Assembly: GCA_000438195.1 (NCBI GenBank) | Contig: FR903077.1 | Coordinates: 112,814-144,813, forward strand | Direction of reading: 5' to 3' | Source of the DNA: Mycoplasma sp. CAG:776 | GTDB lineage: Bacteria > Bacillota_I > Bacilli_A > RF39 > UBA660 | DNA length: 32,000 nucleotides | Part shown: one piece after another, positions 1 through 32,000 of the stretch | How positions within the stretch are numbered: position 1 is the stretch's first letter | How the letters are laid out: each line of letters opens with the position of its first letter | Notes under the pieces: model-generated | Databases searched by the model: none | What the model saw: only the letters and a program-made list of their open reading frames with translations | What the model was told of the DNA's origin: nothing | Position numbers and translations under genes: made by a program

Positions 1-1
1 G

Positions 2-1873
2 GGTGGAAAGAAAGTAAATGAACTATCCACAGGGGAATTAATAACAGCTTTAGAAAAAGGAGAAGTAACTGAAATAACAGTTATGCCTAAGAGTAGTGAA
101 TCCATTTACTATGTATCCGGAAAATTAGAGGGATACAAGGAGAATGAATCTTTTGAAGCAAAAGTAGTAGAAGCTGAAGTAGATAATGTTTTAAGTTTAA
201 CTGAAAAAAATGAAATTAAAAAATATGAAACAGAACCAGATCCTGGATCAAGTCCAATATTATATATTATTGTAAATATCTTACCATTACTTTTATTAAT
301 CATTGTTTCTTATATTTTATTCTCTAAATTAGCAAGTTCTAATAAAGGTTCAATGGATTTTGGCAAAAGTAGAGCAAAACTTAGTGATGATAAACACCAG
401 GCTAAATTTGCTGATGTAGCAGGATTAAAAGAAGAAAAAGAAGAAGTAAAAGAATTAATTGATTTCTTAAAAAATCCAAAGAAATTCCAAAAATTAGGTG
501 CTAGAATACCAAAAGGTGTTTTATTAGTAGGCCCTCCTGGAACAGGTAAAACTCTACTTGCTCGTGCTGTAGCAGGAGAAGCAAATGTACCATTCTTCTA
601 TATTAGTGGTTCTGACTTTGTAGAGTTATTTGTTGGTGTTGGAGCATCACGTGTTCGTGAAATGTTTAAGGATGCTAAAAGAAATGCACCATGTCTAATT
701 TTCATTGATGAAATTGATGCTGTTGGACGTCAAAGAGGAACTGGCTTAGGTGGTGGACATGATGAAAGAGAACAAACACTAAACCAATTATTAACAGAGA
801 TGGATGGCTTTGGTGAAAATGAAGGAATTATCATTATGGCTGCTACAAACCGTCCAGATGTATTAGACCCAGCTCTACTTCGTCCAGGACGTTTTGACCG
901 TCAAGTAACAGTAAGTTTACCAGATGCGAATGAAAGAGAAGCAATTTTAAAAGTTCATGCTAAAAATAAAATATTAGCAAGTGATGTAAATATTAAAAAT
1001 TTAAGTTTAAGAACACCAGGATTTAGTGGTGCAGACTTAGAAAACTTATTAAATGAAGCAGCGTTACTAGCTGTAAGAAGAAATAAAGAAGCAATTACCA
1101 TGGATGAAATTGATGAAGCAACAGATCGTGTATTAATGGGACCAGCCAAAGTAAGCCGTAAGATAACAGATAAAGAAAAACGCTTAGTTGCTATCCATGA
1201 ATCTGGACATGCAGTAATTGGTATTAAATTAGAAGATGCGAATGAAGTACATAAAATTACAATTATACCAAGAGGAGTAGCCGGTGGATATACAATGATG
1301 TTACCGAAAGAAGAAAAAATTGGTATCATGACTAAAAATGAATTAGTAGCTCAAATTACTGGTTTACTAGGTGGACGTGTAAGTGAAGAAATGTATCTTG
1401 GCGAAATCACAACTGGAGCTTCTGATGATTTTAGAAGAGCAACTAATATTGCTAGAGCGATGGTAACGGAATATGGTATGAGTGATTTAGGACCAGTAGA
1501 ATATGAAGAAAAATCAGAAGGCGTATTTTTAGGTCGTGATTATGGAAAAGCAAAAAATTTCTCAGATAAAGTAGCTCATGAAATTGATGAAGAAGTAAGA
1601 AAAATTATAAATGAATGTTATAAAAAAGCAGAAGAAATCTTAAAAGCAAATAAAGACTTAGTCATGTTATTAGCAGATGCTTTAATGGAAAATGAAACCT
1701 TAACGAAAGAACAAATTGACTCTTTAGTAACAACAGGAAAATTAACTTCAGAAAAATCAGAAGAAAAAGATAAAACAGTTACTGAATTAAGAGAAGAAGC
1801 AAAAGCAAAAGGAATTAAAGGCTATAGTAAAATGACTAAAGAAGAATTAGAAGAAGCACTAAAAGAAGAATAG
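2..1873 (+). CDS. ftsH: ATP-dependent zinc metalloprotease FtsH (5' end outside window)
   Basis: The frame is open from nt 2 ([13 protein letters not shown]...), so the ATG at 83 is internal. TM helix [22 protein letters not shown], Walker A GPPGTGKT, Walker B LIFIDEID, zinc site HESGHA. Lys/Glu-rich C-terminal tail. Confidence 0.95.
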
Positions 1874-1890
1874 TGCTTTTTTAATCCATA

Positions 1891-1920
1891 AAAAAAGCAA
1901 CATATCTGTTGCTAATTTTT
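1891..1920. terminator. Shared hairpin terminator between convergent ftsH and the RHH gene
   Basis: AGCAACA-tatc-TGTTGCT stem-loop (1896-1913), flanked by an A-run upstream and a T-run downstream, so it can work on either strand. Confidence 0.55.
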
Positions 1921-2103
1921 AACTTTTTCCTTTTCTTTTGTTTCCATTTCATCTAATGCATATTCACATGCCTGAATAACAAATTTAGAGAAAGAAATAT
2001 CATAATCTTTCAATAATGCTTCAATTTTGTTCATTAGTGGAACGGGGAATCTTACACATTTATTCACGGATTCCTTTCTTTCTACATTCAAATTAAATGC
2101 CAT
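1912..2103 (-). CDS. Small ribbon-helix-helix (CopG/Arc-like) DNA-binding protein
   Basis: Likely start is the ATG at 2103 (MAFNLNVERK...), preceded by GAAAGAGG. The pattern '..VRFPVPLMNKIEALLKDYDISFSKFVIQACEYAL' fits a beta-strand plus two helices. The upstream part of the 82-aa ORF has no RBS. Confidence 0.55.
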   Translation of the reverse strand: MAFNLNVERKESVNKCVRFPVPLMNKIEALLKDYDISFSKFVIQACEYALDEMETKEKEKVKN

Positions 2104-2245
2104 ATTTTCCAACCTCTTTCTAAAATATATTGTATAGTAATTTAATAATGAATAATACATTCAAAAAAGTAATACAAAAAATAATGCGCAAAAGTTGGTT
2201 GTAAGGAAATATAAAATTTGTTAAAATAAATAGGGGAAGTGAATT

Positions 2246-2734
2246 ATGAATAGAGTAGATAAAATTAATTACTATTTAGACATGGCCGAAGTAGCATTAG
2301 AAAGAGCGACTTGCTTAAGAAAGAAATGGGGAGCTGTAATAGTAAAAAATGATGAAATTATCGCAACAGGATACAATGGAGCTCCAAGAGGAAGAAAGAA
2401 CTGTATTGATATAAATTATTGTAAAAGAGAGGCAATGAATATTCCAAGGGGAGAACGCTATGAAATGTGTAGGAGCGTACATGCTGAGGCAAATGCCATA
2501 ATTAGTGCTTCTAGAAAGGATTTATTAGATTCAACGCTTTATATGGTAGGAATAGAAACAACAAATGGCGAATATGTTAAACATGCAAGACCTTGTGCTA
2601 TGTGCAAAAGAATGATAATCAATGCAGGAATTAAAAATATAGTTGTTCGAAATACTAAAAATGAATATGAAATAATTGAAGTGAAAGAATTTATTGAAAG
2701 TGATGAAACGCTAGATACTATAATGGGATATTAA
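2246..2734 (+). CDS. comEB: dCMP deaminase (ComEB family cytidine/deoxycytidylate deaminase)
   Basis: Zinc motifs HAEANAI and PCAMCKRMIINAGI, 162 aa, RBS GGGGAAG 8 nt upstream. Confidence 0.85.
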   Translation: MNRVDKINYYLDMAEVALERATCLRKKWGAVIVKNDEIIATGYNGAPRGRKNCIDINYCKREAMNIPRGERYEMCRSVHAEANAIISASRKDLLDSTLYMVGIETTNGEYVKHARPCAMCKRMIINAGIKNIVVRNTKNEYEIIEVKEFIESDETLDTIMGY

Positions 2735-2747
2735 TATCCCATTTTTA
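2723..2747 (+). terminator. Rho-independent terminator after comEB
   Basis: ATGGGATAT/ATATCCCAT inverted repeat followed by TTTTT. Confidence 0.6.
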
Positions 2748-2828
2748 AATTCAAAAATAGAAAATATCTAGCAATTTTTAAAAAAACATGATAATATTAA
2801 ATAGTAAATAATAAGGACGGGGATAACC

Positions 2829-4451
2829 TTGAAAAAAAGATTTATTTTTGATGAAAATTATATTAAAAAATATGCAAAAAAAGATAGATTAAAATGGTTG
2901 ATCATAGGCTTATCTGCATTAGTTTTAATAGTGGTTATAATTATCGTTATTTTAGCTACCAGAAATGACACTGCAGATCCAGTAGATCCCGCCGTACCAT
3001 CATTTAAAATAAAAGATGAGTTAATAATAGAAGCAGGGTCTACATTACCAGATGTTACAGATTATTTTGATACTTTAGAAAATATTGATATTGATGAAAT
3101 AGAAATAATATATCCAGATGAATTTGAACTAAGCTATGATACTTCTTTGTGTAGTGAAAAAGAAATAGAAGAGTTATTTAGTGAAGAAAATCCAAATTAT
3201 GAGAATTATGAATGTATACAAAATTATTTAATTATACCAGCAACATATGGTATTACCATTAAGTTACAAGAGGAAGAATATACGGTAAATTTAATTGTAG
3301 AAGATAGTAAAGCCCCAGTATTAATTACCAAAAATGTAGAAATATATGAGGGAGATACTTATGAATTAAGTGATTTTGTTAATACATGCTTCGATACAAC
3401 AAGTGAATGTGATATCACATATTATACAGGTGATAAAGACGCTGAAGGAAACCCAATTGATTATTCTAATATTACCGCAGTGGGTGAACATACAATTAAA
3501 ATTATCGCAACTGATGATTATGGTAATATTACAGAACCAGTAGAAGCAAAATTAACAATATTAGAAGCTGAAGGTGAAATGTATACTGTTACTTTTGATT
3601 CAAATGGTGGAACTACTATTAGAAGTAAAAAAGTAAATGAAAACGATATTGTTATTAAACCAACCGAGCCAAAAAGAGAAGGATATAAATTCTTAGGTTG
3701 GTATTTAGGAGATGAAGAATTCGATTTCGATACTAAAATAACATCCAATATAACCCTAACAGCCAAATGGGAAAAAATAAATGAAGGCGGAGGAAGCCAA
3801 GGTGGCGGAACAGTTAATGTGACAAACGTTTCCTTAAATTATAAAAAAATCTATTTAAAAATAGGAGAAACAAAAACAGTAACAGCTAAAGTAAGTCCTT
3901 CTAATGCAACGAATAAAACAGTTACATGGAGTAGTTCTAATAATAATATAGCAACAGTATCAAATGGTAAGATTACCGGGAAAAGTGCTGGAACCGTAAC
4001 AATTACAGCAACGGCTGGAGGAAAATCAGCAAGTGTAGAAGTAGTAGTAAGTAACTCAAGTGGTGGTACAACATGTACCTATGGTGATACTACTTATAAT
4101 CCAAGTTATGTTTTATCTGTAAATTTAACCCAAAATAATTGCGCAGTCAATCCAAATTCTACACCAAATGAAACGTTATCAACTAGTGATTATTCTAGAT
4201 TAGTAAGGGATTTAAATGATATAGGCTTAAGAGTAACAGGTAATAATTTTGCACATAAAGTAGAACGACAAAAAATAAAAAATACTAGTGGTACTGGACT
4301 AGTAGGATATCAAATAACAATAACTGTAAGTATTGTAGATACTGATAATCCATATGCAGTTTTAACATCAAAATATATTTTAAAATCTGATGGCTCAAGA
4401 CAATTTTTGCAAAATAACATATGTAAAAATGGAATATGCCTAAATAATTAA
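2829..4451 (+). CDS. Membrane-anchored surface protein with a Listeria-Bacteroides (Flg_new) repeat and a Big_2 Ig-like domain
   Basis: TTG start after AAGGACGGGGA. N-terminal TM LIIGLSALVLIVVIIIVILA. 'YTVTFDSNGGT...REGYKFLGWY...ITLTAKW' is the Flg_new repeat signature. 'VTNVSL...IGETKTVTAKVSPSNATNKTVTWSSSNNNIATVS..GKITGKSAGTVTITAT' is a Big_2 signature. Cys-containing C-terminal domain. Confidence 0.8.
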   Translation: MKKRFIFDENYIKKYAKKDRLKWLIIGLSALVLIVVIIIVILATRNDTADPVDPAVPSFKIKDELIIEAGSTLPDVTDYFDTLENIDIDEIEIIYPDEFELSYDTSLCSEKEIEELFSEENPNYENYECIQNYLIIPATYGITIKLQEEEYTVNLIVEDSKAPVLITKNVEIYEGDTYELSDFVNTCFDTTSECDITYYTGDKDAEGNPIDYSNITAVGEHTIKIIATDDYGNITEPVEAKLTILEAEGEMYTVTFDSNGGTTIRSKKVNENDIVIKPTEPKREGYKFLGWYLGDEEFDFDTKITSNITLTAKWEKINEGGGSQGGGTVNVTNVSLNYKKIYLKIGETKTVTAKVSPSNATNKTVTWSSSNNNIATVSNGKITGKSAGTVTITATAGGKSASVEVVVSNSSGGTTCTYGDTTYNPSYVLSVNLTQNNCAVNPNSTPNETLSTSDYSRLVRDLNDIGLRVTGNNFAHKVERQKIKNTSGTGLVGYQITITVSIVDTDNPYAVLTSKYILKSDGSRQFLQNNICKNGICLNN

Positions 4452-4556
4452 TAAGAAGAGTGGAGCCCATTCTTCTTTTAGTATGATTAAAAAATACCAT
4501 TGAAAAATTCTCAATAATATGGTATAAATAATAACAGAATAGAGGAGAAAGAAAAG

Positions 4557-5784
4557 ATGAAAAGAAAAATCTTAATCCTCTCAACAGCACTATTAATAGT
4601 AGTTGGGGGGGGGGGTATCTTAAATTAAAAGATACTAACAAAGAAGGAGAATTAGTAAGTGCTGAAACTTTAAAAGAAAAAAGTTTAGTAGGTATTTATA
4701 TTGAAGAAGATAATAATTATACAAAGGTAGATCAAATACCAGATACAGGATATACCATTAATGAGGAAAAAAGCTATTGTAAGATAGGTGATGAACTACA
4801 AGATATGACCATCACTTATGATATGAATACAAAAACGCTAAGTATTGCTCCAATGACAATGAAAGGAACAAAATGCTATTTATATTTTGATGAAGAACCA
4901 ACATTAAAAGATACCATATTAGCAAATAGTAAAGTAAATGAAGGAACACCAAATTTTGCAAATGTAGCAACAAAAGGCGAAGGAATATACAAGACCCAAG
5001 ATGATTGGGGAGATAGTTACTACTTTAGAGGAGATGTAAAAAATAATTGGTTAAAGTTTGCAGGTTACTATTGGCGAATAATCCGGATCAATGGAGATGG
5101 AAGTATCCGAGTAATCTATAATGGAAAAAGTACTGCAATGGACGGAAATGATACCGTAATAAGTAGCTCACAAGTTTTTAATTCTAATAAAAATCAAAGC
5201 GAATATGTAGATATATGTACACCGAAGGAGAGCAACATGGAAATATAACGAATAGTTCAATCAAAGGAGTATTAGATAGTTGGTATAGTAGTAATCTAGC
5301 AAGTTATGCGGATAAGATAAGTACCGAAGCTGGATTTTGTGGAGATAGAAATTTAGAAAGCGGATCATGGAGTAGTACAGGGTCAAAACTTTATGCCGCA
5401 TACGGAAGATTAGCAGATAATAAAGCACCAACATTAAAATGTAGTAATAGTAGTGATTTATATACAACCTCATCAAGTAGTAAAGGGAATAAAAAACTAA
5501 CCAATCCAATCGGACTAATCACAGCTGATGAGGTTAGTATGGCCGGAGGAGTATTTGGAAGCAATAATAATAGTTACTACCTATATAATAAGGAAGATTA
5601 TTGGACCATGTCTCCATCTAACTTTCGCAGTAATCTTGCTCTCGTGTTCTATGTGCGTTCATATGGTGACCTCAACGGTACGAACGTGAATAATCCAATT
5701 GGTATCCGCCCAGTTATCAATATAGCAAGTAATGTAGCAATAAAATCCGGAAATGGCACATCTTCCGAACCGTATGAAATTTAA
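4557..5784 (+). pseudogene. Disrupted / phase-OFF secreted protein with a C-terminal lectin-like (DUF1566/CLec-style) module
   Basis: ATG 4557 with RBS GAGGAGAAAG encodes the signal-anchor MKRKILILSTALLIVVGGGG, then stops at 4626 because of the 11-G run. One extra G joins it to the 4805..5248 frame. A second one-base shift near 5191-5215 separates that frame from 5215..5784 (…YWTMSPS…ALVFYV…GIRPVINI). Confidence 0.75.
4605..4615 (+). repeat. Homopolymeric G(11) tract inside the signal-peptide coding region
   Basis: Counted directly: gtt-GGGGGGGGGGG-tatc. This is the only long G/C homopolymer I saw in this AT-rich window. Confidence 0.95.
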
Positions 5785-5798
5785 TTTTTTTCAAAATA

Positions 5799-5848
5799 AA
5801 AACAGACATATATTTGAGCATCTTGCTCACTTACGCTTGTCTGTTTAT
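5799..5848. terminator. Bidirectional terminator between the lectin-like gene and typA
   Basis: Outer stem AAACAGACA/TGTCTGTTT with nested TGAGCA-tctt-TGCTCA. T-runs on both flanks. Confidence 0.6.
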
Positions 5849-5855
5849 ATATAAA

Positions 5856-7661
5856 TTATCTATTTCCTCTAAAACGATCTTTTGGATCTAATATTTTCTT
5901 ACGTAAACGAATATCTGTTGGCGTAACTTCTACTAATTCATCATCTTCAATAAATTCTAAAGCTTCTTCAAGAGTAAACTTTTTAGGTCTAGTTAAATTA
6001 ATAGCCTCATCACTACCACTAGCTCTTGTGTTAGTTAAATTTTTATTTTTACAAGGATTAACATCTAAATCATTATCTCTATTATGAATACCAATAATCA
6101 TACCAACATAAACTTCTGTTGCTGGTTCAATGATTAAAGTACCTCGGTCTTCTAAATTCCATAAAGAATAACCTAAAGCTTTTCCATTTTCCATTGAAAC
6201 TAAAACGCCATTTTTTCTTCTAGCAATAGCACCCACATAAGGTTTATATTCTGAAAAACTTCTAACCATAACACCCTCACCTTTAGTATTGGTAATAAAA
6301 GCACTACGATAACCAATCAATCCTCTAGTAGGAGCTGAAAATTCTAAATGAACATAATTATTTTCTTCGTTATTAGTAATAACTTCTAAAGTAGCTTTTC
6401 TTTCTTGTAAATCATTAATAATTGTACCTGAATAATCATTTGGGACATTGATAATAACTTTCTCAAATGGCTCATATTTCTTTCCATCTCTTTCTTCTAA
6501 TAATACTTCTGGTTTAGAAACAGAAAGCTCATAACCTTCTCTTCGCATGTTTTCAAGTAGTATAGATAAATGGAGCTCACCACGACCACTAACTTTAAAA
6601 CCATCTGCACCCTCTAACTCTTCAACAACTAAACCAACATTAGTCTGGAGTTCTTTTTCTAATCTTTCTCTAATATGTCTAGAAGTTAAAAATTTACCAC
6701 TTCTACCAGCAAAAGGAGAAGAATTAACTAAGAAATTCATAGACAAAGTTGGTTTTTCTATATGAATAGGAGGTAATGGATCAATAACTCCTTTTTCACA
6801 AATAGTATCGCCAATTGAAATATCACTACAACCAGCAATAGTAACAATATCACCAAAATAAGCAACATCTTTTTCTACTCTTCTAATACCTTCGTTAACA
6901 AATAATTTACTAATACGAAAACATTCTTCTTTTCCATCATTTTTAATTAAGGTAACAGTCTCGCCATTTTTAATTTTACCTTTATTAATACGACCAACCC
7001 CAAGTCTTCCGATATAATCATCATAATCTAGATTAGAAATTTGAAGTTGTAAAGGATCATTTTCATTTCCTTTAAAAGGTTCTACTTGTTTTAAGATAGT
7101 TTCCAATAAAGGCTCTATATTATTACTTTCACTATCTAAAGAAAGTTTAGCAATACCCTCTTTAGCAATCCCATAAACGATTGGAAAATCAAGCTGTTCA
7201 TCTGTAGCATTAAGTTCCATAAAAAGATTAAATGTCATATCAACAACTTCTAAAGGTCTTGCATCTTTTTTATCAATTTTATTAATAAATAAAATTGGTT
7301 TTAAGTTTTGTTCTAAAGCTTTACTTAAAACAAATCTTGTTTGAGGCATAGGGCCTTCTGCTGAATCGACAAGTAAAATAACCGTATCAACTGTTTTAAT
7401 AACTCTTTCTACTTCTGATGAGAAATCAGCATGACCAGGAGTATCCACAATATTTATTTTAATATCTTTATAACGAATAGCACAATTCTTAGAATAAATA
7501 GTGATACCTCTTTCTTTTTCAAGATCATTAGAATCCATTACTCTTTCTTCTACTACCTCATGACTATTAAAAACACCATTTTGTTCTAGTAAAGCATCTA
7601 CTAAAGTACTTTTACCAGCATCAACATGGGCAACCACAGCAATATTTATGATTTTTTCCAT
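5856..7661 (-). CDS. typA: Translational GTPase TypA/BipA
   Basis: G1 AHVDAGKST, G3 DTPGH, G4 NKID. EF-G-like domains with the BipA-specific C-terminal domain. 601 aa. RBS AAGGAGCG. Confidence 0.95.
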   Translation of the reverse strand: MEKIINIAVVAHVDAGKSTLVDALLEQNGVFNSHEVVEERVMDSNDLEKERGITIYSKNCAIRYKDIKINIVDTPGHADFSSEVERVIKTVDTVILLVDSAEGPMPQTRFVLSKALEQNLKPILFINKIDKKDARPLEVVDMTFNLFMELNATDEQLDFPIVYGIAKEGIAKLSLDSESNNIEPLLETILKQVEPFKGNENDPLQLQISNLDYDDYIGRLGVGRINKGKIKNGETVTLIKNDGKEECFRISKLFVNEGIRRVEKDVAYFGDIVTIAGCSDISIGDTICEKGVIDPLPPIHIEKPTLSMNFLVNSSPFAGRSGKFLTSRHIRERLEKELQTNVGLVVEELEGADGFKVSGRGELHLSILLENMRREGYELSVSKPEVLLEERDGKKYEPFEKVIINVPNDYSGTIINDLQERKATLEVITNNEENNYVHLEFSAPTRGLIGYRSAFITNTKGEGVMVRSFSEYKPYVGAIARRKNGVLVSMENGKALGYSLWNLEDRGTLIIEPATEVYVGMIIGIHNRDNDLDVNPCKNKNLTNTRASGSDEAINLTRPKKFTLEEALEFIEDDELVEVTPTDIRLRKKILDPKDRFRGNR

Positions 7662-7729
7662 AAAAATCGCTCCTTTCTTCTACAAAACTAGTATAGTGTA
7701 CCACAAACTTATCATTTTAACAAGTCCCA

Positions 7730-9043
7730 CTATTTTAGTTCTCTAGTTAAATGCATATCTTGTTCCCTAAAAATAATATCATCAATGAAAGAGGAAGCCA
7801 TAAGATAATCCTCTTTTTTATAAAAATTACTATTTAAAATTCTCTTTTTTACTTCTTCTTTTTGTTCTTCATTGATACTTAAATCTAAAAAAGAGCGGAT
7901 AAAAAGAGCACAAGTAACCATATGAGAGCAATCCCTATCAGTAATAAAAGCATCTTTAAAGTTAAATTCTTCTATACAATCTATAACGGTTAAATATAGA
8001 GAAGTAAAAGTACCATCAGTAAACCATTTTTTTTCTAATTTTGGAAAATCTAATCCATCTAAAGTTTTAGCTTTTAAAAAATATTCTTCTATACTAGGAT
8101 TAGTAGCAATTAATAAATATTTTTGCTGTAGGAGATCTTTTTTCCAACCATTTTCTTCTAATTTATGTAGGTATTGATTTAAATACACAATATAATAGCG
8201 AATAAAGAAGTCAATTTCATTAAAAAGATAAGTTTTATCAGGGATTAAATTATCCAAAATAGAATTCTGTTCATCTTCTTCCATATCATTTTCTGGTATA
8301 TCTTTCTTATTATAATTAGAAAAAGAAATATCATCTTCTTCCATAGAAGTAATGATACGTTGATAATTTAGGCTTGATAGTTGTTTTTTATGTTTTGAAA
8401 ATAAAATAATATACCAGTCTGAATTACAAAAATCACAATCATCGTCTACTAAGTACATCTCATTAAAATAAGATAAAATAACTTCAATTTTAATTAAATC
8501 ATCATCTTGCAACATCGCATAATAATCTTCGTGTTGCTTAACCAGAGATTGAACTAAAGAAACTAAAATAGGATTTATAATTCCCGTTTTAGCTTCTTGA
8601 TAAGCTAAAAATAGATAATTCTGCATAATAGTAAAACAATTACTAAATAGATTAGTATATTTATCATAACAAGGCTTTATATTCAAATCTCTATAAATAC
8701 ATATATTATGTAGGGTATTTGATATAAAACCATCATAAGTTAAATCTTCATCTTCCAATGCTAAAAGAACTAAGTCTTCTAATAAATCTAAATATTCCTC
8801 ATCAGAAAAACAAATTCGGTTATCTTGAATAGTAAAATTATTTTCACTCATTTCCTCAAATTTATCAAATTCTTGATTAAAGTCATATTCTAAAATTACA
8901 TTTAATTGATTTCCTATAAGTTCTTCTAAGGTATAAAAAGCTTTTTCTAAATTGTCTAACTCTAACTCTTCTCCATCAGATGTTTTGTAATATAATTTAA
9001 TTAGTTCTAAAAGCATAATTTCACTGTGAATCATCAAAAACAC
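7730..9043 (-). CDS. Hypothetical acidic cytoplasmic protein (no recognisable family)
   Basis: Long uninterrupted ORF with genome-typical codon usage. Rich in D/E/L/Y/F, with no TM segment or signal peptide. The start is ambiguous (GTG 9043, ATG 9034 or ATG 9016) and none has a strong SD. Confidence 0.55.
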   Translation of the reverse strand: MFLMIHSEIMLLELIKLYYKTSDGEELELDNLEKAFYTLEELIGNQLNVILEYDFNQEFDKFEEMSENNFTIQDNRICFSDEEYLDLLEDLVLLALEDEDLTYDGFISNTLHNICIYRDLNIKPCYDKYTNLFSNCFTIMQNYLFLAYQEAKTGIINPILVSLVQSLVKQHEDYYAMLQDDDLIKIEVILSYFNEMYLVDDDCDFCNSDWYIILFSKHKKQLSSLNYQRIITSMEEDDISFSNYNKKDIPENDMEEDEQNSILDNLIPDKTYLFNEIDFFIRYYIVYLNQYLHKLEENGWKKDLLQQKYLLIATNPSIEEYFLKAKTLDGLDFPKLEKKWFTDGTFTSLYLTVIDCIEEFNFKDAFITDRDCSHMVTCALFIRSFLDLSINEEQKEEVKKRILNSNFYKKEDYLMASSFIDDIIFREQDMHLTRELK

Positions 9044-9090
9044 TCATTTCTATAAAAAACTATTATAAAGAAAAAAACGAAGAAAAGCAA

Positions 9091-9115
9091 TAAAAAAGTC
9101 TGGCAAAAGCCAGAC
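9091..9115 (-). terminator. Rho-independent terminator on the minus strand, upstream of the 7730..9043 gene
   Basis: The minus strand reads GTCTGGC-TTTT-GCCAGAC-TTTTTTA (7-bp GC-rich stem, 4-nt loop, U-tract). Confidence 0.75.
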
Positions 9116-9252
9116 CAAAATAATGCAATAGTTCCAAATACTTGACTAGAAACGTCATTATTAAATGTTTAGTATAAAACAAGGAATTAAACTGTTAAGA
9201 GTGGTGAGGAGACTTCTTATTAAGTGTGTGAATATCTAATCCCTACTATAAA

Positions 9253-9281
9253 AGTATAACATAACATTGCTTAATCGTAAA
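9253..9281 (-). promoter_or_regulatory. Putative sigma-A promoter driving the short minus-strand transcript that ends at the 9091-9115 terminator
   Basis: The minus strand reads TTTACG-17 nt-TATACT. Confidence 0.4.
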
Positions 9282-9342
9282 TAAAAGAACTTTATTTATT
9301 TTAAAAAATATGATAGGATAACAAATTATAAAGGAGTATAGT

Positions 9343-9855
9343 ATGCAATTAGAAAATATTTTATTAAATGAAAACGTCATAAGTTATACCTATCAACATT
9401 TAAAAGAACTATTAAAAATAATACCTGAATTAAAATTAACAATAAACTTTAACCAACATCATCCTCACCACCATTTAACAGTATTTAATCATACACTTTT
9501 AGCAATATCTTTTGCACCTAAAGATTACACGCTTCGTCTAACTCTTTTGTTACATGATATAGGTAAAGTTTATAGTTTTGTTGAAAAAGATGGAGTTAGG
9601 CATTACCCAAATCATGCTGAAATATCTAGCCAAATTGCACGTAATATTTTAGTAAGATTAGGATATGACTTAGAATATATAAACATTATTTGTGAATTAA
9701 TTAAATGGCATGACACTAAGATAAATGAACAAGATATAAAAGAAAACTATGATTTTTATTATATGTTATATCAAATTCAATATTGTGATGCTTTATCTCA
9801 TCATCCTTTAAAATTAGAGAATAGAGTGAGTTATTTAAATGAATTAAAAAAATAA
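9343..9855 (+). CDS. HD-domain metal-dependent phosphohydrolase
   Basis: H...HD signature (HHLTVFNHTLL ... LLLHDIGK ... HAEISS ... WHD). RBS AAAGGAG 8 nt upstream. Confidence 0.7.
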   Translation: MQLENILLNENVISYTYQHLKELLKIIPELKLTINFNQHHPHHHLTVFNHTLLAISFAPKDYTLRLTLLLHDIGKVYSFVEKDGVRHYPNHAEISSQIARNILVRLGYDLEYINIICELIKWHDTKINEQDIKENYDFYYMLYQIQYCDALSHHPLKLENRVSYLNELKK

Positions 9856-9939
9856 TAGAAGAATACGAATACACAAGATAAATATTTTATTGTTTTAGAG
9901 TTTAAAATATGCTATATTTAAAATCGGGAGTGTAAAAAA

Positions 9940-12075
9940 ATGAATGAAACAATAATAAAAAATATATGTTTAGAATTAAACATTAAAGAATATCAAGTAA
10001 AAAATACTTTAAATTTATTAAGCGAAGGAGCAACAATGCCTTTTATTGCTAGATATCGTAAAGAAGCAACCGGAGCCTTAGATGAAAATGAGATTAACCA
10101 TATTAATGAAGTATATACCTATCAAGTAAACTTACTAAAAAGGAAAGATGATGTAATTCGTTTGATAGATGAAAAAGGATTACTTACTGAAGAATTAAGA
10201 ACAAGTATTATGAATGCCGAAAAACTAGTAGATGTAGAAGATTTATATCGACCATTTAAAGAAAAGAAAAAAACAAAGGCAACAGAAGCCATTAAGCTAG
10301 GACTAGAACCTCTTGCCAAGGAAATATTTAGAGAGAATAAAGATATTTTAAATATAGCTAAAAATTTCCTAAATGAGAAAGTTCCAACTATTGAGTTTGC
10401 TTTAGAACAAGCATGTTTTATTGTCGCTGAAAATATATCCGATAATGCTAGTTTTCGTAAATACATTAGAAACTATCTATATCGTAATGGAGTAATAAAA
10501 TCAAGTGCAAAGAAAAATAGTAAAGATGAAGAAAAAATATACGAAATGTATTATAATTTTGAAATAAAAGTAAGTTGGATCAAACCTCATCAGTTACTAG
10601 CAATGAATAGAGGTGAAAAAGAAGGAGCATTAAAGGTAGAAATATCAGCTCCAATGGAAAAAGTAGAAAGTTTTTTAGAAAATAAACTAATTCATAAAAA
10701 TAATAAAGAAACAACAGAGCTATTAAAAACAAGCATTACTGATGCCTTAAAAAGATTGATTATGCCAAGCATTGAAAGAGAAATTAGAGCGGATTTAACA
10801 GAAGTTGCCGAAGAAAGTGCCATTAAAAATTTTGGAACGAATTTAAAGAATTTACTAATGCAACCACCAATAAAAAGTAGAACAGTATTAGGATTTGATC
10901 CCGCCTTTAGAACTGGCTGTAAATTAGCAGTAATCTCTCCAACTGGTTCTTTATTACACATAGATGTTATCTATCCTCATGAACCTAAAAATGATTATGA
11001 AGGATCAAAAAAGAAATTATTAGACTTAATCAGTAAATATAATATTGATGTAATAGCAATTGGAAATGGTACAGCCTCAAGAGAATCAGAAAGTTTTGTT
11101 GCAAGTGTAATAAAAGAAGCAAACAGAGAAGTATCATATATAATTGTTAATGAAGCGGGTGCAAGTGTGTATTCTGCCTCTAAATTAGCCCAAGAAGAAT
11201 TTCCTGATTTACATGTTGAAGAACGTAGTGCGGTATCCATTGCTAGACGCCTAATAGATCCTTTAAGTGAACTAGTAAAAATAGAACCAAAAAGTATTGG
11301 CGTAGGAATGTATCAACATGATGTAACACCGAAAAAATTAGATGGAGAACTAGAATTTGTAGTATCAACTGCTGTGAACTCAGTTGGTGTAAATGTAAAT
11401 ACTGCCTCAAGAGAACTATTATCGTATATATCAGGATTAAATAAAAAAGTAATTGATAAATTACTCGATTATAAAGAAAAAGTTGGAAGTATATTATCTC
11501 GTAAAGAATTATCGAAAGTATTTAGTGAAAAAGTATATGAGCAAGCAATAGGGTTCTTAAGAATTCCTGAAGGAAATAACATATTAGATAAAACTTCTAT
11601 TCACCCAGAAAGTTACAATATTGTAAGTGAATTGTTAAAGAAATGTGATTTAACAGAAAATGATATAGGTAAAGAGAAAATAAAAGAAAAATTAAACAAT
11701 ATTGATATTGAAAAGTTAAGCGAAGAACTGAAAACAGATAAATATACATTAGAAGATATCATAAAGTCATTAATATCACCCCTTAGAGATCCAAGAGATG
11801 AATTAAATGCCCCAATTTTAAAAAGTGATATATTAACAATTGATGATCTTAAAATAGGTATGGAATTACAAGGTACAGTAAGAAATGTAATTGATTTTGG
11901 AGCTTTTATTGATATAGGGCTTAAAAATGATGCTTTAGTTCATATTTCTGAAATAACTGATAAATATATTAAACATCCAAGTGAAATCTTAAACGTGGGC
12001 GATATTGTAAAATGTTATGTTTTAGATATTGACAAAGAGAAAAAAAGGGTATCCTTGACATTAAAAAAGAAGTAA
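9940..12075 (+). CDS. tex: Tex-family transcription accessory protein (YqgF/RuvC-like, HhH and C-terminal S1 domains)
   Basis: N-terminal 'PFIARYRKEATG' Tex motif, central YqgF-like region (VLGFDPAFRTGCKLAVI), C-terminal S1 domain (GTVRNVIDFGAFIDIG...DALVHISE). 711 aa. Confidence 0.9.
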   Translation: MNETIIKNICLELNIKEYQVKNTLNLLSEGATMPFIARYRKEATGALDENEINHINEVYTYQVNLLKRKDDVIRLIDEKGLLTEELRTSIMNAEKLVDVEDLYRPFKEKKKTKATEAIKLGLEPLAKEIFRENKDILNIAKNFLNEKVPTIEFALEQACFIVAENISDNASFRKYIRNYLYRNGVIKSSAKKNSKDEEKIYEMYYNFEIKVSWIKPHQLLAMNRGEKEGALKVEISAPMEKVESFLENKLIHKNNKETTELLKTSITDALKRLIMPSIEREIRADLTEVAEESAIKNFGTNLKNLLMQPPIKSRTVLGFDPAFRTGCKLAVISPTGSLLHIDVIYPHEPKNDYEGSKKKLLDLISKYNIDVIAIGNGTASRESESFVASVIKEANREVSYIIVNEAGASVYSASKLAQEEFPDLHVEERSAVSIARRLIDPLSELVKIEPKSIGVGMYQHDVTPKKLDGELEFVVSTAVNSVGVNVNTASRELLSYISGLNKKVIDKLLDYKEKVGSILSRKELSKVFSEKVYEQAIGFLRIPEGNNILDKTSIHPESYNIVSELLKKCDLTENDIGKEKIKEKLNNIDIEKLSEELKTDKYTLEDIIKSLISPLRDPRDELNAPILKSDILTIDDLKIGMELQGTVRNVIDFGAFIDIGLKNDALVHISEITDKYIKHPSEILNVGDIVKCYVLDIDKEKKRVSLTLKKK

Positions 12076-12109
12076 AGTAAAAATTTTCACAAAAAATACA
12101 AAAAAGTAG

Positions 12110-12138
12110 TTGAAATAATATAAATTTTTTGATATGAT
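12110..12138 (+). promoter_or_regulatory. Putative strong sigma-A promoter of the first TasA-like gene
   Basis: TTGAAA-17 nt-TATGAT with a TGA extended -10, followed by the perfect SD AAAGGAGG. Confidence 0.5.
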
Positions 12139-12168
12139 TTTTACAGTAAAGGAGGTAAGACAATAGTT

Positions 12169-12846
12169 ATGGAAAAGAAGAACACAATTCTTTTGACAGT
12201 AATCGCAGTAGCTACTCTATTAGTTGCAGTAGTAGGTGCAACATTTGCATACTTCACAGCAACTACTGGTAATTCAGGAGATACATCTTCAACTGGAAAA
12301 GTACAAACTGCAAAAGTAGCAAGTGTAACATTAAAAACTGCAGCAGCAGGAACTTCAAATACAACAATTTATCCAGGAACAACTAACTATGCTGGAATGA
12401 CAGTTGTAGCTGAAAAAACTGGAGATAATGCCGCAGCTGACACAAGAGATTACAATGTTACTTACACATTAAAAGGTGAAGTTAAGTTAAGTGAAGAATT
12501 TACTGCTGGAAAAGTAACTTACAGTGTTTACAGAACTGAAAGCCCAGTTAGCAATCCAGTTACATGTCAAGAAGTAACTTCAACTGGTGCTAAATATTCT
12601 CAAACTTGTACTTTAGCAAAGGAACTTGAAAGTGCTACAAAAATAGTTGATAATCAAGAAGTAAGTGGAACTACTGCAACTATTAGTGTTGGTGATCAAG
12701 TTCGTTCAACTGCAGGCGGAACATATTATTACTATTTAGTAGTATCTTATGAAAATCTTGAATCAGATCAAAATGCTGATCAAGGAAAAACTATTACAGC
12801 TTCATTAACTACTCCAGATATTACAGGAACAGCAGAGGCTGAATAA
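12169..12846 (+). CDS. Secreted TasA/camelysin-like fibre subunit candidate with SipW-cognate signal peptide
   Basis: N-terminus MEKKNTILLTVIAVATLLVAVVGATFAYFTATT matches the SipW-cognate signal-peptide class (…G.TFAYFT/S.). T/A/G/V-rich beta-type sequence. Biased, GC-richer codon usage suggests high expression. Own promoter and terminator. Confidence 0.8.
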   Translation: MEKKNTILLTVIAVATLLVAVVGATFAYFTATTGNSGDTSSTGKVQTAKVASVTLKTAAAGTSNTTIYPGTTNYAGMTVVAEKTGDNAAADTRDYNVTYTLKGEVKLSEEFTAGKVTYSVYRTESPVSNPVTCQEVTSTGAKYSQTCTLAKELESATKIVDNQEVSGTTATISVGDQVRSTAGGTYYYYLVVSYENLESDQNADQGKTITASLTTPDITGTAEAE

Positions 12847-12873
12847 TAGCAACAAAAAACTATTGAAAACCTA

Positions 12874-12901
12874 AAATCTATCATAAAGATAGATTTTTTT
12901 T
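12874..12901 (+). terminator. Rho-independent terminator after the first TasA-like gene
   Basis: AAATCTATC-ataaa-GATAGATTT followed by a T-run. Confidence 0.75.
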
Positions 12902-12971
12902 GACCCTTAATATAAGATATAGCTCGTCATACCAATATATAGTATAATATAAATTATATGGTGGTGATGAC

Positions 12972-14150
12972 ATGGAAAAGAAAGAAATACTAGAAGCAAT
13001 AGAAATTCTTAGAAAATATAACTCTGAAACAAATAGAATAGAAGCCAAAAGTGCAGTTAAATGATTTCCTAAAAATGTTATGACACTTTTTCAAGCTTTT
13101 CTAATAAATATGGTAGAATAATAATTTTTGGATTAAGCGAAGAAAATAATTTTAAAACAGAAGGAATATATGATGTTAAAGATCTTCAAAGAAAAATAAC
13201 CAATTTATGTAAGATTCTATAGAGCCTTCATTGCGATGTGATATATTACCAACAGAATTTGAAGGTAAGAATATTTTAGCAGTCAAAATAGAGGAATTAC
13301 CTCAAAATAAAAAACCATGCTTCTATAAACCAAAAGGATTAAAAAATGGATCATATATAAGAGAGGGTGATTAGATGAGTTAATGACAGATTATGAAATT
13401 TATGCACTCCAAAGTTATAATGATCACGTTATAGAAGATAAAAGACCGACAAAAAATTCTAATATAGAAGACCTAAATTTGCAATCAATCAATAATTATA
13501 TAGAGAAAATAAAAATAGATAAACCCAACTTTGCAAAAAATAGTTTTGAAAAAAGTCTAAAATTATGTGGAATAGTTGACAGTGTTGGTCAAAAAATTGT
13601 TCCTACTCTTGCAGGAACTTTAATCTTTGGAGATTATCCTCAAAGTTATTATCCTCAATTATTTATTGCATGCGCTGTTATTCCAAGGACAACAATTGGT
13701 GAAGTTGGAAATTTAAGAGAACGTTTTATAGATAATAAAAGGGTAGAAGGCACAATTGAAGAAATGATTTAGGAAACTATGAATTTTTCTAAGAAGAAAT
13801 ATGAAAAACAAAATAATCATAAATTCAAATGGTGAAAGAATAAATAGTACAAAATATCCTCTAAAAGCATTAAGAAAAGCAGTAGCTAATGCTCTAATAC
13901 ATAGAGATTATAGTATAGAAACAGAAAATGCATATATTTCTGTATATGTATGAAGATAGAATTGAAATAATTAATCCAGGAGCTTTATATGGCATGAATA
14001 AAATTGAAAAATTAGGGACTTCGGTAGTAATGGAAATCCGAATATTATAAGAATATTAGAAGAAAAAGGATCAATAATTGAAAATAGACATACAGATATT
14101 TCAACAATGAAAAGAGAAATAAATAATAAAAAAGAATACTTAATTGGAAT
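12972..14150 (+). pseudogene. Decayed AlbA_2 (Schlafen-like) / ATP-binding transcriptional regulator gene
   Basis: Starts ATG 12972 (RBS GGTGGTGA). In-frame TGA at 13062. Homologous segments are scattered over all three frames (…IIIFGLSEENNFKTEGIYDVKDLQRKITNLC / DSIEPSLRCDILPTEFEGKNILAVKIEELPQNKKPCFYKPKGLKNGSYIREGD / MTDYEIYAL… / …YPLKALRKAVANALIHRDYSIE…DRIEIINPGALYG). Only 13383..13772 remains as an ORF. Confidence 0.75.
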
Positions 14151-14191
14151 GAACATATTCATTTCTTTTTATGTAAAATAAAGAAAATGTA

Positions 14192-14220
14192 TTGAAAAAA
14201 AAGTAATAATTTGATAAGAT
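14192..14220 (+). promoter_or_regulatory. Putative promoter of the second TasA-like gene
   Basis: TTGAAA-17 nt-TAAGAT with TGA just upstream of the -10. Same architecture as the 12110 promoter. Confidence 0.4.
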
Positions 14221-14246
14221 TAAAGCATAATATGGAGGTCTTAGTA

Positions 14247-14795
14247 ATGAGTATTGGAAAGAAAAATGTAATTTTAGCAGTAGTATTATGTATATCAATT
14301 TCTGTTATAGGCATATCATTTGCTTATTTTACAAGTGGAGTAACTGTAAGTGGTGAAGGAAGTAAAACAGAATTAAAACCAGCAGATATGTTAAAAGTTA
14401 GTTATGATGCAGGATCAAATTCTATAAATTTAGCAAATGCAATGCCAGGAACAACAGCAAGTAAAGATTTTAGTGTAACAGTTACACCAACAGAAAGTGA
14501 AAAAAGTGTAACTTATGCAATTGTATTAGATATTAGTAACAATAATTTTGAAAAAGTTAATGTAAATGAACTAGAATATACACTAAAAAGTAAAGAAGGA
14601 AGCGTTTTAAGTAGTGGAGATTTAACTGAAGCTCAAGGGAAAATTACTTTGTTAAAAGAAACAAAAACAGTCGAAACAGCAACAACTTTTGAGTATAGTT
14701 TAGAAATTACTTATAAAGAAACTGGATCAGATCAAAATCATAATGCTAATAAGACATTTAGCAGCAATTTAAAGGTTGAGTTTGCTGAAGCATAA
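14247..14795 (+). CDS. Second secreted TasA-like protein with SipW-cognate signal peptide
   Basis: Best start is ATG 14247 (RBS ATGGAGGT). MSIGKKNVILAVVLCISISVIGISFAYFTSGV signal. The mature part aligns by eye with the C-terminal domain of the downstream repeat protein. Confidence 0.8.
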   Translation: MSIGKKNVILAVVLCISISVIGISFAYFTSGVTVSGEGSKTELKPADMLKVSYDAGSNSINLANAMPGTTASKDFSVTVTPTESEKSVTYAIVLDISNNNFEKVNVNELEYTLKSKEGSVLSSGDLTEAQGKITLLKETKTVETATTFEYSLEITYKETGSDQNHNANKTFSSNLKVEFAEA

Positions 14796-14841
14796 GTGAA
14801 AAAAATATGTTAGAAATGTGATAAAAAATCAATTTTTGATA

Positions 14842-14870
14842 TTGCAAGTAATAAATGGTTATGTTATACT
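14842..14870 (+). promoter_or_regulatory. Putative sigma-A promoter of the repeat-protein gene
   Basis: TTGCAA-17 nt-TATACT. The -10 and flanking 26 nt are repeated at 9240-9265 on the minus strand. Confidence 0.45.
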
Positions 14871-14894
14871 TTTAAATAGTAGGGAGTGTTCCAA

Positions 14895-17486
14895 ATGAAC
14901 GATAGCAATTTACAAGAACAATATGCATTATTAGAAGAGGAGAAAAAAGAAAATAACAAAAAAACTATTATAATTATTATCTTATGTATTTTAATTATTT
15001 TAGTAACAATTTTAGGAATAGTATTTTCATTATCTGGACGCAAGAAAACATGTACAATAAATTGTGATTTAGATGGTGATGGCATAATTGAAACCAACAT
15101 TGATTTAGATGGCGATGGAATTTGTGACGTTAACTGCGATACTGATGGTGATGGTAAACCAGATATTAATATTGATTGGAAAGGTGATAGAAAACCACAT
15201 TTCAATATTGATACAGATGGTGATGGAAAGCCAGATGTTAATTTAGTAAATAAGGATACAGATGGTGATGGAAAACCAGATTTCAATATTGATTTAGATG
15301 ATGACGGATGGCCTGATATTAATATTGATTTAGACAATACAAATACTTGTGATTTAAATTGTGATACTGATGGCGATAATAAACCAGACATAAATATAGA
15401 TGCTAATGGTGATGGCAAACCAGATGTAAATGTGGATACCGATGGAGATGGTAAACCAGATAAAAATTTAATAGATCAAGATACTGATGGTGATGGTGTA
15501 TGTGATTTAAACTGTGACACCGATGGTGATGGTTTTCCAGATACAAATATTGATACAAACGGTGATGGAAAACCAGATTTGAATATTGATAATGACAATG
15601 ATGGTGTGTGTGATGTAAATTGCGATACCAATAATGATGGTAAACCAGATGTAAATATTGATATAGATGGTGATGGTAAACCAGATATAAATGTAGATAC
15701 CGATGGCGATGGAAAACCAGATGAAAATAAAACAAATCAAGATACTGATAATGATGGTGTATGTGACTTAAATTGTGATACGAACCATGATGGCAAACCG
15801 GATATCAATATTGATATAGATGGTGATGGAAAACCAGACATTAACATCGATACTGATGATGATGGTGTATGTGATATAAATTGTGATACTGATGGTGATG
15901 GAAAGCCAGATATCAATATTGATACTGATAATGATGGAACATGTGATTTAAATTGTGATACTAATGGCAATGGAAAGCCAGATATCAATATTGATGCTGA
16001 TAATGATGGAACATGTGATTTAAATTGTGATACTGATGGCGATGGCAAACCGGATATAAATATTGACTATGATGGCGATGGCAAACCAGACTTTAATGTA
16101 GATACTGATAAAGATGGCAAACCAGATAAAAATTTAACAGATCAAGATACCAATGGTGACGGTGTATGTGACCTAAACTGTGATACAGATAAGGACGGCT
16201 TCCCAGATACTAATATTGATATAGATGGTGATGGAAAACCAGACATTAACATCGATACTGATGGTGATGGAAAACCAGACATTAACATTGATGTAGATAA
16301 AGATGGCAAACCAGATGTAAATATCGATACCGATGGTGATGGCAAACCAGATGAAAATTTAACCGACCAAGATACCAATGGCGATGGTGTATGTGACTTA
16401 AATTGTGATACTGATGGTGATGGAAAACCGGATACTAATATAGATGTAGATGGTGATAAAAATCCAGACATTAACATCGATACTGATAATGATGGAGTTT
16501 GTGATTTAAATTGTGACACTGATGGCGATGGTAAACCGGATACTAATATAGATGTAGATGGTGATGGCAAACCAGACATAAATATTGATACCGATGGTGA
16601 TGGAAAGCCAGATGAAAATTTAACCGACCAAGATACCAATGGTGATGGCGTATGTGATCTAAATTGCGATACCAATAATGATGGCAAACCAGACACTAAT
16701 ATAGATGTAGATGGCGATGGTGTATGCGATCTAAATTGTGATAATAATGGTGATGGTGTATGTGACACAAATTGTGTAGGAGAGCTATATAGTAGTGCAG
16801 ACTTAAGCAGTTTAAAAGTAGGAAACTATACATTAAAACCAAGCTTTAATAAAGATATTACTGATTATACAGTTGAGGTTGATAGTAATTTAACCGAAGT
16901 ATTAGTAAGTGCAACAGCTGTAAATTCAAAATCTAAAATAATTGGAGCTGGAACAGTAAAACTAACAAGTGACTCAACAAGAGTATCAATTACCGTAATT
17001 GCTCAAAATGGAAAGACTAAAACTTATAATATTACAATTAATAAAGCTAAGAACCCTAGTACTTCTGAAGAAGGAAGTGGAAATGTAGATATTGGGACAT
17101 CAGAAAATGGAATTTTAACTGTAAGTTTTACAAAGCCAATGTATGCAACAAATATATGGCCAGGATGGACGGGAATACACGAATTTACAATAAAAAATAA
17201 TTCTGATAAAGCTGTTGTGTATAATATAAATTTAATAAATGTAACAAATACATTTACAAGTGATAATTTTGTATACACCCTAGTAAAAGATGGAAAAACA
17301 CTTATCACTAAAACTCCAGCTTTAAAATCAGATGGTAAAGTAATTGAAAACCTAGTGATAGCACCTGGAGAAACAGCTGTTTTCCAAATGAATTATGAAT
17401 TTGTAGAAATTGGTAAACCACAAGATTATGATCAAGGTAAAAACTATAAAGGAACCATAGAAATACAAATTGTATCTGCAAATTAA
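14895..17486 (+). CDS. Membrane-anchored giant Asp/Cys-rich calcium-binding repeat protein (thrombospondin type-3-like repeats, cadherin-like beta-sandwich, TasA-like C-terminal domain)
   Basis: ATG 14895 after TAGGGAG. N-terminal TM IIIIILCILIILVTILGIVFSL. About 570 aa of DxDGDGKPDxNID units punctuated by 15 CxxNC motifs. 'LSSLKVGNYTLKPSFNKDITDYTVEV…ITVIAQNGKTKTYNITI' fits the cadherin-like beta-sandwich pattern. The last ~130 aa resemble the two small TasA-like proteins. Confidence 0.85.
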   Translation: MNDSNLQEQYALLEEEKKENNKKTIIIIILCILIILVTILGIVFSLSGRKKTCTINCDLDGDGIIETNIDLDGDGICDVNCDTDGDGKPDINIDWKGDRKPHFNIDTDGDGKPDVNLVNKDTDGDGKPDFNIDLDDDGWPDINIDLDNTNTCDLNCDTDGDNKPDINIDANGDGKPDVNVDTDGDGKPDKNLIDQDTDGDGVCDLNCDTDGDGFPDTNIDTNGDGKPDLNIDNDNDGVCDVNCDTNNDGKPDVNIDIDGDGKPDINVDTDGDGKPDENKTNQDTDNDGVCDLNCDTNHDGKPDINIDIDGDGKPDINIDTDDDGVCDINCDTDGDGKPDINIDTDNDGTCDLNCDTNGNGKPDINIDADNDGTCDLNCDTDGDGKPDINIDYDGDGKPDFNVDTDKDGKPDKNLTDQDTNGDGVCDLNCDTDKDGFPDTNIDIDGDGKPDINIDTDGDGKPDINIDVDKDGKPDVNIDTDGDGKPDENLTDQDTNGDGVCDLNCDTDGDGKPDTNIDVDGDKNPDINIDTDNDGVCDLNCDTDGDGKPDTNIDVDGDGKPDINIDTDGDGKPDENLTDQDTNGDGVCDLNCDTNNDGKPDTNIDVDGDGVCDLNCDNNGDGVCDTNCVGELYSSADLSSLKVGNYTLKPSFNKDITDYTVEVDSNLTEVLVSATAVNSKSKIIGAGTVKLTSDSTRVSITVIAQNGKTKTYNITINKAKNPSTSEEGSGNVDIGTSENGILTVSFTKPMYATNIWPGWTGIHEFTIKNNSDKAVVYNINLINVTNTFTSDNFVYTLVKDGKTLITKTPALKSDGKVIENLVIAPGETAVFQMNYEFVEIGKPQDYDQGKNYKGTIEIQIVSAN
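15051..16775 (+). repeat. Coding tandem-repeat array (short ~10-13-codon DxDGDG units nested in a higher-order repeat of about 260 bp)
   Basis: Near-identical DNA blocks, e.g. 16326-16455 versus 16586-16715 (gataccgatggtgatgg…gatgaaaatttaaccgaccaagataccaatgg…). Repeated gatggtgatgg(a/c)aaaccaga motifs throughout. Confidence 0.9.
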
Positions 17487-17495
17487 AAAAGAGAA

Positions 17496-17522
17496 AGTAA
17501 ATATAAAAGTATTTACTTTTTT
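17496..17522 (+). terminator. Rho-independent terminator after the repeat-protein gene
   Basis: AGTAAATA-taaaag-TATTTACT followed by TTTTTT. Confidence 0.7.
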
Positions 17523-17534
17523 GATGGAATAATC

Positions 17535-17563
17535 TTGTATTTTAAGAAGTTATAAGCTATAAT
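17535..17563 (+). promoter_or_regulatory. Putative sigma-A promoter of sipW
   Basis: TTGTAT-17 nt-TATAAT. RBS AGGAGGGG precedes ATG 17590. Confidence 0.45.
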
Positions 17564-17589
17564 ATATAATAGAATAGGAGGGGCTCAAC

Positions 17590-18372
17590 ATGAAAGGTAG
17601 AAAATTTTCATGGCAAGCAATTGTCCATATTATTTTTAAAATATTATCATGGGCTCTTTTTATAATCCTTTTACTAATAGCTATTTTTCTTTTATATTAT
17701 TATATAGCAAATAAAATTTATGTTAAAAATGGACCAGGATATGAACCAAAATTTTCAATATATACTATAGCATCTGGATCTATGGTACCAAATATAAACA
17801 TATATGATGCAGTTATAAATATGCGTATTGATGACCCAAATGATTTAAAAGTAGGAGATGTTATCACATTTCGTTCCTCAAATCCAACAAATATTAATAT
17901 GACAGTAACTCATAGAATTAAAGCAATAACAAAAGATTCAGATGGAAACGCTTGTTATGTAACAAAAGGTGACGCTAATCCAATAGAGGATGAAGTATGT
18001 GCAAAATATAAAAATGTCATAGGAAAAGTTATTATAAGAATTCCTGGAGTTGGCCATATACAACGTTTCTTGGCATCAGGAATAGGATGGATGTTATTTA
18101 TTCTGATACCCGCTTTGATTATTATTGGTAAAGATATTATGAAGATAACTAAGCTTTCATCAATCAAAGAAAATGCTAGTAAAATGACTGATAAAAAACG
18201 AAAAGACCCTAAAAAAGAAGCAGCTGAGAAAAAACGAAAAGAAGAAATAAAAAGAAAATTATTAAATGAAAATAAAGGAACTAAAGAATACTATCGTGAT
18301 CCAACTATCAAAATAATTGAGAAGAAAAAAACTAAAAAAGAAAATGATAAACAAAAACGAAAGAAAAAATAA
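17590..18372 (+). CDS. sipW: Signal peptidase I, archaeal/ER type (SipW-like), with an extended Lys-rich C-terminal tail
   Basis: N-terminal TM. Catalytic Ser box IASGSMVPNINIYDAVI, His box VTHRIKAI, KGDANP box. Second TM GIGWMLFILIPALIIIG. Then about 80 aa of K/E/R-rich sequence. Confidence 0.85.
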   Translation: MKGRKFSWQAIVHIIFKILSWALFIILLLIAIFLLYYYIANKIYVKNGPGYEPKFSIYTIASGSMVPNINIYDAVINMRIDDPNDLKVGDVITFRSSNPTNINMTVTHRIKAITKDSDGNACYVTKGDANPIEDEVCAKYKNVIGKVIIRIPGVGHIQRFLASGIGWMLFILIPALIIIGKDIMKITKLSSIKENASKMTDKKRKDPKKEAAEKKRKEEIKRKLLNENKGTKEYYRDPTIKIIEKKKTKKENDKQKRKKK

Positions 18373-19614
18373 TTAAATTTCTTTCGTTTTTTTATTAAAT
18401 TCTTTTGCTAATAATCCTTTTTTTATAAGAGTTCTATATACACGTTCGTTAAGAATAAGATCAAATTCACCAATAAATTCATAAATATGGGGTTTAAACC
18501 CCAATTTGAATTGATTTAGACCTTTATAAGGGTTACTAATAGTAAAATCTCCTGTCATTCCATTCAAATCTACAAATTTAAATTGATCTTTATAAAATTC
18601 TAAAATATTATAGTGCAAGAAATAATTAGGATCAAAATGTTTGAAAGCTTTATCATAACCACTAATAGCGATATGAATTCGATTAAGATAACGTATAACA
18701 AAAGCACCCGCAATATAATCATTTCTATTCTCACGTAATCCTTTTGTTGCTATTTCAATATCATTTTTATAAGTTAATAATATTTTATCAGAATTCATTT
18801 TTTCTTTAATATAAATATCACTCGAATGTTGGATTAATTTATGAGATATTTCTTGGTTACGTTCGAACTCTTGATCATATAGTCGTTTGCTGTTAACTAA
18901 GTATTGTTGATAATCTATTTTTATTAAAAACAAATCAGCAGCTCCTATACGAGCAAAAACATTAAAATAATTTTTATAATAAAAAGGATCAATATCTTTT
19001 TTCTTTTTTATAAATTGAAACAGGATATCTAAACTGTTACGATCCGCCTTTTCAAAAACAAGTCCTTTTTTTATAGCTTTTCTAATTTTATTTTTAGTAT
19101 TCTTTTCTAAAGAAGAAAAGGAATATTCTCTCAAATTTAAAATACCATTAAATCTAGGAAAAAGACTTTCAAAATATTTATTATCTTTCAATTTAAGATA
19201 ACCTAATTCTTTTAAATAATCACGAATAATAATATTTTGGTTATAATTAGTAAGTTTCGTTCTAATATCAATTTCTCCAATAGCAATTTCTGGATTGATT
19301 TTAATAAAAGCAAGTTTTTTACTATAATAATCTCTTATAGCTTCAGTAAATTTTTTTAGAAGATCAAGATCAAAATAATCTACTAAAAAACCTTTAGGAG
19401 AATATCCGTATTTAGAAGATAAGCCTATCTTTTTTATTAAAATAAGCGAAGCAGCTTTGATAATTCCTAATTCATCAACAAAACCGATTAATTCATAATC
19501 ATAACCAAGTTCTGCCATAAAAAGTGCATAATTAGAACTTTGATAATAAGAACTAATAGGAAAATTTTGAGCAAAGGTATCAAACTCTGCAATAGAAAGT
19601 TCTTTTATATGCAT
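18373..19614 (-). CDS. FemAB-family peptidoglycan interpeptide-bridge aminoacyltransferase (FemX/MurM-like)
   Basis: 413 aa. N-terminal 'EFDTFAQNFPISSYYQSSNYA…' and overall layout are typical of FemA/FemB/FemX/MurM proteins. RBS AAAGGGGG. Confidence 0.8.
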   Translation of the reverse strand: MHIKELSIAEFDTFAQNFPISSYYQSSNYALFMAELGYDYELIGFVDELGIIKAASLILIKKIGLSSKYGYSPKGFLVDYFDLDLLKKFTEAIRDYYSKKLAFIKINPEIAIGEIDIRTKLTNYNQNIIIRDYLKELGYLKLKDNKYFESLFPRFNGILNLREYSFSSLEKNTKNKIRKAIKKGLVFEKADRNSLDILFQFIKKKKDIDPFYYKNYFNVFARIGAADLFLIKIDYQQYLVNSKRLYDQEFERNQEISHKLIQHSSDIYIKEKMNSDKILLTYKNDIEIATKGLRENRNDYIAGAFVIRYLNRIHIAISGYDKAFKHFDPNYFLHYNILEFYKDQFKFVDLNGMTGDFTISNPYKGLNQFKLGFKPHIYEFIGEFDLILNERVYRTLIKKGLLAKEFNKKTKEI

Positions 19615-19679
19615 AAAAATCCCCCTTTATAAATAATGAAATATTATAGCACAAGAATAAATGAAAGTCTAGAATTTGA

Positions 19680-19707
19680 TTGACTACTCTAAAATTTATA
19701 GTATAAT
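19680..19707 (+). promoter_or_regulatory. Putative sigma-A promoter of the DUF308 gene
   Basis: TTGACT-16 nt-TATAAT. Confidence 0.5.
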
Positions 19708-19726
19708 TATATATAGGAGGATACTT

Positions 19727-20326
19727 ATGACAAAGAAAAAAGAAAAAACTTTACTAGAAAAAATTAAATTAAGTTTTAATAAAATATTAATAGGAAATAT
19801 TATTTTAAATGTGCTATTTCTTCTATTTGGAGTAATAATTTATTTAAATCCAGTTATTACTTTAGAATTAGCCGGAGTTATTTTAGGAATTTATATGCTT
19901 TTATTTGGTGTATATGCAGTATATGAATTCTTAGTAAGGGATAGCTTTCCTTTATTTAAATTAAACTTAATTTGGGGAATTTTATTTATAATTGCTGGAT
20001 TATTAGTAATGATTAATCCCTTCAAAATCATTAGAATATTAACATTTGCTTTAGGAATTTATTTAACTGTAGTAGCAATTAGGAAAGCAATAGAAGCATT
20101 CAAATTAAAAAAATACAAATATGATGGATGGGCACTAATATTAGTTATTGCCATAATCTTATTAGTTTTTGGAATCTTTATTATGATAAATCCTATGGCA
20201 TCTATGGATATAGTGGAAGTTGCAGGAATATTTATTATTTTAGCTAGTATCTTAGAAATCTGTAATTCTATCATGTTATATACCAAAGCAAAAGATTTAT
20301 TAAATCTATTTAAAACTGAAAAGTAG
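19727..20326 (+). CDS. HdeD/DUF308-family integral membrane protein
   Basis: ATG 19727 after AGGAGG. Six hydrophobic helices in the paired-repeat pattern typical of DUF308. Confidence 0.65.
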   Translation: MTKKKEKTLLEKIKLSFNKILIGNIILNVLFLLFGVIIYLNPVITLELAGVILGIYMLLFGVYAVYEFLVRDSFPLFKLNLIWGILFIIAGLLVMINPFKIIRILTFALGIYLTVVAIRKAIEAFKLKKYKYDGWALILVIAIILLVFGIFIMINPMASMDIVEVAGIFIILASILEICNSIMLYTKAKDLLNLFKTEK

Positions 20327-20342
20327 GAAATTCCTACTTTTT
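20323..20342 (+). terminator. Terminator after the DUF308 gene
   Basis: GTAGGAA/TTCCTAC palindrome followed by TTTTT. Confidence 0.5.
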
Positions 20343-20380
20343 GTATATTTTACAATTTTTTACATATAATAAAAATAAAG

Positions 20381-20407
20381 TTAGCACTTATCGTTGACAA
20401 GTGCTAA
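20381..20407 (+). promoter_or_regulatory. CIRCE operator (HrcA binding site)
   Basis: TTAGCACTT-N9-AAGTGCTAA is a perfect 9-bp inverted repeat with a 9-nt spacer (consensus TTAGCACTC-N9-GAGTGCTAA). It overlaps a TTGACA(20394)-17 nt-TATAGT(20417) promoter. Confidence 0.85.
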
Positions 20408-20440
20408 TATAAGTGGTATAGTTATAAGTATGAAAGGAAG

Positions 20441-20833
20441 ATGGTTATGATGTTACCAAGAAAGATGTTTTTAGATGATATGTTTGACAGTTTTTTAGAA
20501 AGTGAGAATCCTAAAATGAAATGTGATATTTACGAGGCTGAAGGAAATTATAATTTAGAGTTAGATATGCCTGGCTTTACTAAAGAGGATATTAACATTG
20601 AATTCAATAAAGGAACATTAACAATTAGTGCTGAAAAGAAAGAAGAAAAAGAAGAGAAAGAGGACAAAAAATATATTAGAAGAGAAAGATTTTATGGAAA
20701 AGTATCACGTTCTTTCTATTTAGGCGATATTGAAGAAGAAAATATTAAAGCTGAATTTAAAGATGGAACCTTAAAGGTTATTGCTCCTAAAAAAGATGAA
20801 AACGTATCTAAAAAAGTAATTAATATAGATTAA
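20441..20833 (+). CDS. hsp20: Small heat-shock protein, Hsp20/alpha-crystallin family
   Basis: Alpha-crystallin domain (DIYEAEGNYNLELDMPGFTKEDINIEF..GTLTISAE…RRERFYGKVSRSFYL…I.AEFKDGTLKVIAPK). RBS GAAAGGAAG. Confidence 0.9.
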   Translation: MVMMLPRKMFLDDMFDSFLESENPKMKCDIYEAEGNYNLELDMPGFTKEDINIEFNKGTLTISAEKKEEKEEKEDKKYIRRERFYGKVSRSFYLGDIEEENIKAEFKDGTLKVIAPKKDENVSKKVINID

Positions 20834-20852
20834 GCACGAAAGTGCTTTTTTT
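20832..20852. terminator. Hairpin terminator between convergent hsp20 and the GT2 gene
   Basis: AAGCAC-gaaa-GTGCTT followed by TTTTTT. Confidence 0.65.
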
Positions 20853-21879
20853 AATGTCCGTTTTTTAAAAGTTGAAGGGTATTTTTAATTCTAGTCTGAG
20901 TCTCATCTAAAGAAAGAGTAGAATTCTGAGCTTGTAAAACTTGATCAATTGTATAAAAATCGACTTTCATATTTAAAGAATCCTGATCTATTTTTTTAAT
21001 ATCAGTATATTTAAGTTTGATTATATGATATAAATCAGCTACTAGTTGTTTTTTTAAAAAAGTAGGAATATTCCAATCCAATACTTCTCGAATACGATAC
21101 AAAGAATAAATCACTTGAACAGTTATAATATCTTTTTGTAATTTTTCATATATGCCTTTTTCTTGAAGAAATGTTCCAAAATAATCCATTACTTGAAAGA
21201 TATCTAAGAGATGCAAATTAACTGTTAACCCTTGAGCAGATATACCAGAATTAATATGTTTACGATAATAATAATCAGGATTGTGAAAATCTAAAACCTG
21301 ATTAGCCAAAAATAAGTGTGAATATGAAAAGGGAATATCTTCCCACATAACATTAGGAAGGAATTCTTGAGCAATAAAATCTCTTTTAAAAAGTTTATTA
21401 CCACAACTAGGGGAAAGAGAAAGAACTTTAGAAGGATTTATTTGTGGAGAAAATAAAATTCCATCTCTTCGTAAAGAACCAAAATAAGGAGAGTAATTTT
21501 GTGAAGCATTTACTAAAATAATTCCCGTTGATAACACCTCAGGCTTATTATTTTTTAAAGCTCCATAATACATATCATAAAACATATTAGGATGGATAAA
21601 GTCATCACTATCAATAAAACTAACATATTCTCCCTGAGCCATTTTTAACCCTATGTTTCTACTAATACCAGCTCCTAAATTAATGGAATTATGAACAATT
21701 TTCATTTTATTTAAAAATTGTTTCTGCCATTTTTCTAAAATAGAAAGAGAGTGGTCTTTAGAAACATCATCAATCGCGATAATTTCAAAATCTTGTAATT
21801 TTTGATTAGCTAAAGATAAAAATAAATCATCTAAATATAATTCACTATTATAAACCGGAATAATGACACTAATTTTCAT
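20851..21879 (-). CDS. Family 2 glycosyltransferase
   Basis: N-terminal 'ISVIIPVYNSELYLDD…', the DxD-type 'IDDVSKD' and 'DSDD' motifs of GT-A/GT2 enzymes. Confidence 0.85.
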   Translation of the reverse strand: MKISVIIPVYNSELYLDDLFLSLANQKLQDFEIIAIDDVSKDHSLSILEKWQKQFLNKMKIVHNSINLGAGISRNIGLKMAQGEYVSFIDSDDFIHPNMFYDMYYGALKNNKPEVLSTGIILVNASQNYSPYFGSLRRDGILFSPQINPSKVLSLSPSCGNKLFKRDFIAQEFLPNVMWEDIPFSYSHLFLANQVLDFHNPDYYYRKHINSGISAQGLTVNLHLLDIFQVMDYFGTFLQEKGIYEKLQKDIITVQVIYSLYRIREVLDWNIPTFLKKQLVADLYHIIKLKYTDIKKIDQDSLNMKVDFYTIDQVLQAQNSTLSLDETQTRIKNTLQLLKNGH

Positions 21880-21997
21880 TTAGAGCCTCCTTAAATTTAA
21901 AAAATATAATAACATAATACTAAATAAAAGGCAAATTCCAAACAAATAACTTGTCAATCACCTAATTTTATTATAAAATGAAAGTGTGGTGATTAAA

Positions 21998-22444
21998 ATG
22001 GGTCAAGTATATGATCATGTAAAAATATATAAAAAGAAATTCCCTGGGGGAGTAACATGGTGGAGATTAAAAAAACATAGTGCTGTAATAGAAGAACATT
22101 TAAATCCCGGCGAAACGGTACGCTATGCATTTGCAGGACAAAAGAATGATAAATTCTATGATTTAACATCTACTGCTGTAATAGCAATAACCAATAAAAG
22201 AATTTTAATTGGTCAAAAGCGTGTAGTATGGGGATATTTTCTAAGTAGTATTACACCAGACTTATATAATGATATGCAAGTTTATTCTGGGTTAATTTGG
22301 GGAAAAGTTACAATTGATACTGTGAAAGAAGAAGTAGTAATAACAAATTTAGCAAAAGATTCTTTAAGAGAAATTGAAACAGAGATTTCAGAATTTATGA
22401 TGGAAGAAAAGAAAAAATATGGACAAACAATGCTAGATAATTAA
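21998..22444 (+). CDS. Bacterial PH-like (YokE-type) domain protein
   Basis: ATG 21998 after GTGGTGA. 'GETVRYAFAGQ…TSTAVIAITNKRILIGQKR' resembles bacterial PH-domain proteins. This assignment is tentative. Confidence 0.5.
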   Translation: MGQVYDHVKIYKKKFPGGVTWWRLKKHSAVIEEHLNPGETVRYAFAGQKNDKFYDLTSTAVIAITNKRILIGQKRVVWGYFLSSITPDLYNDMQVYSGLIWGKVTIDTVKEEVVITNLAKDSLREIETEISEFMMEEKKKYGQTMLDN

Positions 22445-22455
22445 TGGTGTAAAAT

Positions 22456-23550
22456 ATGAAGAAATTAAAAATATTTCAAATTACAATTGTAGTTTTATTT
22501 ATAATTTTTATTTTTTTCTTTTTACGGGCAACAGATTATACAAAAGAATATCAAGTAAATGACATAAATATTAAGGAAAGTTATGATAAGAAAAAAGAAA
22601 GTTACTATTTCACTTTTGAATATAATGATATTATTTTAGACTATTTATATGAAAGTAATTATAAACAAAAAAGAAATTTTATAAATGATATAGAAATAAT
22701 AGAAGAAGATGATAATTTTTGCTTAATACCTAAAGGAGATACATTAGAATTTATTCCTCTGTGTTATAATAACAAAGAAAATACTTATTATAAAAATGTA
22801 AGTGATAATCTAAAAGAGCAAATACCAGAAGAATATCTAAAAACTGAGAAAGAATTAAAAGAAACATATGAAGACATAAAAATATATAATAAAGACTACA
22901 CTTATTTATTATGGGACTATGACGGTTTCTATTATATAAATGAAAAAGAAAATAAAAAAATAGATTTATTTAATAAAGAAATATATAATGTAAATTTAAT
23001 TACATATACGGAGGATTATCTAATTATACCTGACTATGACTCAGATTATACATTTGACAAATTTTACAGAATTTCTTTAAAAGACGGTGATGTAAAAGAT
23101 TACAAATTAAAAGAAAAAATATATTTTGATAGTTATTATCCAGGATATGAAAAAAATAAATTATATATTGTGGATAATAAGGAAGAGTTAATGTATGAGT
23201 TAAATGTGAAAAATGGTAAAATAGAAAAAATAAAACCCCAAATATTAAATAATAATAAGTGGGAAGAGGTAGGAATTAAAACATTAGTTAATCAAGATAA
23301 AGAATTTAAATATAAAACTAATTATAATTATGTTTTAAAAGAAAATGACTTATATTTGAATTATAATGAGCATGATATAAAAACCAGAATAGATAGTGAT
23401 GTCACATCTATAGTAAGAATAAAAAATAATCTAATATTTTATTTAAAGAAAGATACATTATATGTATTTGACCCATTAACAGGAAGTAAGAAATTATTAA
23501 ACTATTTTGAATGGAACTTTAATTATAAAAATATGATTTATGTAGATTAA
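22456..23550 (+). CDS. Hypothetical N-terminally anchored extracellular protein (Y/N/K-rich)
   Basis: Single N-terminal TM IFQITIVVLFIIFIFFFL. A long ORF closely following the previous gene. No recognisable motif. Confidence 0.6.
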   Translation: MKKLKIFQITIVVLFIIFIFFFLRATDYTKEYQVNDINIKESYDKKKESYYFTFEYNDIILDYLYESNYKQKRNFINDIEIIEEDDNFCLIPKGDTLEFIPLCYNNKENTYYKNVSDNLKEQIPEEYLKTEKELKETYEDIKIYNKDYTYLLWDYDGFYYINEKENKKIDLFNKEIYNVNLITYTEDYLIIPDYDSDYTFDKFYRISLKDGDVKDYKLKEKIYFDSYYPGYEKNKLYIVDNKEELMYELNVKNGKIEKIKPQILNNNKWEEVGIKTLVNQDKEFKYKTNYNYVLKENDLYLNYNEHDIKTRIDSDVTSIVRIKNNLIFYLKKDTLYVFDPLTGSKKLLNYFEWNFNYKNMIYVD

Positions 23551-23583
23551 CCAAATTGTGTCTTTATCATATCCTATTAATAG

Positions 23584-23910
23584 ATGAGGAGTGATAATTT
23601 GAACGATAACAATAGTTATTTTACTTACTATACAATAGAAAAAGGTGATAATTTATATGAAATTGCCAAAAAATATAATATTAATCCTAAATTATTAGCA
23701 GCTATAAATGGAATAAAAGACAATGAATATATTTATCCTAATCAAGAGTTACTAATTCCTAAGAGTGGATATAGTTATTATATTACCGCTGAAGGTGATA
23801 CTTTAAGTGGTGTATCTAATGCTTTTAAAACAACTCCAGAAAATATATTAAAATATAATAGTACAGTTTATCTTTTACCTGAACAAATATTAGTATATAA
23901 AAGTAGATAG
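23584..23910 (+). CDS. Two-LysM-domain peptidoglycan-binding protein
   Basis: Two LysM signatures (YTIEKGDNLYEIAKKYNINPKLLAAINGI…LIP and YYITAEGDTLSGVSNAFKTTPENILKYNS). The start could instead be TTG 23599, after GAGGAGTGA. Confidence 0.75.
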   Translation: MRSDNLNDNNSYFTYYTIEKGDNLYEIAKKYNINPKLLAAINGIKDNEYIYPNQELLIPKSGYSYYITAEGDTLSGVSNAFKTTPENILKYNSTVYLLPEQILVYKSR

Positions 23911-23929
23911 TCTCACAGAGACTTTTTTC
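23909..23929 (+). terminator. Rho-independent terminator after the LysM gene
   Basis: AGTCTC-aca-GAGACT followed by TTTTTT. Confidence 0.75.
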
Positions 23930-23975
23930 TTGCGTGAAAATATGAAGTAATGTATAATAAACTCGAGGTGAAAAT

Positions 23976-24401
23976 ATGTTGAATTTTTATGCTTACATGA
24001 ATTATCATTTAATAAAACAAGGATATGTTACAATGTACGAAGTACCAGCTGAAGTAATAATAAATTTATTAAGAAGTTTTTTACAAGAAAGATTATTAGA
24101 AAAGGAAGAAATAGATATTTTTAGTTTATATAGTAAATTTTATCAAGTAGCTCAAGATAAAAAAGAAGTAGAAACAATCATTCATTTTTTATTAGGCTAT
24201 ATATCAGATTTACAAGGATTTGCCGTAGCTTGGTATATAAATGAAACAGAAGAACCAACTTTTACTTACAATAAACACTATCCAAATAAAATAGATGGAT
24301 TAAATACAACAATAAACATAGATTATGAAAAAGTATTTGCTTATGTTCTAAATACTGCTTTAGATTTAAAAGAAAAAAGAGAAGAAGGAATAAGAAGATG
24401 A
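23976..24401 (+). CDS. Hypothetical protein, translationally coupled to the MYG1-family gene
   Basis: RBS GAGGTGA. Its stop overlaps the next start (ATGA at 24398-24401). No recognised family. Confidence 0.55.
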   Translation: MLNFYAYMNYHLIKQGYVTMYEVPAEVIINLLRSFLQERLLEKEEIDIFSLYSKFYQVAQDKKEVETIIHFLLGYISDLQGFAVAWYINETEEPTFTYNKHYPNKIDGLNTTINIDYEKVFAYVLNTALDLKEKREEGIRR

Positions 24402-25288
24402 TTAGACTTGTTAATGATTTAAAAGAGGCAGACTTTGTAACTCATGCAGGAAATTTTCATGCAGATGATGTATTTTCAACTGTATTTCTAGAGAAATTAT
24501 ATAAAGATATTTCTTTAATTCGTTTAAAAGAATATCAAGACGATGGTAGTAAACTAGCATATGATATTGGATTAGGAGCTTTTGATCATCATGGTGCCGA
24601 CTTTGATAAGAAAAGAGAAAACGGCATCCATTATTGTGGCTTTGGCCTTCTTTGGCAGGAATTCGGAAGAGAATATTTAAAAAAAGAAGGAATAGAAAAT
24701 TATGAAAATGTTTTTCTAATTTTAGATGAACTATTAGTAACCCAAATAGATGCTTTTGATAATGGAGAATATACGGTGGATGCTCCATTTAACATTTATA
24801 CTCTATCTATTTTAGTAGAACAATTTAGACCAAAATTTAAGGAAGAAAAAGAGGAAAACAAGTGTTTTTTAGAAGTAGTTGAATTTGCTAGAATAATTTT
24901 TGAGAAAATATTAGATGATGCAATATCAAAAGCCAAAGTAATAGAAGAAATTAGTAAGTTAAAGGAAACAATTAAAGATAAAGTATTAATTTTAGATGAA
25001 TATATTCCTTACGAATATGCTATATTTAAATTAAACTTAGACGTAGATTTTGTTGTTTATCCTTCCAATCGTGGTGGTTATGCTGCTCATACAGTACCAA
25101 CCAAATATAAGGGATTTACCCCAAGAATACCATTTAAAAAAGAATGGGCTGGAAAAAGAGATGAAGAACTAAGAGCGATAAGTGGAATAAAAACAGCCAA
25201 ATTTTGCCATAACAAATGTTTCCTAGCAACAGCTGAAACCAAAGAAGACGCATTAAAATTTATTTTAAAAACCAAAGAAGAGAATTAA
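24398..25288 (+). CDS. MYG1/UPF0160-family metal-dependent hydrolase
   Basis: N-terminal 'THAGNFHADDVFST' and 'DIGLGAFDHHG' motifs are characteristic of MYG1. 296 aa. Confidence 0.8.
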   Translation: MIRLVNDLKEADFVTHAGNFHADDVFSTVFLEKLYKDISLIRLKEYQDDGSKLAYDIGLGAFDHHGADFDKKRENGIHYCGFGLLWQEFGREYLKKEGIENYENVFLILDELLVTQIDAFDNGEYTVDAPFNIYTLSILVEQFRPKFKEEKEENKCFLEVVEFARIIFEKILDDAISKAKVIEEISKLKETIKDKVLILDEYIPYEYAIFKLNLDVDFVVYPSNRGGYAAHTVPTKYKGFTPRIPFKKEWAGKRDEELRAISGIKTAKFCHNKCFLATAETKEDALKFILKTKEEN

Positions 25289-25309
25289 AAAATATTAATT
25301 CTTTTTTTT
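25282..25309 (+). terminator. AT-rich hairpin terminator after the MYG1 gene
   Basis: GAATTAA-aaaata-TTAATTC followed by T8. Confidence 0.45.
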
Positions 25310-25378
25310 AAATAATCAATATCCTTGATAAATAATAATTTTAAAATTTAAAATATTTACTAATAGCAAACATTTTTA

Positions 25379-25407
25379 TTGACAAAAATCGACTTCTAAT
25401 ATATATT
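25379..25407 (+). promoter_or_regulatory. Putative promoter of the DGR accessory/RT operon
   Basis: TTGACA-17 nt-TATATT, about 110 nt upstream of ATG 25517. Confidence 0.45.
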
Positions 25408-25516
25408 TATAGTATATGAAAGTATGATAAACAAAGCATATTTTTATATTAAGTATTTATCTTAGTTATGATGAGCAGTAATAATCTTAACTACAAAAAT
25501 GTAGAAAGGGAATATT

Positions 25517-25924
25517 ATGAAGACGATTGATAAATATCTAAAATTTAAAGAGATGTACAAAGATCATGTAGTAATTATTAAATCTGGCAATTTTTATTAT
25601 ACTTTTGATGATGACACTTATATAATGAATTATTTTTTTGGCTATCAAATAAGAGAAAATAAAATAGGCTTTCCTCTAAATGCTAAAGCCAAAGTAAAAA
25701 GTGTATTAAATCGCAATAATGTAAATTTAATTGAAGTAATAGATGACTATGCTTATATTTTAGAATCTAAAAATGATAATGCTTATCAAAATAAATTAAG
25801 AGAAGCGAAAAGTAATATGTTAGTATCTAACATGTTAAATAACTTAATGAATGCTATAGAGATAAAGGTAAAAAAAGAAGAAGCTAATTATGAATTAATA
25901 AAGGAGTTTGTAGATGAACTCTAA
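25517..25924 (+). CDS. MutS domain-I-like small protein (DGR 'MSL'-type accessory protein)
   Basis: 'KYLKFKEMYKDHVVIIKSGNFYYTFDDDTYIMNYFFGYQI…IGFPLNAKAKVKSVLNRNNVNLIEV' parallels the MutS N-terminal mismatch-binding domain (QY..iK..yPd.ll.fr.GDFYE.F..DA…l.i.lT…GvP.ha...y...L...G.kVai). RBS AAAGGGA. Overlaps the next ORF by 11 nt. Confidence 0.7.
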   Translation: MKTIDKYLKFKEMYKDHVVIIKSGNFYYTFDDDTYIMNYFFGYQIRENKIGFPLNAKAKVKSVLNRNNVNLIEVIDDYAYILESKNDNAYQNKLREAKSNMLVSNMLNNLMNAIEIKVKKEEANYELIKEFVDEL

Positions 25925-26261
25925 TTTTTCTTTATTAAATAATACCAAAAAAACAATAGCATTTATTAATAAACAATTAATAAATTATCCTAAATCAGAA
26001 GTAGTGTTGAAACAAAATATTGAAAGAAACATGTATGAATTAATTGAACTAATTTTTTCTTATAGTATTAATGATGTAGAAAGAATAAAAATAAAATTTT
26101 TAAAAGATTTAATCATTAAATTATCAATGTTAGATTTTTATATAGCAACATCTTTTGAAAAAAGAATAATTAGTAAAAAAAAGTTTGAATCAACATCTAT
26201 GTTCATTGTCGAGATAAGAAAAATAGCTTACGGATTGGTGCGAAATGAAACCAAGTGTTAA
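25914..26261 (+). CDS. avd: Avd-like four-helix-bundle accessory variability determinant
   Basis: 115 aa. The helical pattern 'INKQLINYPKSEVVLKQNIERNMYELIELIFSY…KFLKDLIIKLSMLDFYI…ISKKKFES…VEIRKIAYGLV' matches the Avd / four-helix-bundle family (fP+sE+..L..+i….l.ll.li…). RBS AAGGAG. Overlaps the RT by 17 nt. Confidence 0.75.
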   Translation: MNSNFSLLNNTKKTIAFINKQLINYPKSEVVLKQNIERNMYELIELIFSYSINDVERIKIKFLKDLIIKLSMLDFYIATSFEKRIISKKKFESTSMFIVEIRKIAYGLVRNETKC

Positions 26262-27357
26262 GTATGAGGAATTAGTAGATATCGATAAGATAATTGCCAT
26301 GTATAAAATAATAAGAGCTAACACTAAAAATAGAGGGAAATTACATAAATTTGAATTATTTTATGCTAGTAACATAATTAGCATATTAAACGTTTTAAAA
26401 TATAAAAAATATGAACATAGCCATTATAATGTATTTCTGGTTCATGAACCAAAATATCGAATTATCATGAGTGAAATCATGAGTGATAAAGTGGTAAACC
26501 ATGTTGTAAGTCACTTCGTATTAGACCCGGGCATAACTCCCCATTTAATTCCGCAGAATGTAGCTACTAGAAAAGGAATGGGAACGAAAGAAGGAATACG
26601 ATATGTTAAAAAATATATTAATAAATTAAAATTAAATTATGATAAAGTATATGTTTTGAAATGCGATATCAAAAAATACTTTTATAGTATTGATCATGAA
26701 TTAATATTAGAAAAAGTAAAAAGATTTATAACAGATCCAGATGTTTATAAATTAGTAGAAAACATAGTACAATCAACAGATAATTCTTATGTAAATGAAG
26801 CGATTGGGAAAGTAATCAATAAAGAAATCAAACGAATAGAAGGATTAAACATTTTAGATAAGGAAATTAAAATAGCAGAGTTAAAGAGTATACCTTTATA
26901 TAAAAAAGGAAAAGGGTTACCAATTGGTAATATGACCAGTCAATTATTAGCAATATATTTTTTAAATGATTTAGATCATTATATAAAAGAAAGATTATAT
27001 TGTAAGTATTATGTAAGATATATGGATGATTTTGTCATATTCGATTATGATAAAGAGCGGTTAAAAGAGATAAGAAAAAAGATAGAAGAAAAACTAATAG
27101 AATTTAAATTAGAACTGAATAGAAAAACAAATATTTATGATTTAAAGCATGGGTTTGGTTTTTTAGGTTACCAATTTATTTTAAAAGAAAAAAGACTTAT
27201 AATTAAAATTAATTCTGCTACCAAAAGAAGAATCAAAAAAAAGATGCGTAAGTTAAAAAAGATAAACGCACCAAATTATGAACAAGTAAAAGCAAGTTAT
27301 ATGGGCTACTTGACAGTTGCACATAGTAAAAACTTACTTAAGAAACTAGACCTTTAA
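26245..27357 (+). CDS. Diversity-generating-retroelement-type reverse transcriptase
   Basis: Motif 1-2 'EPKYRIIMS…DKVVNHVV', motif 4 'GLPIGNMTSQLLAIYFLNDLDHYI' (the DGR-typical I/LGxxxSQ rather than the xxSP of retron or group II RTs), catalytic 'VRYMDDFVIF', thumb 'FGFLGYQF'. 370 aa with no maturase or endonuclease domains. Confidence 0.85.
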   Translation: MKPSVKYEELVDIDKIIAMYKIIRANTKNRGKLHKFELFYASNIISILNVLKYKKYEHSHYNVFLVHEPKYRIIMSEIMSDKVVNHVVSHFVLDPGITPHLIPQNVATRKGMGTKEGIRYVKKYINKLKLNYDKVYVLKCDIKKYFYSIDHELILEKVKRFITDPDVYKLVENIVQSTDNSYVNEAIGKVINKEIKRIEGLNILDKEIKIAELKSIPLYKKGKGLPIGNMTSQLLAIYFLNDLDHYIKERLYCKYYVRYMDDFVIFDYDKERLKEIRKKIEEKLIEFKLELNRKTNIYDLKHGFGFLGYQFILKEKRLIIKINSATKRRIKKKMRKLKKINAPNYEQVKASYMGYLTVAHSKNLLKKLDL

Positions 27358-27564
27358 TTAACGAGGGTCTTTTTCAATGTGGGAAAATAATAAGAAAATA
27401 TTAATAATTCCACAAACACCAACAATACCATAGATAATTCTTGTAACAACACTAGAGTCTTGAAATAAACTAGTAACTAAATTAAAATCAAAGAATCCAA
27501 TAAGTCCCCAGTTAATAGCTCCAATAATTGTAAAAATTAATGCTATTTTTTGTAATGTTTCCAT
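27358..27564 (-). CDS. DUF378-family small membrane protein
   Basis: 68 aa, two TM helices, with the 'IGAINWGLIGFF.FNLV' motif typical of DUF378. RBS AAAGGGTG. Confidence 0.8.
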   Translation of the reverse strand: METLQKIALIFTIIGAINWGLIGFFDFNLVTSLFQDSSVVTRIIYGIVGVCGIINIFLLFSHIEKDPR

Positions 27565-27743
27565 TTAATCACACCCTTTGCTACTATTATGTAGTAAACA
27601 AACTAAAATTATACATAAATTTGTAGAAATAAGAAAAATAAAAAATGTAAATAAAGTCAAAGTTATAAACAATTAAAATATAAAAAATAAATTCATAATT
27701 TTAACAAAGAGCAATATAGTTAAATTAGAGAAGGGTGTGTTAT

Positions 27744-28847
27744 ATGAAAAAATTAGTTATTCTAGCACTAGGGTTAATGTTATTTATTACGGGATGTGGG
27801 AAAGAAACAGAAGAAGATTTAATAGCTAAATTTGAAAAAAGTATCACAAATTCAAAATCCTATATCTTAAAGGGAAATATGGAAATTTTGAGTAATGAAG
27901 AAACGTTCACTTATAGTATAGAAGCAAATTATTTAAAAGATGATTATTATAAAGTAACATTAGTAAATCAAACAAATAATCATGAACAAATAATTTTAAA
28001 AAATGGAGATGGAGTATATGTTGTAACACCAACATTAAATAAAAGCTTCAAATTCCAAAGCGAATGGCCAGCTAATAGTAGCCAATCTTATATTTTATCT
28101 TCTTTGCTAAATGATATTAAAGGGGAAGAAAAAATTAGTGTAGAAGAACAAGATAAAAACTACATTTTAAAAACAAAAGTAAATTATCCAAACAATTCTG
28201 CGTTAACATATCAAAAAATTTATTTTGACAAAAATATGAATTTAGAAAAGGTAGAAGTATATGATAGTGAAGATATTGTAAATATTAAGGTAGTATTTTC
28301 CTCAATTGATTTAAAGGCCGGACTAAGCGAAGAAGACTTTTTGTTAGAAGATTTAATTGATATGAATGCCGAAAATAAAAAAGATGAGAATAAAGAACCA
28401 AAAGAAGAAGAAAATAATCAAAATACAGAAAATACAGAAGGCCAAAATACAGGAAATGAATGTGAAAATGAAGAATGTGATACAAAATCAAGCAACATAT
28501 TAGATAGTATTATTTATCCGTTGTATATTCCAAGTGAAACATATTTATCAAATAGTGAAGAAATTGATACAGATGAAGGAAATAGAATGATTCTTACCTT
28601 TGCAGGAGATAAAAACTTTGTTTTAATAGAAGAAGTAGCAAATATAGCTAATGAATTTGAAATAATACCTGTATATGGAGATCCAGTAATGTTAAGCGAT
28701 ACTATTGCTGCTAAGAGTGCCAATTCCCTTTATTGGACGAGTGAAAATGTATCTTATTATTTAACAAGTAATGACTTATCAACAGAGGAGATGGTAACCA
28801 TAGCTGAATCATTAGGAAATACTAAAGTAGTATCAGGAAGCAAATAA
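27744..28847 (+). CDS. Lipoprotein with a LolA-like N-terminal fold and a DUF4367-like C-terminal domain
   Basis: ATG 27744 after GAGAAGGG. Lipobox LFITG|C. Acidic low-complexity linker (ENKKDENKEPKEEENNQNTENTEGQN). C-terminal '…LYWTSENVSYYLTSNDLSTEEMVTIAESL'. Confidence 0.75.
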   Translation: MKKLVILALGLMLFITGCGKETEEDLIAKFEKSITNSKSYILKGNMEILSNEETFTYSIEANYLKDDYYKVTLVNQTNNHEQIILKNGDGVYVVTPTLNKSFKFQSEWPANSSQSYILSSLLNDIKGEEKISVEEQDKNYILKTKVNYPNNSALTYQKIYFDKNMNLEKVEVYDSEDIVNIKVVFSSIDLKAGLSEEDFLLEDLIDMNAENKKDENKEPKEEENNQNTENTEGQNTGNECENEECDTKSSNILDSIIYPLYIPSETYLSNSEEIDTDEGNRMILTFAGDKNFVLIEEVANIANEFEIIPVYGDPVMLSDTIAAKSANSLYWTSENVSYYLTSNDLSTEEMVTIAESLGNTKVVSGSK

Positions 28848-28982
28848 GCTTCTTTTTATATAAAATAATTTTTTTATCAGCGAAAAATATAGTTAGGCAG
28901 ATAGTAAAGTAAACTAAAAAATAAAATTTGACAAACCTAATAGGTAATGCTAATATATATGATCACGAAAGGGGAGAAAAAT

Positions 28983-29501
28983 ATGAGTATTCAATTTATT
29001 AATAGTTTGATAAATCCTATTAATGATAAGTTAATAATGGCTAAAAAAGATTGTTTAAGAATGCAAGAATTATCTTTTACTGGAGTAAAACATGAATTAA
29101 CAGAAAATAACAGTAGAACAATAATATATAGTTTACTACCAGGATTAGAAGATTTTCAAATAATAGTGCAAATAGATGCAAACGGAATGAAACATACTTA
29201 TATAGCCAAACTATTTTTAATAGCAGAAATAAGTGAAGAATCATTAGAAGAACTATTAAAAAGAATAAATTTAGCAAATACTAAAATAAAACAAGGAAAT
29301 GCAGAAGATTTAAAAGAACTATTAACGTTACCAGAAGAAATAGAAAATAATTGCCTTATTATGTCAAAGCTTTCTTTAAGAAAAGAAACTCATAAATTAG
29401 ATTTAATGTTTTTAGAATTTGCATTAGGAATAAAAAAATTACGTGAAATTCAATTACAATATTGGAACATGAGAAGTATGAACAATCAAAATATAAGATG
29501 A
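28983..29501 (+). CDS. Hypothetical cytoplasmic protein
   Basis: ATG 28983 after AGGGGAG. A TTGACA(28928)-17 nt-TAATAT promoter lies upstream. No recognised family. Confidence 0.55.
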   Translation: MSIQFINSLINPINDKLIMAKKDCLRMQELSFTGVKHELTENNSRTIIYSLLPGLEDFQIIVQIDANGMKHTYIAKLFLIAEISEESLEELLKRINLANTKIKQGNAEDLKELLTLPEEIENNCLIMSKLSLRKETHKLDLMFLEFALGIKKLREIQLQYWNMRSMNNQNIR

Positions 29502-29582
29502 TAAAAGAAATAAAAAGCAAAATTATGTAAAAACTTGCTTTCTTTTATTTTTATTGCTATAATTTATCTAGGTGGTGGAAAC

Positions 29583-30125
29583 ATGGCGAAAGAAAAAATA
29601 AAAAAAGTAAAACAAGAAAAATATCGTAGTGAAGAACAAATGGAAATAATTCGTTTTATACGTATTTTAATAATAGTAGTGGTTTTAATATTAGGAATCT
29701 ATTTTATTACAGAAATATTTATTAAAGAAGATAGTAAAAATAATGAAAATGAAATTACCGAAGGAAAAATTAATTATGATAAAACCTTAATTGGTTCAAT
29801 TTTAAATAAACCAGAAAAAGAATATTATGTATTAATTTATAATTCCGAAAATTTAAGAGCAGCTTATTATAGTGGCATAGCATCTAAATATTTACAAAAT
29901 AAAGAACATTTAAGAGTTTATTATGCAGACTTAAATAATAAACTAAACCAAGATTTCTATGATCAAGAAAATGTAAACTTAAATGTTTCTGATATTAAAG
30001 ACTTAAAAGTAGGAGACGTTGCCTTAATAAAAGTAAAAGATGGGAAAATTATTAAAGCGATAGGTACAGAAGAAGAAATAGCAGAAGAATTAAAGTATAT
30101 AGAAAGTGAAGATACTGAAAAATAG
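29583..30125 (+). CDS. Hypothetical N-terminally anchored protein
   Basis: ATG 29583 after GGTGGTGGA. Basic N-terminus then TM IRILIIVVVLILGIYFITEIF. The upstream TTG-extended part of the ORF overlaps a probable terminator. Confidence 0.55.
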   Translation: MAKEKIKKVKQEKYRSEEQMEIIRFIRILIIVVVLILGIYFITEIFIKEDSKNNENEITEGKINYDKTLIGSILNKPEKEYYVLIYNSENLRAAYYSGIASKYLQNKEHLRVYYADLNNKLNQDFYDQENVNLNVSDIKDLKVGDVALIKVKDGKIIKAIGTEEEIAEELKYIESEDTEK

Positions 30126-30186
30126 TATCTTTTTTCTTTATATTTTCACCAAATTATGATATGATTTTATAGTAGAAGGTGAATAG

Positions 30187-31395
30187 ATGAATAAAATGAA
30201 TAATAATAGAGGTTTTAGTTTAATATGGGTCATAGGAATTGTAACTGTAACAAGTATTATATCCGCAATAACATCTGGAGTAATAGTTTATAATAATAAT
30301 AAATTATCCTATGATTTAACTTATGGAGATTTATCTAAAGATGGTGATTTAAATGAGTTTTTATCTGTATATGCAAATATTTTATCAGAATATTATAAAG
30401 ACGTAGATAAAGGAGCTTTGTTAGATCAGGCCATTGCTGGAATGATGGATTATTTAGGAGACGATTACTCGACTTATTTAGATGATGATACAACAGCAGA
30501 GCTTTTTGAATCTTTATCAGGGGAATATACAGGAATAGGTGTATCTATTAATAATAGTGATAAATCTATTGCTAAAGTTTATGATAATACTCCAGCAAGT
30601 AAAGCAGAAATTCAAGTTGGTGATATTATTGTAGGATTTAATGGAACAGATGTAACATCTATAAGTGCAAATGAATTAGTAAATATGATTAAAAACAATA
30701 AGGACTATTTTACTTTAGAATTACAAAGAGGAGAAAATAGAATAAGTGTTTCTCTAAAAAATGAGACCCTAATAACACCAAATGTAGAATATCATATGGT
30801 AGAAAATACAAAAACAGGATATTTATATATGGAAACATTTTCAAATACCTTAGCAACACAAGTAGAAAATGCTTTAAAAGAATTAGAAGGACAAGGTATG
30901 AATTCTTTAATCATTGATTTGCGAGATAATACAGGTGGCTATTTGACCTCAGCAACAGATGTTGCAAGTATCTTTTTAGAAAAGGGGGAAAGAATTTATA
31001 GCCTAGATTATCAAGGGAAAGTGACTAATTATAACGATACAACAAAAGAACATAAAGAATATTCAATAATCGTGTTAACAAACGAAAATACAGCCTCAGC
31101 ATCTGAAATTTTAGCAGCAGCTTTAAAAGAAAGCTATGGCGCTACAATAGTTGGAACTACCTCTTTTGGTAAAGGAAAAGTTCAACAAACAATGAAGTTG
31201 GATGATGGATCAATGGTAAAATACACATCTGCCCTTTGGCTCACACCCAACGGGACATGTATAGATGGAATAGGAATTACACCGGATTATTATGTTGAGA
31301 ATGAAGAAATAAAAGATGAAAATGGAGTTGTAACAGACATTAAGGATTCACAATTAAATAAAGCAATAGAAATATTAAATGGAATAACAAACTAA
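30187..31395 (+). CDS. ctpA: S41-family C-terminal processing peptidase with PDZ domain (CtpA/CtpB-like)
   Basis: N-terminal TM. PDZ (GIGVSI…VYDNTPASKAEIQVGDIIVGFNG). 'LIIDLRDNTGGYL', catalytic Ser 'NENTASASEILAAAL' and Lys 'TSFGKGKVQ'. Confidence 0.9.
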   Translation: MNKMNNNRGFSLIWVIGIVTVTSIISAITSGVIVYNNNKLSYDLTYGDLSKDGDLNEFLSVYANILSEYYKDVDKGALLDQAIAGMMDYLGDDYSTYLDDDTTAELFESLSGEYTGIGVSINNSDKSIAKVYDNTPASKAEIQVGDIIVGFNGTDVTSISANELVNMIKNNKDYFTLELQRGENRISVSLKNETLITPNVEYHMVENTKTGYLYMETFSNTLATQVENALKELEGQGMNSLIIDLRDNTGGYLTSATDVASIFLEKGERIYSLDYQGKVTNYNDTTKEHKEYSIIVLTNENTASASEILAAALKESYGATIVGTTSFGKGKVQQTMKLDDGSMVKYTSALWLTPNGTCIDGIGITPDYYVENEEIKDENGVVTDIKDSQLNKAIEILNGITN

Positions 31396-31457
31396 AATTT
31401 GTTATTTTTTCTTTTATCTGCTATAATAAAATTACAAAAAGAAAGCCAGGAGTAAGA

Positions 31458-32000
31458 ATGAAAGAAGAAGAACATAAAATAAAGGTAGGCGATAAATTAG
31501 AAATTCATTGTTATAAACATAATGGAAAATTACACCAATTATGTAATGAAGGAATAGTTTTAGCAATAGATGAAGAAAAAATAGTAGTTGCAAATAATAA
31601 AGCCAAGCTGACTGAAAGAGATGGTAGAAGTTATCATGCTAAAGAACCAGCTATTTTATTCTTCTATAAAAAGCATTGGTTTAATATTATTGGTCAGTTA
31701 AAAAGATTTGGACTATTTTACTATTGTAATATTGCTACTCCGTATATAATTGATGGAAAAATAATTAAATATATTGATTATGATTTAGATTTACGAGTTT
31801 TTCCTGATGGTGGATTTAAAATATTGGATTATAATGAATATAATTATCATAAAAAACTAATGCATTATCCAAAAGAAATTCAAATCATTATAAAAAGTGA
31901 ATTATCGAGATTAATAGAAATGAAAAAAAATAATATAGGGCCATTCGCTAAAGGAGAGATAAAGAAATACTATTTCATTTATAAAAAGTTAATAAAATGA
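31458..32000 (+). CDS. DUF402/UPF0374-family nucleoside tri-/diphosphatase (YgaC/Ntdp-like)
   Basis: '…HWFNIIGQL…YYCNIATPY…IKYIDYDLDLRVFPDG..KILD..EY' matches the DUF402 family. RBS AGGAG. The TGA stop is the last three bases of the window. Confidence 0.8.
   Translation: MKEEEHKIKVGDKLEIHCYKHNGKLHQLCNEGIVLAIDEEKIVVANNKAKLTERDGRSYHAKEPAILFFYKKHWFNIIGQLKRFGLFYYCNIATPYIIDGKIIKYIDYDLDLRVFPDGGFKILDYNEYNYHKKLMHYPKEIQIIIKSELSRLIEMKKNNIGPFAKGEIKKYYFIYKKLIK

Follow-up and report, generated by a model that had tools for sequence, protein, structure and literature searches.

The question raised by this locus is whether an adenine-poor patch near the 3' end of a surface-protein gene of Mycoplasma sp. 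CAG:776 is a variable region (VR) of a diversity-generating retroelement (DGR) and, if so, whether it is still being rewritten. The patch lies in a 32,000-nt stretch of DNA, which was analysed at its full length and is referred to below as the window. A preliminary description of this DNA had proposed positions 5596–5730 as a candidate remote VR, based on depletion of A, enrichment of G+C, an excess of NNY codons and a lectin-like C-terminus of the encoded protein. The counts were reproduced exactly: the 99 nt from 5620 to 5718 contain 23 A and 44 G+C. In the whole 32,000-nt window, A accounts for 41.6% and G+C for 27.5% of the nucleotides; 99-nt segments with A as low as in 5620–5718 constitute 0.18%, as do those with G+C as high. 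The codon usage was also as described, with 22 of the 28 codons in 5611–5694 being NNY and eight being NNC, and the quoted C-terminal translation is correct. Compared with the rest of the gene, the patch at 5608–5712 is enriched in NNY codons (26/35 versus 169/351 elsewhere, Fisher p = 0.004) and in NNC codons (10/35 versus 41/351, p = 0.015). A chance fluctuation in composition might produce such a patch, and about 20 other 99-nt segments in the 32 kb do hold 40–46 G+C. However, low A and high G+C occur here together, each in the top 0.2%, and an ungapped 105-nt homology to an independent set of template repeats (TRs), considered below, already contradicts fluctuation. We therefore give this explanation almost no weight.

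The patch is part of a gene located at 4557–5784 on the forward strand, which, according to three-frame translation, codes for a surface protein with a signal anchor and a C-terminal domain resembling DUF6273; the VR is located 24 codons upstream of the stop codon. The family of this protein is large: of the 8000 candidates scored, about 6000 are relatives at E <= 1e-5. These originate from uncultured gut Bacilli and 'Tenericutes' MAGs, two of the relatives carry the name 'Mycoplasma sp. CAG:776', and a single genome, UMGS1172, contains at least 17 family copies. In an alignment of 18 members, the residues following YWTMSP are hypervariable within a fixed scaffold (VF.V.S.G.L...V....G[VI]RPVIN), and both flanks of the hypervariable stretch are strongly conserved.

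The Pfam DUF6273 model matches residues 117–171 of the 189-aa C-terminal ORF with 20.1 bits (cut-off 23.5; E = 6.4e-4). This score is under the gathering threshold, so the protein is to be regarded as a distant relative and not as a formal Pfam member; a precomputed PF19789 match is present on some longer family members. AlphaFold models of the full-length protein and of the C-terminal domain have a pLDDT of 77 and 86, respectively. The best structural matches of the C-terminal model are phage DUF6273 proteins (BFVD E = 0.012, probability 0.98). The best PDB match of the full-length model, taken over the whole of the matched protein, is 9qa6 (E = 3e-4), for which an N-terminal DUF6273 domain is given in the literature. 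Solved C-type lectins, CD23 and others, fill the fold-match lists, but with E = 0.7–3 they are not significant alone. A PDB sequence profile search with the target protein gave no match, and Mtd shows neither a sequence match nor a significant fold match to it. The DUF6273 domain has been published as C-lectin-like and as a DGR target, and in Faecalibacterium prophage targets the VR is located at the C-terminal end of this domain (PMC11792537). As to the CLec-type C-terminus claimed in the preliminary description, the domain is DUF6273-like according to the sub-threshold Pfam match and the fold matches, and its probable C-lectin-like nature is taken from the literature.

In the window, the gene is split among three reading frames. 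The signal-anchor peptide is encoded from 4557 and is directly followed by a poly-G tract, G11 (4605–4615, forward strand), which is out of frame at this length according to the locus comparison, and the frame is lost there. The second frame stays open until about 5209; there, loss of one nucleotide (GG to G, within 5207–5211 on the forward strand) shifts the frame again; one of the compared loci (L011) has an extra G after 5209, and the intact allele encodes ...YVGYMYT... at this site. The C-terminal 189 codons (5215–5784) form a separate ORF. Joining the three frames gives a protein with 100% identity to an intact public protein of 393 aa (P0001), and a 408-aa full-length form also exists (P0123). 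The length of the poly-G tract varies: it is G11 in the window, G9 and in frame in three other assemblies (L008–L010), and G10 in L011. The out-of-frame G11 tract suggests a phase-variation switch. The truncated 189-aa product (P0121) was found on 43 contigs, and the intact forms on more than 150. The target gene is switched off in the window by the G-tract frame change and the 1-nt deletion. These two interruptions were missing from the preliminary description.

DGR proteins are encoded in the same genome. Three overlapping genes occupy 25517–27357 on the forward strand: an MSL (MutS domain I-like) DGR accessory gene (25517–25924; Pfam MutS_I, E = 1.6e-5, 25.5 bits, above the cut-off), an Avd-like accessory gene (25914–26261; Pfam bAvd, E = 1.8e-9, 38.5 bits versus a cut-off of 40), and a DGR-type reverse transcriptase (RT) gene (26245–27357; Pfam RVT_1, 70.7 bits), whose product contains YMDD and the PIGNMTSQ motif. 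The RT gene lies 20.5 kb downstream of the patch, in agreement with the same-strand distance of about 20 kb indicated earlier. The exact sequence of the RT protein was found in 402 blocks of public assemblies, each time with the same housekeeping genes around it. MSL is known as a DGR accessory gene, and the genes of the window represent the MSL-type accessory set reported by Wu et al. 2018 (PMC5758913).

The RT cassette has no recognisable template beside it. The preliminary description had found no matching TR in the window, and the same result was obtained here by several approaches. Adenine-tolerant ungapped scans of both strands, using the VR and the RT neighbourhood as queries, revealed no TR partner in the window, and an all-against-all adenine-tolerant scan of its forward strand gave background-level scores and no TR. 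A generic repeat finder detected only a 36-nt repeat gene at 15000–16800 in the window, and tblastn of the window with the real and Asn-rich consensus peptides also detected no TR. The 25 kb preceding the RT and the 10 kb following it contain no TR, none was found beside the RT in nine close relatives, and about 120 kb of other loci of the same species contain no cognate TR. In genome contigs, the exact VR 44-mer had no match; the closest RT in this collection, which does not include the species of the window, is 91% identical.

TRs related to the patch were found in other genomes. They were first seen as matches of about 110 nt outside any family gene when an Asn-rich consensus was compared with the translations of 79 family loci; these matches cover the variable core only. 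The peptide conceptually encoded by a TR is an Asn-rich version of the VR peptide (MSPYNFNNGNANVFxVNSxGNLNNNNVNxTxxGVRP). The whole unit is non-coding and consists of a -10-like TATAAT, a 5' GGTTAATCT, the TR, and a conserved structured 3' domain of about 130 nt. The 5' GGTTAATCT pairs with a 3' AGATTAACC in a closing helix, in which covariation is seen; the 3' domain also contains covarying helices, and terminator-like hairpins follow several units. In the relatives, these units are located between housekeeping genes, away from the RT, and UMGS1172 has at least three of them, none on the contig that carries its RT. When metagenome contigs were searched for the TR tail, 23 loci were obtained, none of which is cognate to the window VR or comes from the species of the window (<=86% nucleotide identity). 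Spurious reverse-strand ORFs over TRs correspond to 23 proteins, all from short contigs, and none could be assigned to this species. After the tail scan, the TR set contained 36 copies, 27 of them unique, with no cognate TR among these; the closest differs from the window VR by 15 adenine and 10 non-adenine mismatches in 84 nt. Thus, a sequence that matches the VR except at TR adenines was found neither in the window, nor in the approximately 120 kb of same-species loci, nor among the TRs of the relatives.

The association of such TRs with RTs of this type can be traced through more distant loci. An RT with 45% identity to the window RT (L133) has a TR with the same kind of tail about 900 nt upstream, and the VR in an adjacent family-like gene differs from this TR at 16 of 30 adenines and at one other position. 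In L117 and L119/L120, whose RTs are 50–56% identical to that of the window, apparent tandem TR units are located just upstream of the RT. Starting from a canonical cassette (L133), the system may have passed through such apparent tandem arrays (L117, L119/L120) to dispersed TR genes. In relatives, extra MSL copies are found directly behind some target genes. Taking into account the co-occurrence in relatives and the one canonical distant relative, L133, the RT of the window probably belongs to a clade tied to the dispersed TR/target family.

The 105-nt segment at 5608–5712 on the forward strand (ATGTCTCC...CGCCCA), which makes up the core of the island, can be aligned over its whole length and without a gap with the 105-nt TR consensus (ATGTCTCCGTATAAC...GGTGTGCGCCCA), a consensus of the 27 unique TRs, drawn from related gut Bacilli genomes and contigs of species other than that of the window. 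The 29 differences are distributed unevenly, affecting 17 of the 35 adenines of the consensus and 12 of its 70 remaining positions (Fisher p = 0.0011), and all 17 changes at adenine sites are at codon positions 1–2. This bias is weaker than in clean TR–VR pairs; as a positive control, all 16 differences between the L067 VR and the TR consensus over 105 nt are at adenine sites, and the L133 pair shows a ratio of 16 to 1. Judging by this alignment, 5608–5712 is a DGR-type VR by descent. The idea that the codons of the patch represent AAY template codons after adenine mutagenesis thus receives support from both the homology and the position of the differences. The composition is explained as well, because a TR-derived sequence with scrambled template adenines is expected to look like this: the A content is 33% in the TR consensus, 23% in the patch at 5608–5712 and 42% in the remaining gene, and the G+C content is 43%, 45% and 32%, respectively.

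The same similarity has to be weighed against an origin without any retroelement, in which the patch would result from recombination or gene conversion between paralogs, or from amino-acid constraint on the lectin core, and the nearby RT would be coincidental. Recombination clearly moves VR segments in this family, since VR cassettes are shuffled between N-terminal backbones among paralogs. Moreover, many paralogs have A+T-rich C-termini without a DNA match to TRs. On the other hand, recombination accounts for the transport of a cassette and not for how it arose: this cassette shows colinearity with TR RNA genes, which are non-coding, and differs from them mainly at TR adenines in codon positions 1–2. 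Nor does protein constraint force the composition of the patch, because A+T-rich codons encode the same scaffold residues in the paralogs. Finally, a cassette received from a diversified paralog would still be a VR made by a DGR. An origin without a retroelement is accordingly unlikely, and descent from a DGR template is the reading retained below.

Descent from a TR does not mean that the VR is still active. A working remote VR, rewritten by the RT at 26245–27357 from a TR outside the window, would be consistent with the intact RT cassette and its conserved protein in the 402 assembly blocks, as well as with the adenine-biased differences from the TR consensus. The TRs of the relatives are unlinked from the RT, so the absence of a TR from the window would be expected. 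However, the region does not vary as an active VR should. The DNA of 5596–5730 is free of differences among five assemblies (the window and L008–L011), while the same assemblies vary in the G-tract, in the frameshift at 5209 and in clustered N-terminal substitutions. At the protein level, residues 313–393 are identical in the 15 listed members of the 90% cluster (about 215 contigs with two N-terminal alleles). This invariance was read from consensus assemblies, which hide within-sample variation, and low-level diversification could escape such a comparison. In these assemblies, 5608–5712 does not display the hypervariability between constant flanks that is typical of a DGR target, and the current variability implied by the preliminary description is contradicted by a result, invariance across the population, that the description itself had named as refuting. 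Its proposal of a remote VR therefore holds with regard to descent and fails with regard to present variation. The reading frame points in the same direction, as the gene is out of frame in the window and the frameshift allele is present on 43 contigs.

The 12 non-adenine differences also argue against an active VR. Ten of them are G-to-A or C-to-T, nine are at codon position 3, and those at 5616, 5667, 5697, 5704 and 5706 fall in columns that are invariant in 22–26 TRs. From the type of base change, these differences are A+T-biased mutations of a sequence that is apparently no longer refreshed. Lineage-specific template bases could produce a similar picture instead of drift, but the paralogs of the same species argue against this: the window VR differs from its best TR at 10 of 55 non-adenine sites, whereas the corresponding counts are only 2 of 74 in one paralog of this species (L192:11860), which also differs at 20 of 30 adenine sites, and 3 of 76 in another. 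Two of the 12 differences are located in the G+C-rich 3' end of the VR (5701–5712, forward strand), the counterpart of an IMH-type boundary. According to the TR columns, this end is degenerate and reads GGTATCCGCCCA and not GGTGTGCGCCCA, owing to the changes at 5704 (G to A) and 5706 (G to C), both in columns invariant in 24–25 TRs. The VRs of two same-species paralogs (L192 and L193) keep GGTGTGCGCCCA, in common with the TRs. Thus, the boundary of the window VR is no longer intact.

The VRs of two other same-species paralogs are fixed, too. In the second paralog, 16 variants with differences in other parts of the sequence share one identical VR. In the third paralog group (the A8 groups), a few discrete VR cassettes recur on different N-terminal backbones, and cassettes are shared across backbones between P0002 and P0007 and between P0003 and P0008. 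Such recurrence is indicative of recombination among paralogs, or of chimeric assemblies, and not of ongoing per-site mutagenesis. The VRs appear to be frozen in the species of the window and to be reshuffled by recombination instead. In view of all this, an active VR at 5608–5712 seems quite improbable. In our opinion, the segment is probably a VR cassette written by a DGR in the past that has become a fossil, being fixed and drifting in a broken surface-protein gene.

The sequence of events can be pictured as follows. A cDNA synthesised from a G+C-rich template RNA, with the template adenines copied at random, would have replaced the 3' part of the target gene. Retrohoming presumably wrote the cassette at this site; its arrival by recombination from a diversified paralog is the alternative. 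In the A+T-rich host DNA, the VR replacement would have left behind fewer A, more G+C, and NNY codons. The retroelement responsible may be dispersed, with MSL, Avd and RT forming a cassette alone, templates encoded as separate small RNA genes elsewhere, and 10–20 paralogous genes serving as targets. At some time rewriting would have ended, so that the copy became fixed in the population and accumulated A+T drift at template-invariant positions, including the homing boundary. Possibly, mutations in this boundary or loss of the matching TR caused the arrest.

The window contains one more element that may be related to the templates. On the reverse strand at 9086–9246, there is an unannotated structured RNA-like element without a TR body, which was detected with a covariance model of the TR-RNA 3' domain (39.8 bits, E = 1e-5). 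It has the closing helix and the 3' hairpin module in common with the TR RNA genes, and no Rfam match was found for it. In six related genomes, the element precedes the Tex gene at the corresponding position; a synteny test with the neighbouring gene, which encodes a 437-aa protein, revealed no relatives. The interpretation of this element as a TR-deleted remnant was dropped, since the synteny with Tex indicates a conserved element and not the remnant of a recent deletion. The 9086–9246 element can be assigned to the DGR system only tentatively.

Taken together, the relatives of 'Mycoplasma sp. CAG:776' may possess an undescribed DGR architecture, which we put forward tentatively as a possibility short of an even chance. 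In this architecture, TRs would be located away from the RT and multiplied as RNA genes of about 330 nt that are flanked by a promoter and a terminator and serve 10–20 DUF6273-like paralogs, with an extra MSL behind some targets and a conserved TR-less sibling RNA at 9086–9246. A limited literature search revealed no paper describing independent, multiplied TR RNA genes unlinked from the RT. Several components of the system have already been described, namely remote targets, MSL accessory genes, DUF6273 targets and leftover targets without core components. Two features depart from classical DGRs: this VR is dead, and the templates have multiplied as RNA genes of their own that are not linked to the RT.

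The DGR of Bordetella phage BPP-1 (Mtd, Avd, TR and bRT) is characterised by mutagenesis specific for adenines, by a structured spacer RNA downstream of the TR, and by a G+C-rich boundary common to TR and VR. The mechanism operating here would be the same, including the organisation of a TR with a structured tail; unlike in BPP-1, the template RNA is located outside an avd-TR-brt-type transcript, and the VR shows no current variation. The DGR of Treponema denticola (Nimkulrat et al. 2016, PMC4891356; Wu et al. 2018, PMC5758913) is similar in being chromosomal and non-phage, with several paralogous surface-protein targets located far from the RT. Some of its strains keep target genes without working core components, a further point of similarity. 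The Treponema system differs in having HRDC and FGE/CLec lipoprotein targets, whereas MSL and DUF6273-like targets are found here. According to Wu et al. 2018 (PMC5758913), the usual place of a TR is immediately beside the RT; in the close relatives considered here, the TRs are separate RNA genes unlinked from it. The same set of MSL, Avd and RT as in the window is present in the MSL-containing DGRs of Architecture D (Wu et al. 2018), for example in Legionella pneumophila; in contrast to these, there is no TR in the 25 kb upstream and 10 kb downstream of the window RT, and extra MSL copies are located directly behind some targets in relatives. DUF6273 receptor-binding proteins of phages are diversified by compact cassettes in tentaclins (PMC10743442) and Faecalibacterium prophage targets (PMC11792537). 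The family studied here is, by contrast, cellular and signal-anchored, with many paralogs and a Pfam match below the cut-off.

Taken alone, the patch is a relic of little importance, and its value lies in what it led to. It is a worked example of VR decay after rewriting, in which the adenine signature is kept while synonymous G/C-to-A/T drift and erosion of the boundary proceed; this pattern can be used to tell live VRs from dead ones in single genomes. More broadly, it concerns an abundant lineage of human-gut Bacilli in which the parts of a DGR are scattered, with the RT cassette, stand-alone template RNA genes and target paralogs at separate sites. In the largest DGR survey, a repeat was required within 1 kb of the RT, and a scattered layout would therefore be missed by surveys with such a requirement. 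The prevalence of DGRs and their target repertoires in the genomes of such gut Bacilli are probably underestimated. The findings also suggest three layers of surface variation in one protein family: retroelement mutagenesis, shuffling of cassettes between paralogs, and poly-G phase switching.

Template repeats (TRs) of the diversity-generating retroelement (DGR) are also found as stand-alone RNA genes in related gut Bacilli. Such genes are located at positions 7298-7600 and 8168-8470 of locus L015, 2531-2820 of L034, 8433-8740 of L045, and 339-640 of L023. They share a layout in which a TR of approximately 105 nt lies inside a covarying closing helix, and a structured tail of approximately 130 nt, likewise conserved among them, comes after it. 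All of them are intergenic, situated amid housekeeping genes, with several copies per genome, and no RT was found near them at these four loci.

Just upstream of the RT cassettes of L117 (1322-1793) and of L119 and L120 (9050-9636), whose RTs are related at 50-56% identity, there are what appear to be two TR-plus-tail units in tandem. Such a layout may represent a step from the canonical target–TR–RT cassette of the distant relative L133 to the dispersed arrangement, or the reverse. In locus L062, a match to the TR-tail model (11061-11175, 44.9 bits) overlaps the extreme end of a target gene of the family; a TR unit fused behind the variable region (VR) or a read-through integration are possible explanations.

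The window itself contains an unannotated structured RNA-like element on the minus strand (9086-9246). Its parts are a TATACT -10 box, a closing helix formed by GGGATTAGA and TTTAATTCC, a loop with the conserved sequence CCTCACC, a hairpin module on the 3' side, and a terminator. The hairpin module closely resembles the one in the tails of the family TR RNAs (39.8 bits, E = 1e-5). The element is without a TR body and has no match in Rfam. Six related genomes (L196, L198, L199, L203, L204, and L206) have kept it, upstream of their HD and Tex genes.

Some target genes of the relatives are directly followed at the 3' side by an extra small MutS-domain-I-like (MSL) gene: L084 (11114-11425), L028 (~5186), L075 (~1667), L071 (~3626), and L019 (12261-12578). 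Neither Avd nor RT was found beside these five genes. In every case, the stretch ahead of the MSL gene carries a hairpin just past the stop codon of the target gene and a G+C-rich stem-loop (ATTGCCGCG...GGCAAT) upstream of the MSL start.

When comparing the DUF6273-like paralogs, the same VR cassette can be noted on differing N-terminal backbones, and the same backbone with differing cassettes (proteins P0002/P0007 and P0003/P0008, alignment A8). These mixed pairings can be explained either by recombination of the C-terminal cassette among paralogs or by chimeric joining of paralogs in metagenome assemblies.

In the target gene, the signal peptide is directly followed by a poly-G tract (4605-4615). 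The window has G11, which is out of frame; three other assemblies have the in-frame G9, and one further assembly has G10. Although short-read assemblies are error-prone for homopolymer lengths, these differences look like slipped-strand phase variation. Additionally, the target gene is split by a 1-nt deletion (GG to G) at 5207-5211, for which the population is polymorphic: 43 contigs encode the truncated product of 189 aa, and more than 150 encode intact forms.

Elsewhere in the window, an 866-aa ORF (14886-17486) consists mostly of 36-nt (12-aa) tandem units with 60-83% identity and dominated all repeat scans of the window; its product is probably a surface or structural protein. On its upstream side, the target is directly adjoined by a gene (2829-4451) for a protein that is anchored in the membrane and carries a Big_2 domain as well as a Listeria-Bacteroides repeat (Flg_new). 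Thus, the VR gene lies within a small cluster of surface-protein genes.

Follow-up and report, generated by a model that had tools for sequence, protein, structure and literature searches.

We propose that a four-gene set in the genome of Mycoplasma sp. CAG:776, an uncultured gut bacterium, most likely specifies a surface protein fibre related to TasA, the biofilm fibre of Bacillus. The set lies in a 32,000-nucleotide stretch of contig FR903077.1 (assembly GCA_000438195.1, positions 112,814 to 144,813), hereafter the window, and codes for two small secreted proteins (S1 and S2), a giant repeat protein (G) and a signal peptidase. We consider it probable that together these constitute a surface-fibre module of the TasA superfamily, either a pilus or a matrix system, equipped with its own SipW-like signal peptidase, wherein S1 would be the major subunit, S2 a minor subunit and G a membrane anchor presenting an acceptor domain. 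The four open reading frames, the FAYFT signal motifs and the SGSM, THR and KGDAN boxes of the peptidase all lie where the original prediction had placed them. Its core reading, namely a SipW-type peptidase, TasA-like secreted subunits and a membrane-anchored repeat protein of calcium type acting as anchor or nucleator, agrees with independent evidence in the form of a TIGR02228-type peptidase, the reach of the S2 sequence profile, a structural match to 8aur, the paralogy of S1 and S2, and the conserved co-localisation of the genes. The features of the locus, in coordinates of the window, are as follows.

12110..12138, + strand: promoter of S1, found by scan (-35 TTGAAA, 17-nt spacer, extended -10 TGaTATGAT)
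12150-12156, + strand: Shine-Dalgarno sequence AAGGAGG in the 5'UTR, downstream of the S1 promoter
12169..12846, + strand: S1, putative major fibre subunit (225 aa; N-terminus ...LLVAVVGATFAYFTAT)
12873..12905, + strand: terminator-like hairpin after S1 (AT-rich, 10-bp stem, then a U run)
12962..14150, + strand: decayed gene (SLFN_AlbA_2 and HATPase_c_4 domains) with several stops and frameshifts, between S1 and S2
14247..14795, + strand: S2, putative minor subunit, adaptor or nucleator (182 aa; N-terminus ...SVIGISFAYFTSG)
14886..17486, + strand: G, putative giant stalk or anchor protein (866 aa from GTG; 863 aa from the ATG at 14895)
14886..15035, + strand: N-terminus of G, comprising an acidic cytoplasmic stretch that is conserved (LQEQYALLEEEKKENNKK) and the TM helix at aa 27-49
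15051..16778, + strand: Asp/Cys-rich repeat stalk of G (aa 56-631)
16806..17045, + strand: cadherin-like beta-sandwich of G (aa 641-720; PF12733, 28-32 bits against a cut-off of 24.2)
17088..17486, + strand: Gc, the subunit-like (TasA-superfamily) C-terminal domain of G (BLASTP against S2, E 4e-6)
17491..17522, + strand: terminator-like hairpin after G (AT-rich, U run; z -2.6)
17590..18372, + strand: archaeal/ER-type signal peptidase I, SipW-like (260 aa)

The assignment of the peptidase to the archaeal/ER type was borne out by the TIGR02228 model, which it matches with 94 bits against a cut-off of 51.85, while the bacterial-type model TIGR02227 gives 22.5 bits against 47. Its boxes ASGSM (61-65), THR (107-109) and KGDAN (126-130) contribute residues S64, H108, D128 and, just beyond them, D134, each at least 95% conserved in 46 orthologues, and the enzyme is predicted from this conservation to have Ser-His-Asp catalytic residues in place of the bacterial Ser-Lys dyad. 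It is not an equivalog of Bacillus SipW (NF046067, 79.2 bits against 190), from which it also differs in an 80-aa basic tail: two TM helices are accompanied by this Lys-rich cytoplasmic extension, and a charged C-terminal tail of 70-190 aa is present in all 46 orthologues.

S1 and S2 are paralogues (BLASTP E 5e-8; hhalign of S1 against the S2 family 98%, E 3e-14), with S1 homologous to S2 along its full length. The expectation that both would be recognized by the models for SipW-cognate signals (TIGR04088) and Peptidase_M73 did not hold at curated thresholds: S1 matched neither in HMM scans, and S2 reached 13.8 bits against a TIGR04088 cut-off of 19 and had no match to Peptidase_M73. Likewise, neither protein matched PF12389, NF046066 (TasA) or TIGR04090 (BsaA) at E<=0.1. 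Two S2 orthologues lie just over the M73 gathering score of 22.5 (P0166 with 25.3 bits and P0160 with 22.9 bits), these matches covering only positions 10-73 of the PF12389 profile. The S2 profile, which retrieves 2148 representative proteins, reaches further: among 66 mid-range matches (E 1e-12 to 1e-30) that were scanned, 38 matched Peptidase_M73 (best E 1.4e-10), 9 the TasA model NF046066, 8 the BsaA model TIGR04090, which does not match the window's own proteins, and 5 TIGR04088. This transitive, profile-level evidence supports the placement of S1 and S2 in the TasA superfamily by remote homology. In direct comparisons, the S2/M73-like profile A4 found AbpX chains as its best, albeit weak (E 0.07), matches among PDB sequences, and alignment of the family profile with the single TasA sequence extended over only the N-terminal 70 columns (hhalign, 50%, E 1.6e-4).

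The structural model of S2 (pLDDT 92) appears to be a TasA-like beta-sandwich: a Foldseek search of the PDB ranks the TasA fibre 8aur_A first (TMq 0.48, E 3.3e-4, prob 1.0), followed by donor-strand pilins. The processing signals point in the same direction: mature TasA starts at A28 (GGGTWA|AFND), in register with the predicted cleavage sites of S1 (VGATFA27|Y28FTA, after a SipW-type signal peptide at residues 1-27) and S2 (IGISFA26|Y27FTS), such that both hydrophobic segments end in G-x-[TS]-F-A and are followed by an aromatic residue at the second mature position. Downstream of the predicted cleavage site, 15-20 residues are modelled with low confidence in S1 and S2 alike, as would be expected of a free donor strand.

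G most likely starts at the ATG at 14895, given the better spacing to its Shine-Dalgarno sequence and the agreement with the 863-aa gene call in the closest relative, L001. Its stalk is 30% Asp, contains 15 CxxxC pairs and is built from 12-residue units of the form D-x-[DN]-x-[DN]-G-x-x-D-x-N-[ICV], of which 42 are strict, the total reaching about 45-47 when degenerate copies are counted. The thrombospondin type-3 (TSP3) array is known as a "calcium wire", and DxDxDG is a calcium-binding motif class. The stalk of G resembles TSP3 in its tandem Asp-rich D-x-D-x-D-G-x-x-D loops with interspersed Cys pairs, but the Pfam TSP_3 model finds nothing in G, its period is strictly 12 with two alternating unit types (KPDINI and VCDLNC), and its calcium binding is putative; the FG-GAP calcium-loop HMM matches 10 stretches of it (29.7 bits). 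Besides the cadherin-like domain and the FG-GAP calcium loop, the Pfam and NCBIfam scans of G gave nothing other than compositional MSCRAMM matches, and they showed no homology to TapA. At the end of G, however, the original prediction overlooked what by sequence comparison is a complete subunit-like domain: Gc, the C-terminal 130 aa, aligns with profile A4 at 99.65% (hhalign, E 5e-25) and with profile A1 at 90%. G accordingly joins a subunit-homologous domain to a membrane anchor within a fibre locus, the combination that characterizes the fibre-anchor class, and some 50 loci of its family preserve TM motif, repeats and Gc domain alike.

The same TM motif raises the question of whether G stays in the membrane, and G may instead be cleaved and released, because the motif is that of the cleaved substrates. 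The helix ends in G44-I-V-F-S48, conforming to the G-x-x-F-[AS] motif of the subunit signal peptides, and the wider G-x-x-[FY]-[AS]-[YL] motif is kept, along with the EEQYxxLL segment, over about 50 orthologues in the same position as in S1 and S2, in some cases nearly identically to S1 (e.g. FGATFAYV in L030). In the same kind of fibre system, the peptidase could cut at G-I-V-F-S48|L49 and release G to become a very long spacer or cross-linker of the fibre or matrix; the N-terminus exposed by the cut would serve as a short donor strand, the C-terminal domain would accept a strand in turn, and the stalk would act as a spacer dependent on calcium. Judged by the -3/-1 rule, S or A at -1 is compatible with cleavage by SPase I, as is the V or I found at -3 in the clade of the window. 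Against this, position -3 is F or Y in many orthologues (LGLFFAY, LGLYFAY), residues that canonical type I signal peptidases disfavour there; the long conserved acidic cytoplasmic segment (EEQYxxLLxEEKE) is atypical of a discarded signal peptide; only 6-18 residues separate the motif from the first Cys/Asp repeat, short for a donor strand; and with G released, the locus would offer no other means of keeping the fibre attached to the cell. We therefore regard release of G as unlikely, though the foremost competitor of the anchored state.

S1 departs from S2 in several respects. Its mature part is all-beta, with C133 and C147 invariant, but its model (pLDDT 83) has no significant match in the PDB (best E 3e-3, TM <=0.33): TasA is absent from the top 50 matches, and the only matches are weak ones to jelly-roll capsid structures. 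S1 is hypervariable, with 63% identity where its neighbours show 92-95%, and is multicopy in relatives; paralogues within one genome are identical to the last nucleotide over about 120-135 nt that span the 5'UTR and signal peptide, downstream of which their variable bodies are only 22-52% identical, an arrangement resembling the vsp, vpma and vsa expression-site systems of Mycoplasma. S2 evolves more slowly and is missing from some relatives.

Such variability and copy number would fit any exposed surface antigen and, together with the lack of a significant structural match between S1 and either TasA or any donor-strand pilin, could mean that S1 and S2 do not polymerise into fibres, being instead monomeric secreted or surface-coat antigens, adhesins, or a 2-D lattice like the AbpX meshes. 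They would then merely need a dedicated peptidase, with G an independent calcium-dependent adhesin sharing the export route. The first annotation of TasA-family proteins was as proteases (camelysin, Peptidase_M73), but S1 has no His residue at all, and a role as a zinc protease is hence ruled out for it. The full-length homology of S1 to S2, whose nearest structural neighbours are the TasA fibre and then donor-strand pilins, also speaks against non-polymerising proteins. Furthermore, the fusion of a subunit-like domain to a membrane stalk is most readily understood if subunits dock there, and in published work all experimentally studied members of the superfamily form donor-strand polymers. 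We accordingly consider this explanation improbable, more so than release of G.

A feature that counts against the fibre model as we favour it is the near-invariance of the whole hydrophobic segment of S1, which a simple cleaved signal peptide does not explain: residues 1-31 are invariant or nearly so among proteins just 38-66% identical overall, whereas S2 signal peptides vary normally, and third codon positions in the segment are only about 47% identical between genomes, arguing for selection on the peptide, although the set was filtered on the motif and this result is partly circular. That the segment is so conserved because it is retained as a functional transmembrane or core helix, as in type IV pilins, is nonetheless very unlikely, given that the locus has no class III (prepilin) signal, G/F-E+5 motif, prepilin peptidase or pilus ATPase but does have a dedicated signal peptidase, that the motif aligns residue-for-residue with the proven SipW cleavage site of TasA, and that an unbiased profile search returned a graded series of related signal peptides with no single fixed helix.

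The extended -10 promoter and AAGGAGG Shine-Dalgarno sequence claimed for S1 are both present and are kept in 18 related loci, across which the TTG of the -35 element and the TG and TA...T of the -10 element are invariant even as the S1 proteins are only 33-65% identical. The supposed high codon bias of S1 was not upheld, as its ENC of 34.9 falls within the window's range of 26-42. The idea that each gene has its own terminator survives in part: the hairpin 3' of S1 (-8.9 kcal/mol, z -3.75) is equalled by 0 of 200 shuffles and that 3' of G by 3 of 200, but a shuffle test of the region 3' of S2 revealed no convincing terminator hairpin (z -1.6).

In comparisons of gene neighborhoods, the anticipated co-localisation of subunit genes and repeat-protein gene proved to be conserved far outside the range of local synteny. 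Dozens of genomes of uncultured gut Bacilli carry the module, which consists of S1, G, the peptidase and, as a rule, S2, and among them are genomes with different flanking genes; the order S1...G...peptidase is retained in loci that have lost the Tex/FemAB flanks, and in most loci examined G has the subunit genes on one side and the peptidase on the other. The decayed gene between S1 and S2 is missing from L001 and is an insertion outside the fibre system.

In the anchored-fibre model, S1, S2 and G would enter the membrane via N-terminal hydrophobic segments ending in G-x-[TS]-F-A-Y-F, and the peptidase, an ER/archaeal-type Ser-His-Asp enzyme, would cut S1 and S2 after the Ala, at the position used by SipW in TasA. 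The cut would expose an N-terminal Y-F-T... extension, flexible in the monomer, which could then insert as a donor beta-strand into the next subunit, by analogy with the TasA, AbpX and Tafi fibres, and yield a polar non-covalent polymer. The strong conserved promoter, hypervariability and multicopy state of S1 in relatives suggest that it is the major subunit, while the slower evolution and sporadic absence of S2 point to a minor adaptor, nucleator or tip subunit. An uncleaved or poorly cleaved signal-anchor would keep G in the membrane, and its stalk of about 575 residues, with DxDxDG-type repeats braced by CxxxC pairs, probably stiffens with calcium and spans the wall. As Gc has no free N-terminus, it could only accept a strand and would therefore capture the last subunit and keep the fibre attached to the cell surface.

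Loci of the TasA superfamily with dedicated TIGR02228 peptidases, minor subunits and anchors bearing subunit domains have precedents in AbpX (bioRxiv 10.64898/2026.01.04.697558) and in TafF of the haloarchaeal Tat-fimbriae (Tafi), which comprise TafA/TafE/TafC, the anchor TafF and the peptidase TafD (PMC11821415). Tafi resemble the present locus in having a signal peptidase I of their own, a major as well as a minor subunit, and a subunit-like domain on a membrane protein, which is predicted to take up the final donor strand and thereby anchor the filament (PMC11821415). In TafF, however, this domain is N-terminal and the TM helix C-terminal, the reverse of G, which in addition has the long calcium-type stalk; moreover, Tafi subunits take the Tat pathway, whereas the locus described here has no twin-arginine motif, nor was a separate tip adhesin identified in it. 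AbpX loci (PDB 9rhp, 9sj2) likewise have a TIGR02228 peptidase adjoining the subunit gene, minor subunits and anchors predicted to join by strand complementation, and share the aromatic residue at mature position 2. They differ in that anchoring in bacterial AbpX loci is to the wall, through SLH or LPXTG, rather than by a signal-anchor, that the AbpX-associated peptidase has ten TM helices instead of two, and that AbpX holds calcium at the strand-exchange interface via an acidic residue at mature position 4, which is absent from S1 (YFTA) and S2 (YFTS), the calcium-type motifs here being in the stalk.

With the tapA-sipW-tasA system of B. subtilis (PDB 8aur, 5of1) the locus has in common a dedicated ER/archaeal-type signal peptidase adjoining secreted beta-sandwich subunits, signal peptides that terminate in G-x-T-[FW]-A and whose cleavage sites, predicted in the present case, align with each other, the TasA fibre as nearest solved structure to the S2 model, and a major subunit with an accessory protein of related fold. 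It differs in its host, a lineage of uncultured gut Bacilli, in subunits that miss the Peptidase_M73 and TasA HMM thresholds, in a peptidase below the equivalog score, and in genes that form no tight operon; in the absence of a TapA homologue it has G, a stalk of 863-866 aa that is predicted to be membrane-anchored at its N-terminus and has about 45 DxDxDG repeats ahead of its subunit-like C-terminal domain. A further parallel is sipW-bsaA of C. perfringens, BsaA (TIGR04090) being a Bacillota family of SipW-dependent polymerising matrix proteins, although the available part of its description (PMC11580942) mentions no giant stalk protein.

Taken jointly, these features could be read more boldly, albeit as a doubtful proposition in its entirety, as a cell-anchored pilus of uncultured gut Bacilli that would be the third such type in Gram-positive bacteria and would need neither sortase nor type IV machinery. 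Here a calcium "wire" stalk anchored in the membrane would offer its acceptor domain as the base on which TasA-like subunits polymerise; the TM helix of the stalk would mimic a substrate signal peptide and so template assembly at the dedicated peptidase, the basic tail of the peptidase and the acidic N-terminus of the stalk would pair in the cytoplasm, and S1 would undergo cassette-type antigenic variation. More conservatively, the sequence comparisons suggest that the locus is a variant, not previously described, on the known TasA-type theme, adding to it a long calcium-type stalk and a subunit-like acceptor domain, with the putatively calcium-binding, membrane-holding stalk protein G itself previously undescribed.

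The four open reading frames (ORFs) named in the original prediction all exist in the window, which has a G+C content of 23-35%, and the motifs quoted for them (VVGATFAYFTAT, IGISFAYFTSG, SGSM, THR and KGDAN) are present in the sequence. They and a decayed gene lie in the following order:

12169-12846, forward strand: S1, putative major fibre subunit (225 aa ORF)
12962-14150, forward strand: remnant of a SLFN_AlbA_2 + HATPase_c_4 gene, broken by several in-frame stops and by frameshifts, inserted in the 1.4 kb gap between S1 and S2
14247-14795, forward strand: S2, putative minor subunit (182 aa ORF)
14886-17486, forward strand: G, giant putative stalk and anchor protein (866 aa from GTG; 863 aa from ATG at 14895)
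within G, forward strand, between the transmembrane (TM) helix and the cadherin-like domain: stalk, ~575 residues of 12-residue units
within G, forward strand, just upstream of the C-terminal subunit-like domain (Gc): cadherin-like beta-sandwich (PF12733, 28-32 bits)
17590-18372, forward strand: SipW-like signal peptidase (260 aa ORF)

As its orthologues begin MS[IV]GKKN, we place the start of S2 at ATG 14247 and not at TTG 14211. For G the ATG at 14895 is the likelier start, because it lies at Shine-Dalgarno spacing, 9 nt downstream of GGGAG, and agrees with the 863-aa gene call in L001, the closest related locus. Upstream of the locus, a 540-aa ORF (2829-4451, forward strand) has orthologues in L001 and L004 with Flg_new and Big_2 domains, which make it probably another surface protein; its synteny is conserved.

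Searches with models for Peptidase_M73, TIGR04088 and TIGR02228 had been proposed as a check on the two small proteins and the peptidase; the peptidase was recovered (94 bits against TIGR02228), whereas S1 and S2 stayed below thresholds, neither matching any Pfam family, Peptidase_M73 included, with TIGR04088 giving S2 13.8 bits, under its cut-off of 19, and S1 no match at all. The two are nonetheless paralogues by their sequences, being 26% identical in BLASTP (E 5e-8), with alignments of the two families matching over their full length (hhalign, 98%, E 3e-14). A search with S1 matched 2063 clusters (E<=1e-3), of which the 120 top-ranking ones listed carry neither a Pfam domain nor a source name, and the S2 family profile recovered 2148 proteins at E<=1e-3 from the 1.84 billion representative proteins scored. 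When 66 mid-range matches to the latter profile (E 1e-12 to 1e-30) were scanned, Peptidase_M73 from Pfam was found in 38 (best E 1.4e-10), NCBIfam TasA, named for the Bacillus subtilis biofilm fibre protein, in nine, the BsaA family in eight and TIGR04088 in five; two S2 orthologues just passed the M73 gathering score. Sequence searches of the PDB with the S1 and S2 profiles gave weak matches to AbpX, from a known TasA-superfamily fibre system (E 0.07), and nothing else, and alignment of the family profiles with a single TasA sequence (hhalign) was weak and limited to the N-terminal part. The AlphaFold model of S2 (mean pLDDT 92, 107 aligned sequences) finds the TasA fibre 8aur_A as its best PDB match (E 3.3e-4, prob 1.0, TMq 0.48 on a query length that includes the signal helix), followed by chaperone-usher donor-strand pilins. 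For the S1 model (pLDDT 83), Foldseek returned nothing significant from the PDB, only weak matches to jelly-roll capsid proteins. We conclude that S2 is a divergent TasA-superfamily protein, and that S1 belongs to the superfamily via S2, its fold being predicted by homology and not by a direct structural match.

Because the mature TasA chain begins at A28 (its sequence having been checked against PDB 8aur), SipW cleavage can be placed at GGGTWA/AFND, and in register with this site are VGATFA27/Y28FTA in S1 and IGISFA26/Y27FTS in S2. The 15-20 residues past the predicted cleavage point are of low confidence in both models, a pattern consistent with an unbound N-terminal donor strand. Residues 1-31 of S1 (12169-12261), MEKKNTxLLTVIAVATLLVAVVGATFAYFTA, are invariant or close to it among homologues sharing 38-66% identity, and the third codon positions of this N-terminus are ~47% identical between genomes, a partly circular figure as the set was filtered on the motif. 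S2 signal peptides show normal variation, and in an unbiased profile search the related signal peptides formed a graded series. Dual use of the region, with the alanine preceding the cleavage site and Y-F opening the donor strand, accounts for part of the S1 N-terminal conservation; the constraint on the hydrophobic core goes beyond what such dual use, or export and cleavage alone, would explain.

The giant protein had been regarded as foreign to the subunits; it proves instead to be part of the same protein family through its C-terminal domain. Its last ~130 residues align with mature S2 (BLASTP E 4e-6), and an alignment of 48 orthologous C-termini matches the S2/M73-like profile (99.65%, E 5e-25) as well as the S1 profile (90%); a homology search with the C-terminal region returned six matches, all unnamed. 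The stalk consists of 42 strict 12-residue units (~45-47 including degenerate ones) of the form D-x-[DN]-x-[DN]-G-x-x-D-x-N-[ICV], in which the types DTDGDGKPDINI and DTDGDGVCDLNC alternate; it has 15 CxxxC pairs and 30% Asp, and ten of its units align with the calcium-loop part of the FG-GAP model. Matches of G to the staphylococcal MSCRAMM proteins ClfA/Sdr were rejected as compositional, being far under the cut-offs. At the N-terminus the acidic segment LQEQYALLEEEKKENNKK precedes a TM helix whose last residues are G44-I-V-F-S48. About 50 orthologues keep the acidic EEQYxxLLxEE segment, the helix and a terminal G-x-x-[FY]-[AS]-[YL] that lines up in register with the signal peptides of the subunits, this motif being near-identical to that of S1 in some (e.g. 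FGATFAYV in L030). Across loci G ranges from 390 to 1279 aa, always with the TM motif, the Asp/Cys repeats and Gc.

The score of the peptidase against TIGR02228 (archaeal/ER-type signal peptidase I) is well over the cut-off of 51.85; it fails TIGR02227, the bacterial Ser-Lys model, and at 79 bits lies below the 190 required by the Bacillus SipW equivalog model. Across 46 orthologues taken from related loci, S64, H108, D128 and D134 each reach at least 95% conservation, and we take these to be the Ser, His and Asp residues expected of this signal peptidase class (SipW, Sec11). The charged cytoplasmic tail that follows the second TM helix in all 46 is 70-190 aa long, and motifs such as RKxxLKRKLL and EPDP recur in it; the window's version is an 80-aa Lys-rich stretch (18133-18372) with 33 Lys or Arg. 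Bacillus SipW, at 190 residues, is too short to accommodate one. The acidic N-terminus of G (14886-14966, EEQYxxLLxEEKE) and the basic peptidase tail are both cytoplasmic and both conserved, and a charge-based contact between them is conceivable.

The genome matches, all metagenome-derived, come nearly entirely from metagenome-assembled genomes labelled uncultured Bacilli, Tenericutes or Mycoplasma sp., the others being Clostridium sp. CAG:609 and Candidatus Onthocola, which is classed as Bacilli incertae sedis; sample sources include rabbit, mouse, chicken, human and ruminant gut. Close relatives have the gene order Tex, S1, S2, G, peptidase, FemAB (reverse strand), DUF308 and HSP20. More distant loci without Tex and FemAB (e.g. 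L029, L030, L036, L041, L046, L048-L051, L053, L061, L063-L065, L067, L071, L072 and L077-L079) still have one to three copies of S1, then G, then the peptidase, and some of them lack S2. The predicted co-localization of the small proteins with the repeat protein thus extends to relatives even where the flanks differ.

A consensus scan of this AT-rich DNA gave about as many promoter-like sites as chance would (48, with 44.8 expected) and, downstream of the locus genes, no terminator of the GC-rich kind; it was superseded by phylogenetic footprinting for the promoter and by folding for hairpins. The near-consensus extended -10 promoter claimed for S1 is borne out by its footprint: in TTGAAA-17-TGaTATGAT, the TTG of the -35, the TG and the TA...T of the -10 are invariant in 18 loci, some with an S1 only about one-third identical, making this predicted promoter well supported. 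The view that each gene has its own terminator holds in part, with AT-rich hairpins and U runs after S1 (z -3.75) and G (z -2.6), whereas the S2 region is unconvincing. The supposedly highly biased codons of S1 turn out to be ordinary (ENC 34.9 against 26 to 42 for window genes), which eliminates codon bias as a sign of high S1 expression.

S1 is also the most variable gene of the locus. The S1 of the window and that of L001 (10001-10684) are 63% identical, against 92-95% for Tex, S2, G, the peptidase and FemAB; L033 and L034 give the same ranking, with S1 fastest, then S2 and G, and the peptidase evolving at nearly the pace of housekeeping genes. The pattern fits an exposed major subunit under diversifying selection or subject to allele replacement. 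S1 is multicopy in 13 of 74 loci, for instance:

L043, 109-924, reverse strand; 2718-3452, forward strand; 5025-5789, forward strand: S1 copies
L053, 1673-2443, reverse strand; 4356-5114, forward strand; 6638-7399, forward strand: S1 copies

Within-genome paralogues have in common a 100% identical nucleotide block (e.g. in L043, L053, L021, L040, L042 and L055) that begins 14-39 nt before the ATG and reaches nucleotide 71-125 of the coding sequence; in most pairs it ends at 92-99, the end of ...FAYFTA, and past the block the amino-acid identity of the copies falls sharply to 22-52%. They are found in either orientation, and the DNA preceding the block differs from copy to copy. This arrangement suggests concerted evolution, gene conversion or cassette exchange and switching at a constant 5' block; the vsp, vpma and vsa systems of Mycoplasma show comparable cassette switching. 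No recombinase was found between the S1 paralogues of L053, where the ORFs, judged by eye, resemble an AAA ATPase, a Fic protein and a transposase of the IS200 type, without evident fibre link, and one encodes an unknown protein. In the window, the ORF list and a motif scan give a single S1 copy, and the decayed gene beside it is not in L001. With insertions next to S1 in both the window and L053, the S1 flank looks like an insertion hotspot.

The best-supported reading of these observations is a donor-strand fibre of the TasA superfamily with a dedicated peptidase, for which we infer cleavage, polymerization, the roles of the components and calcium binding. S1 would be the major subunit, given its conserved strong promoter, fastest evolution and multiple copies in relatives, and S2 a minor one, acting as adaptor, nucleator or tip. 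G would be the cell-proximal anchor, its embedded subunit-like domain accepting a strand with no free N-terminal strand to donate, and its long stalk, probably calcium-stiffened, could span the cell wall; the nearby FemAB and LysM genes suggest that the cell has one. The cleavage-type motif common to G and the subunits would also accommodate the main rival, in which the fibre stays but G, cut by the peptidase at this motif, is set free to serve as a cross-linker, although two features speak against such cleavage: the cytoplasmic segment that G conserves and, in many orthologues, an F or Y at -3. As an anchor, G would mirror the predicted role of TafF in the haloarchaeal Tafi system (PMC11821415) and the SLH and LPXTG anchors of bacterial AbpX loci (bioRxiv 10.64898/2026.01.04.697558). 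A type IV pilin is ruled out by the lack of a prepilin signal and of pilus machinery, and a zinc protease of the camelysin kind by the absence of any histidine from S1.

The literature already describes loci of the SipW/TasA type that combine a dedicated TIGR02228 peptidase with minor subunits and subunit-like-domain anchors, so the locus is not a new kind of system; a literature search for one in RF39-type bacteria found nothing relevant. What is new is a large family in uncultured gut Bacilli, without Pfam or source annotation among the matches examined, together with a predicted anchor combining signal-anchor, DxDxDG/CxxxC stalk, cadherin-like domain and subunit-like domain, a peptidase subfamily with a long charged tail, and an unusually constrained S1 signal peptide, whose extreme conservation would make it a convenient marker of loci of this type. 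TasA-superfamily fibres are an emerging chaperone-free donor-strand polymer system common to bacteria and archaea, and with this locus a large protein family joins the superfamily (2063 clusters for S1, 2148 representatives for the S2 profile). If our reading is true, it would add a calcium-dependent element to fibre display, and the fibre would be a candidate major surface structure of abundant, never-cultured gut lineages, one that probably serves as a major antigen or as a phage receptor.

Follow-up and report, generated by a model that had tools for sequence, protein, structure and literature searches.

A Dx[DN]xDG-repeat protein with a predicted calcium-binding stalk and a subunit-like tip in a SipW/TasA-like gene cluster of gut Bacilli

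The analysis of a 32,000-nt stretch of DNA (the window) from an uncultured gut Bacilli lineage labelled "Mycoplasma sp. CAG:776" reveals a gene, set in a SipW/TasA-like neighbourhood, whose product is arranged as an N-terminal membrane segment, a calcium-loop stalk, a Cadherin-like domain and a C-terminal domain. A single open reading frame spans the region on the plus strand from a GTG at 14886 to a stop at 17486; the likely start is the ATG at 14895, with GGGAG about 8 nt 5' of it. The features of the locus are as follows.

12169..12846, plus strand: 225-aa secreted protein with a SipW-type signal peptide (…VVGATFAYFTAT…), candidate major fibre subunit
14247..14795, plus strand: 182-aa secreted protein with a SipW-type signal peptide (…IGISFAYFTSG…), TasA/camelysin-like, candidate fibre subunit
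14895..17486, plus strand: stalk protein gene, 863 aa, exact product on 18 contigs
14895..14963, plus strand: conserved N-terminal tail MNDSNLQEQYALLEEEKKENNKK, predicted cytoplasmic, kept in orthologues
14964..15035, plus strand: hydrophobic segment of 24 residues, signal anchor or SipW-type signal peptide, from orthologue comparison
15051..16775, plus strand: array of 46 units Dx[DN]xDG-(K/V)-(P/C)-D-x-N-(I/C), including 15 CxxxC pairs, predicted Ca2+-binding stalk
16326..16716, plus strand: two 130-nt copies (16326-16455 and 16587-16716), 88% identical, 261 nt apart
14864..16768, minus strand: four antisense ORFs (14864-15418, 15403-15735, 15737-16048 and 16142-16768), S/P- or H/Y-rich
16806..17045, plus strand: Cadherin-like beta-sandwich domain PF12733, 28.4 bits in the whole protein and 32.0 in a fragment, cut-off 24.2
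17085..17483, plus strand: C-terminal jelly-roll domain of about 130 aa, subunit-like tip, from AF2, Foldseek and hhalign
17590..18372, plus strand: SipW-type (archaeal/ER-type) signal peptidase I, TIGR02228 94 bits vs 51.85

In frame, nucleotides 15051-16775 encode residues 56-630 (GTG form), a stretch of 575 aa consisting of 30% Asp, 13% Gly and 13% Asn, which bears out the description in an earlier note of about 1.7 kb of Asp/Cys repeat encoding some 570 aa. The repeat unit is 12 residues long and runs in register as D-x-[DN]-x-D-G-K-P-D-x-N-I. A regular expression recovers 44 units at a spacing of 12 or 15 residues, and our total of 46 is counted from these together with two degenerate units and the leading CTINC; six of the 46 carry a 3-residue insertion. 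Conservation is strongly position-specific across the 44 units, with D1 and N11 present in all 44, [DN]3, D5 and D9 in 43 each, G6 in 41, and I, C, L or V at position 12 in 43, while position 8 is P in 31 and C in 13. At the DNA level, TRF reports periods of 36, 72, 108, 144, 225 and 261 nt.

The cysteines belong to this same register. Each Cys element is a repeat unit in which Pro8 and Ile12 are both swapped for Cys, giving 15 CxxxC pairs that occur in every second to fifth unit. The earlier note had seen the array as interrupted 15 times by C-D-(L/V/I)-N-C-D; the motif itself occurs 13 times, the figure of 15 being reached only when CTINC and CDTNC are included, and the elements are the in-register 12-mer with variant residues, not interruptions. 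The array cysteines are truly paired: across 241 proteins, 379 units carry both Cys8 and Cys12, 33 carry one and 3284 carry none, and all 31 cysteines of the stalk protein are conserved in three species. Each Cys8/Cys12 pair would staple its own unit, through a disulfide bond or by joint metal ligation. The earlier remark that disulfides are unusual in such an organism is fair (Daniels et al., PMC2823432), and the presence in a gut anaerobe of fifteen extracellular Cys pairs, conserved and strictly coupled, makes thiol chemistry outside the cell a question for such organisms.

Colinear 863-aa orthologues occur in three other species with no indel over the 575-aa array, and dN/dS in the array is 0.06-0.11 (dS >1), lower than in the globular domains. 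This bears directly on whether the array could be an unstructured, low-complexity acidic spacer or an assembly artefact of a shorter gene. The high Asp content, the NCBIfam matches confined to Ser-Asp regions and the moderate AF2 confidence could be cited for such an account, yet the strict 12-residue register, the lack of indels among four species, the low dN/dS, the position-specific conservation and the Cys coupling largely refute it and leave it barely credible. The worry about assembly collapse or expansion can likewise be rejected for the window, since 18 contigs from independent assemblies carry the exact 863-aa protein; moreover, no exact repeat within the array exceeds 52 nt.

Array length does vary between strains and species. 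The higher-order repeat proposed at about 260 bp exists at an offset of 261 nt, and its two flagged copies, described before as near-identical, share 88% identity at the corrected coordinates and 24% when the second is placed at 16586-16715, as first given; a second self-match of 73.5% lies at an offset of 891 nt. A same-species allele (L053 and four similar contigs) lacks exactly 261 nt, or 87 aa, with a deletion junction that may lie anywhere within 16320-16673; the deletion falls between the two flagged copies. A sister species shows a 486-nt indel, and the number of units across orthologues ranges from 8 to 48. The expected length polymorphism between strains and copy-number variation by recombination are therefore both found, and stalk length would change by whole higher-order units via unequal recombination. 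As the length alleles (863 and 776 aa) are real, gene lengths in short-read MAGs are not to be taken at face value.

No family was found for the repeat when the whole protein and fragments of it were scanned against Pfam and NCBIfam. Matches were restricted to Ca-loop parts, with FG-GAP at positions 9-18 (22.3 bits) and weak EF-hand_5 and TSP_3 hits. Ntox24, I-set, Ig_3 and SNARE matches, over stretches of about 30 residues at most each, were set aside as chance or compositional, Ntox24 alone among them reaching its cut-off (24.5 bits vs 24). Searched against PDB sequences, the protein and the repeat profile drew nothing beyond filamin or polcalcin matches with E-values of 0.03 or more, which we treat as chance, and a literature search on the motif DGDGKPD returned no paper, the matches to DTDGDG being mostly oligonucleotide notation.

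The recognizable core of the unit is Dx[DN]xDG, a self-contained Ca2+ loop that takes one more acidic residue for completion, which may lie as few as two residues past the motif (Rigden et al. 2011, PMC3123361). The stalk protein contains 41 strict motifs of this class, later acidic or amide ligands are available as Asp9 (43/44) and Asn11 (44/44), and Asp9 sits at the minimal ligand spacing described for such loops. With 41 complete loops, and Asp9 after each, the earlier proposal of an extracellular Asp-rich stalk that is probably Ca2+-binding is upheld as a prediction. The six-residue motif is common to the EF-hand loop, the integrin/FG-GAP "calcium blade" and dockerin, whereas in the stalk the loop is the whole repeat, set head to tail about 46 times with no helix, blade or host fold. 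An AF2 model of a 147-aa array block (pLDDT 67, with 76-82 at the centre) shows a chain of predicted closed loops in which the only regular beta-bridges join I12 of one unit to I10 of the next. In each unit, the side chains of D1, D/N3 and D5, together with Gly6 and the later acidic ligand D9, would form the calcium loop, and a hydrophobic clasp of P8, I/L10 and I12 would follow, its P8/I12 contact being periodically swapped for Cys8/Cys12. About one Ca2+ per unit, some 40 in total, would stiffen the chain into a rod. Ca2+ binding, rigidity and the state of the Cys pairs are thus predicted properties of the stalk.

The array is not thrombospondin type 3, with which it has only the generic Dx[DN]xDG calcium loop in common. 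There is a likeness to TSP3 structures (1ux6, 1yo8/2rhp, 3fby) in the tandem DxDxDGxxD loops, the nearby Cys pairs, the extracellular setting and the little regular secondary structure predicted. Of the DxDxDGxxDxxD loops that the earlier note had equated with TSP3, the DxDxDGxxD part holds and Asp12 does not, position 12 being I, C, L or V in 43/44. The TSP_3 search which that note had recommended was run: PF02412 gave no match to the whole protein at E up to 0.1, and the best array fragment, which is Cys-free, reached 13.1 bits (E 0.078) against a gathering cut-off of 25 bits, with 6.9 bits for TSP3_bac (PF18884). In a PDB sequence library that includes TSP-1, TSP-2 and COMP chains, phmmer and repeat-profile searches that admitted E-values up to 10 matched neither a TSP nor a COMP chain; BLAST against TSP-2 gave only 10-residue DxDGDGxxD matches (E at least 0.12), and Foldseek on the moderately confident repeat model gave 0 matches. 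The geometry differs as well. The TSP-2 stretch compared has two DxDxDG loops 23 aa apart with a proline-containing linker between loops, and its cysteines stand at 11/14, numbered from the first Asp (CxxC, …GDxCDNC…; DTDGDGVGDHCDNCP), whereas the stalk array has a period of 12 aa, lacks such a linker and carries its cysteines at 8/12 within one unit (CxxxC; DTDGDGVCDLNC); the Pfam TSP_3 profile, at 36 aa, is also longer than the 12-aa unit. A bacterial thrombospondin type 3 repeat protein with a TSP-like calcium core and disulfides would account for the common DxDGDGxxD core, the Cys pairs near the loops and the weak TSP_3 and short TSP-2 matches, but the scores far under both cut-offs, the failure to match any TSP or COMP chain or any fold, the different period and Cys spacing, the missing linker and the Ile or Cys in place of Asp at position 12 make it highly improbable. 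Dx[DN]xDG loops have, in addition, arisen convergently many times (PMC3123361).

Tandem Ca-loop repeats without a Pfam or NCBIfam model are widespread, amounting to about 2,000 protein clusters at 50% identity, and often form the wall-proximal part of large gut-Firmicute surface proteins, including one from Clostridioides difficile; a profile model for the repeat would improve the annotation of many adhesins. In Cys-free relatives, the array ends within 100 aa of the C-terminus in 86 of 148 proteins, and in Clostridia and Erysipelotrichia proteins such repeats stand directly before sortase-type signals, for example IPRTGD or NVQTGD plus a hydrophobic tail. In the stalk protein's own family, the array comes after the membrane segment at the N-terminus; in the present protein the stalk begins a few residues past that segment, and the C-terminus (…GTIEIQIVSAN) carries no sorting signal of the LPXTG type, that is, no C-terminal motif with hydrophobic stretch and basic tail. 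Staphylococcal Sdr/Clf MSCRAMMs similarly place an acidic tandem repeat, of Ser-Asp, by the anchored end, as in these relatives, but theirs is a dipeptide repeat, in contrast to a 12-residue Ca-loop unit in a protein without a sorting signal. Membership of the Sdr/Clf families was rejected, the NCBIfam scores being 107-117 bits against cut-offs of 999-2500 and falling only on Ser-Asp repeat parts. RTX beta-roll nonapeptides and Bap/MpIBP-type Ig repeats are Ca2+-stiffened extenders of giant adhesins; they share with the stalk the concept of tandem Ca2+ sites forming a rod that projects a binding tip, and differ from it in repeat sequence, length and predicted fold, with no known homology.

The gene neighbourhood provides a further line of evidence. 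The order TasA-like, TasA-like, stalk, sipW, femAB is kept in 14 loci, and no fewer than 14 MAG species of gut Bacilli share the SipW/TasA-like cluster. A downstream sipW is present in L001 and in 12 of the 14 loci read; in the remaining two, L008 and L016, the contig ends at the stalk gene. The downstream signal peptidase, named "type I signal peptidase [Mycoplasma sp. CAG:776]" in its source, also scores 79 bits with the Bacillus SipW model, below cut-off. Upstream, the 225-aa and 182-aa proteins are paralogues; the 225-aa protein can be aligned with the p194 family, and its gene is kept upstream of the stalk gene in related loci. The motif G-x-[ST]-F-A-Y-F is invariant in the 15 members of the secreted-protein family, of which 5 give weak Peptidase_M73 matches (best E 5.8e-5), and one homologue has a precomputed PF12389 annotation. 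The 182-aa protein scores 13.7 bits with TIGR04088, below the cut-off of 19, and the secreted-protein profile matched PDB sequences only through its hydrophobic segment, to an archaeal pilin.

Beyond the array, the Cadherin-like HMM search proposed in the earlier note did find its domain, with a PF12733 match above the gathering cut-off at aa 641-720 (GTG form), C-terminal to the stalk. The tip domain that follows is modelled by AF2 at pLDDT 85. Its best query-normalised Foldseek TM-score is to TasA (5of2; 0.53, E 4e-3), a match that stands among many other jelly rolls, including carbohydrate-binding modules. An hhalign comparison of the tip with the mature portions of the 182- and 225-aa proteins gives 97.2% and E 3.9e-11 over 132 columns. 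Weak Peptidase_M73 matches were seen in 5 of 31 tip domains (best E 1.2e-3), and the tip-domain profile had 0 matches among PDB sequences. The secreted proteins and the tip thus appear weakly linked, on sequence and models, to TasA/camelysin.

Our preferred interpretation, held with slightly better than even confidence, is that the stalk, stiffened by calcium and spanning the wall, presents a subunit-like tip to TasA-like fibres as their anchor or nucleator. The stalk would carry the Cadherin-like and jelly-roll domains off the membrane, through or over the cell wall, and, since the tip is homologous to the two upstream secreted proteins, we infer that it may serve as a "subunit" that stays attached to the cell, first or last in line, and anchors or nucleates TasA-like fibres of those proteins, a role like that of TapA. 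TapA is an accessory protein for which a role in anchoring or nucleating TasA fibres on the cell surface has been proposed (PMC9674648, PMC13082335), and the genes for TapA (B. subtilis tapA-sipW-tasA) and CapP (B. cereus), like the stalk gene, adjoin sipW and fibre-subunit genes. No sequence similarity between the stalk protein and TapA was detected, and whereas TapA is credited with a donor strand at its N-terminus, the stalk protein offers a complete subunit-like domain at its C-terminus, behind a membrane segment. The Cys-bearing sub-family tied to signal-peptidase/TasA-like clusters is therefore a candidate answer to how TasA-type fibres are attached in TapA-less lineages. Several points stand against this anchor role: Foldseek finds no solved structure similar to the moderately confident repeat model, the link to TasA proper is weak, the N-terminus may be cleaved, hairpins in the cluster suggest that its genes are not all transcribed together, and in the surroundings of a gut anaerobe disulfides should not form readily. 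The same architecture could also serve a stand-alone adhesin, in which the stalk presents Cadherin-like and jelly-roll ligand-binding heads with no part in fibre assembly. A stalk-plus-tip layout is typical of adhesins, the Cadherin-like domain is above cut-off, the jelly-roll matches include carbohydrate-binding modules, and some distant relatives lack a TasA-like gene within 6 kb; yet the tip is homologous to co-encoded SipW-type secreted proteins and the cluster order is kept in 14 loci, which renders this account improbable.

Whether the stalk protein stays in the membrane depends on its N-terminus. The N-terminal tail has a dN/dS of 0.10-0.13, and the hydrophobic segment ends in …LGIVFSLS, or …LGLYFAYS in orthologues, the latter resembling the FAYF motif of the SipW-type signal peptides in the secreted proteins. 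Given this segment end, and a signal peptidase gene directly downstream of stalk genes in three distant clades (one of the LepB-type S26), the N-terminus may be cleaved, removing the membrane anchor. The product would then be a secreted matrix protein, cut by SipW at …FSLS|G, whose tip joins TasA-like fibres and whose acidic repeats cross-link fibres or bind the wall via Ca2+; TapA and TasA are indeed both SipW substrates (PMC9674648). We regard this as unlikely, at about one chance in four, because a conserved 23-aa tail (about 35 to 100 aa in distant clades) before the hydrophobic segment is unusual for a cleaved signal peptide, the hydrophobic stretch is as long as 24 residues, and the repeat always adjoins the anchored end in sortase-anchored relatives, which fits a spacer role. 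Membrane retention, with the tip held at the cell as fibre anchor, is thus the arrangement that the preferred interpretation predicts.

More tentatively, and with less confidence than in the anchor role itself, the 12-residue unit may define a new fold class, a rod consisting of nothing but Dx[DN]xDG loops joined head to tail, each closed by a Pro8/Ile12 clasp whose place a Cys8-Cys12 staple takes at intervals. The family with the Cys form would then provide a new surface base for TasA-like fibres, its stalk lengthened and shortened by unequal recombination of 261- to 486-nt blocks. Such a base would be a stalk with a built-in subunit domain, which may be processed or held by its dedicated signal peptidase.

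The remainder of the neighbourhood was surveyed as well. Scans of the whole window for tRNA and Rfam elements found nothing, no intact frame under genetic code 4 was found for the broken gene at 12970-14100, and template/variable repeats of a possible retroelement, sought in 22000-30000, were not found. A hairpin followed by T8 lies past the 225-aa gene (about 12873-12900, -8.9 kcal/mol); such AT-rich hairpins were missed by a consensus terminator scan and were folded by hand, and their presence past both the 225-aa gene and the stalk gene suggests separate transcription units. Within the array, the five spurious antisense ORFs reported before come to four when counted at 80 aa or more. Their S/P- or H/Y-rich character and spurious nature are confirmed; they are by-products of the repeat, not genes, as the sense frame shows strong purifying selection and is colinear across species.

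The Asp/Cys repeat array that the earlier note placed at 15051-16775 proved to be real and more regular than had been described, and it lies in frame within a single gene preceded by two genes for secreted proteins:

14886-17486 (+): stalk gene, a single ORF counted from a GTG at 14886, with the likely start at ATG 14895, which GGGAG precedes
12169-12846: gene for a 225-aa secreted protein, upstream of the stalk gene
14247-14795: gene for a 182-aa secreted protein, upstream of the stalk gene

In the GTG form the array spans residues 56-630, a segment of 575 aa composed of 30% Asp, 13% Gly, 13% Asn, and 5% Cys. The segment was parsed into 12-residue units, and per-position counts over the 44 units matching a regular expression gave D1 (44/44), mostly Thr at position 2, D/N3 (43/44), mostly Gly at position 4, D5 (43/44), G6 (41/44), K/V at position 7, P8 (31/44) or C8 (13/44), D9 (43/44), I/L/V at position 10, N11 (44/44), and I12 (22/44), C12 (13/44), or L/V12 (8/44). 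Counting CTINC at the front and two degenerate units as well, the total is 46 units, and in six of these three extra residues are inserted (…NLTDQ). Each C-D-L-N-C-D element is a 12-mer in which Pro8 and Ile12 have both been replaced by Cys; being in register, it does not interrupt the array. The 15 C-D-(L/V/I)-N-C-D interruptions proposed earlier thus survive as 15 CxxxC pairs, comprising 13 strict matches and two variants, within ordinary units. At the DNA level, TRF periods of 36, 72, 108, 144, 225, and 261 nt reflect blocks such as one Cys unit, two K-P units, and one long unit. The higher-order repeat of about 260 bp is present, with an exact offset of 261 nt, and the copies flagged as near-identical share 88% identity when 16326-16455 is aligned with 16587-16716. 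The longest exact repeat inside the array is 52 nt, and self-matching reaches 73.5% at an offset of 891 nt. Antisense ORFs mirroring the array also occur, numbering four of at least 80 aa rather than five.

The possibility of an assembly artefact can be dismissed for the window, as the identical 863-aa product is found on 18 contigs from independent assemblies. Colinear 863-aa orthologues with zero indels are present in three other species-level MAGs (the 864-aa orthologue at locus L008 was left out of this comparison), with identities of 82-86% over the array and 69-77% over the C-terminal part. All 31 Cys are conserved among them, and the array dN/dS of 0.06-0.11, with synonymous sites saturated, is below that of the globular domains. 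Colinearity, low dN/dS, and retained cysteines together indicate that the array is a constrained structure, and they speak against a drifting low-complexity spacer.

Copy-number change by recombination, predicted from the repeat structure, was borne out by length alleles. A 776-aa form, exactly 261 nt (87 aa) shorter, occurs at locus L053 and four similar places; L053 belongs to the window's species (SipW identical, flanks ~99% identical), and its deletion junction falls within 16320-16673, between the two flagged copies. Other strains keep the 863-aa form with 26-29 nucleotide differences. Sister-species assemblies (UMGS1172 and an ENA contig) similarly encode 689 aa (L010, 4642-6711) versus 527 aa (L001, 8001-9584), differing by one 486-nt in-frame array block between flanks that are 99.0-99.5% identical. 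Over the 14 orthologous loci, the length of the stalk protein varies between 493 and 958 aa, its unit number between 8 and 48, and its CxxxC pairs between 9 and 22. Collapse by short-read assemblers may contribute in individual contigs.

The proposed assignment to thrombospondin type 3 (TSP3) repeats did not hold. A Pfam scan of the whole stalk protein reported no TSP_3, and array fragments reached only 13.1 bits for TSP_3 (cut-off 25) and 6.9 bits for TSP3_bac, their best Pfam match being the Ca-loop positions of FG-GAP (22.3 bits). Neither the protein nor a 33-sequence repeat profile matched any of the thrombospondin/COMP chains present in the PDB library at E up to 10, and pairwise BLAST against TSP-2 repeats returned only 10-residue DxDGDGxxD stretches (E ≥0.12). 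The architectures also differ: TSP-2 (DTDGDGVGDHCDNCP) has Cys at positions 11 and 14 and its next DxDxDG loop 23 residues on, with a proline-containing linker, whereas the array has Cys at 8 and 12 of a 12-residue unit. An AlphaFold2 (AF2) model of nt 15741-16181 (aa 283-429; pLDDT 67, centre 76-82) contains only regularly spaced beta-bridges, from position 12 of one unit to position 10 of the next, and a Foldseek search of this model against the PDB gave zero matches. The array and TSP3 have only a generic loop in common, Dx[DN]xDG. Rigden et al. (PMC3123361) show this loop to be a self-contained Ca2+ site of many unrelated folds, with many convergent origins; a further acidic residue, which may follow the motif by as little as two residues, completes it. 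Asp9 of the array unit fits this further ligand. The array should be labelled "tandem Dx[DN]xDG loop repeat, unclassified" in place of thrombospondin.

The cysteine pairs were investigated by counting 3,696 units from 241 proteins, in which C8 and C12 occurred together in 379 units, a single Cys in 33, and neither in 3,284. By our own arithmetic from these counts, independence predicts ~42 units with both. With co-occurrence so far above independence, the pair acts as a unit substituting for Pro8/Ile12, and this exchange of one pair for another implies a predicted contact between positions 8 and 12. The two Cys may be joined in a disulfide, remain reduced, or ligate a metal. Proteins that Firmicutes export tend to be poor in Cys, a tendency that is less strict among anaerobes (PMC2823432), which makes fifteen conserved extracellular Cys pairs unusual.

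A word-indexed search recovered 946 repeat proteins among 8,000 scored candidates, and a profile run exhaustively against 1.84 billion cluster representatives gave 2,092 matches at E ≤1e-3 and 579 at E ≤1e-10. Two classes were found. Class A, ~66 of the top 120 matches, shares with the stalk protein an N-terminal hydrophobic segment, a Cys-bearing array, and a 130-aa C-terminal domain. Class B consists of large proteins with Cys-free arrays, the named sources being Anaerotruncus, Emergencia, Beduini, Coprobacillus, Eubacterium, Oscillospiraceae, and Clostridioides difficile; in 86/148 no more than 100 aa separate the end of the array from the C-terminus, and many arrays directly precede sortase-type signals (IPRTGD, NVQTGD, or VDTGD, a hydrophobic stretch, and a basic tail). 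In both classes alike, the repeat adjoins the predicted anchored end. Beside the anchored end is the classical site of a wall-spanning stalk. One hypothetical protein of C. difficile (P0086, 1186 aa) has ~15 Cys-free copies immediately ahead of a sorting signal of the NVQTGD type; the repeat therefore occurs in a cultivable pathogen, where it could be studied. A literature search found no paper containing the string DGDGKPD.

Downstream of the array, the stalk protein carries a Cadherin-like domain (28.4 bits, cut-off 24.2) and a C-terminal tip domain (aa 731-863), modelled by AF2 as a jelly roll (pLDDT 85). Foldseek matches of the tip are weak and mixed, the top query-normalised TM-score being 0.53 to TasA (5of2). 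Profile-profile alignment of the tip with the mature part of the secreted proteins from upstream (hhalign probability 97.2%, E 3.9e-11, 132 columns; pairwise E 5e-6) shows the two to be homologous. The signal peptides of both secreted proteins end in an invariant G-x-[ST]-F-A-Y-F, and signal peptidase genes lie immediately downstream of class A stalk genes:

17590-18372: SipW-type signal peptidase gene in the window (TIGR02228, 94 bits), directly downstream of the stalk gene
8082-8735 of L048: signal peptidase gene
7775-8302 of L050: signal peptidase gene

The order 225-aa gene, ~195-aa gene, stalk gene, sipW, and convergent femAB and DUF308 is retained in 14 loci, all in MAGs of the human or rabbit gut that carry the label Bacilli, Tenericutes, or Mycoplasma. 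TasA of B. subtilis forms its polymers via donor-strand exchange, and TapA, whose gene accompanies sipW, is believed to tether the fibre and supply the first donor strand (PMC9674648); B. cereus has CapP in place of TapA (PMC13082335). Ties of the cluster to TasA/camelysin proper are weak but consistent. Acidic stalk repeats that bind Ca2+ are a known kind among Gram-positive surface proteins, and the array would belong with them, in a candidate fibre-anchor context. The most economical reading is that the array would form a Ca2+-stiffened stalk, with about one Ca2+ site expected per unit, holding the subunit-like tip and the Cadherin-like domain at a distance from the membrane, where the tip might anchor or seed fibres built of the two secreted proteins.

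This reading is least certain at the hydrophobic N-terminal segment, which may be kept as an anchor or be cleaved; cleavage would make the product a secreted matrix protein. The extracellular end of the segment has a conserved LG[IL][YF]F[SA][YI]S (window 15017-15035 and P0005, P0006, P0008, and P0019-type N-termini), or GGFATYTG in another clade, and these class A motifs, such as LGLYFAYS, resemble the FAYF ending of SipW-type signal peptides in neighbouring secreted proteins. Cleavage also gains from the adjacent peptidase genes, which in three distant clades encode two SipW-type enzymes and one LepB-type Peptidase_S26 (142 bits), suggesting that the peptidase has the stalk protein itself as its dedicated substrate or partner. 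Retention is favoured by the 24-residue length of the hydrophobic segment and by the tail before it, a conserved 23 aa here and ~35 to 100 aa in distant clades. With points on each side, the secreted matrix protein is kept as the main rival to the anchored stalk.

AT-rich hairpins with T-runs follow the 225-aa gene (12873-12900, -8.9 kcal/mol) and the stalk gene (17490-17522, 14-bp stem), both missed by a consensus terminator scan; folding of the full 112 nt between the stalk gene and sipW gives -20 kcal/mol, and a promoter-like site (17542-17570) lies ahead of sipW. Transcription of the cluster may thus proceed in several units. The stretch at ~12970-14100, flanked by the two TasA-like genes, holds gene remnants broken by frameshifts and stop codons, resembling by eye an AlbA_2/RecG-like helicase-type regulator, with no Pfam family on the one fragment scanned. 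The gene is still broken under code 4, marking it as a pseudogene; the sister species (locus L001) lacks it at the equivalent place.

Stop codons of 22 window genes are 18 TAA, 4 TAG, and 0 TGA; no window gene has an in-frame TGA, and Trp is encoded by TGG (36 codons). The source lineage may avoid TGA or have left it unassigned. With genes for FemAB, LysM, and a GerS-like lipoprotein, 'Mycoplasma sp. CAG:776' would seem, despite its label, to be one of the Bacilli that have a cell wall. At 25914-27357 (+), an Avd-like ORF (NF033474, 35 bits, cut-off 80) and the start of a reverse transcriptase (RT) gene (RVT_1, 70.7 bits) overlap; the two could represent a diversity-generating retroelement or an RT system of another type. 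A search of 22000-30000 for template/variable repeat pairs of 50 nt or more found none, and Rfam gave no group II intron. A further gene, at 2829-4451 (+), encodes a predicted surface protein of 540 aa that combines a Listeria-Bacteroides repeat (Flg_new) with a Big_2 domain.

Follow-up and report, generated by a model that had tools for sequence, protein, structure and literature searches.

The closest described relatives of the operon reported here are the MSL-containing DGRs of 'Architecture D' (Wu et al., 2018, PMC5758913), which combine the same three proteins, MSL (a MutS-like protein), Avd and a reverse transcriptase (RT), and the Bfr, Bth and Bun DGRs of Bacteroides (bioRxiv 2024.11.15.621889), which likewise have a MutS-domain-I-like protein, Avd and a DGR RT. 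The catalogued MSL-containing DGRs come with a template repeat (TR) and an adjacent variable repeat (VR), whereas the 25 kb upstream and the 4.6 kb downstream of this operon contain neither; the operon also differs from them in being vertically inherited at a fixed locus and more conserved than its neighbours. The DGR of Bordetella phage BPP-1 has the IGxxxSQ and YMDD motifs in common with the RT described here, but it is carried on a phage in the order mtd(VR)-avd-TR-brt and lacks MSL, whereas the present operon is chromosomal, with overlapping avd and RT genes and no linked TR; the RNA that lies 3' of the TR in this lineage differs from that of BPP-1 and has a structure of its own. Remote targets, as well as avd, TR and RT supplied in trans, are established for DGRs (PMC5758913). 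In the remote-target DGRs of Treponema denticola and Legionella, components likewise act at a distance and leftover targets outlast the core (PMC5758913, PMC4891356), but in those systems the TR lies beside the RT and the targets are remote, while here the TR itself is absent from the RT locus. RTs of the DRT/UG and AbiK/A types, retrons and group II introns share the RT fold and gave weak profile matches only.

The window, which is the whole 32-kb stretch of Mycoplasma sp. CAG:776 that was analysed and to which all coordinates refer, carries an MSL-Avd-RT operon, the enzymatic core of a chromosomal DGR lineage in small-genome gut Bacilli. Its features are as follows.

25379-25407, plus strand: promoter-like site of sigma-70 type, TTGACA-17-TATATT, matching 11/12 consensus positions
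25408-25516, plus strand: conserved operon leader of ~105 nt, with a near-invariant core at 25454-25494, TATTTATCTTAGTTATGATGAGCAGTAATAATCTTAACTAC
25517-25924, plus strand: MSL, a stand-alone MutS domain I-like protein of 135 aa with a C-terminal helical extension
25914-26261, plus strand: Avd-like accessory protein of 115 aa, overlapping MSL by 11 nt
26245-27357, plus strand: DGR-clade RT of 370 aa, overlapping the Avd ORF by 17 nt
27348-27370, no strand assigned: terminator-like hairpin common to the RT and the convergent DUF378 gene
27358-27564, minus strand: DUF378 gene (Pfam E 1.5e-23), convergent and abutting the RT stop
4557-5784, plus strand: disrupted DGR target-family gene with a DUF6273-type C-terminus, ~20 kb upstream of the operon

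The three ORFs overlap in series, with one promoter-like site upstream of them all. The ORF positions and both overlaps given in the original prediction, which had been made from the letters of the DNA, were exact on recheck, and the promoter that it had placed in the 228-bp spacer and the convergent DUF378 gene that it had placed at the RT stop were both recovered.

The RT matches Pfam RVT_1 (E 1.8e-19) and contains the motifs YVRYMDDF and LPIGNMTSQ, so that the YMDD and IGNMTSQ signatures of the original prediction are present; neither motif varies among 16 homologues with identities as low as 55%. When its profile was compared with the PDB, the top match was 8UB7_A (E 6.6e-34), well ahead of group II intron RTs (2e-16). 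This chain is the RT of an entry in which the second protein bears the name Avd, and which we take to be the Bordetella phage DGR complex. In the tree, the window RT belongs to a monophyletic clade nested among RTs with verified TR/VR pairs, inside the DGR clade and outside UG/Abi, and the earlier assignment to a DGR-type core stands, none of the three refuting conditions named with it having overturned it. The TR/VR pairs of these relatives have 13-24 mismatches each, nearly all at TR adenines. Models of defence RTs (NCBIfam, PADLOC) all scored far under their cut-offs, as in the NCBIfam models Drt3a (67 vs 200) and retron St85 (42 vs 235), and PADLOC gave generic RT matches only. The group II intron model TIGR04416 reached 106 bits against a cut-off of 300, an Rfam search of the window returned neither group II intron RNA nor retron RNA, and no defence effector gene was found near the operon. 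The RT sequence is identical to CDF12126.1 of Mycoplasma sp. CAG:776, and an exact copy was found on 234 contigs; public assemblies include contigs of 420 kb and 810 kb that bear the operon. A phage association of the lineage was considered and dropped: the closest RTs in the phage collection searched are at most 34% identical, which indicates, within the limits of that collection, that the lineage is not phage-borne.

The first ORF had been read as an isolated MutS domain I, and structure agrees with that reading. It matches Pfam MutS_I above the model cut-off (E 1.6e-5), its profile finds domain I of MutS/MSH6 in the PDB (E 1.5e-5), and the top 50 Foldseek matches of its AF2 model (pLDDT 83) are all MutS, MSH3 or MSH6, with rmsd of 1.2-2.4 Å. 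In its GNFYYTF segment Phe26 and Tyr27 are invariant, whereas the Phe-X-Glu motif of MutS is not retained at its Glu. As a small MutS domain I protein beside avd and a DGR RT, it belongs by definition to the MSL family already catalogued as a DGR accessory gene (PMC5758913), as had been proposed for it. A MutS_I domain is also fused to the RT C-terminus in distant relatives within this lineage, and Wu et al. report such RT-MutS_I fusions in three RTs (PMC5758913).

The 115-aa ORF scored just under the 40-bit cut-off of Pfam bAvd (38.5 bits, E 1.8e-9) and under the curated cut-off of the NCBIfam DGR Avd model (E 1.3e-8), and jackhmmer connects it with the Avd genes of relatives that carry TR/VR pairs. 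Against the PDB its profile aligned over the full length, but weakly (E 0.13), with the Bordetella phage Avd structure 4DWL, deposited as Bbp7, which is presumably the Avd of BPP-1. A single-sequence model was all-helical and of low confidence (pLDDT 59), such that its Foldseek matches are meaningless. Support for Avd as the probable identity of this middle operon member, and for the putative four-helix bundle that the original prediction had seen in it, thus comes from sequence profiles. Both MSL and the Avd-like protein are homologous to accessory genes of the DGRs of TR/VR-bearing relatives.

In the relatives the TR is a separate RNA gene, in which a GC-rich, AAC-rich segment of ~110 nt is followed by a structured RNA of ~150 nt. 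It lies upstream of MSL in loci L012-L033 and upstream of the target gene in L082 and L083, and in L022 five different TR units stand in tandem. The RNA 3' of the TR has conserved base pairs, 12/21 of them with compensatory changes, and a covariance model built on it (R1) recognised it in relatives at E 1e-11 to 1e-32 and scored 35-40 bits at L082 and L094. The TR/VR pair of L082 is a degenerate one, with only 16/24 mismatches at A. Two TR units occur at locus L094 (R1 E 6e-8 and 4e-7). One of them pairs with the VR of a target that lies at a distance of 3 kb, differing from it at 17 positions, 14 of them A, and the gene-call table shows no RT within 10 kb upstream or in the 1.5 kb downstream. 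The original prediction had expected a TR between avd and the RT or directly beside them, and had found the overlap of these genes odd. In this lineage, however, the TR is never located between the two, and avd and RT overlap in every TR-bearing relative, so the overlap itself is not the odd feature; the oddity is that no TR occurs in the 228-bp spacer nor anywhere within 10-25 kb.

That the TR is missing beside the operon was upheld by every search. An A-biased self-alignment of the whole window yielded no TR/VR pair; the covariance model of the TR-associated RNA, run on the window with filters off, found no TR RNA (best 12 bits, E 0.2); and the sole match of a TR/VR-family HMM in the window was a VR-like gene end at 5610-5722, not a TR. 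The 228-bp spacer upstream of MSL holds no TR, and nothing TR-like was found at positions 1-4500. A TR upstream of the window's target gene, in the style of L082 and L094, was also considered and rejected, there being only 105 nt to the preceding gene. Flanks of up to 10 kb at 13 orthologous loci gave no TR/VR pair, and in the window's clade, defined as RTs at least 77% identical, 181 kb around 14 orthologous loci contained no TR, TR-associated RNA or TR/VR pair, the HMM matching VR-like gene ends only. A TR/VR pair or TR-associated RNA was present at 0/10 close-clade loci with at least 3 kb of upstream sequence vs 31/35 other relatives (Fisher p 3e-7, uncorrected for phylogeny). A metagenome scan with the L082/L094-type RNA motif, which missed L082 itself, gave one chance match on an unrelated 1.3-kb contig, and viral contigs gave no match to this motif.

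The operon is under strong purifying selection, and its constraint exceeds that of the flanking genes. Across the operon dN/dS is 0.02-0.19 (RT 0.02-0.15, Avd 0.03-0.10), with dS saturated, and identities within the clade are 86-94% for Avd, 77-86% for the RT and 72-87% for MSL; for comparison, the two genes upstream stand at 58-69% and 30-34%, and the one downstream at 75-80%. Orthologous loci place the operon at a fixed chromosomal position in the window's clade, among housekeeping genes, none of them defence-related. All three ORFs, the promoter-like site and the leader are intact here. The original prediction had offered an orphan cassette with another role as one of its two alternatives; a dead orphan is argued against by this strong purifying selection. 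Frameshifts or insertions were found in three orthologous cassettes, those of L008, L011 and L023, so that some lineages can dispense with the system; in L082 the MSL gene is broken.

Over 10 orthologous loci with saturated synonymous sites, neither the -35 hexamer nor the block CTAATATATATTTATA varies. The leader core is kept throughout the close clade, and a 26-nt stretch of it recurs in L082, a sister with a TR, where it again precedes MSL. A leader HMM matched the close clade only, the leader showed no Rfam match and no covariation, and the covariance model of the TR-associated RNA did not recognise it. Its GAGCAGTAATAATC resembles the GAGGAAGTAAT..ATAATC of that RNA, and a relic of the TR-associated RNA was therefore considered as its origin; given the absence of a model match and of covariation, and an HMM confined to the close clade, this reading was dropped as unsupported.

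The target-family gene at 4557-5784 is related to the targets of L081 and L082 (tblastn E 8e-63 and 3e-56). Its signal peptide, read from the ATG at 4557, is put out of frame by a poly-G11 tract at 4605-4615, a 1-nt deletion lies near 5208, and the GC-enriched, VR-like end at 5610-5722 scores 68 bits with the TR/VR-family HMM. The orthologous target of L088 is broken at another place, and the two VRs are ~93% identical, their differences showing no A-specificity. VR GC is 0.43 in the window and 0.35-0.38 in L009, compared with 0.54-0.57 in VRs beside known TRs, while P0338, another CAG:776 target on L087, has a VR of GC 0.55, as in those beside known TRs; of its 8 mismatches to TR-B of L094, 6 are at A. 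Intact target-family genes adjoin the operon in L006 and L009. Pairs of target-family genes across related genomes have flanks 90-100% identical and VRs only 30-55% identical, but such hypervariation is confined to comparisons of more distant members of the family and does not extend to the VRs of the window and L088. Within target-protein clusters at 90% identity, a clustering that biases against variants, VRs were invariant over many samples, so no ongoing within-species diversification was seen. No TR was within reach of 7/8 target loci, though the gene lies at the cut end of most of these contigs, and L094 alone was informative.

We consider a split, trans-acting DGR core to be the most likely reading of these data, with about an even chance of being right. 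In the window's clade the core operon would lie at a physical distance from the TR and most of the targets. Driven by its own conserved promoter, with its three ORFs translated by coupling, it would provide RT and Avd that assemble on TR RNA made elsewhere in the genome and produce adenine-mutagenised cDNA, and this cDNA would rewrite the VR at the C-terminus of secreted or surface proteins of DUF6273 type. MSL, as a MutS mismatch-binding domain without the ATPase, may act on the cDNA:VR heteroduplex, which would be dense in mismatches, and could for instance shield it from mismatch repair; in Bacteroides, host MutS restricts DGR mutagenesis 5-10 fold (bioRxiv 2024.11.15.621889). The remote TR and VR that the original prediction had offered as its other alternative gain from the target-family gene with a VR-like end found at a distance in the window, but this gene is broken and the TR was not found. 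Since the sequence searched did not contain it, we infer the split DGR rather than observe it, and the same applies to a remote TR in this genome, to action in trans and to the role of MSL.

Another reading, which we consider unlikely, is that the TR has been lost for good and that the operon has been kept for a TR-independent job, such as reverse transcription of another RNA, or a role in defence or repair through the mismatch-binding domain. Selection is stronger than on the neighbours, yet 181 kb of the clade contain no TR, VR pair or TR-associated RNA; the position on the chromosome is fixed, the conserved leader is specific to the clade and its sister L082, and the VRs of nearby targets in the window and L009 are decaying towards genomic GC, all of which would fit such an exaptation. 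However, the DGR-specific RT motifs are unchanged, target-family genes still stand next to the operon in L006 and L009, the neighbours are housekeeping and not defence genes, no defence RT family reached its cut-off, and no alternative template was identified. A domesticated DGR-derived machine running without any TR, at a fixed site and under constraint above that of housekeeping neighbours, seems rather improbable.

We assign a similarly low probability to a system that has recently lapsed, in which loss of the TR stopped the DGR here, the ORFs are an undecayed remnant and dN/dS reflects past function. In its favour, the target gene in the window is a pseudogene whose VR is static, cassettes are broken in L008, L011 and L023 and MSL in L082, over half of the candidate DGRs in surveys are defective (PMC5758913), and Treponema is known to retain leftover parts of DGRs (PMC4891356). 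Against this, the whole clade is TR-less and yet shows strong within-clade selection at saturated dS, such that a loss of function cannot be old; the three ORFs, promoter and leader are all intact here, 234 contigs carry the RT sequence unchanged, and P0338 has a GC-rich VR like those beside known TRs. Finally, a local TR that was missed, for instance because it overlaps coding sequence or is too diverged, is close to refuted and very improbable: some degenerate TR/VR pairs such as that of L082 did slip past the first filter, but three independent whole-window searches on both strands were negative, and the same tools found a TR or TR-associated RNA in 31/35 relatives with enough flank, the sister lineages L082 and L094 included.

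DGR surveys usually demand a TR/VR pair near the RT and set other loci aside as defective. Here TR-less cores are under strong purifying selection across a whole clade, in a common human gut bacterium. If the split DGR does act in trans on dispersed TR RNA genes, censuses of DGRs would undercount active systems, and the TR would be better viewed as a mobile, modular guide RNA, a view to which the tandem arrays of different TRs per single RT in relatives also point. If it does not, the operon would be a DGR machine domesticated for a new task. In both cases, the compact MSL-Avd-RT operon is suited to testing the function of the MutS-like accessory protein, a question made topical by the finding that host MutS restrains DGR mutagenesis.

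The three forward ORFs, their overlaps of 11 nt and 17 nt and the convergent DUF378 gene were found exactly as the original prediction gave them, and the operon is laid out as follows.

25379-25407, near-consensus promoter-like site (TTGACA-17-TATATT) in the spacer upstream of MSL
25517-25924, forward strand, MSL, a MutS-domain-I-like ORF of 135 aa
25914-26261, forward strand, Avd, an accessory ORF of 115 aa
26245-27357, forward strand, RT, a reverse transcriptase of the diversity-generating retroelement (DGR) type, 370 aa
Straddling the RT stop, terminator-like hairpin

Pfam assigned the first ORF to MutS_I (E 1.6e-5, over the cut-off, residues 4-46), the second to bAvd (E 1.8e-9, at 38.5 bits under the cut-off of 40) and the third to RVT_1. 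Exact protein matches, all from Mycoplasma sp. CAG:776, were found for the RT (CDF12126.1), Avd (CDF12125.1) and the upstream MYG1-family protein (CDF12123.1), and identical sequences occur in 234 public contigs for the RT and 302 for MSL. The operon leader contains a near-invariant 41-nt block (25454-25494), of which 26 nt are identical in the relatives L004 and L007 and in the sister locus L082 (8395-8420), which bears a template repeat; the block had no Rfam match and no covariation, and no Rfam RNA was found anywhere in the window.

Its proteins identify the locus as part of the known MSL-type DGR machinery. The RT encodes both YVRYMDDF and LPIGNMTSQ, which are invariant among homologues down to 55% identity, and its family profile found 8UB7_A as the best solved relative in the PDB (E 6.6e-34). 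This is an RT chain; its partner protein chain carries the name Avd, and we take the entry to be the Bordetella phage DGR complex. Group II intron RTs scored E 2e-16, retron-type and UG15 RTs were weaker still, and models for defence RTs, retrons and group II introns all fell far under their curated cut-offs, which places the core with DGRs, as had been proposed, and not with those families. The assignment of the first ORF to MutS domain I was confirmed by Pfam, by its profile (MutS/MSH6 domain I, E 1.5e-5) and by an AlphaFold model (pLDDT 83), for which the top 50 PDB matches were all domain I of MutS, MSH3 or MSH6, with rmsd 1.2-2.4 A over 70-85 residues; in the Phe-X-Glu mismatch-binding motif of MutS, the Phe is invariant in MSL and the Glu is not conserved. 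The second ORF is a putative Avd on the basis of sequence profiles and homology to the Avd genes of relatives, and structure prediction from single-sequence input gave a helical model of low confidence. Earlier work (PMC5758913) has described MSL as a DGR accessory gene and recorded RT-MutS_I fusions. A MutS-domain-I-like module is fused to the RT C-terminus in distant relatives with RT ORFs of ~500 aa (L037, L041, L044, L049, L054, L059, L068, L070, L073 and L077-L079), and is a separate gene 3' of the RT in L021, L028 and L029.

Relatives were sampled as 80 loci from species-representative genomes, all of them gut or rumen 'Bacilli', 'Tenericutes' or CAG-type MAGs, and each was scanned for template repeat/variable repeat (TR/VR) pairs, that is, repeats with mismatches on the adenines of one copy. 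Clean pairs were present in 45 loci, with repeats of ~100-120 nt and 9-25 mismatches, nearly all at A. Nearer relatives (RT identity 48-57%) have the order target(VR)-TR-MSL-Avd-RT, and in these TR-bearing loci avd and RT overlap as they do in the window, so the overlap is normal for the lineage and is not the expected TR site. The original prediction therefore stands in its DGR core but not in its expectation of a TR at the avd/RT overlap, as the TR of nearer relatives sits upstream of MSL instead. Conserved 3' of each TR was an RNA of ~150 nt with long-range TTCC:GGAA pairing and hairpins, with compensatory changes in 12 of 21 pairs; R1, a covariance model built from this structured RNA, recovered it in relatives at E 1e-11 to 1e-32, including eight loci with the VR off the contig. 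Also found were tandem arrays of three to five TR and structured-RNA units upstream of one Avd-RT pair (L022, 8000-9600; L033, 6000-7800; L015, 6900-8900). The five units of L022 carry five different A-rich TRs, only one of which matches the adjacent VR, and therefore one RT appears to serve several templates.

The window and L001-L011, L023 and L051, with RTs at least 77% identical, form a monophyletic close clade deep within the TR-bearing radiation of a neighbour-joining tree. Its operon is at a fixed chromosomal site, with the order MYG1-family gene, spacer, MSL, Avd, RT, DUF378 (minus strand) and LolA-like lipoprotein in most members. The adenine-mismatch repeat scan found no TR/VR pair in any member, R1 found no TR-associated RNA in the clade (best 12 bits in the window, run with filters off), and a TR/VR-family HMM returned only VR-like gene ends over 181 kb. 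No TR for the window genome was found within the window or the 10-kb flanks of orthologous loci. For loci that extend 3 kb or more upstream of the RT, TR evidence was found in 0 of 10 in the close clade versus 31 of 35 other relatives (Fisher p 3e-7, uncorrected for shared ancestry). Locally, the locus lacks the TR/VR pair that defines a DGR, and it is not a complete DGR as read here. Outside the close clade, L028, L045, L058 and L020, the last of which is sister to the group containing the window's clade, had neither a TR/VR pair nor the TR-associated RNA in 9-10 kb upstream. The literature searched contains reports of remote and leftover targets and of occasional double TRs, and none of TR-less cores conserved across a clade.

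Across the close clade, identity to the window is 86-94% for Avd, 77-86% for the RT and 72-87% for MSL, dN/dS of the operon genes is 0.02-0.19 with dS ~1 or more, and the promoter and a ~105-nt leader are also kept. Flanking genes are less alike, at 58-69% and 30-34% for the two upstream and 75-80% for the downstream lipoprotein. Such conservation with no local TR could be read as a new, TR-independent function of the operon, which we consider unlikely; the RT retains its DGR-specific motifs. Damage was seen in three orthologous cassettes, with the RT frameshifted in L008, Avd frameshifted in L023 and several lesions in L011, so the system is dispensable in some lineages.

Target-family genes, which encode putative secreted or surface proteins with a DUF6273-type C-terminus, were found in the sister lineages and in the close clade. 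In L082 and L083 (RT 65%), the gene directly upstream of MSL-Avd-RT encodes a 650-aa target and is itself preceded by a TR with its RNA; the TR/VR repeats are partly degenerate, A accounting for 16 of 24 mismatches, and MSL is interrupted by a stop. In L081 (RT 68%), MSL adjoins a target whose VR is GC-rich, and no TR is reached before the contig ends. Queries with sister-lineage targets found (E 8e-63) a target-family gene in the window at 4557-5784, which places it ~20 kb upstream of the operon. Its signal peptide is put out of frame by a poly-G11 tract, 1 nt is deleted near 5208, and its VR-like end (5610-5722) finishes in GIRPVIN. The orthologue in L088, a related strain, is broken elsewhere in the gene; the two VRs are ~93% identical and their differences show no A-specificity, indicating that the window copy is a decaying gene with a static VR. 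Alongside the broken cassettes, this decay might suggest that the system recently lapsed in CAG:776, which seems doubtful; the operon genes have the low dN/dS values already described. In the close clade, an intact target lies directly upstream of the operon in L006, and the MYG1 gene of L009 is preceded by two targets and an XRE regulator; no TR was present at either locus.

Poly-G tracts of 10-11 bases occur at or just before the 5' end of target genes in the window (4605-4615, where one G fewer would restore the signal-peptide frame), L082 (6187-6196) and L083 (2267-2276), and look like slipped-strand phase variation or homopolymer sequencing error. An XRE-type HTH regulator directly precedes the target on the opposite strand at four separate loci (L006, 2592-4596; L009, 1135-3264; L093, 8210-10753; L094, 8064-10666), which suggests a regulator-target module moving as a unit. 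The protein encoded directly upstream of the disrupted target gene, at 2829-4451 (+), is 540 aa long, combines a Listeria-Bacteroides repeat with a Big_2 domain and is likely another surface protein. At 14886-17486 (+), an 866-aa ORF consists mostly of a 36-nt (12-aa) repeat of DGDGKPDxNIDTD type, present in more than 25 copies, and has a cadherin-like domain close to its C-terminus; it probably encodes a surface protein that binds calcium.

The target family has many proteins, and in nearly every case the contig that carries one starts inside or just before the gene (at position 1 in L087, L089, L090, L091, L092 and L096), as expected from repeated or population-variable sequence, so any upstream TR is hidden. 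In L094, two TR units (R1 E 6e-8 and 4e-7) were found 2.5-4 kb upstream of a target, the VR of which differs from TR-B at 17 positions, 14 of them at A; the L094 gene-call table, on gene calls alone, shows no RT gene in 10 kb upstream and 1.5 kb downstream. L093 and L097 have targets with neither a TR nor a called RT gene within 10 kb. The VR of the CAG:776 target protein P0338, on L087, has 8 mismatches to L094 TR-B, 6 of them at A. Some pairs of family members have flanks 90-100% identical and VRs just 30-55% identical, among them P0352 with P0357, the latter from the same MAG as close-clade L011, and P0338 with P0350 or P0356. Within 90%-identity clusters spanning many samples the VRs were invariant, a clustering that itself biases against variants. 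The VR GC gradient may reflect time since last rewriting.

GC content of VRs and of the genome background
L087 (P0338 of CAG:776) and VRs beside known TRs: 0.54-0.57
L006: 0.50
Window: 0.43
L009: 0.35-0.38
Genome background: 0.26-0.30

The best-supported reading, which we hold with moderate confidence, is that the locus is the core operon of a split, trans-acting DGR with template and targets encoded elsewhere, as this accounts for the selection, the DGR-specific motifs, the modular TR units of relatives and L094. In agreement with this reading, there is published evidence for DGR action on remote targets and for avd, TR and RT supplied in trans (PMC5758913). In Bacteroides, DGR mutagenesis is reduced 5-10 fold by host MutS (bioRxiv 2024.11.15.621889), and this finding, with the MSL fold, suggests that MSL may act on the mismatched heteroduplex. 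The locus draws attention to split or domesticated DGR cores as a class open to testing in an abundant, uncultured gut lineage.
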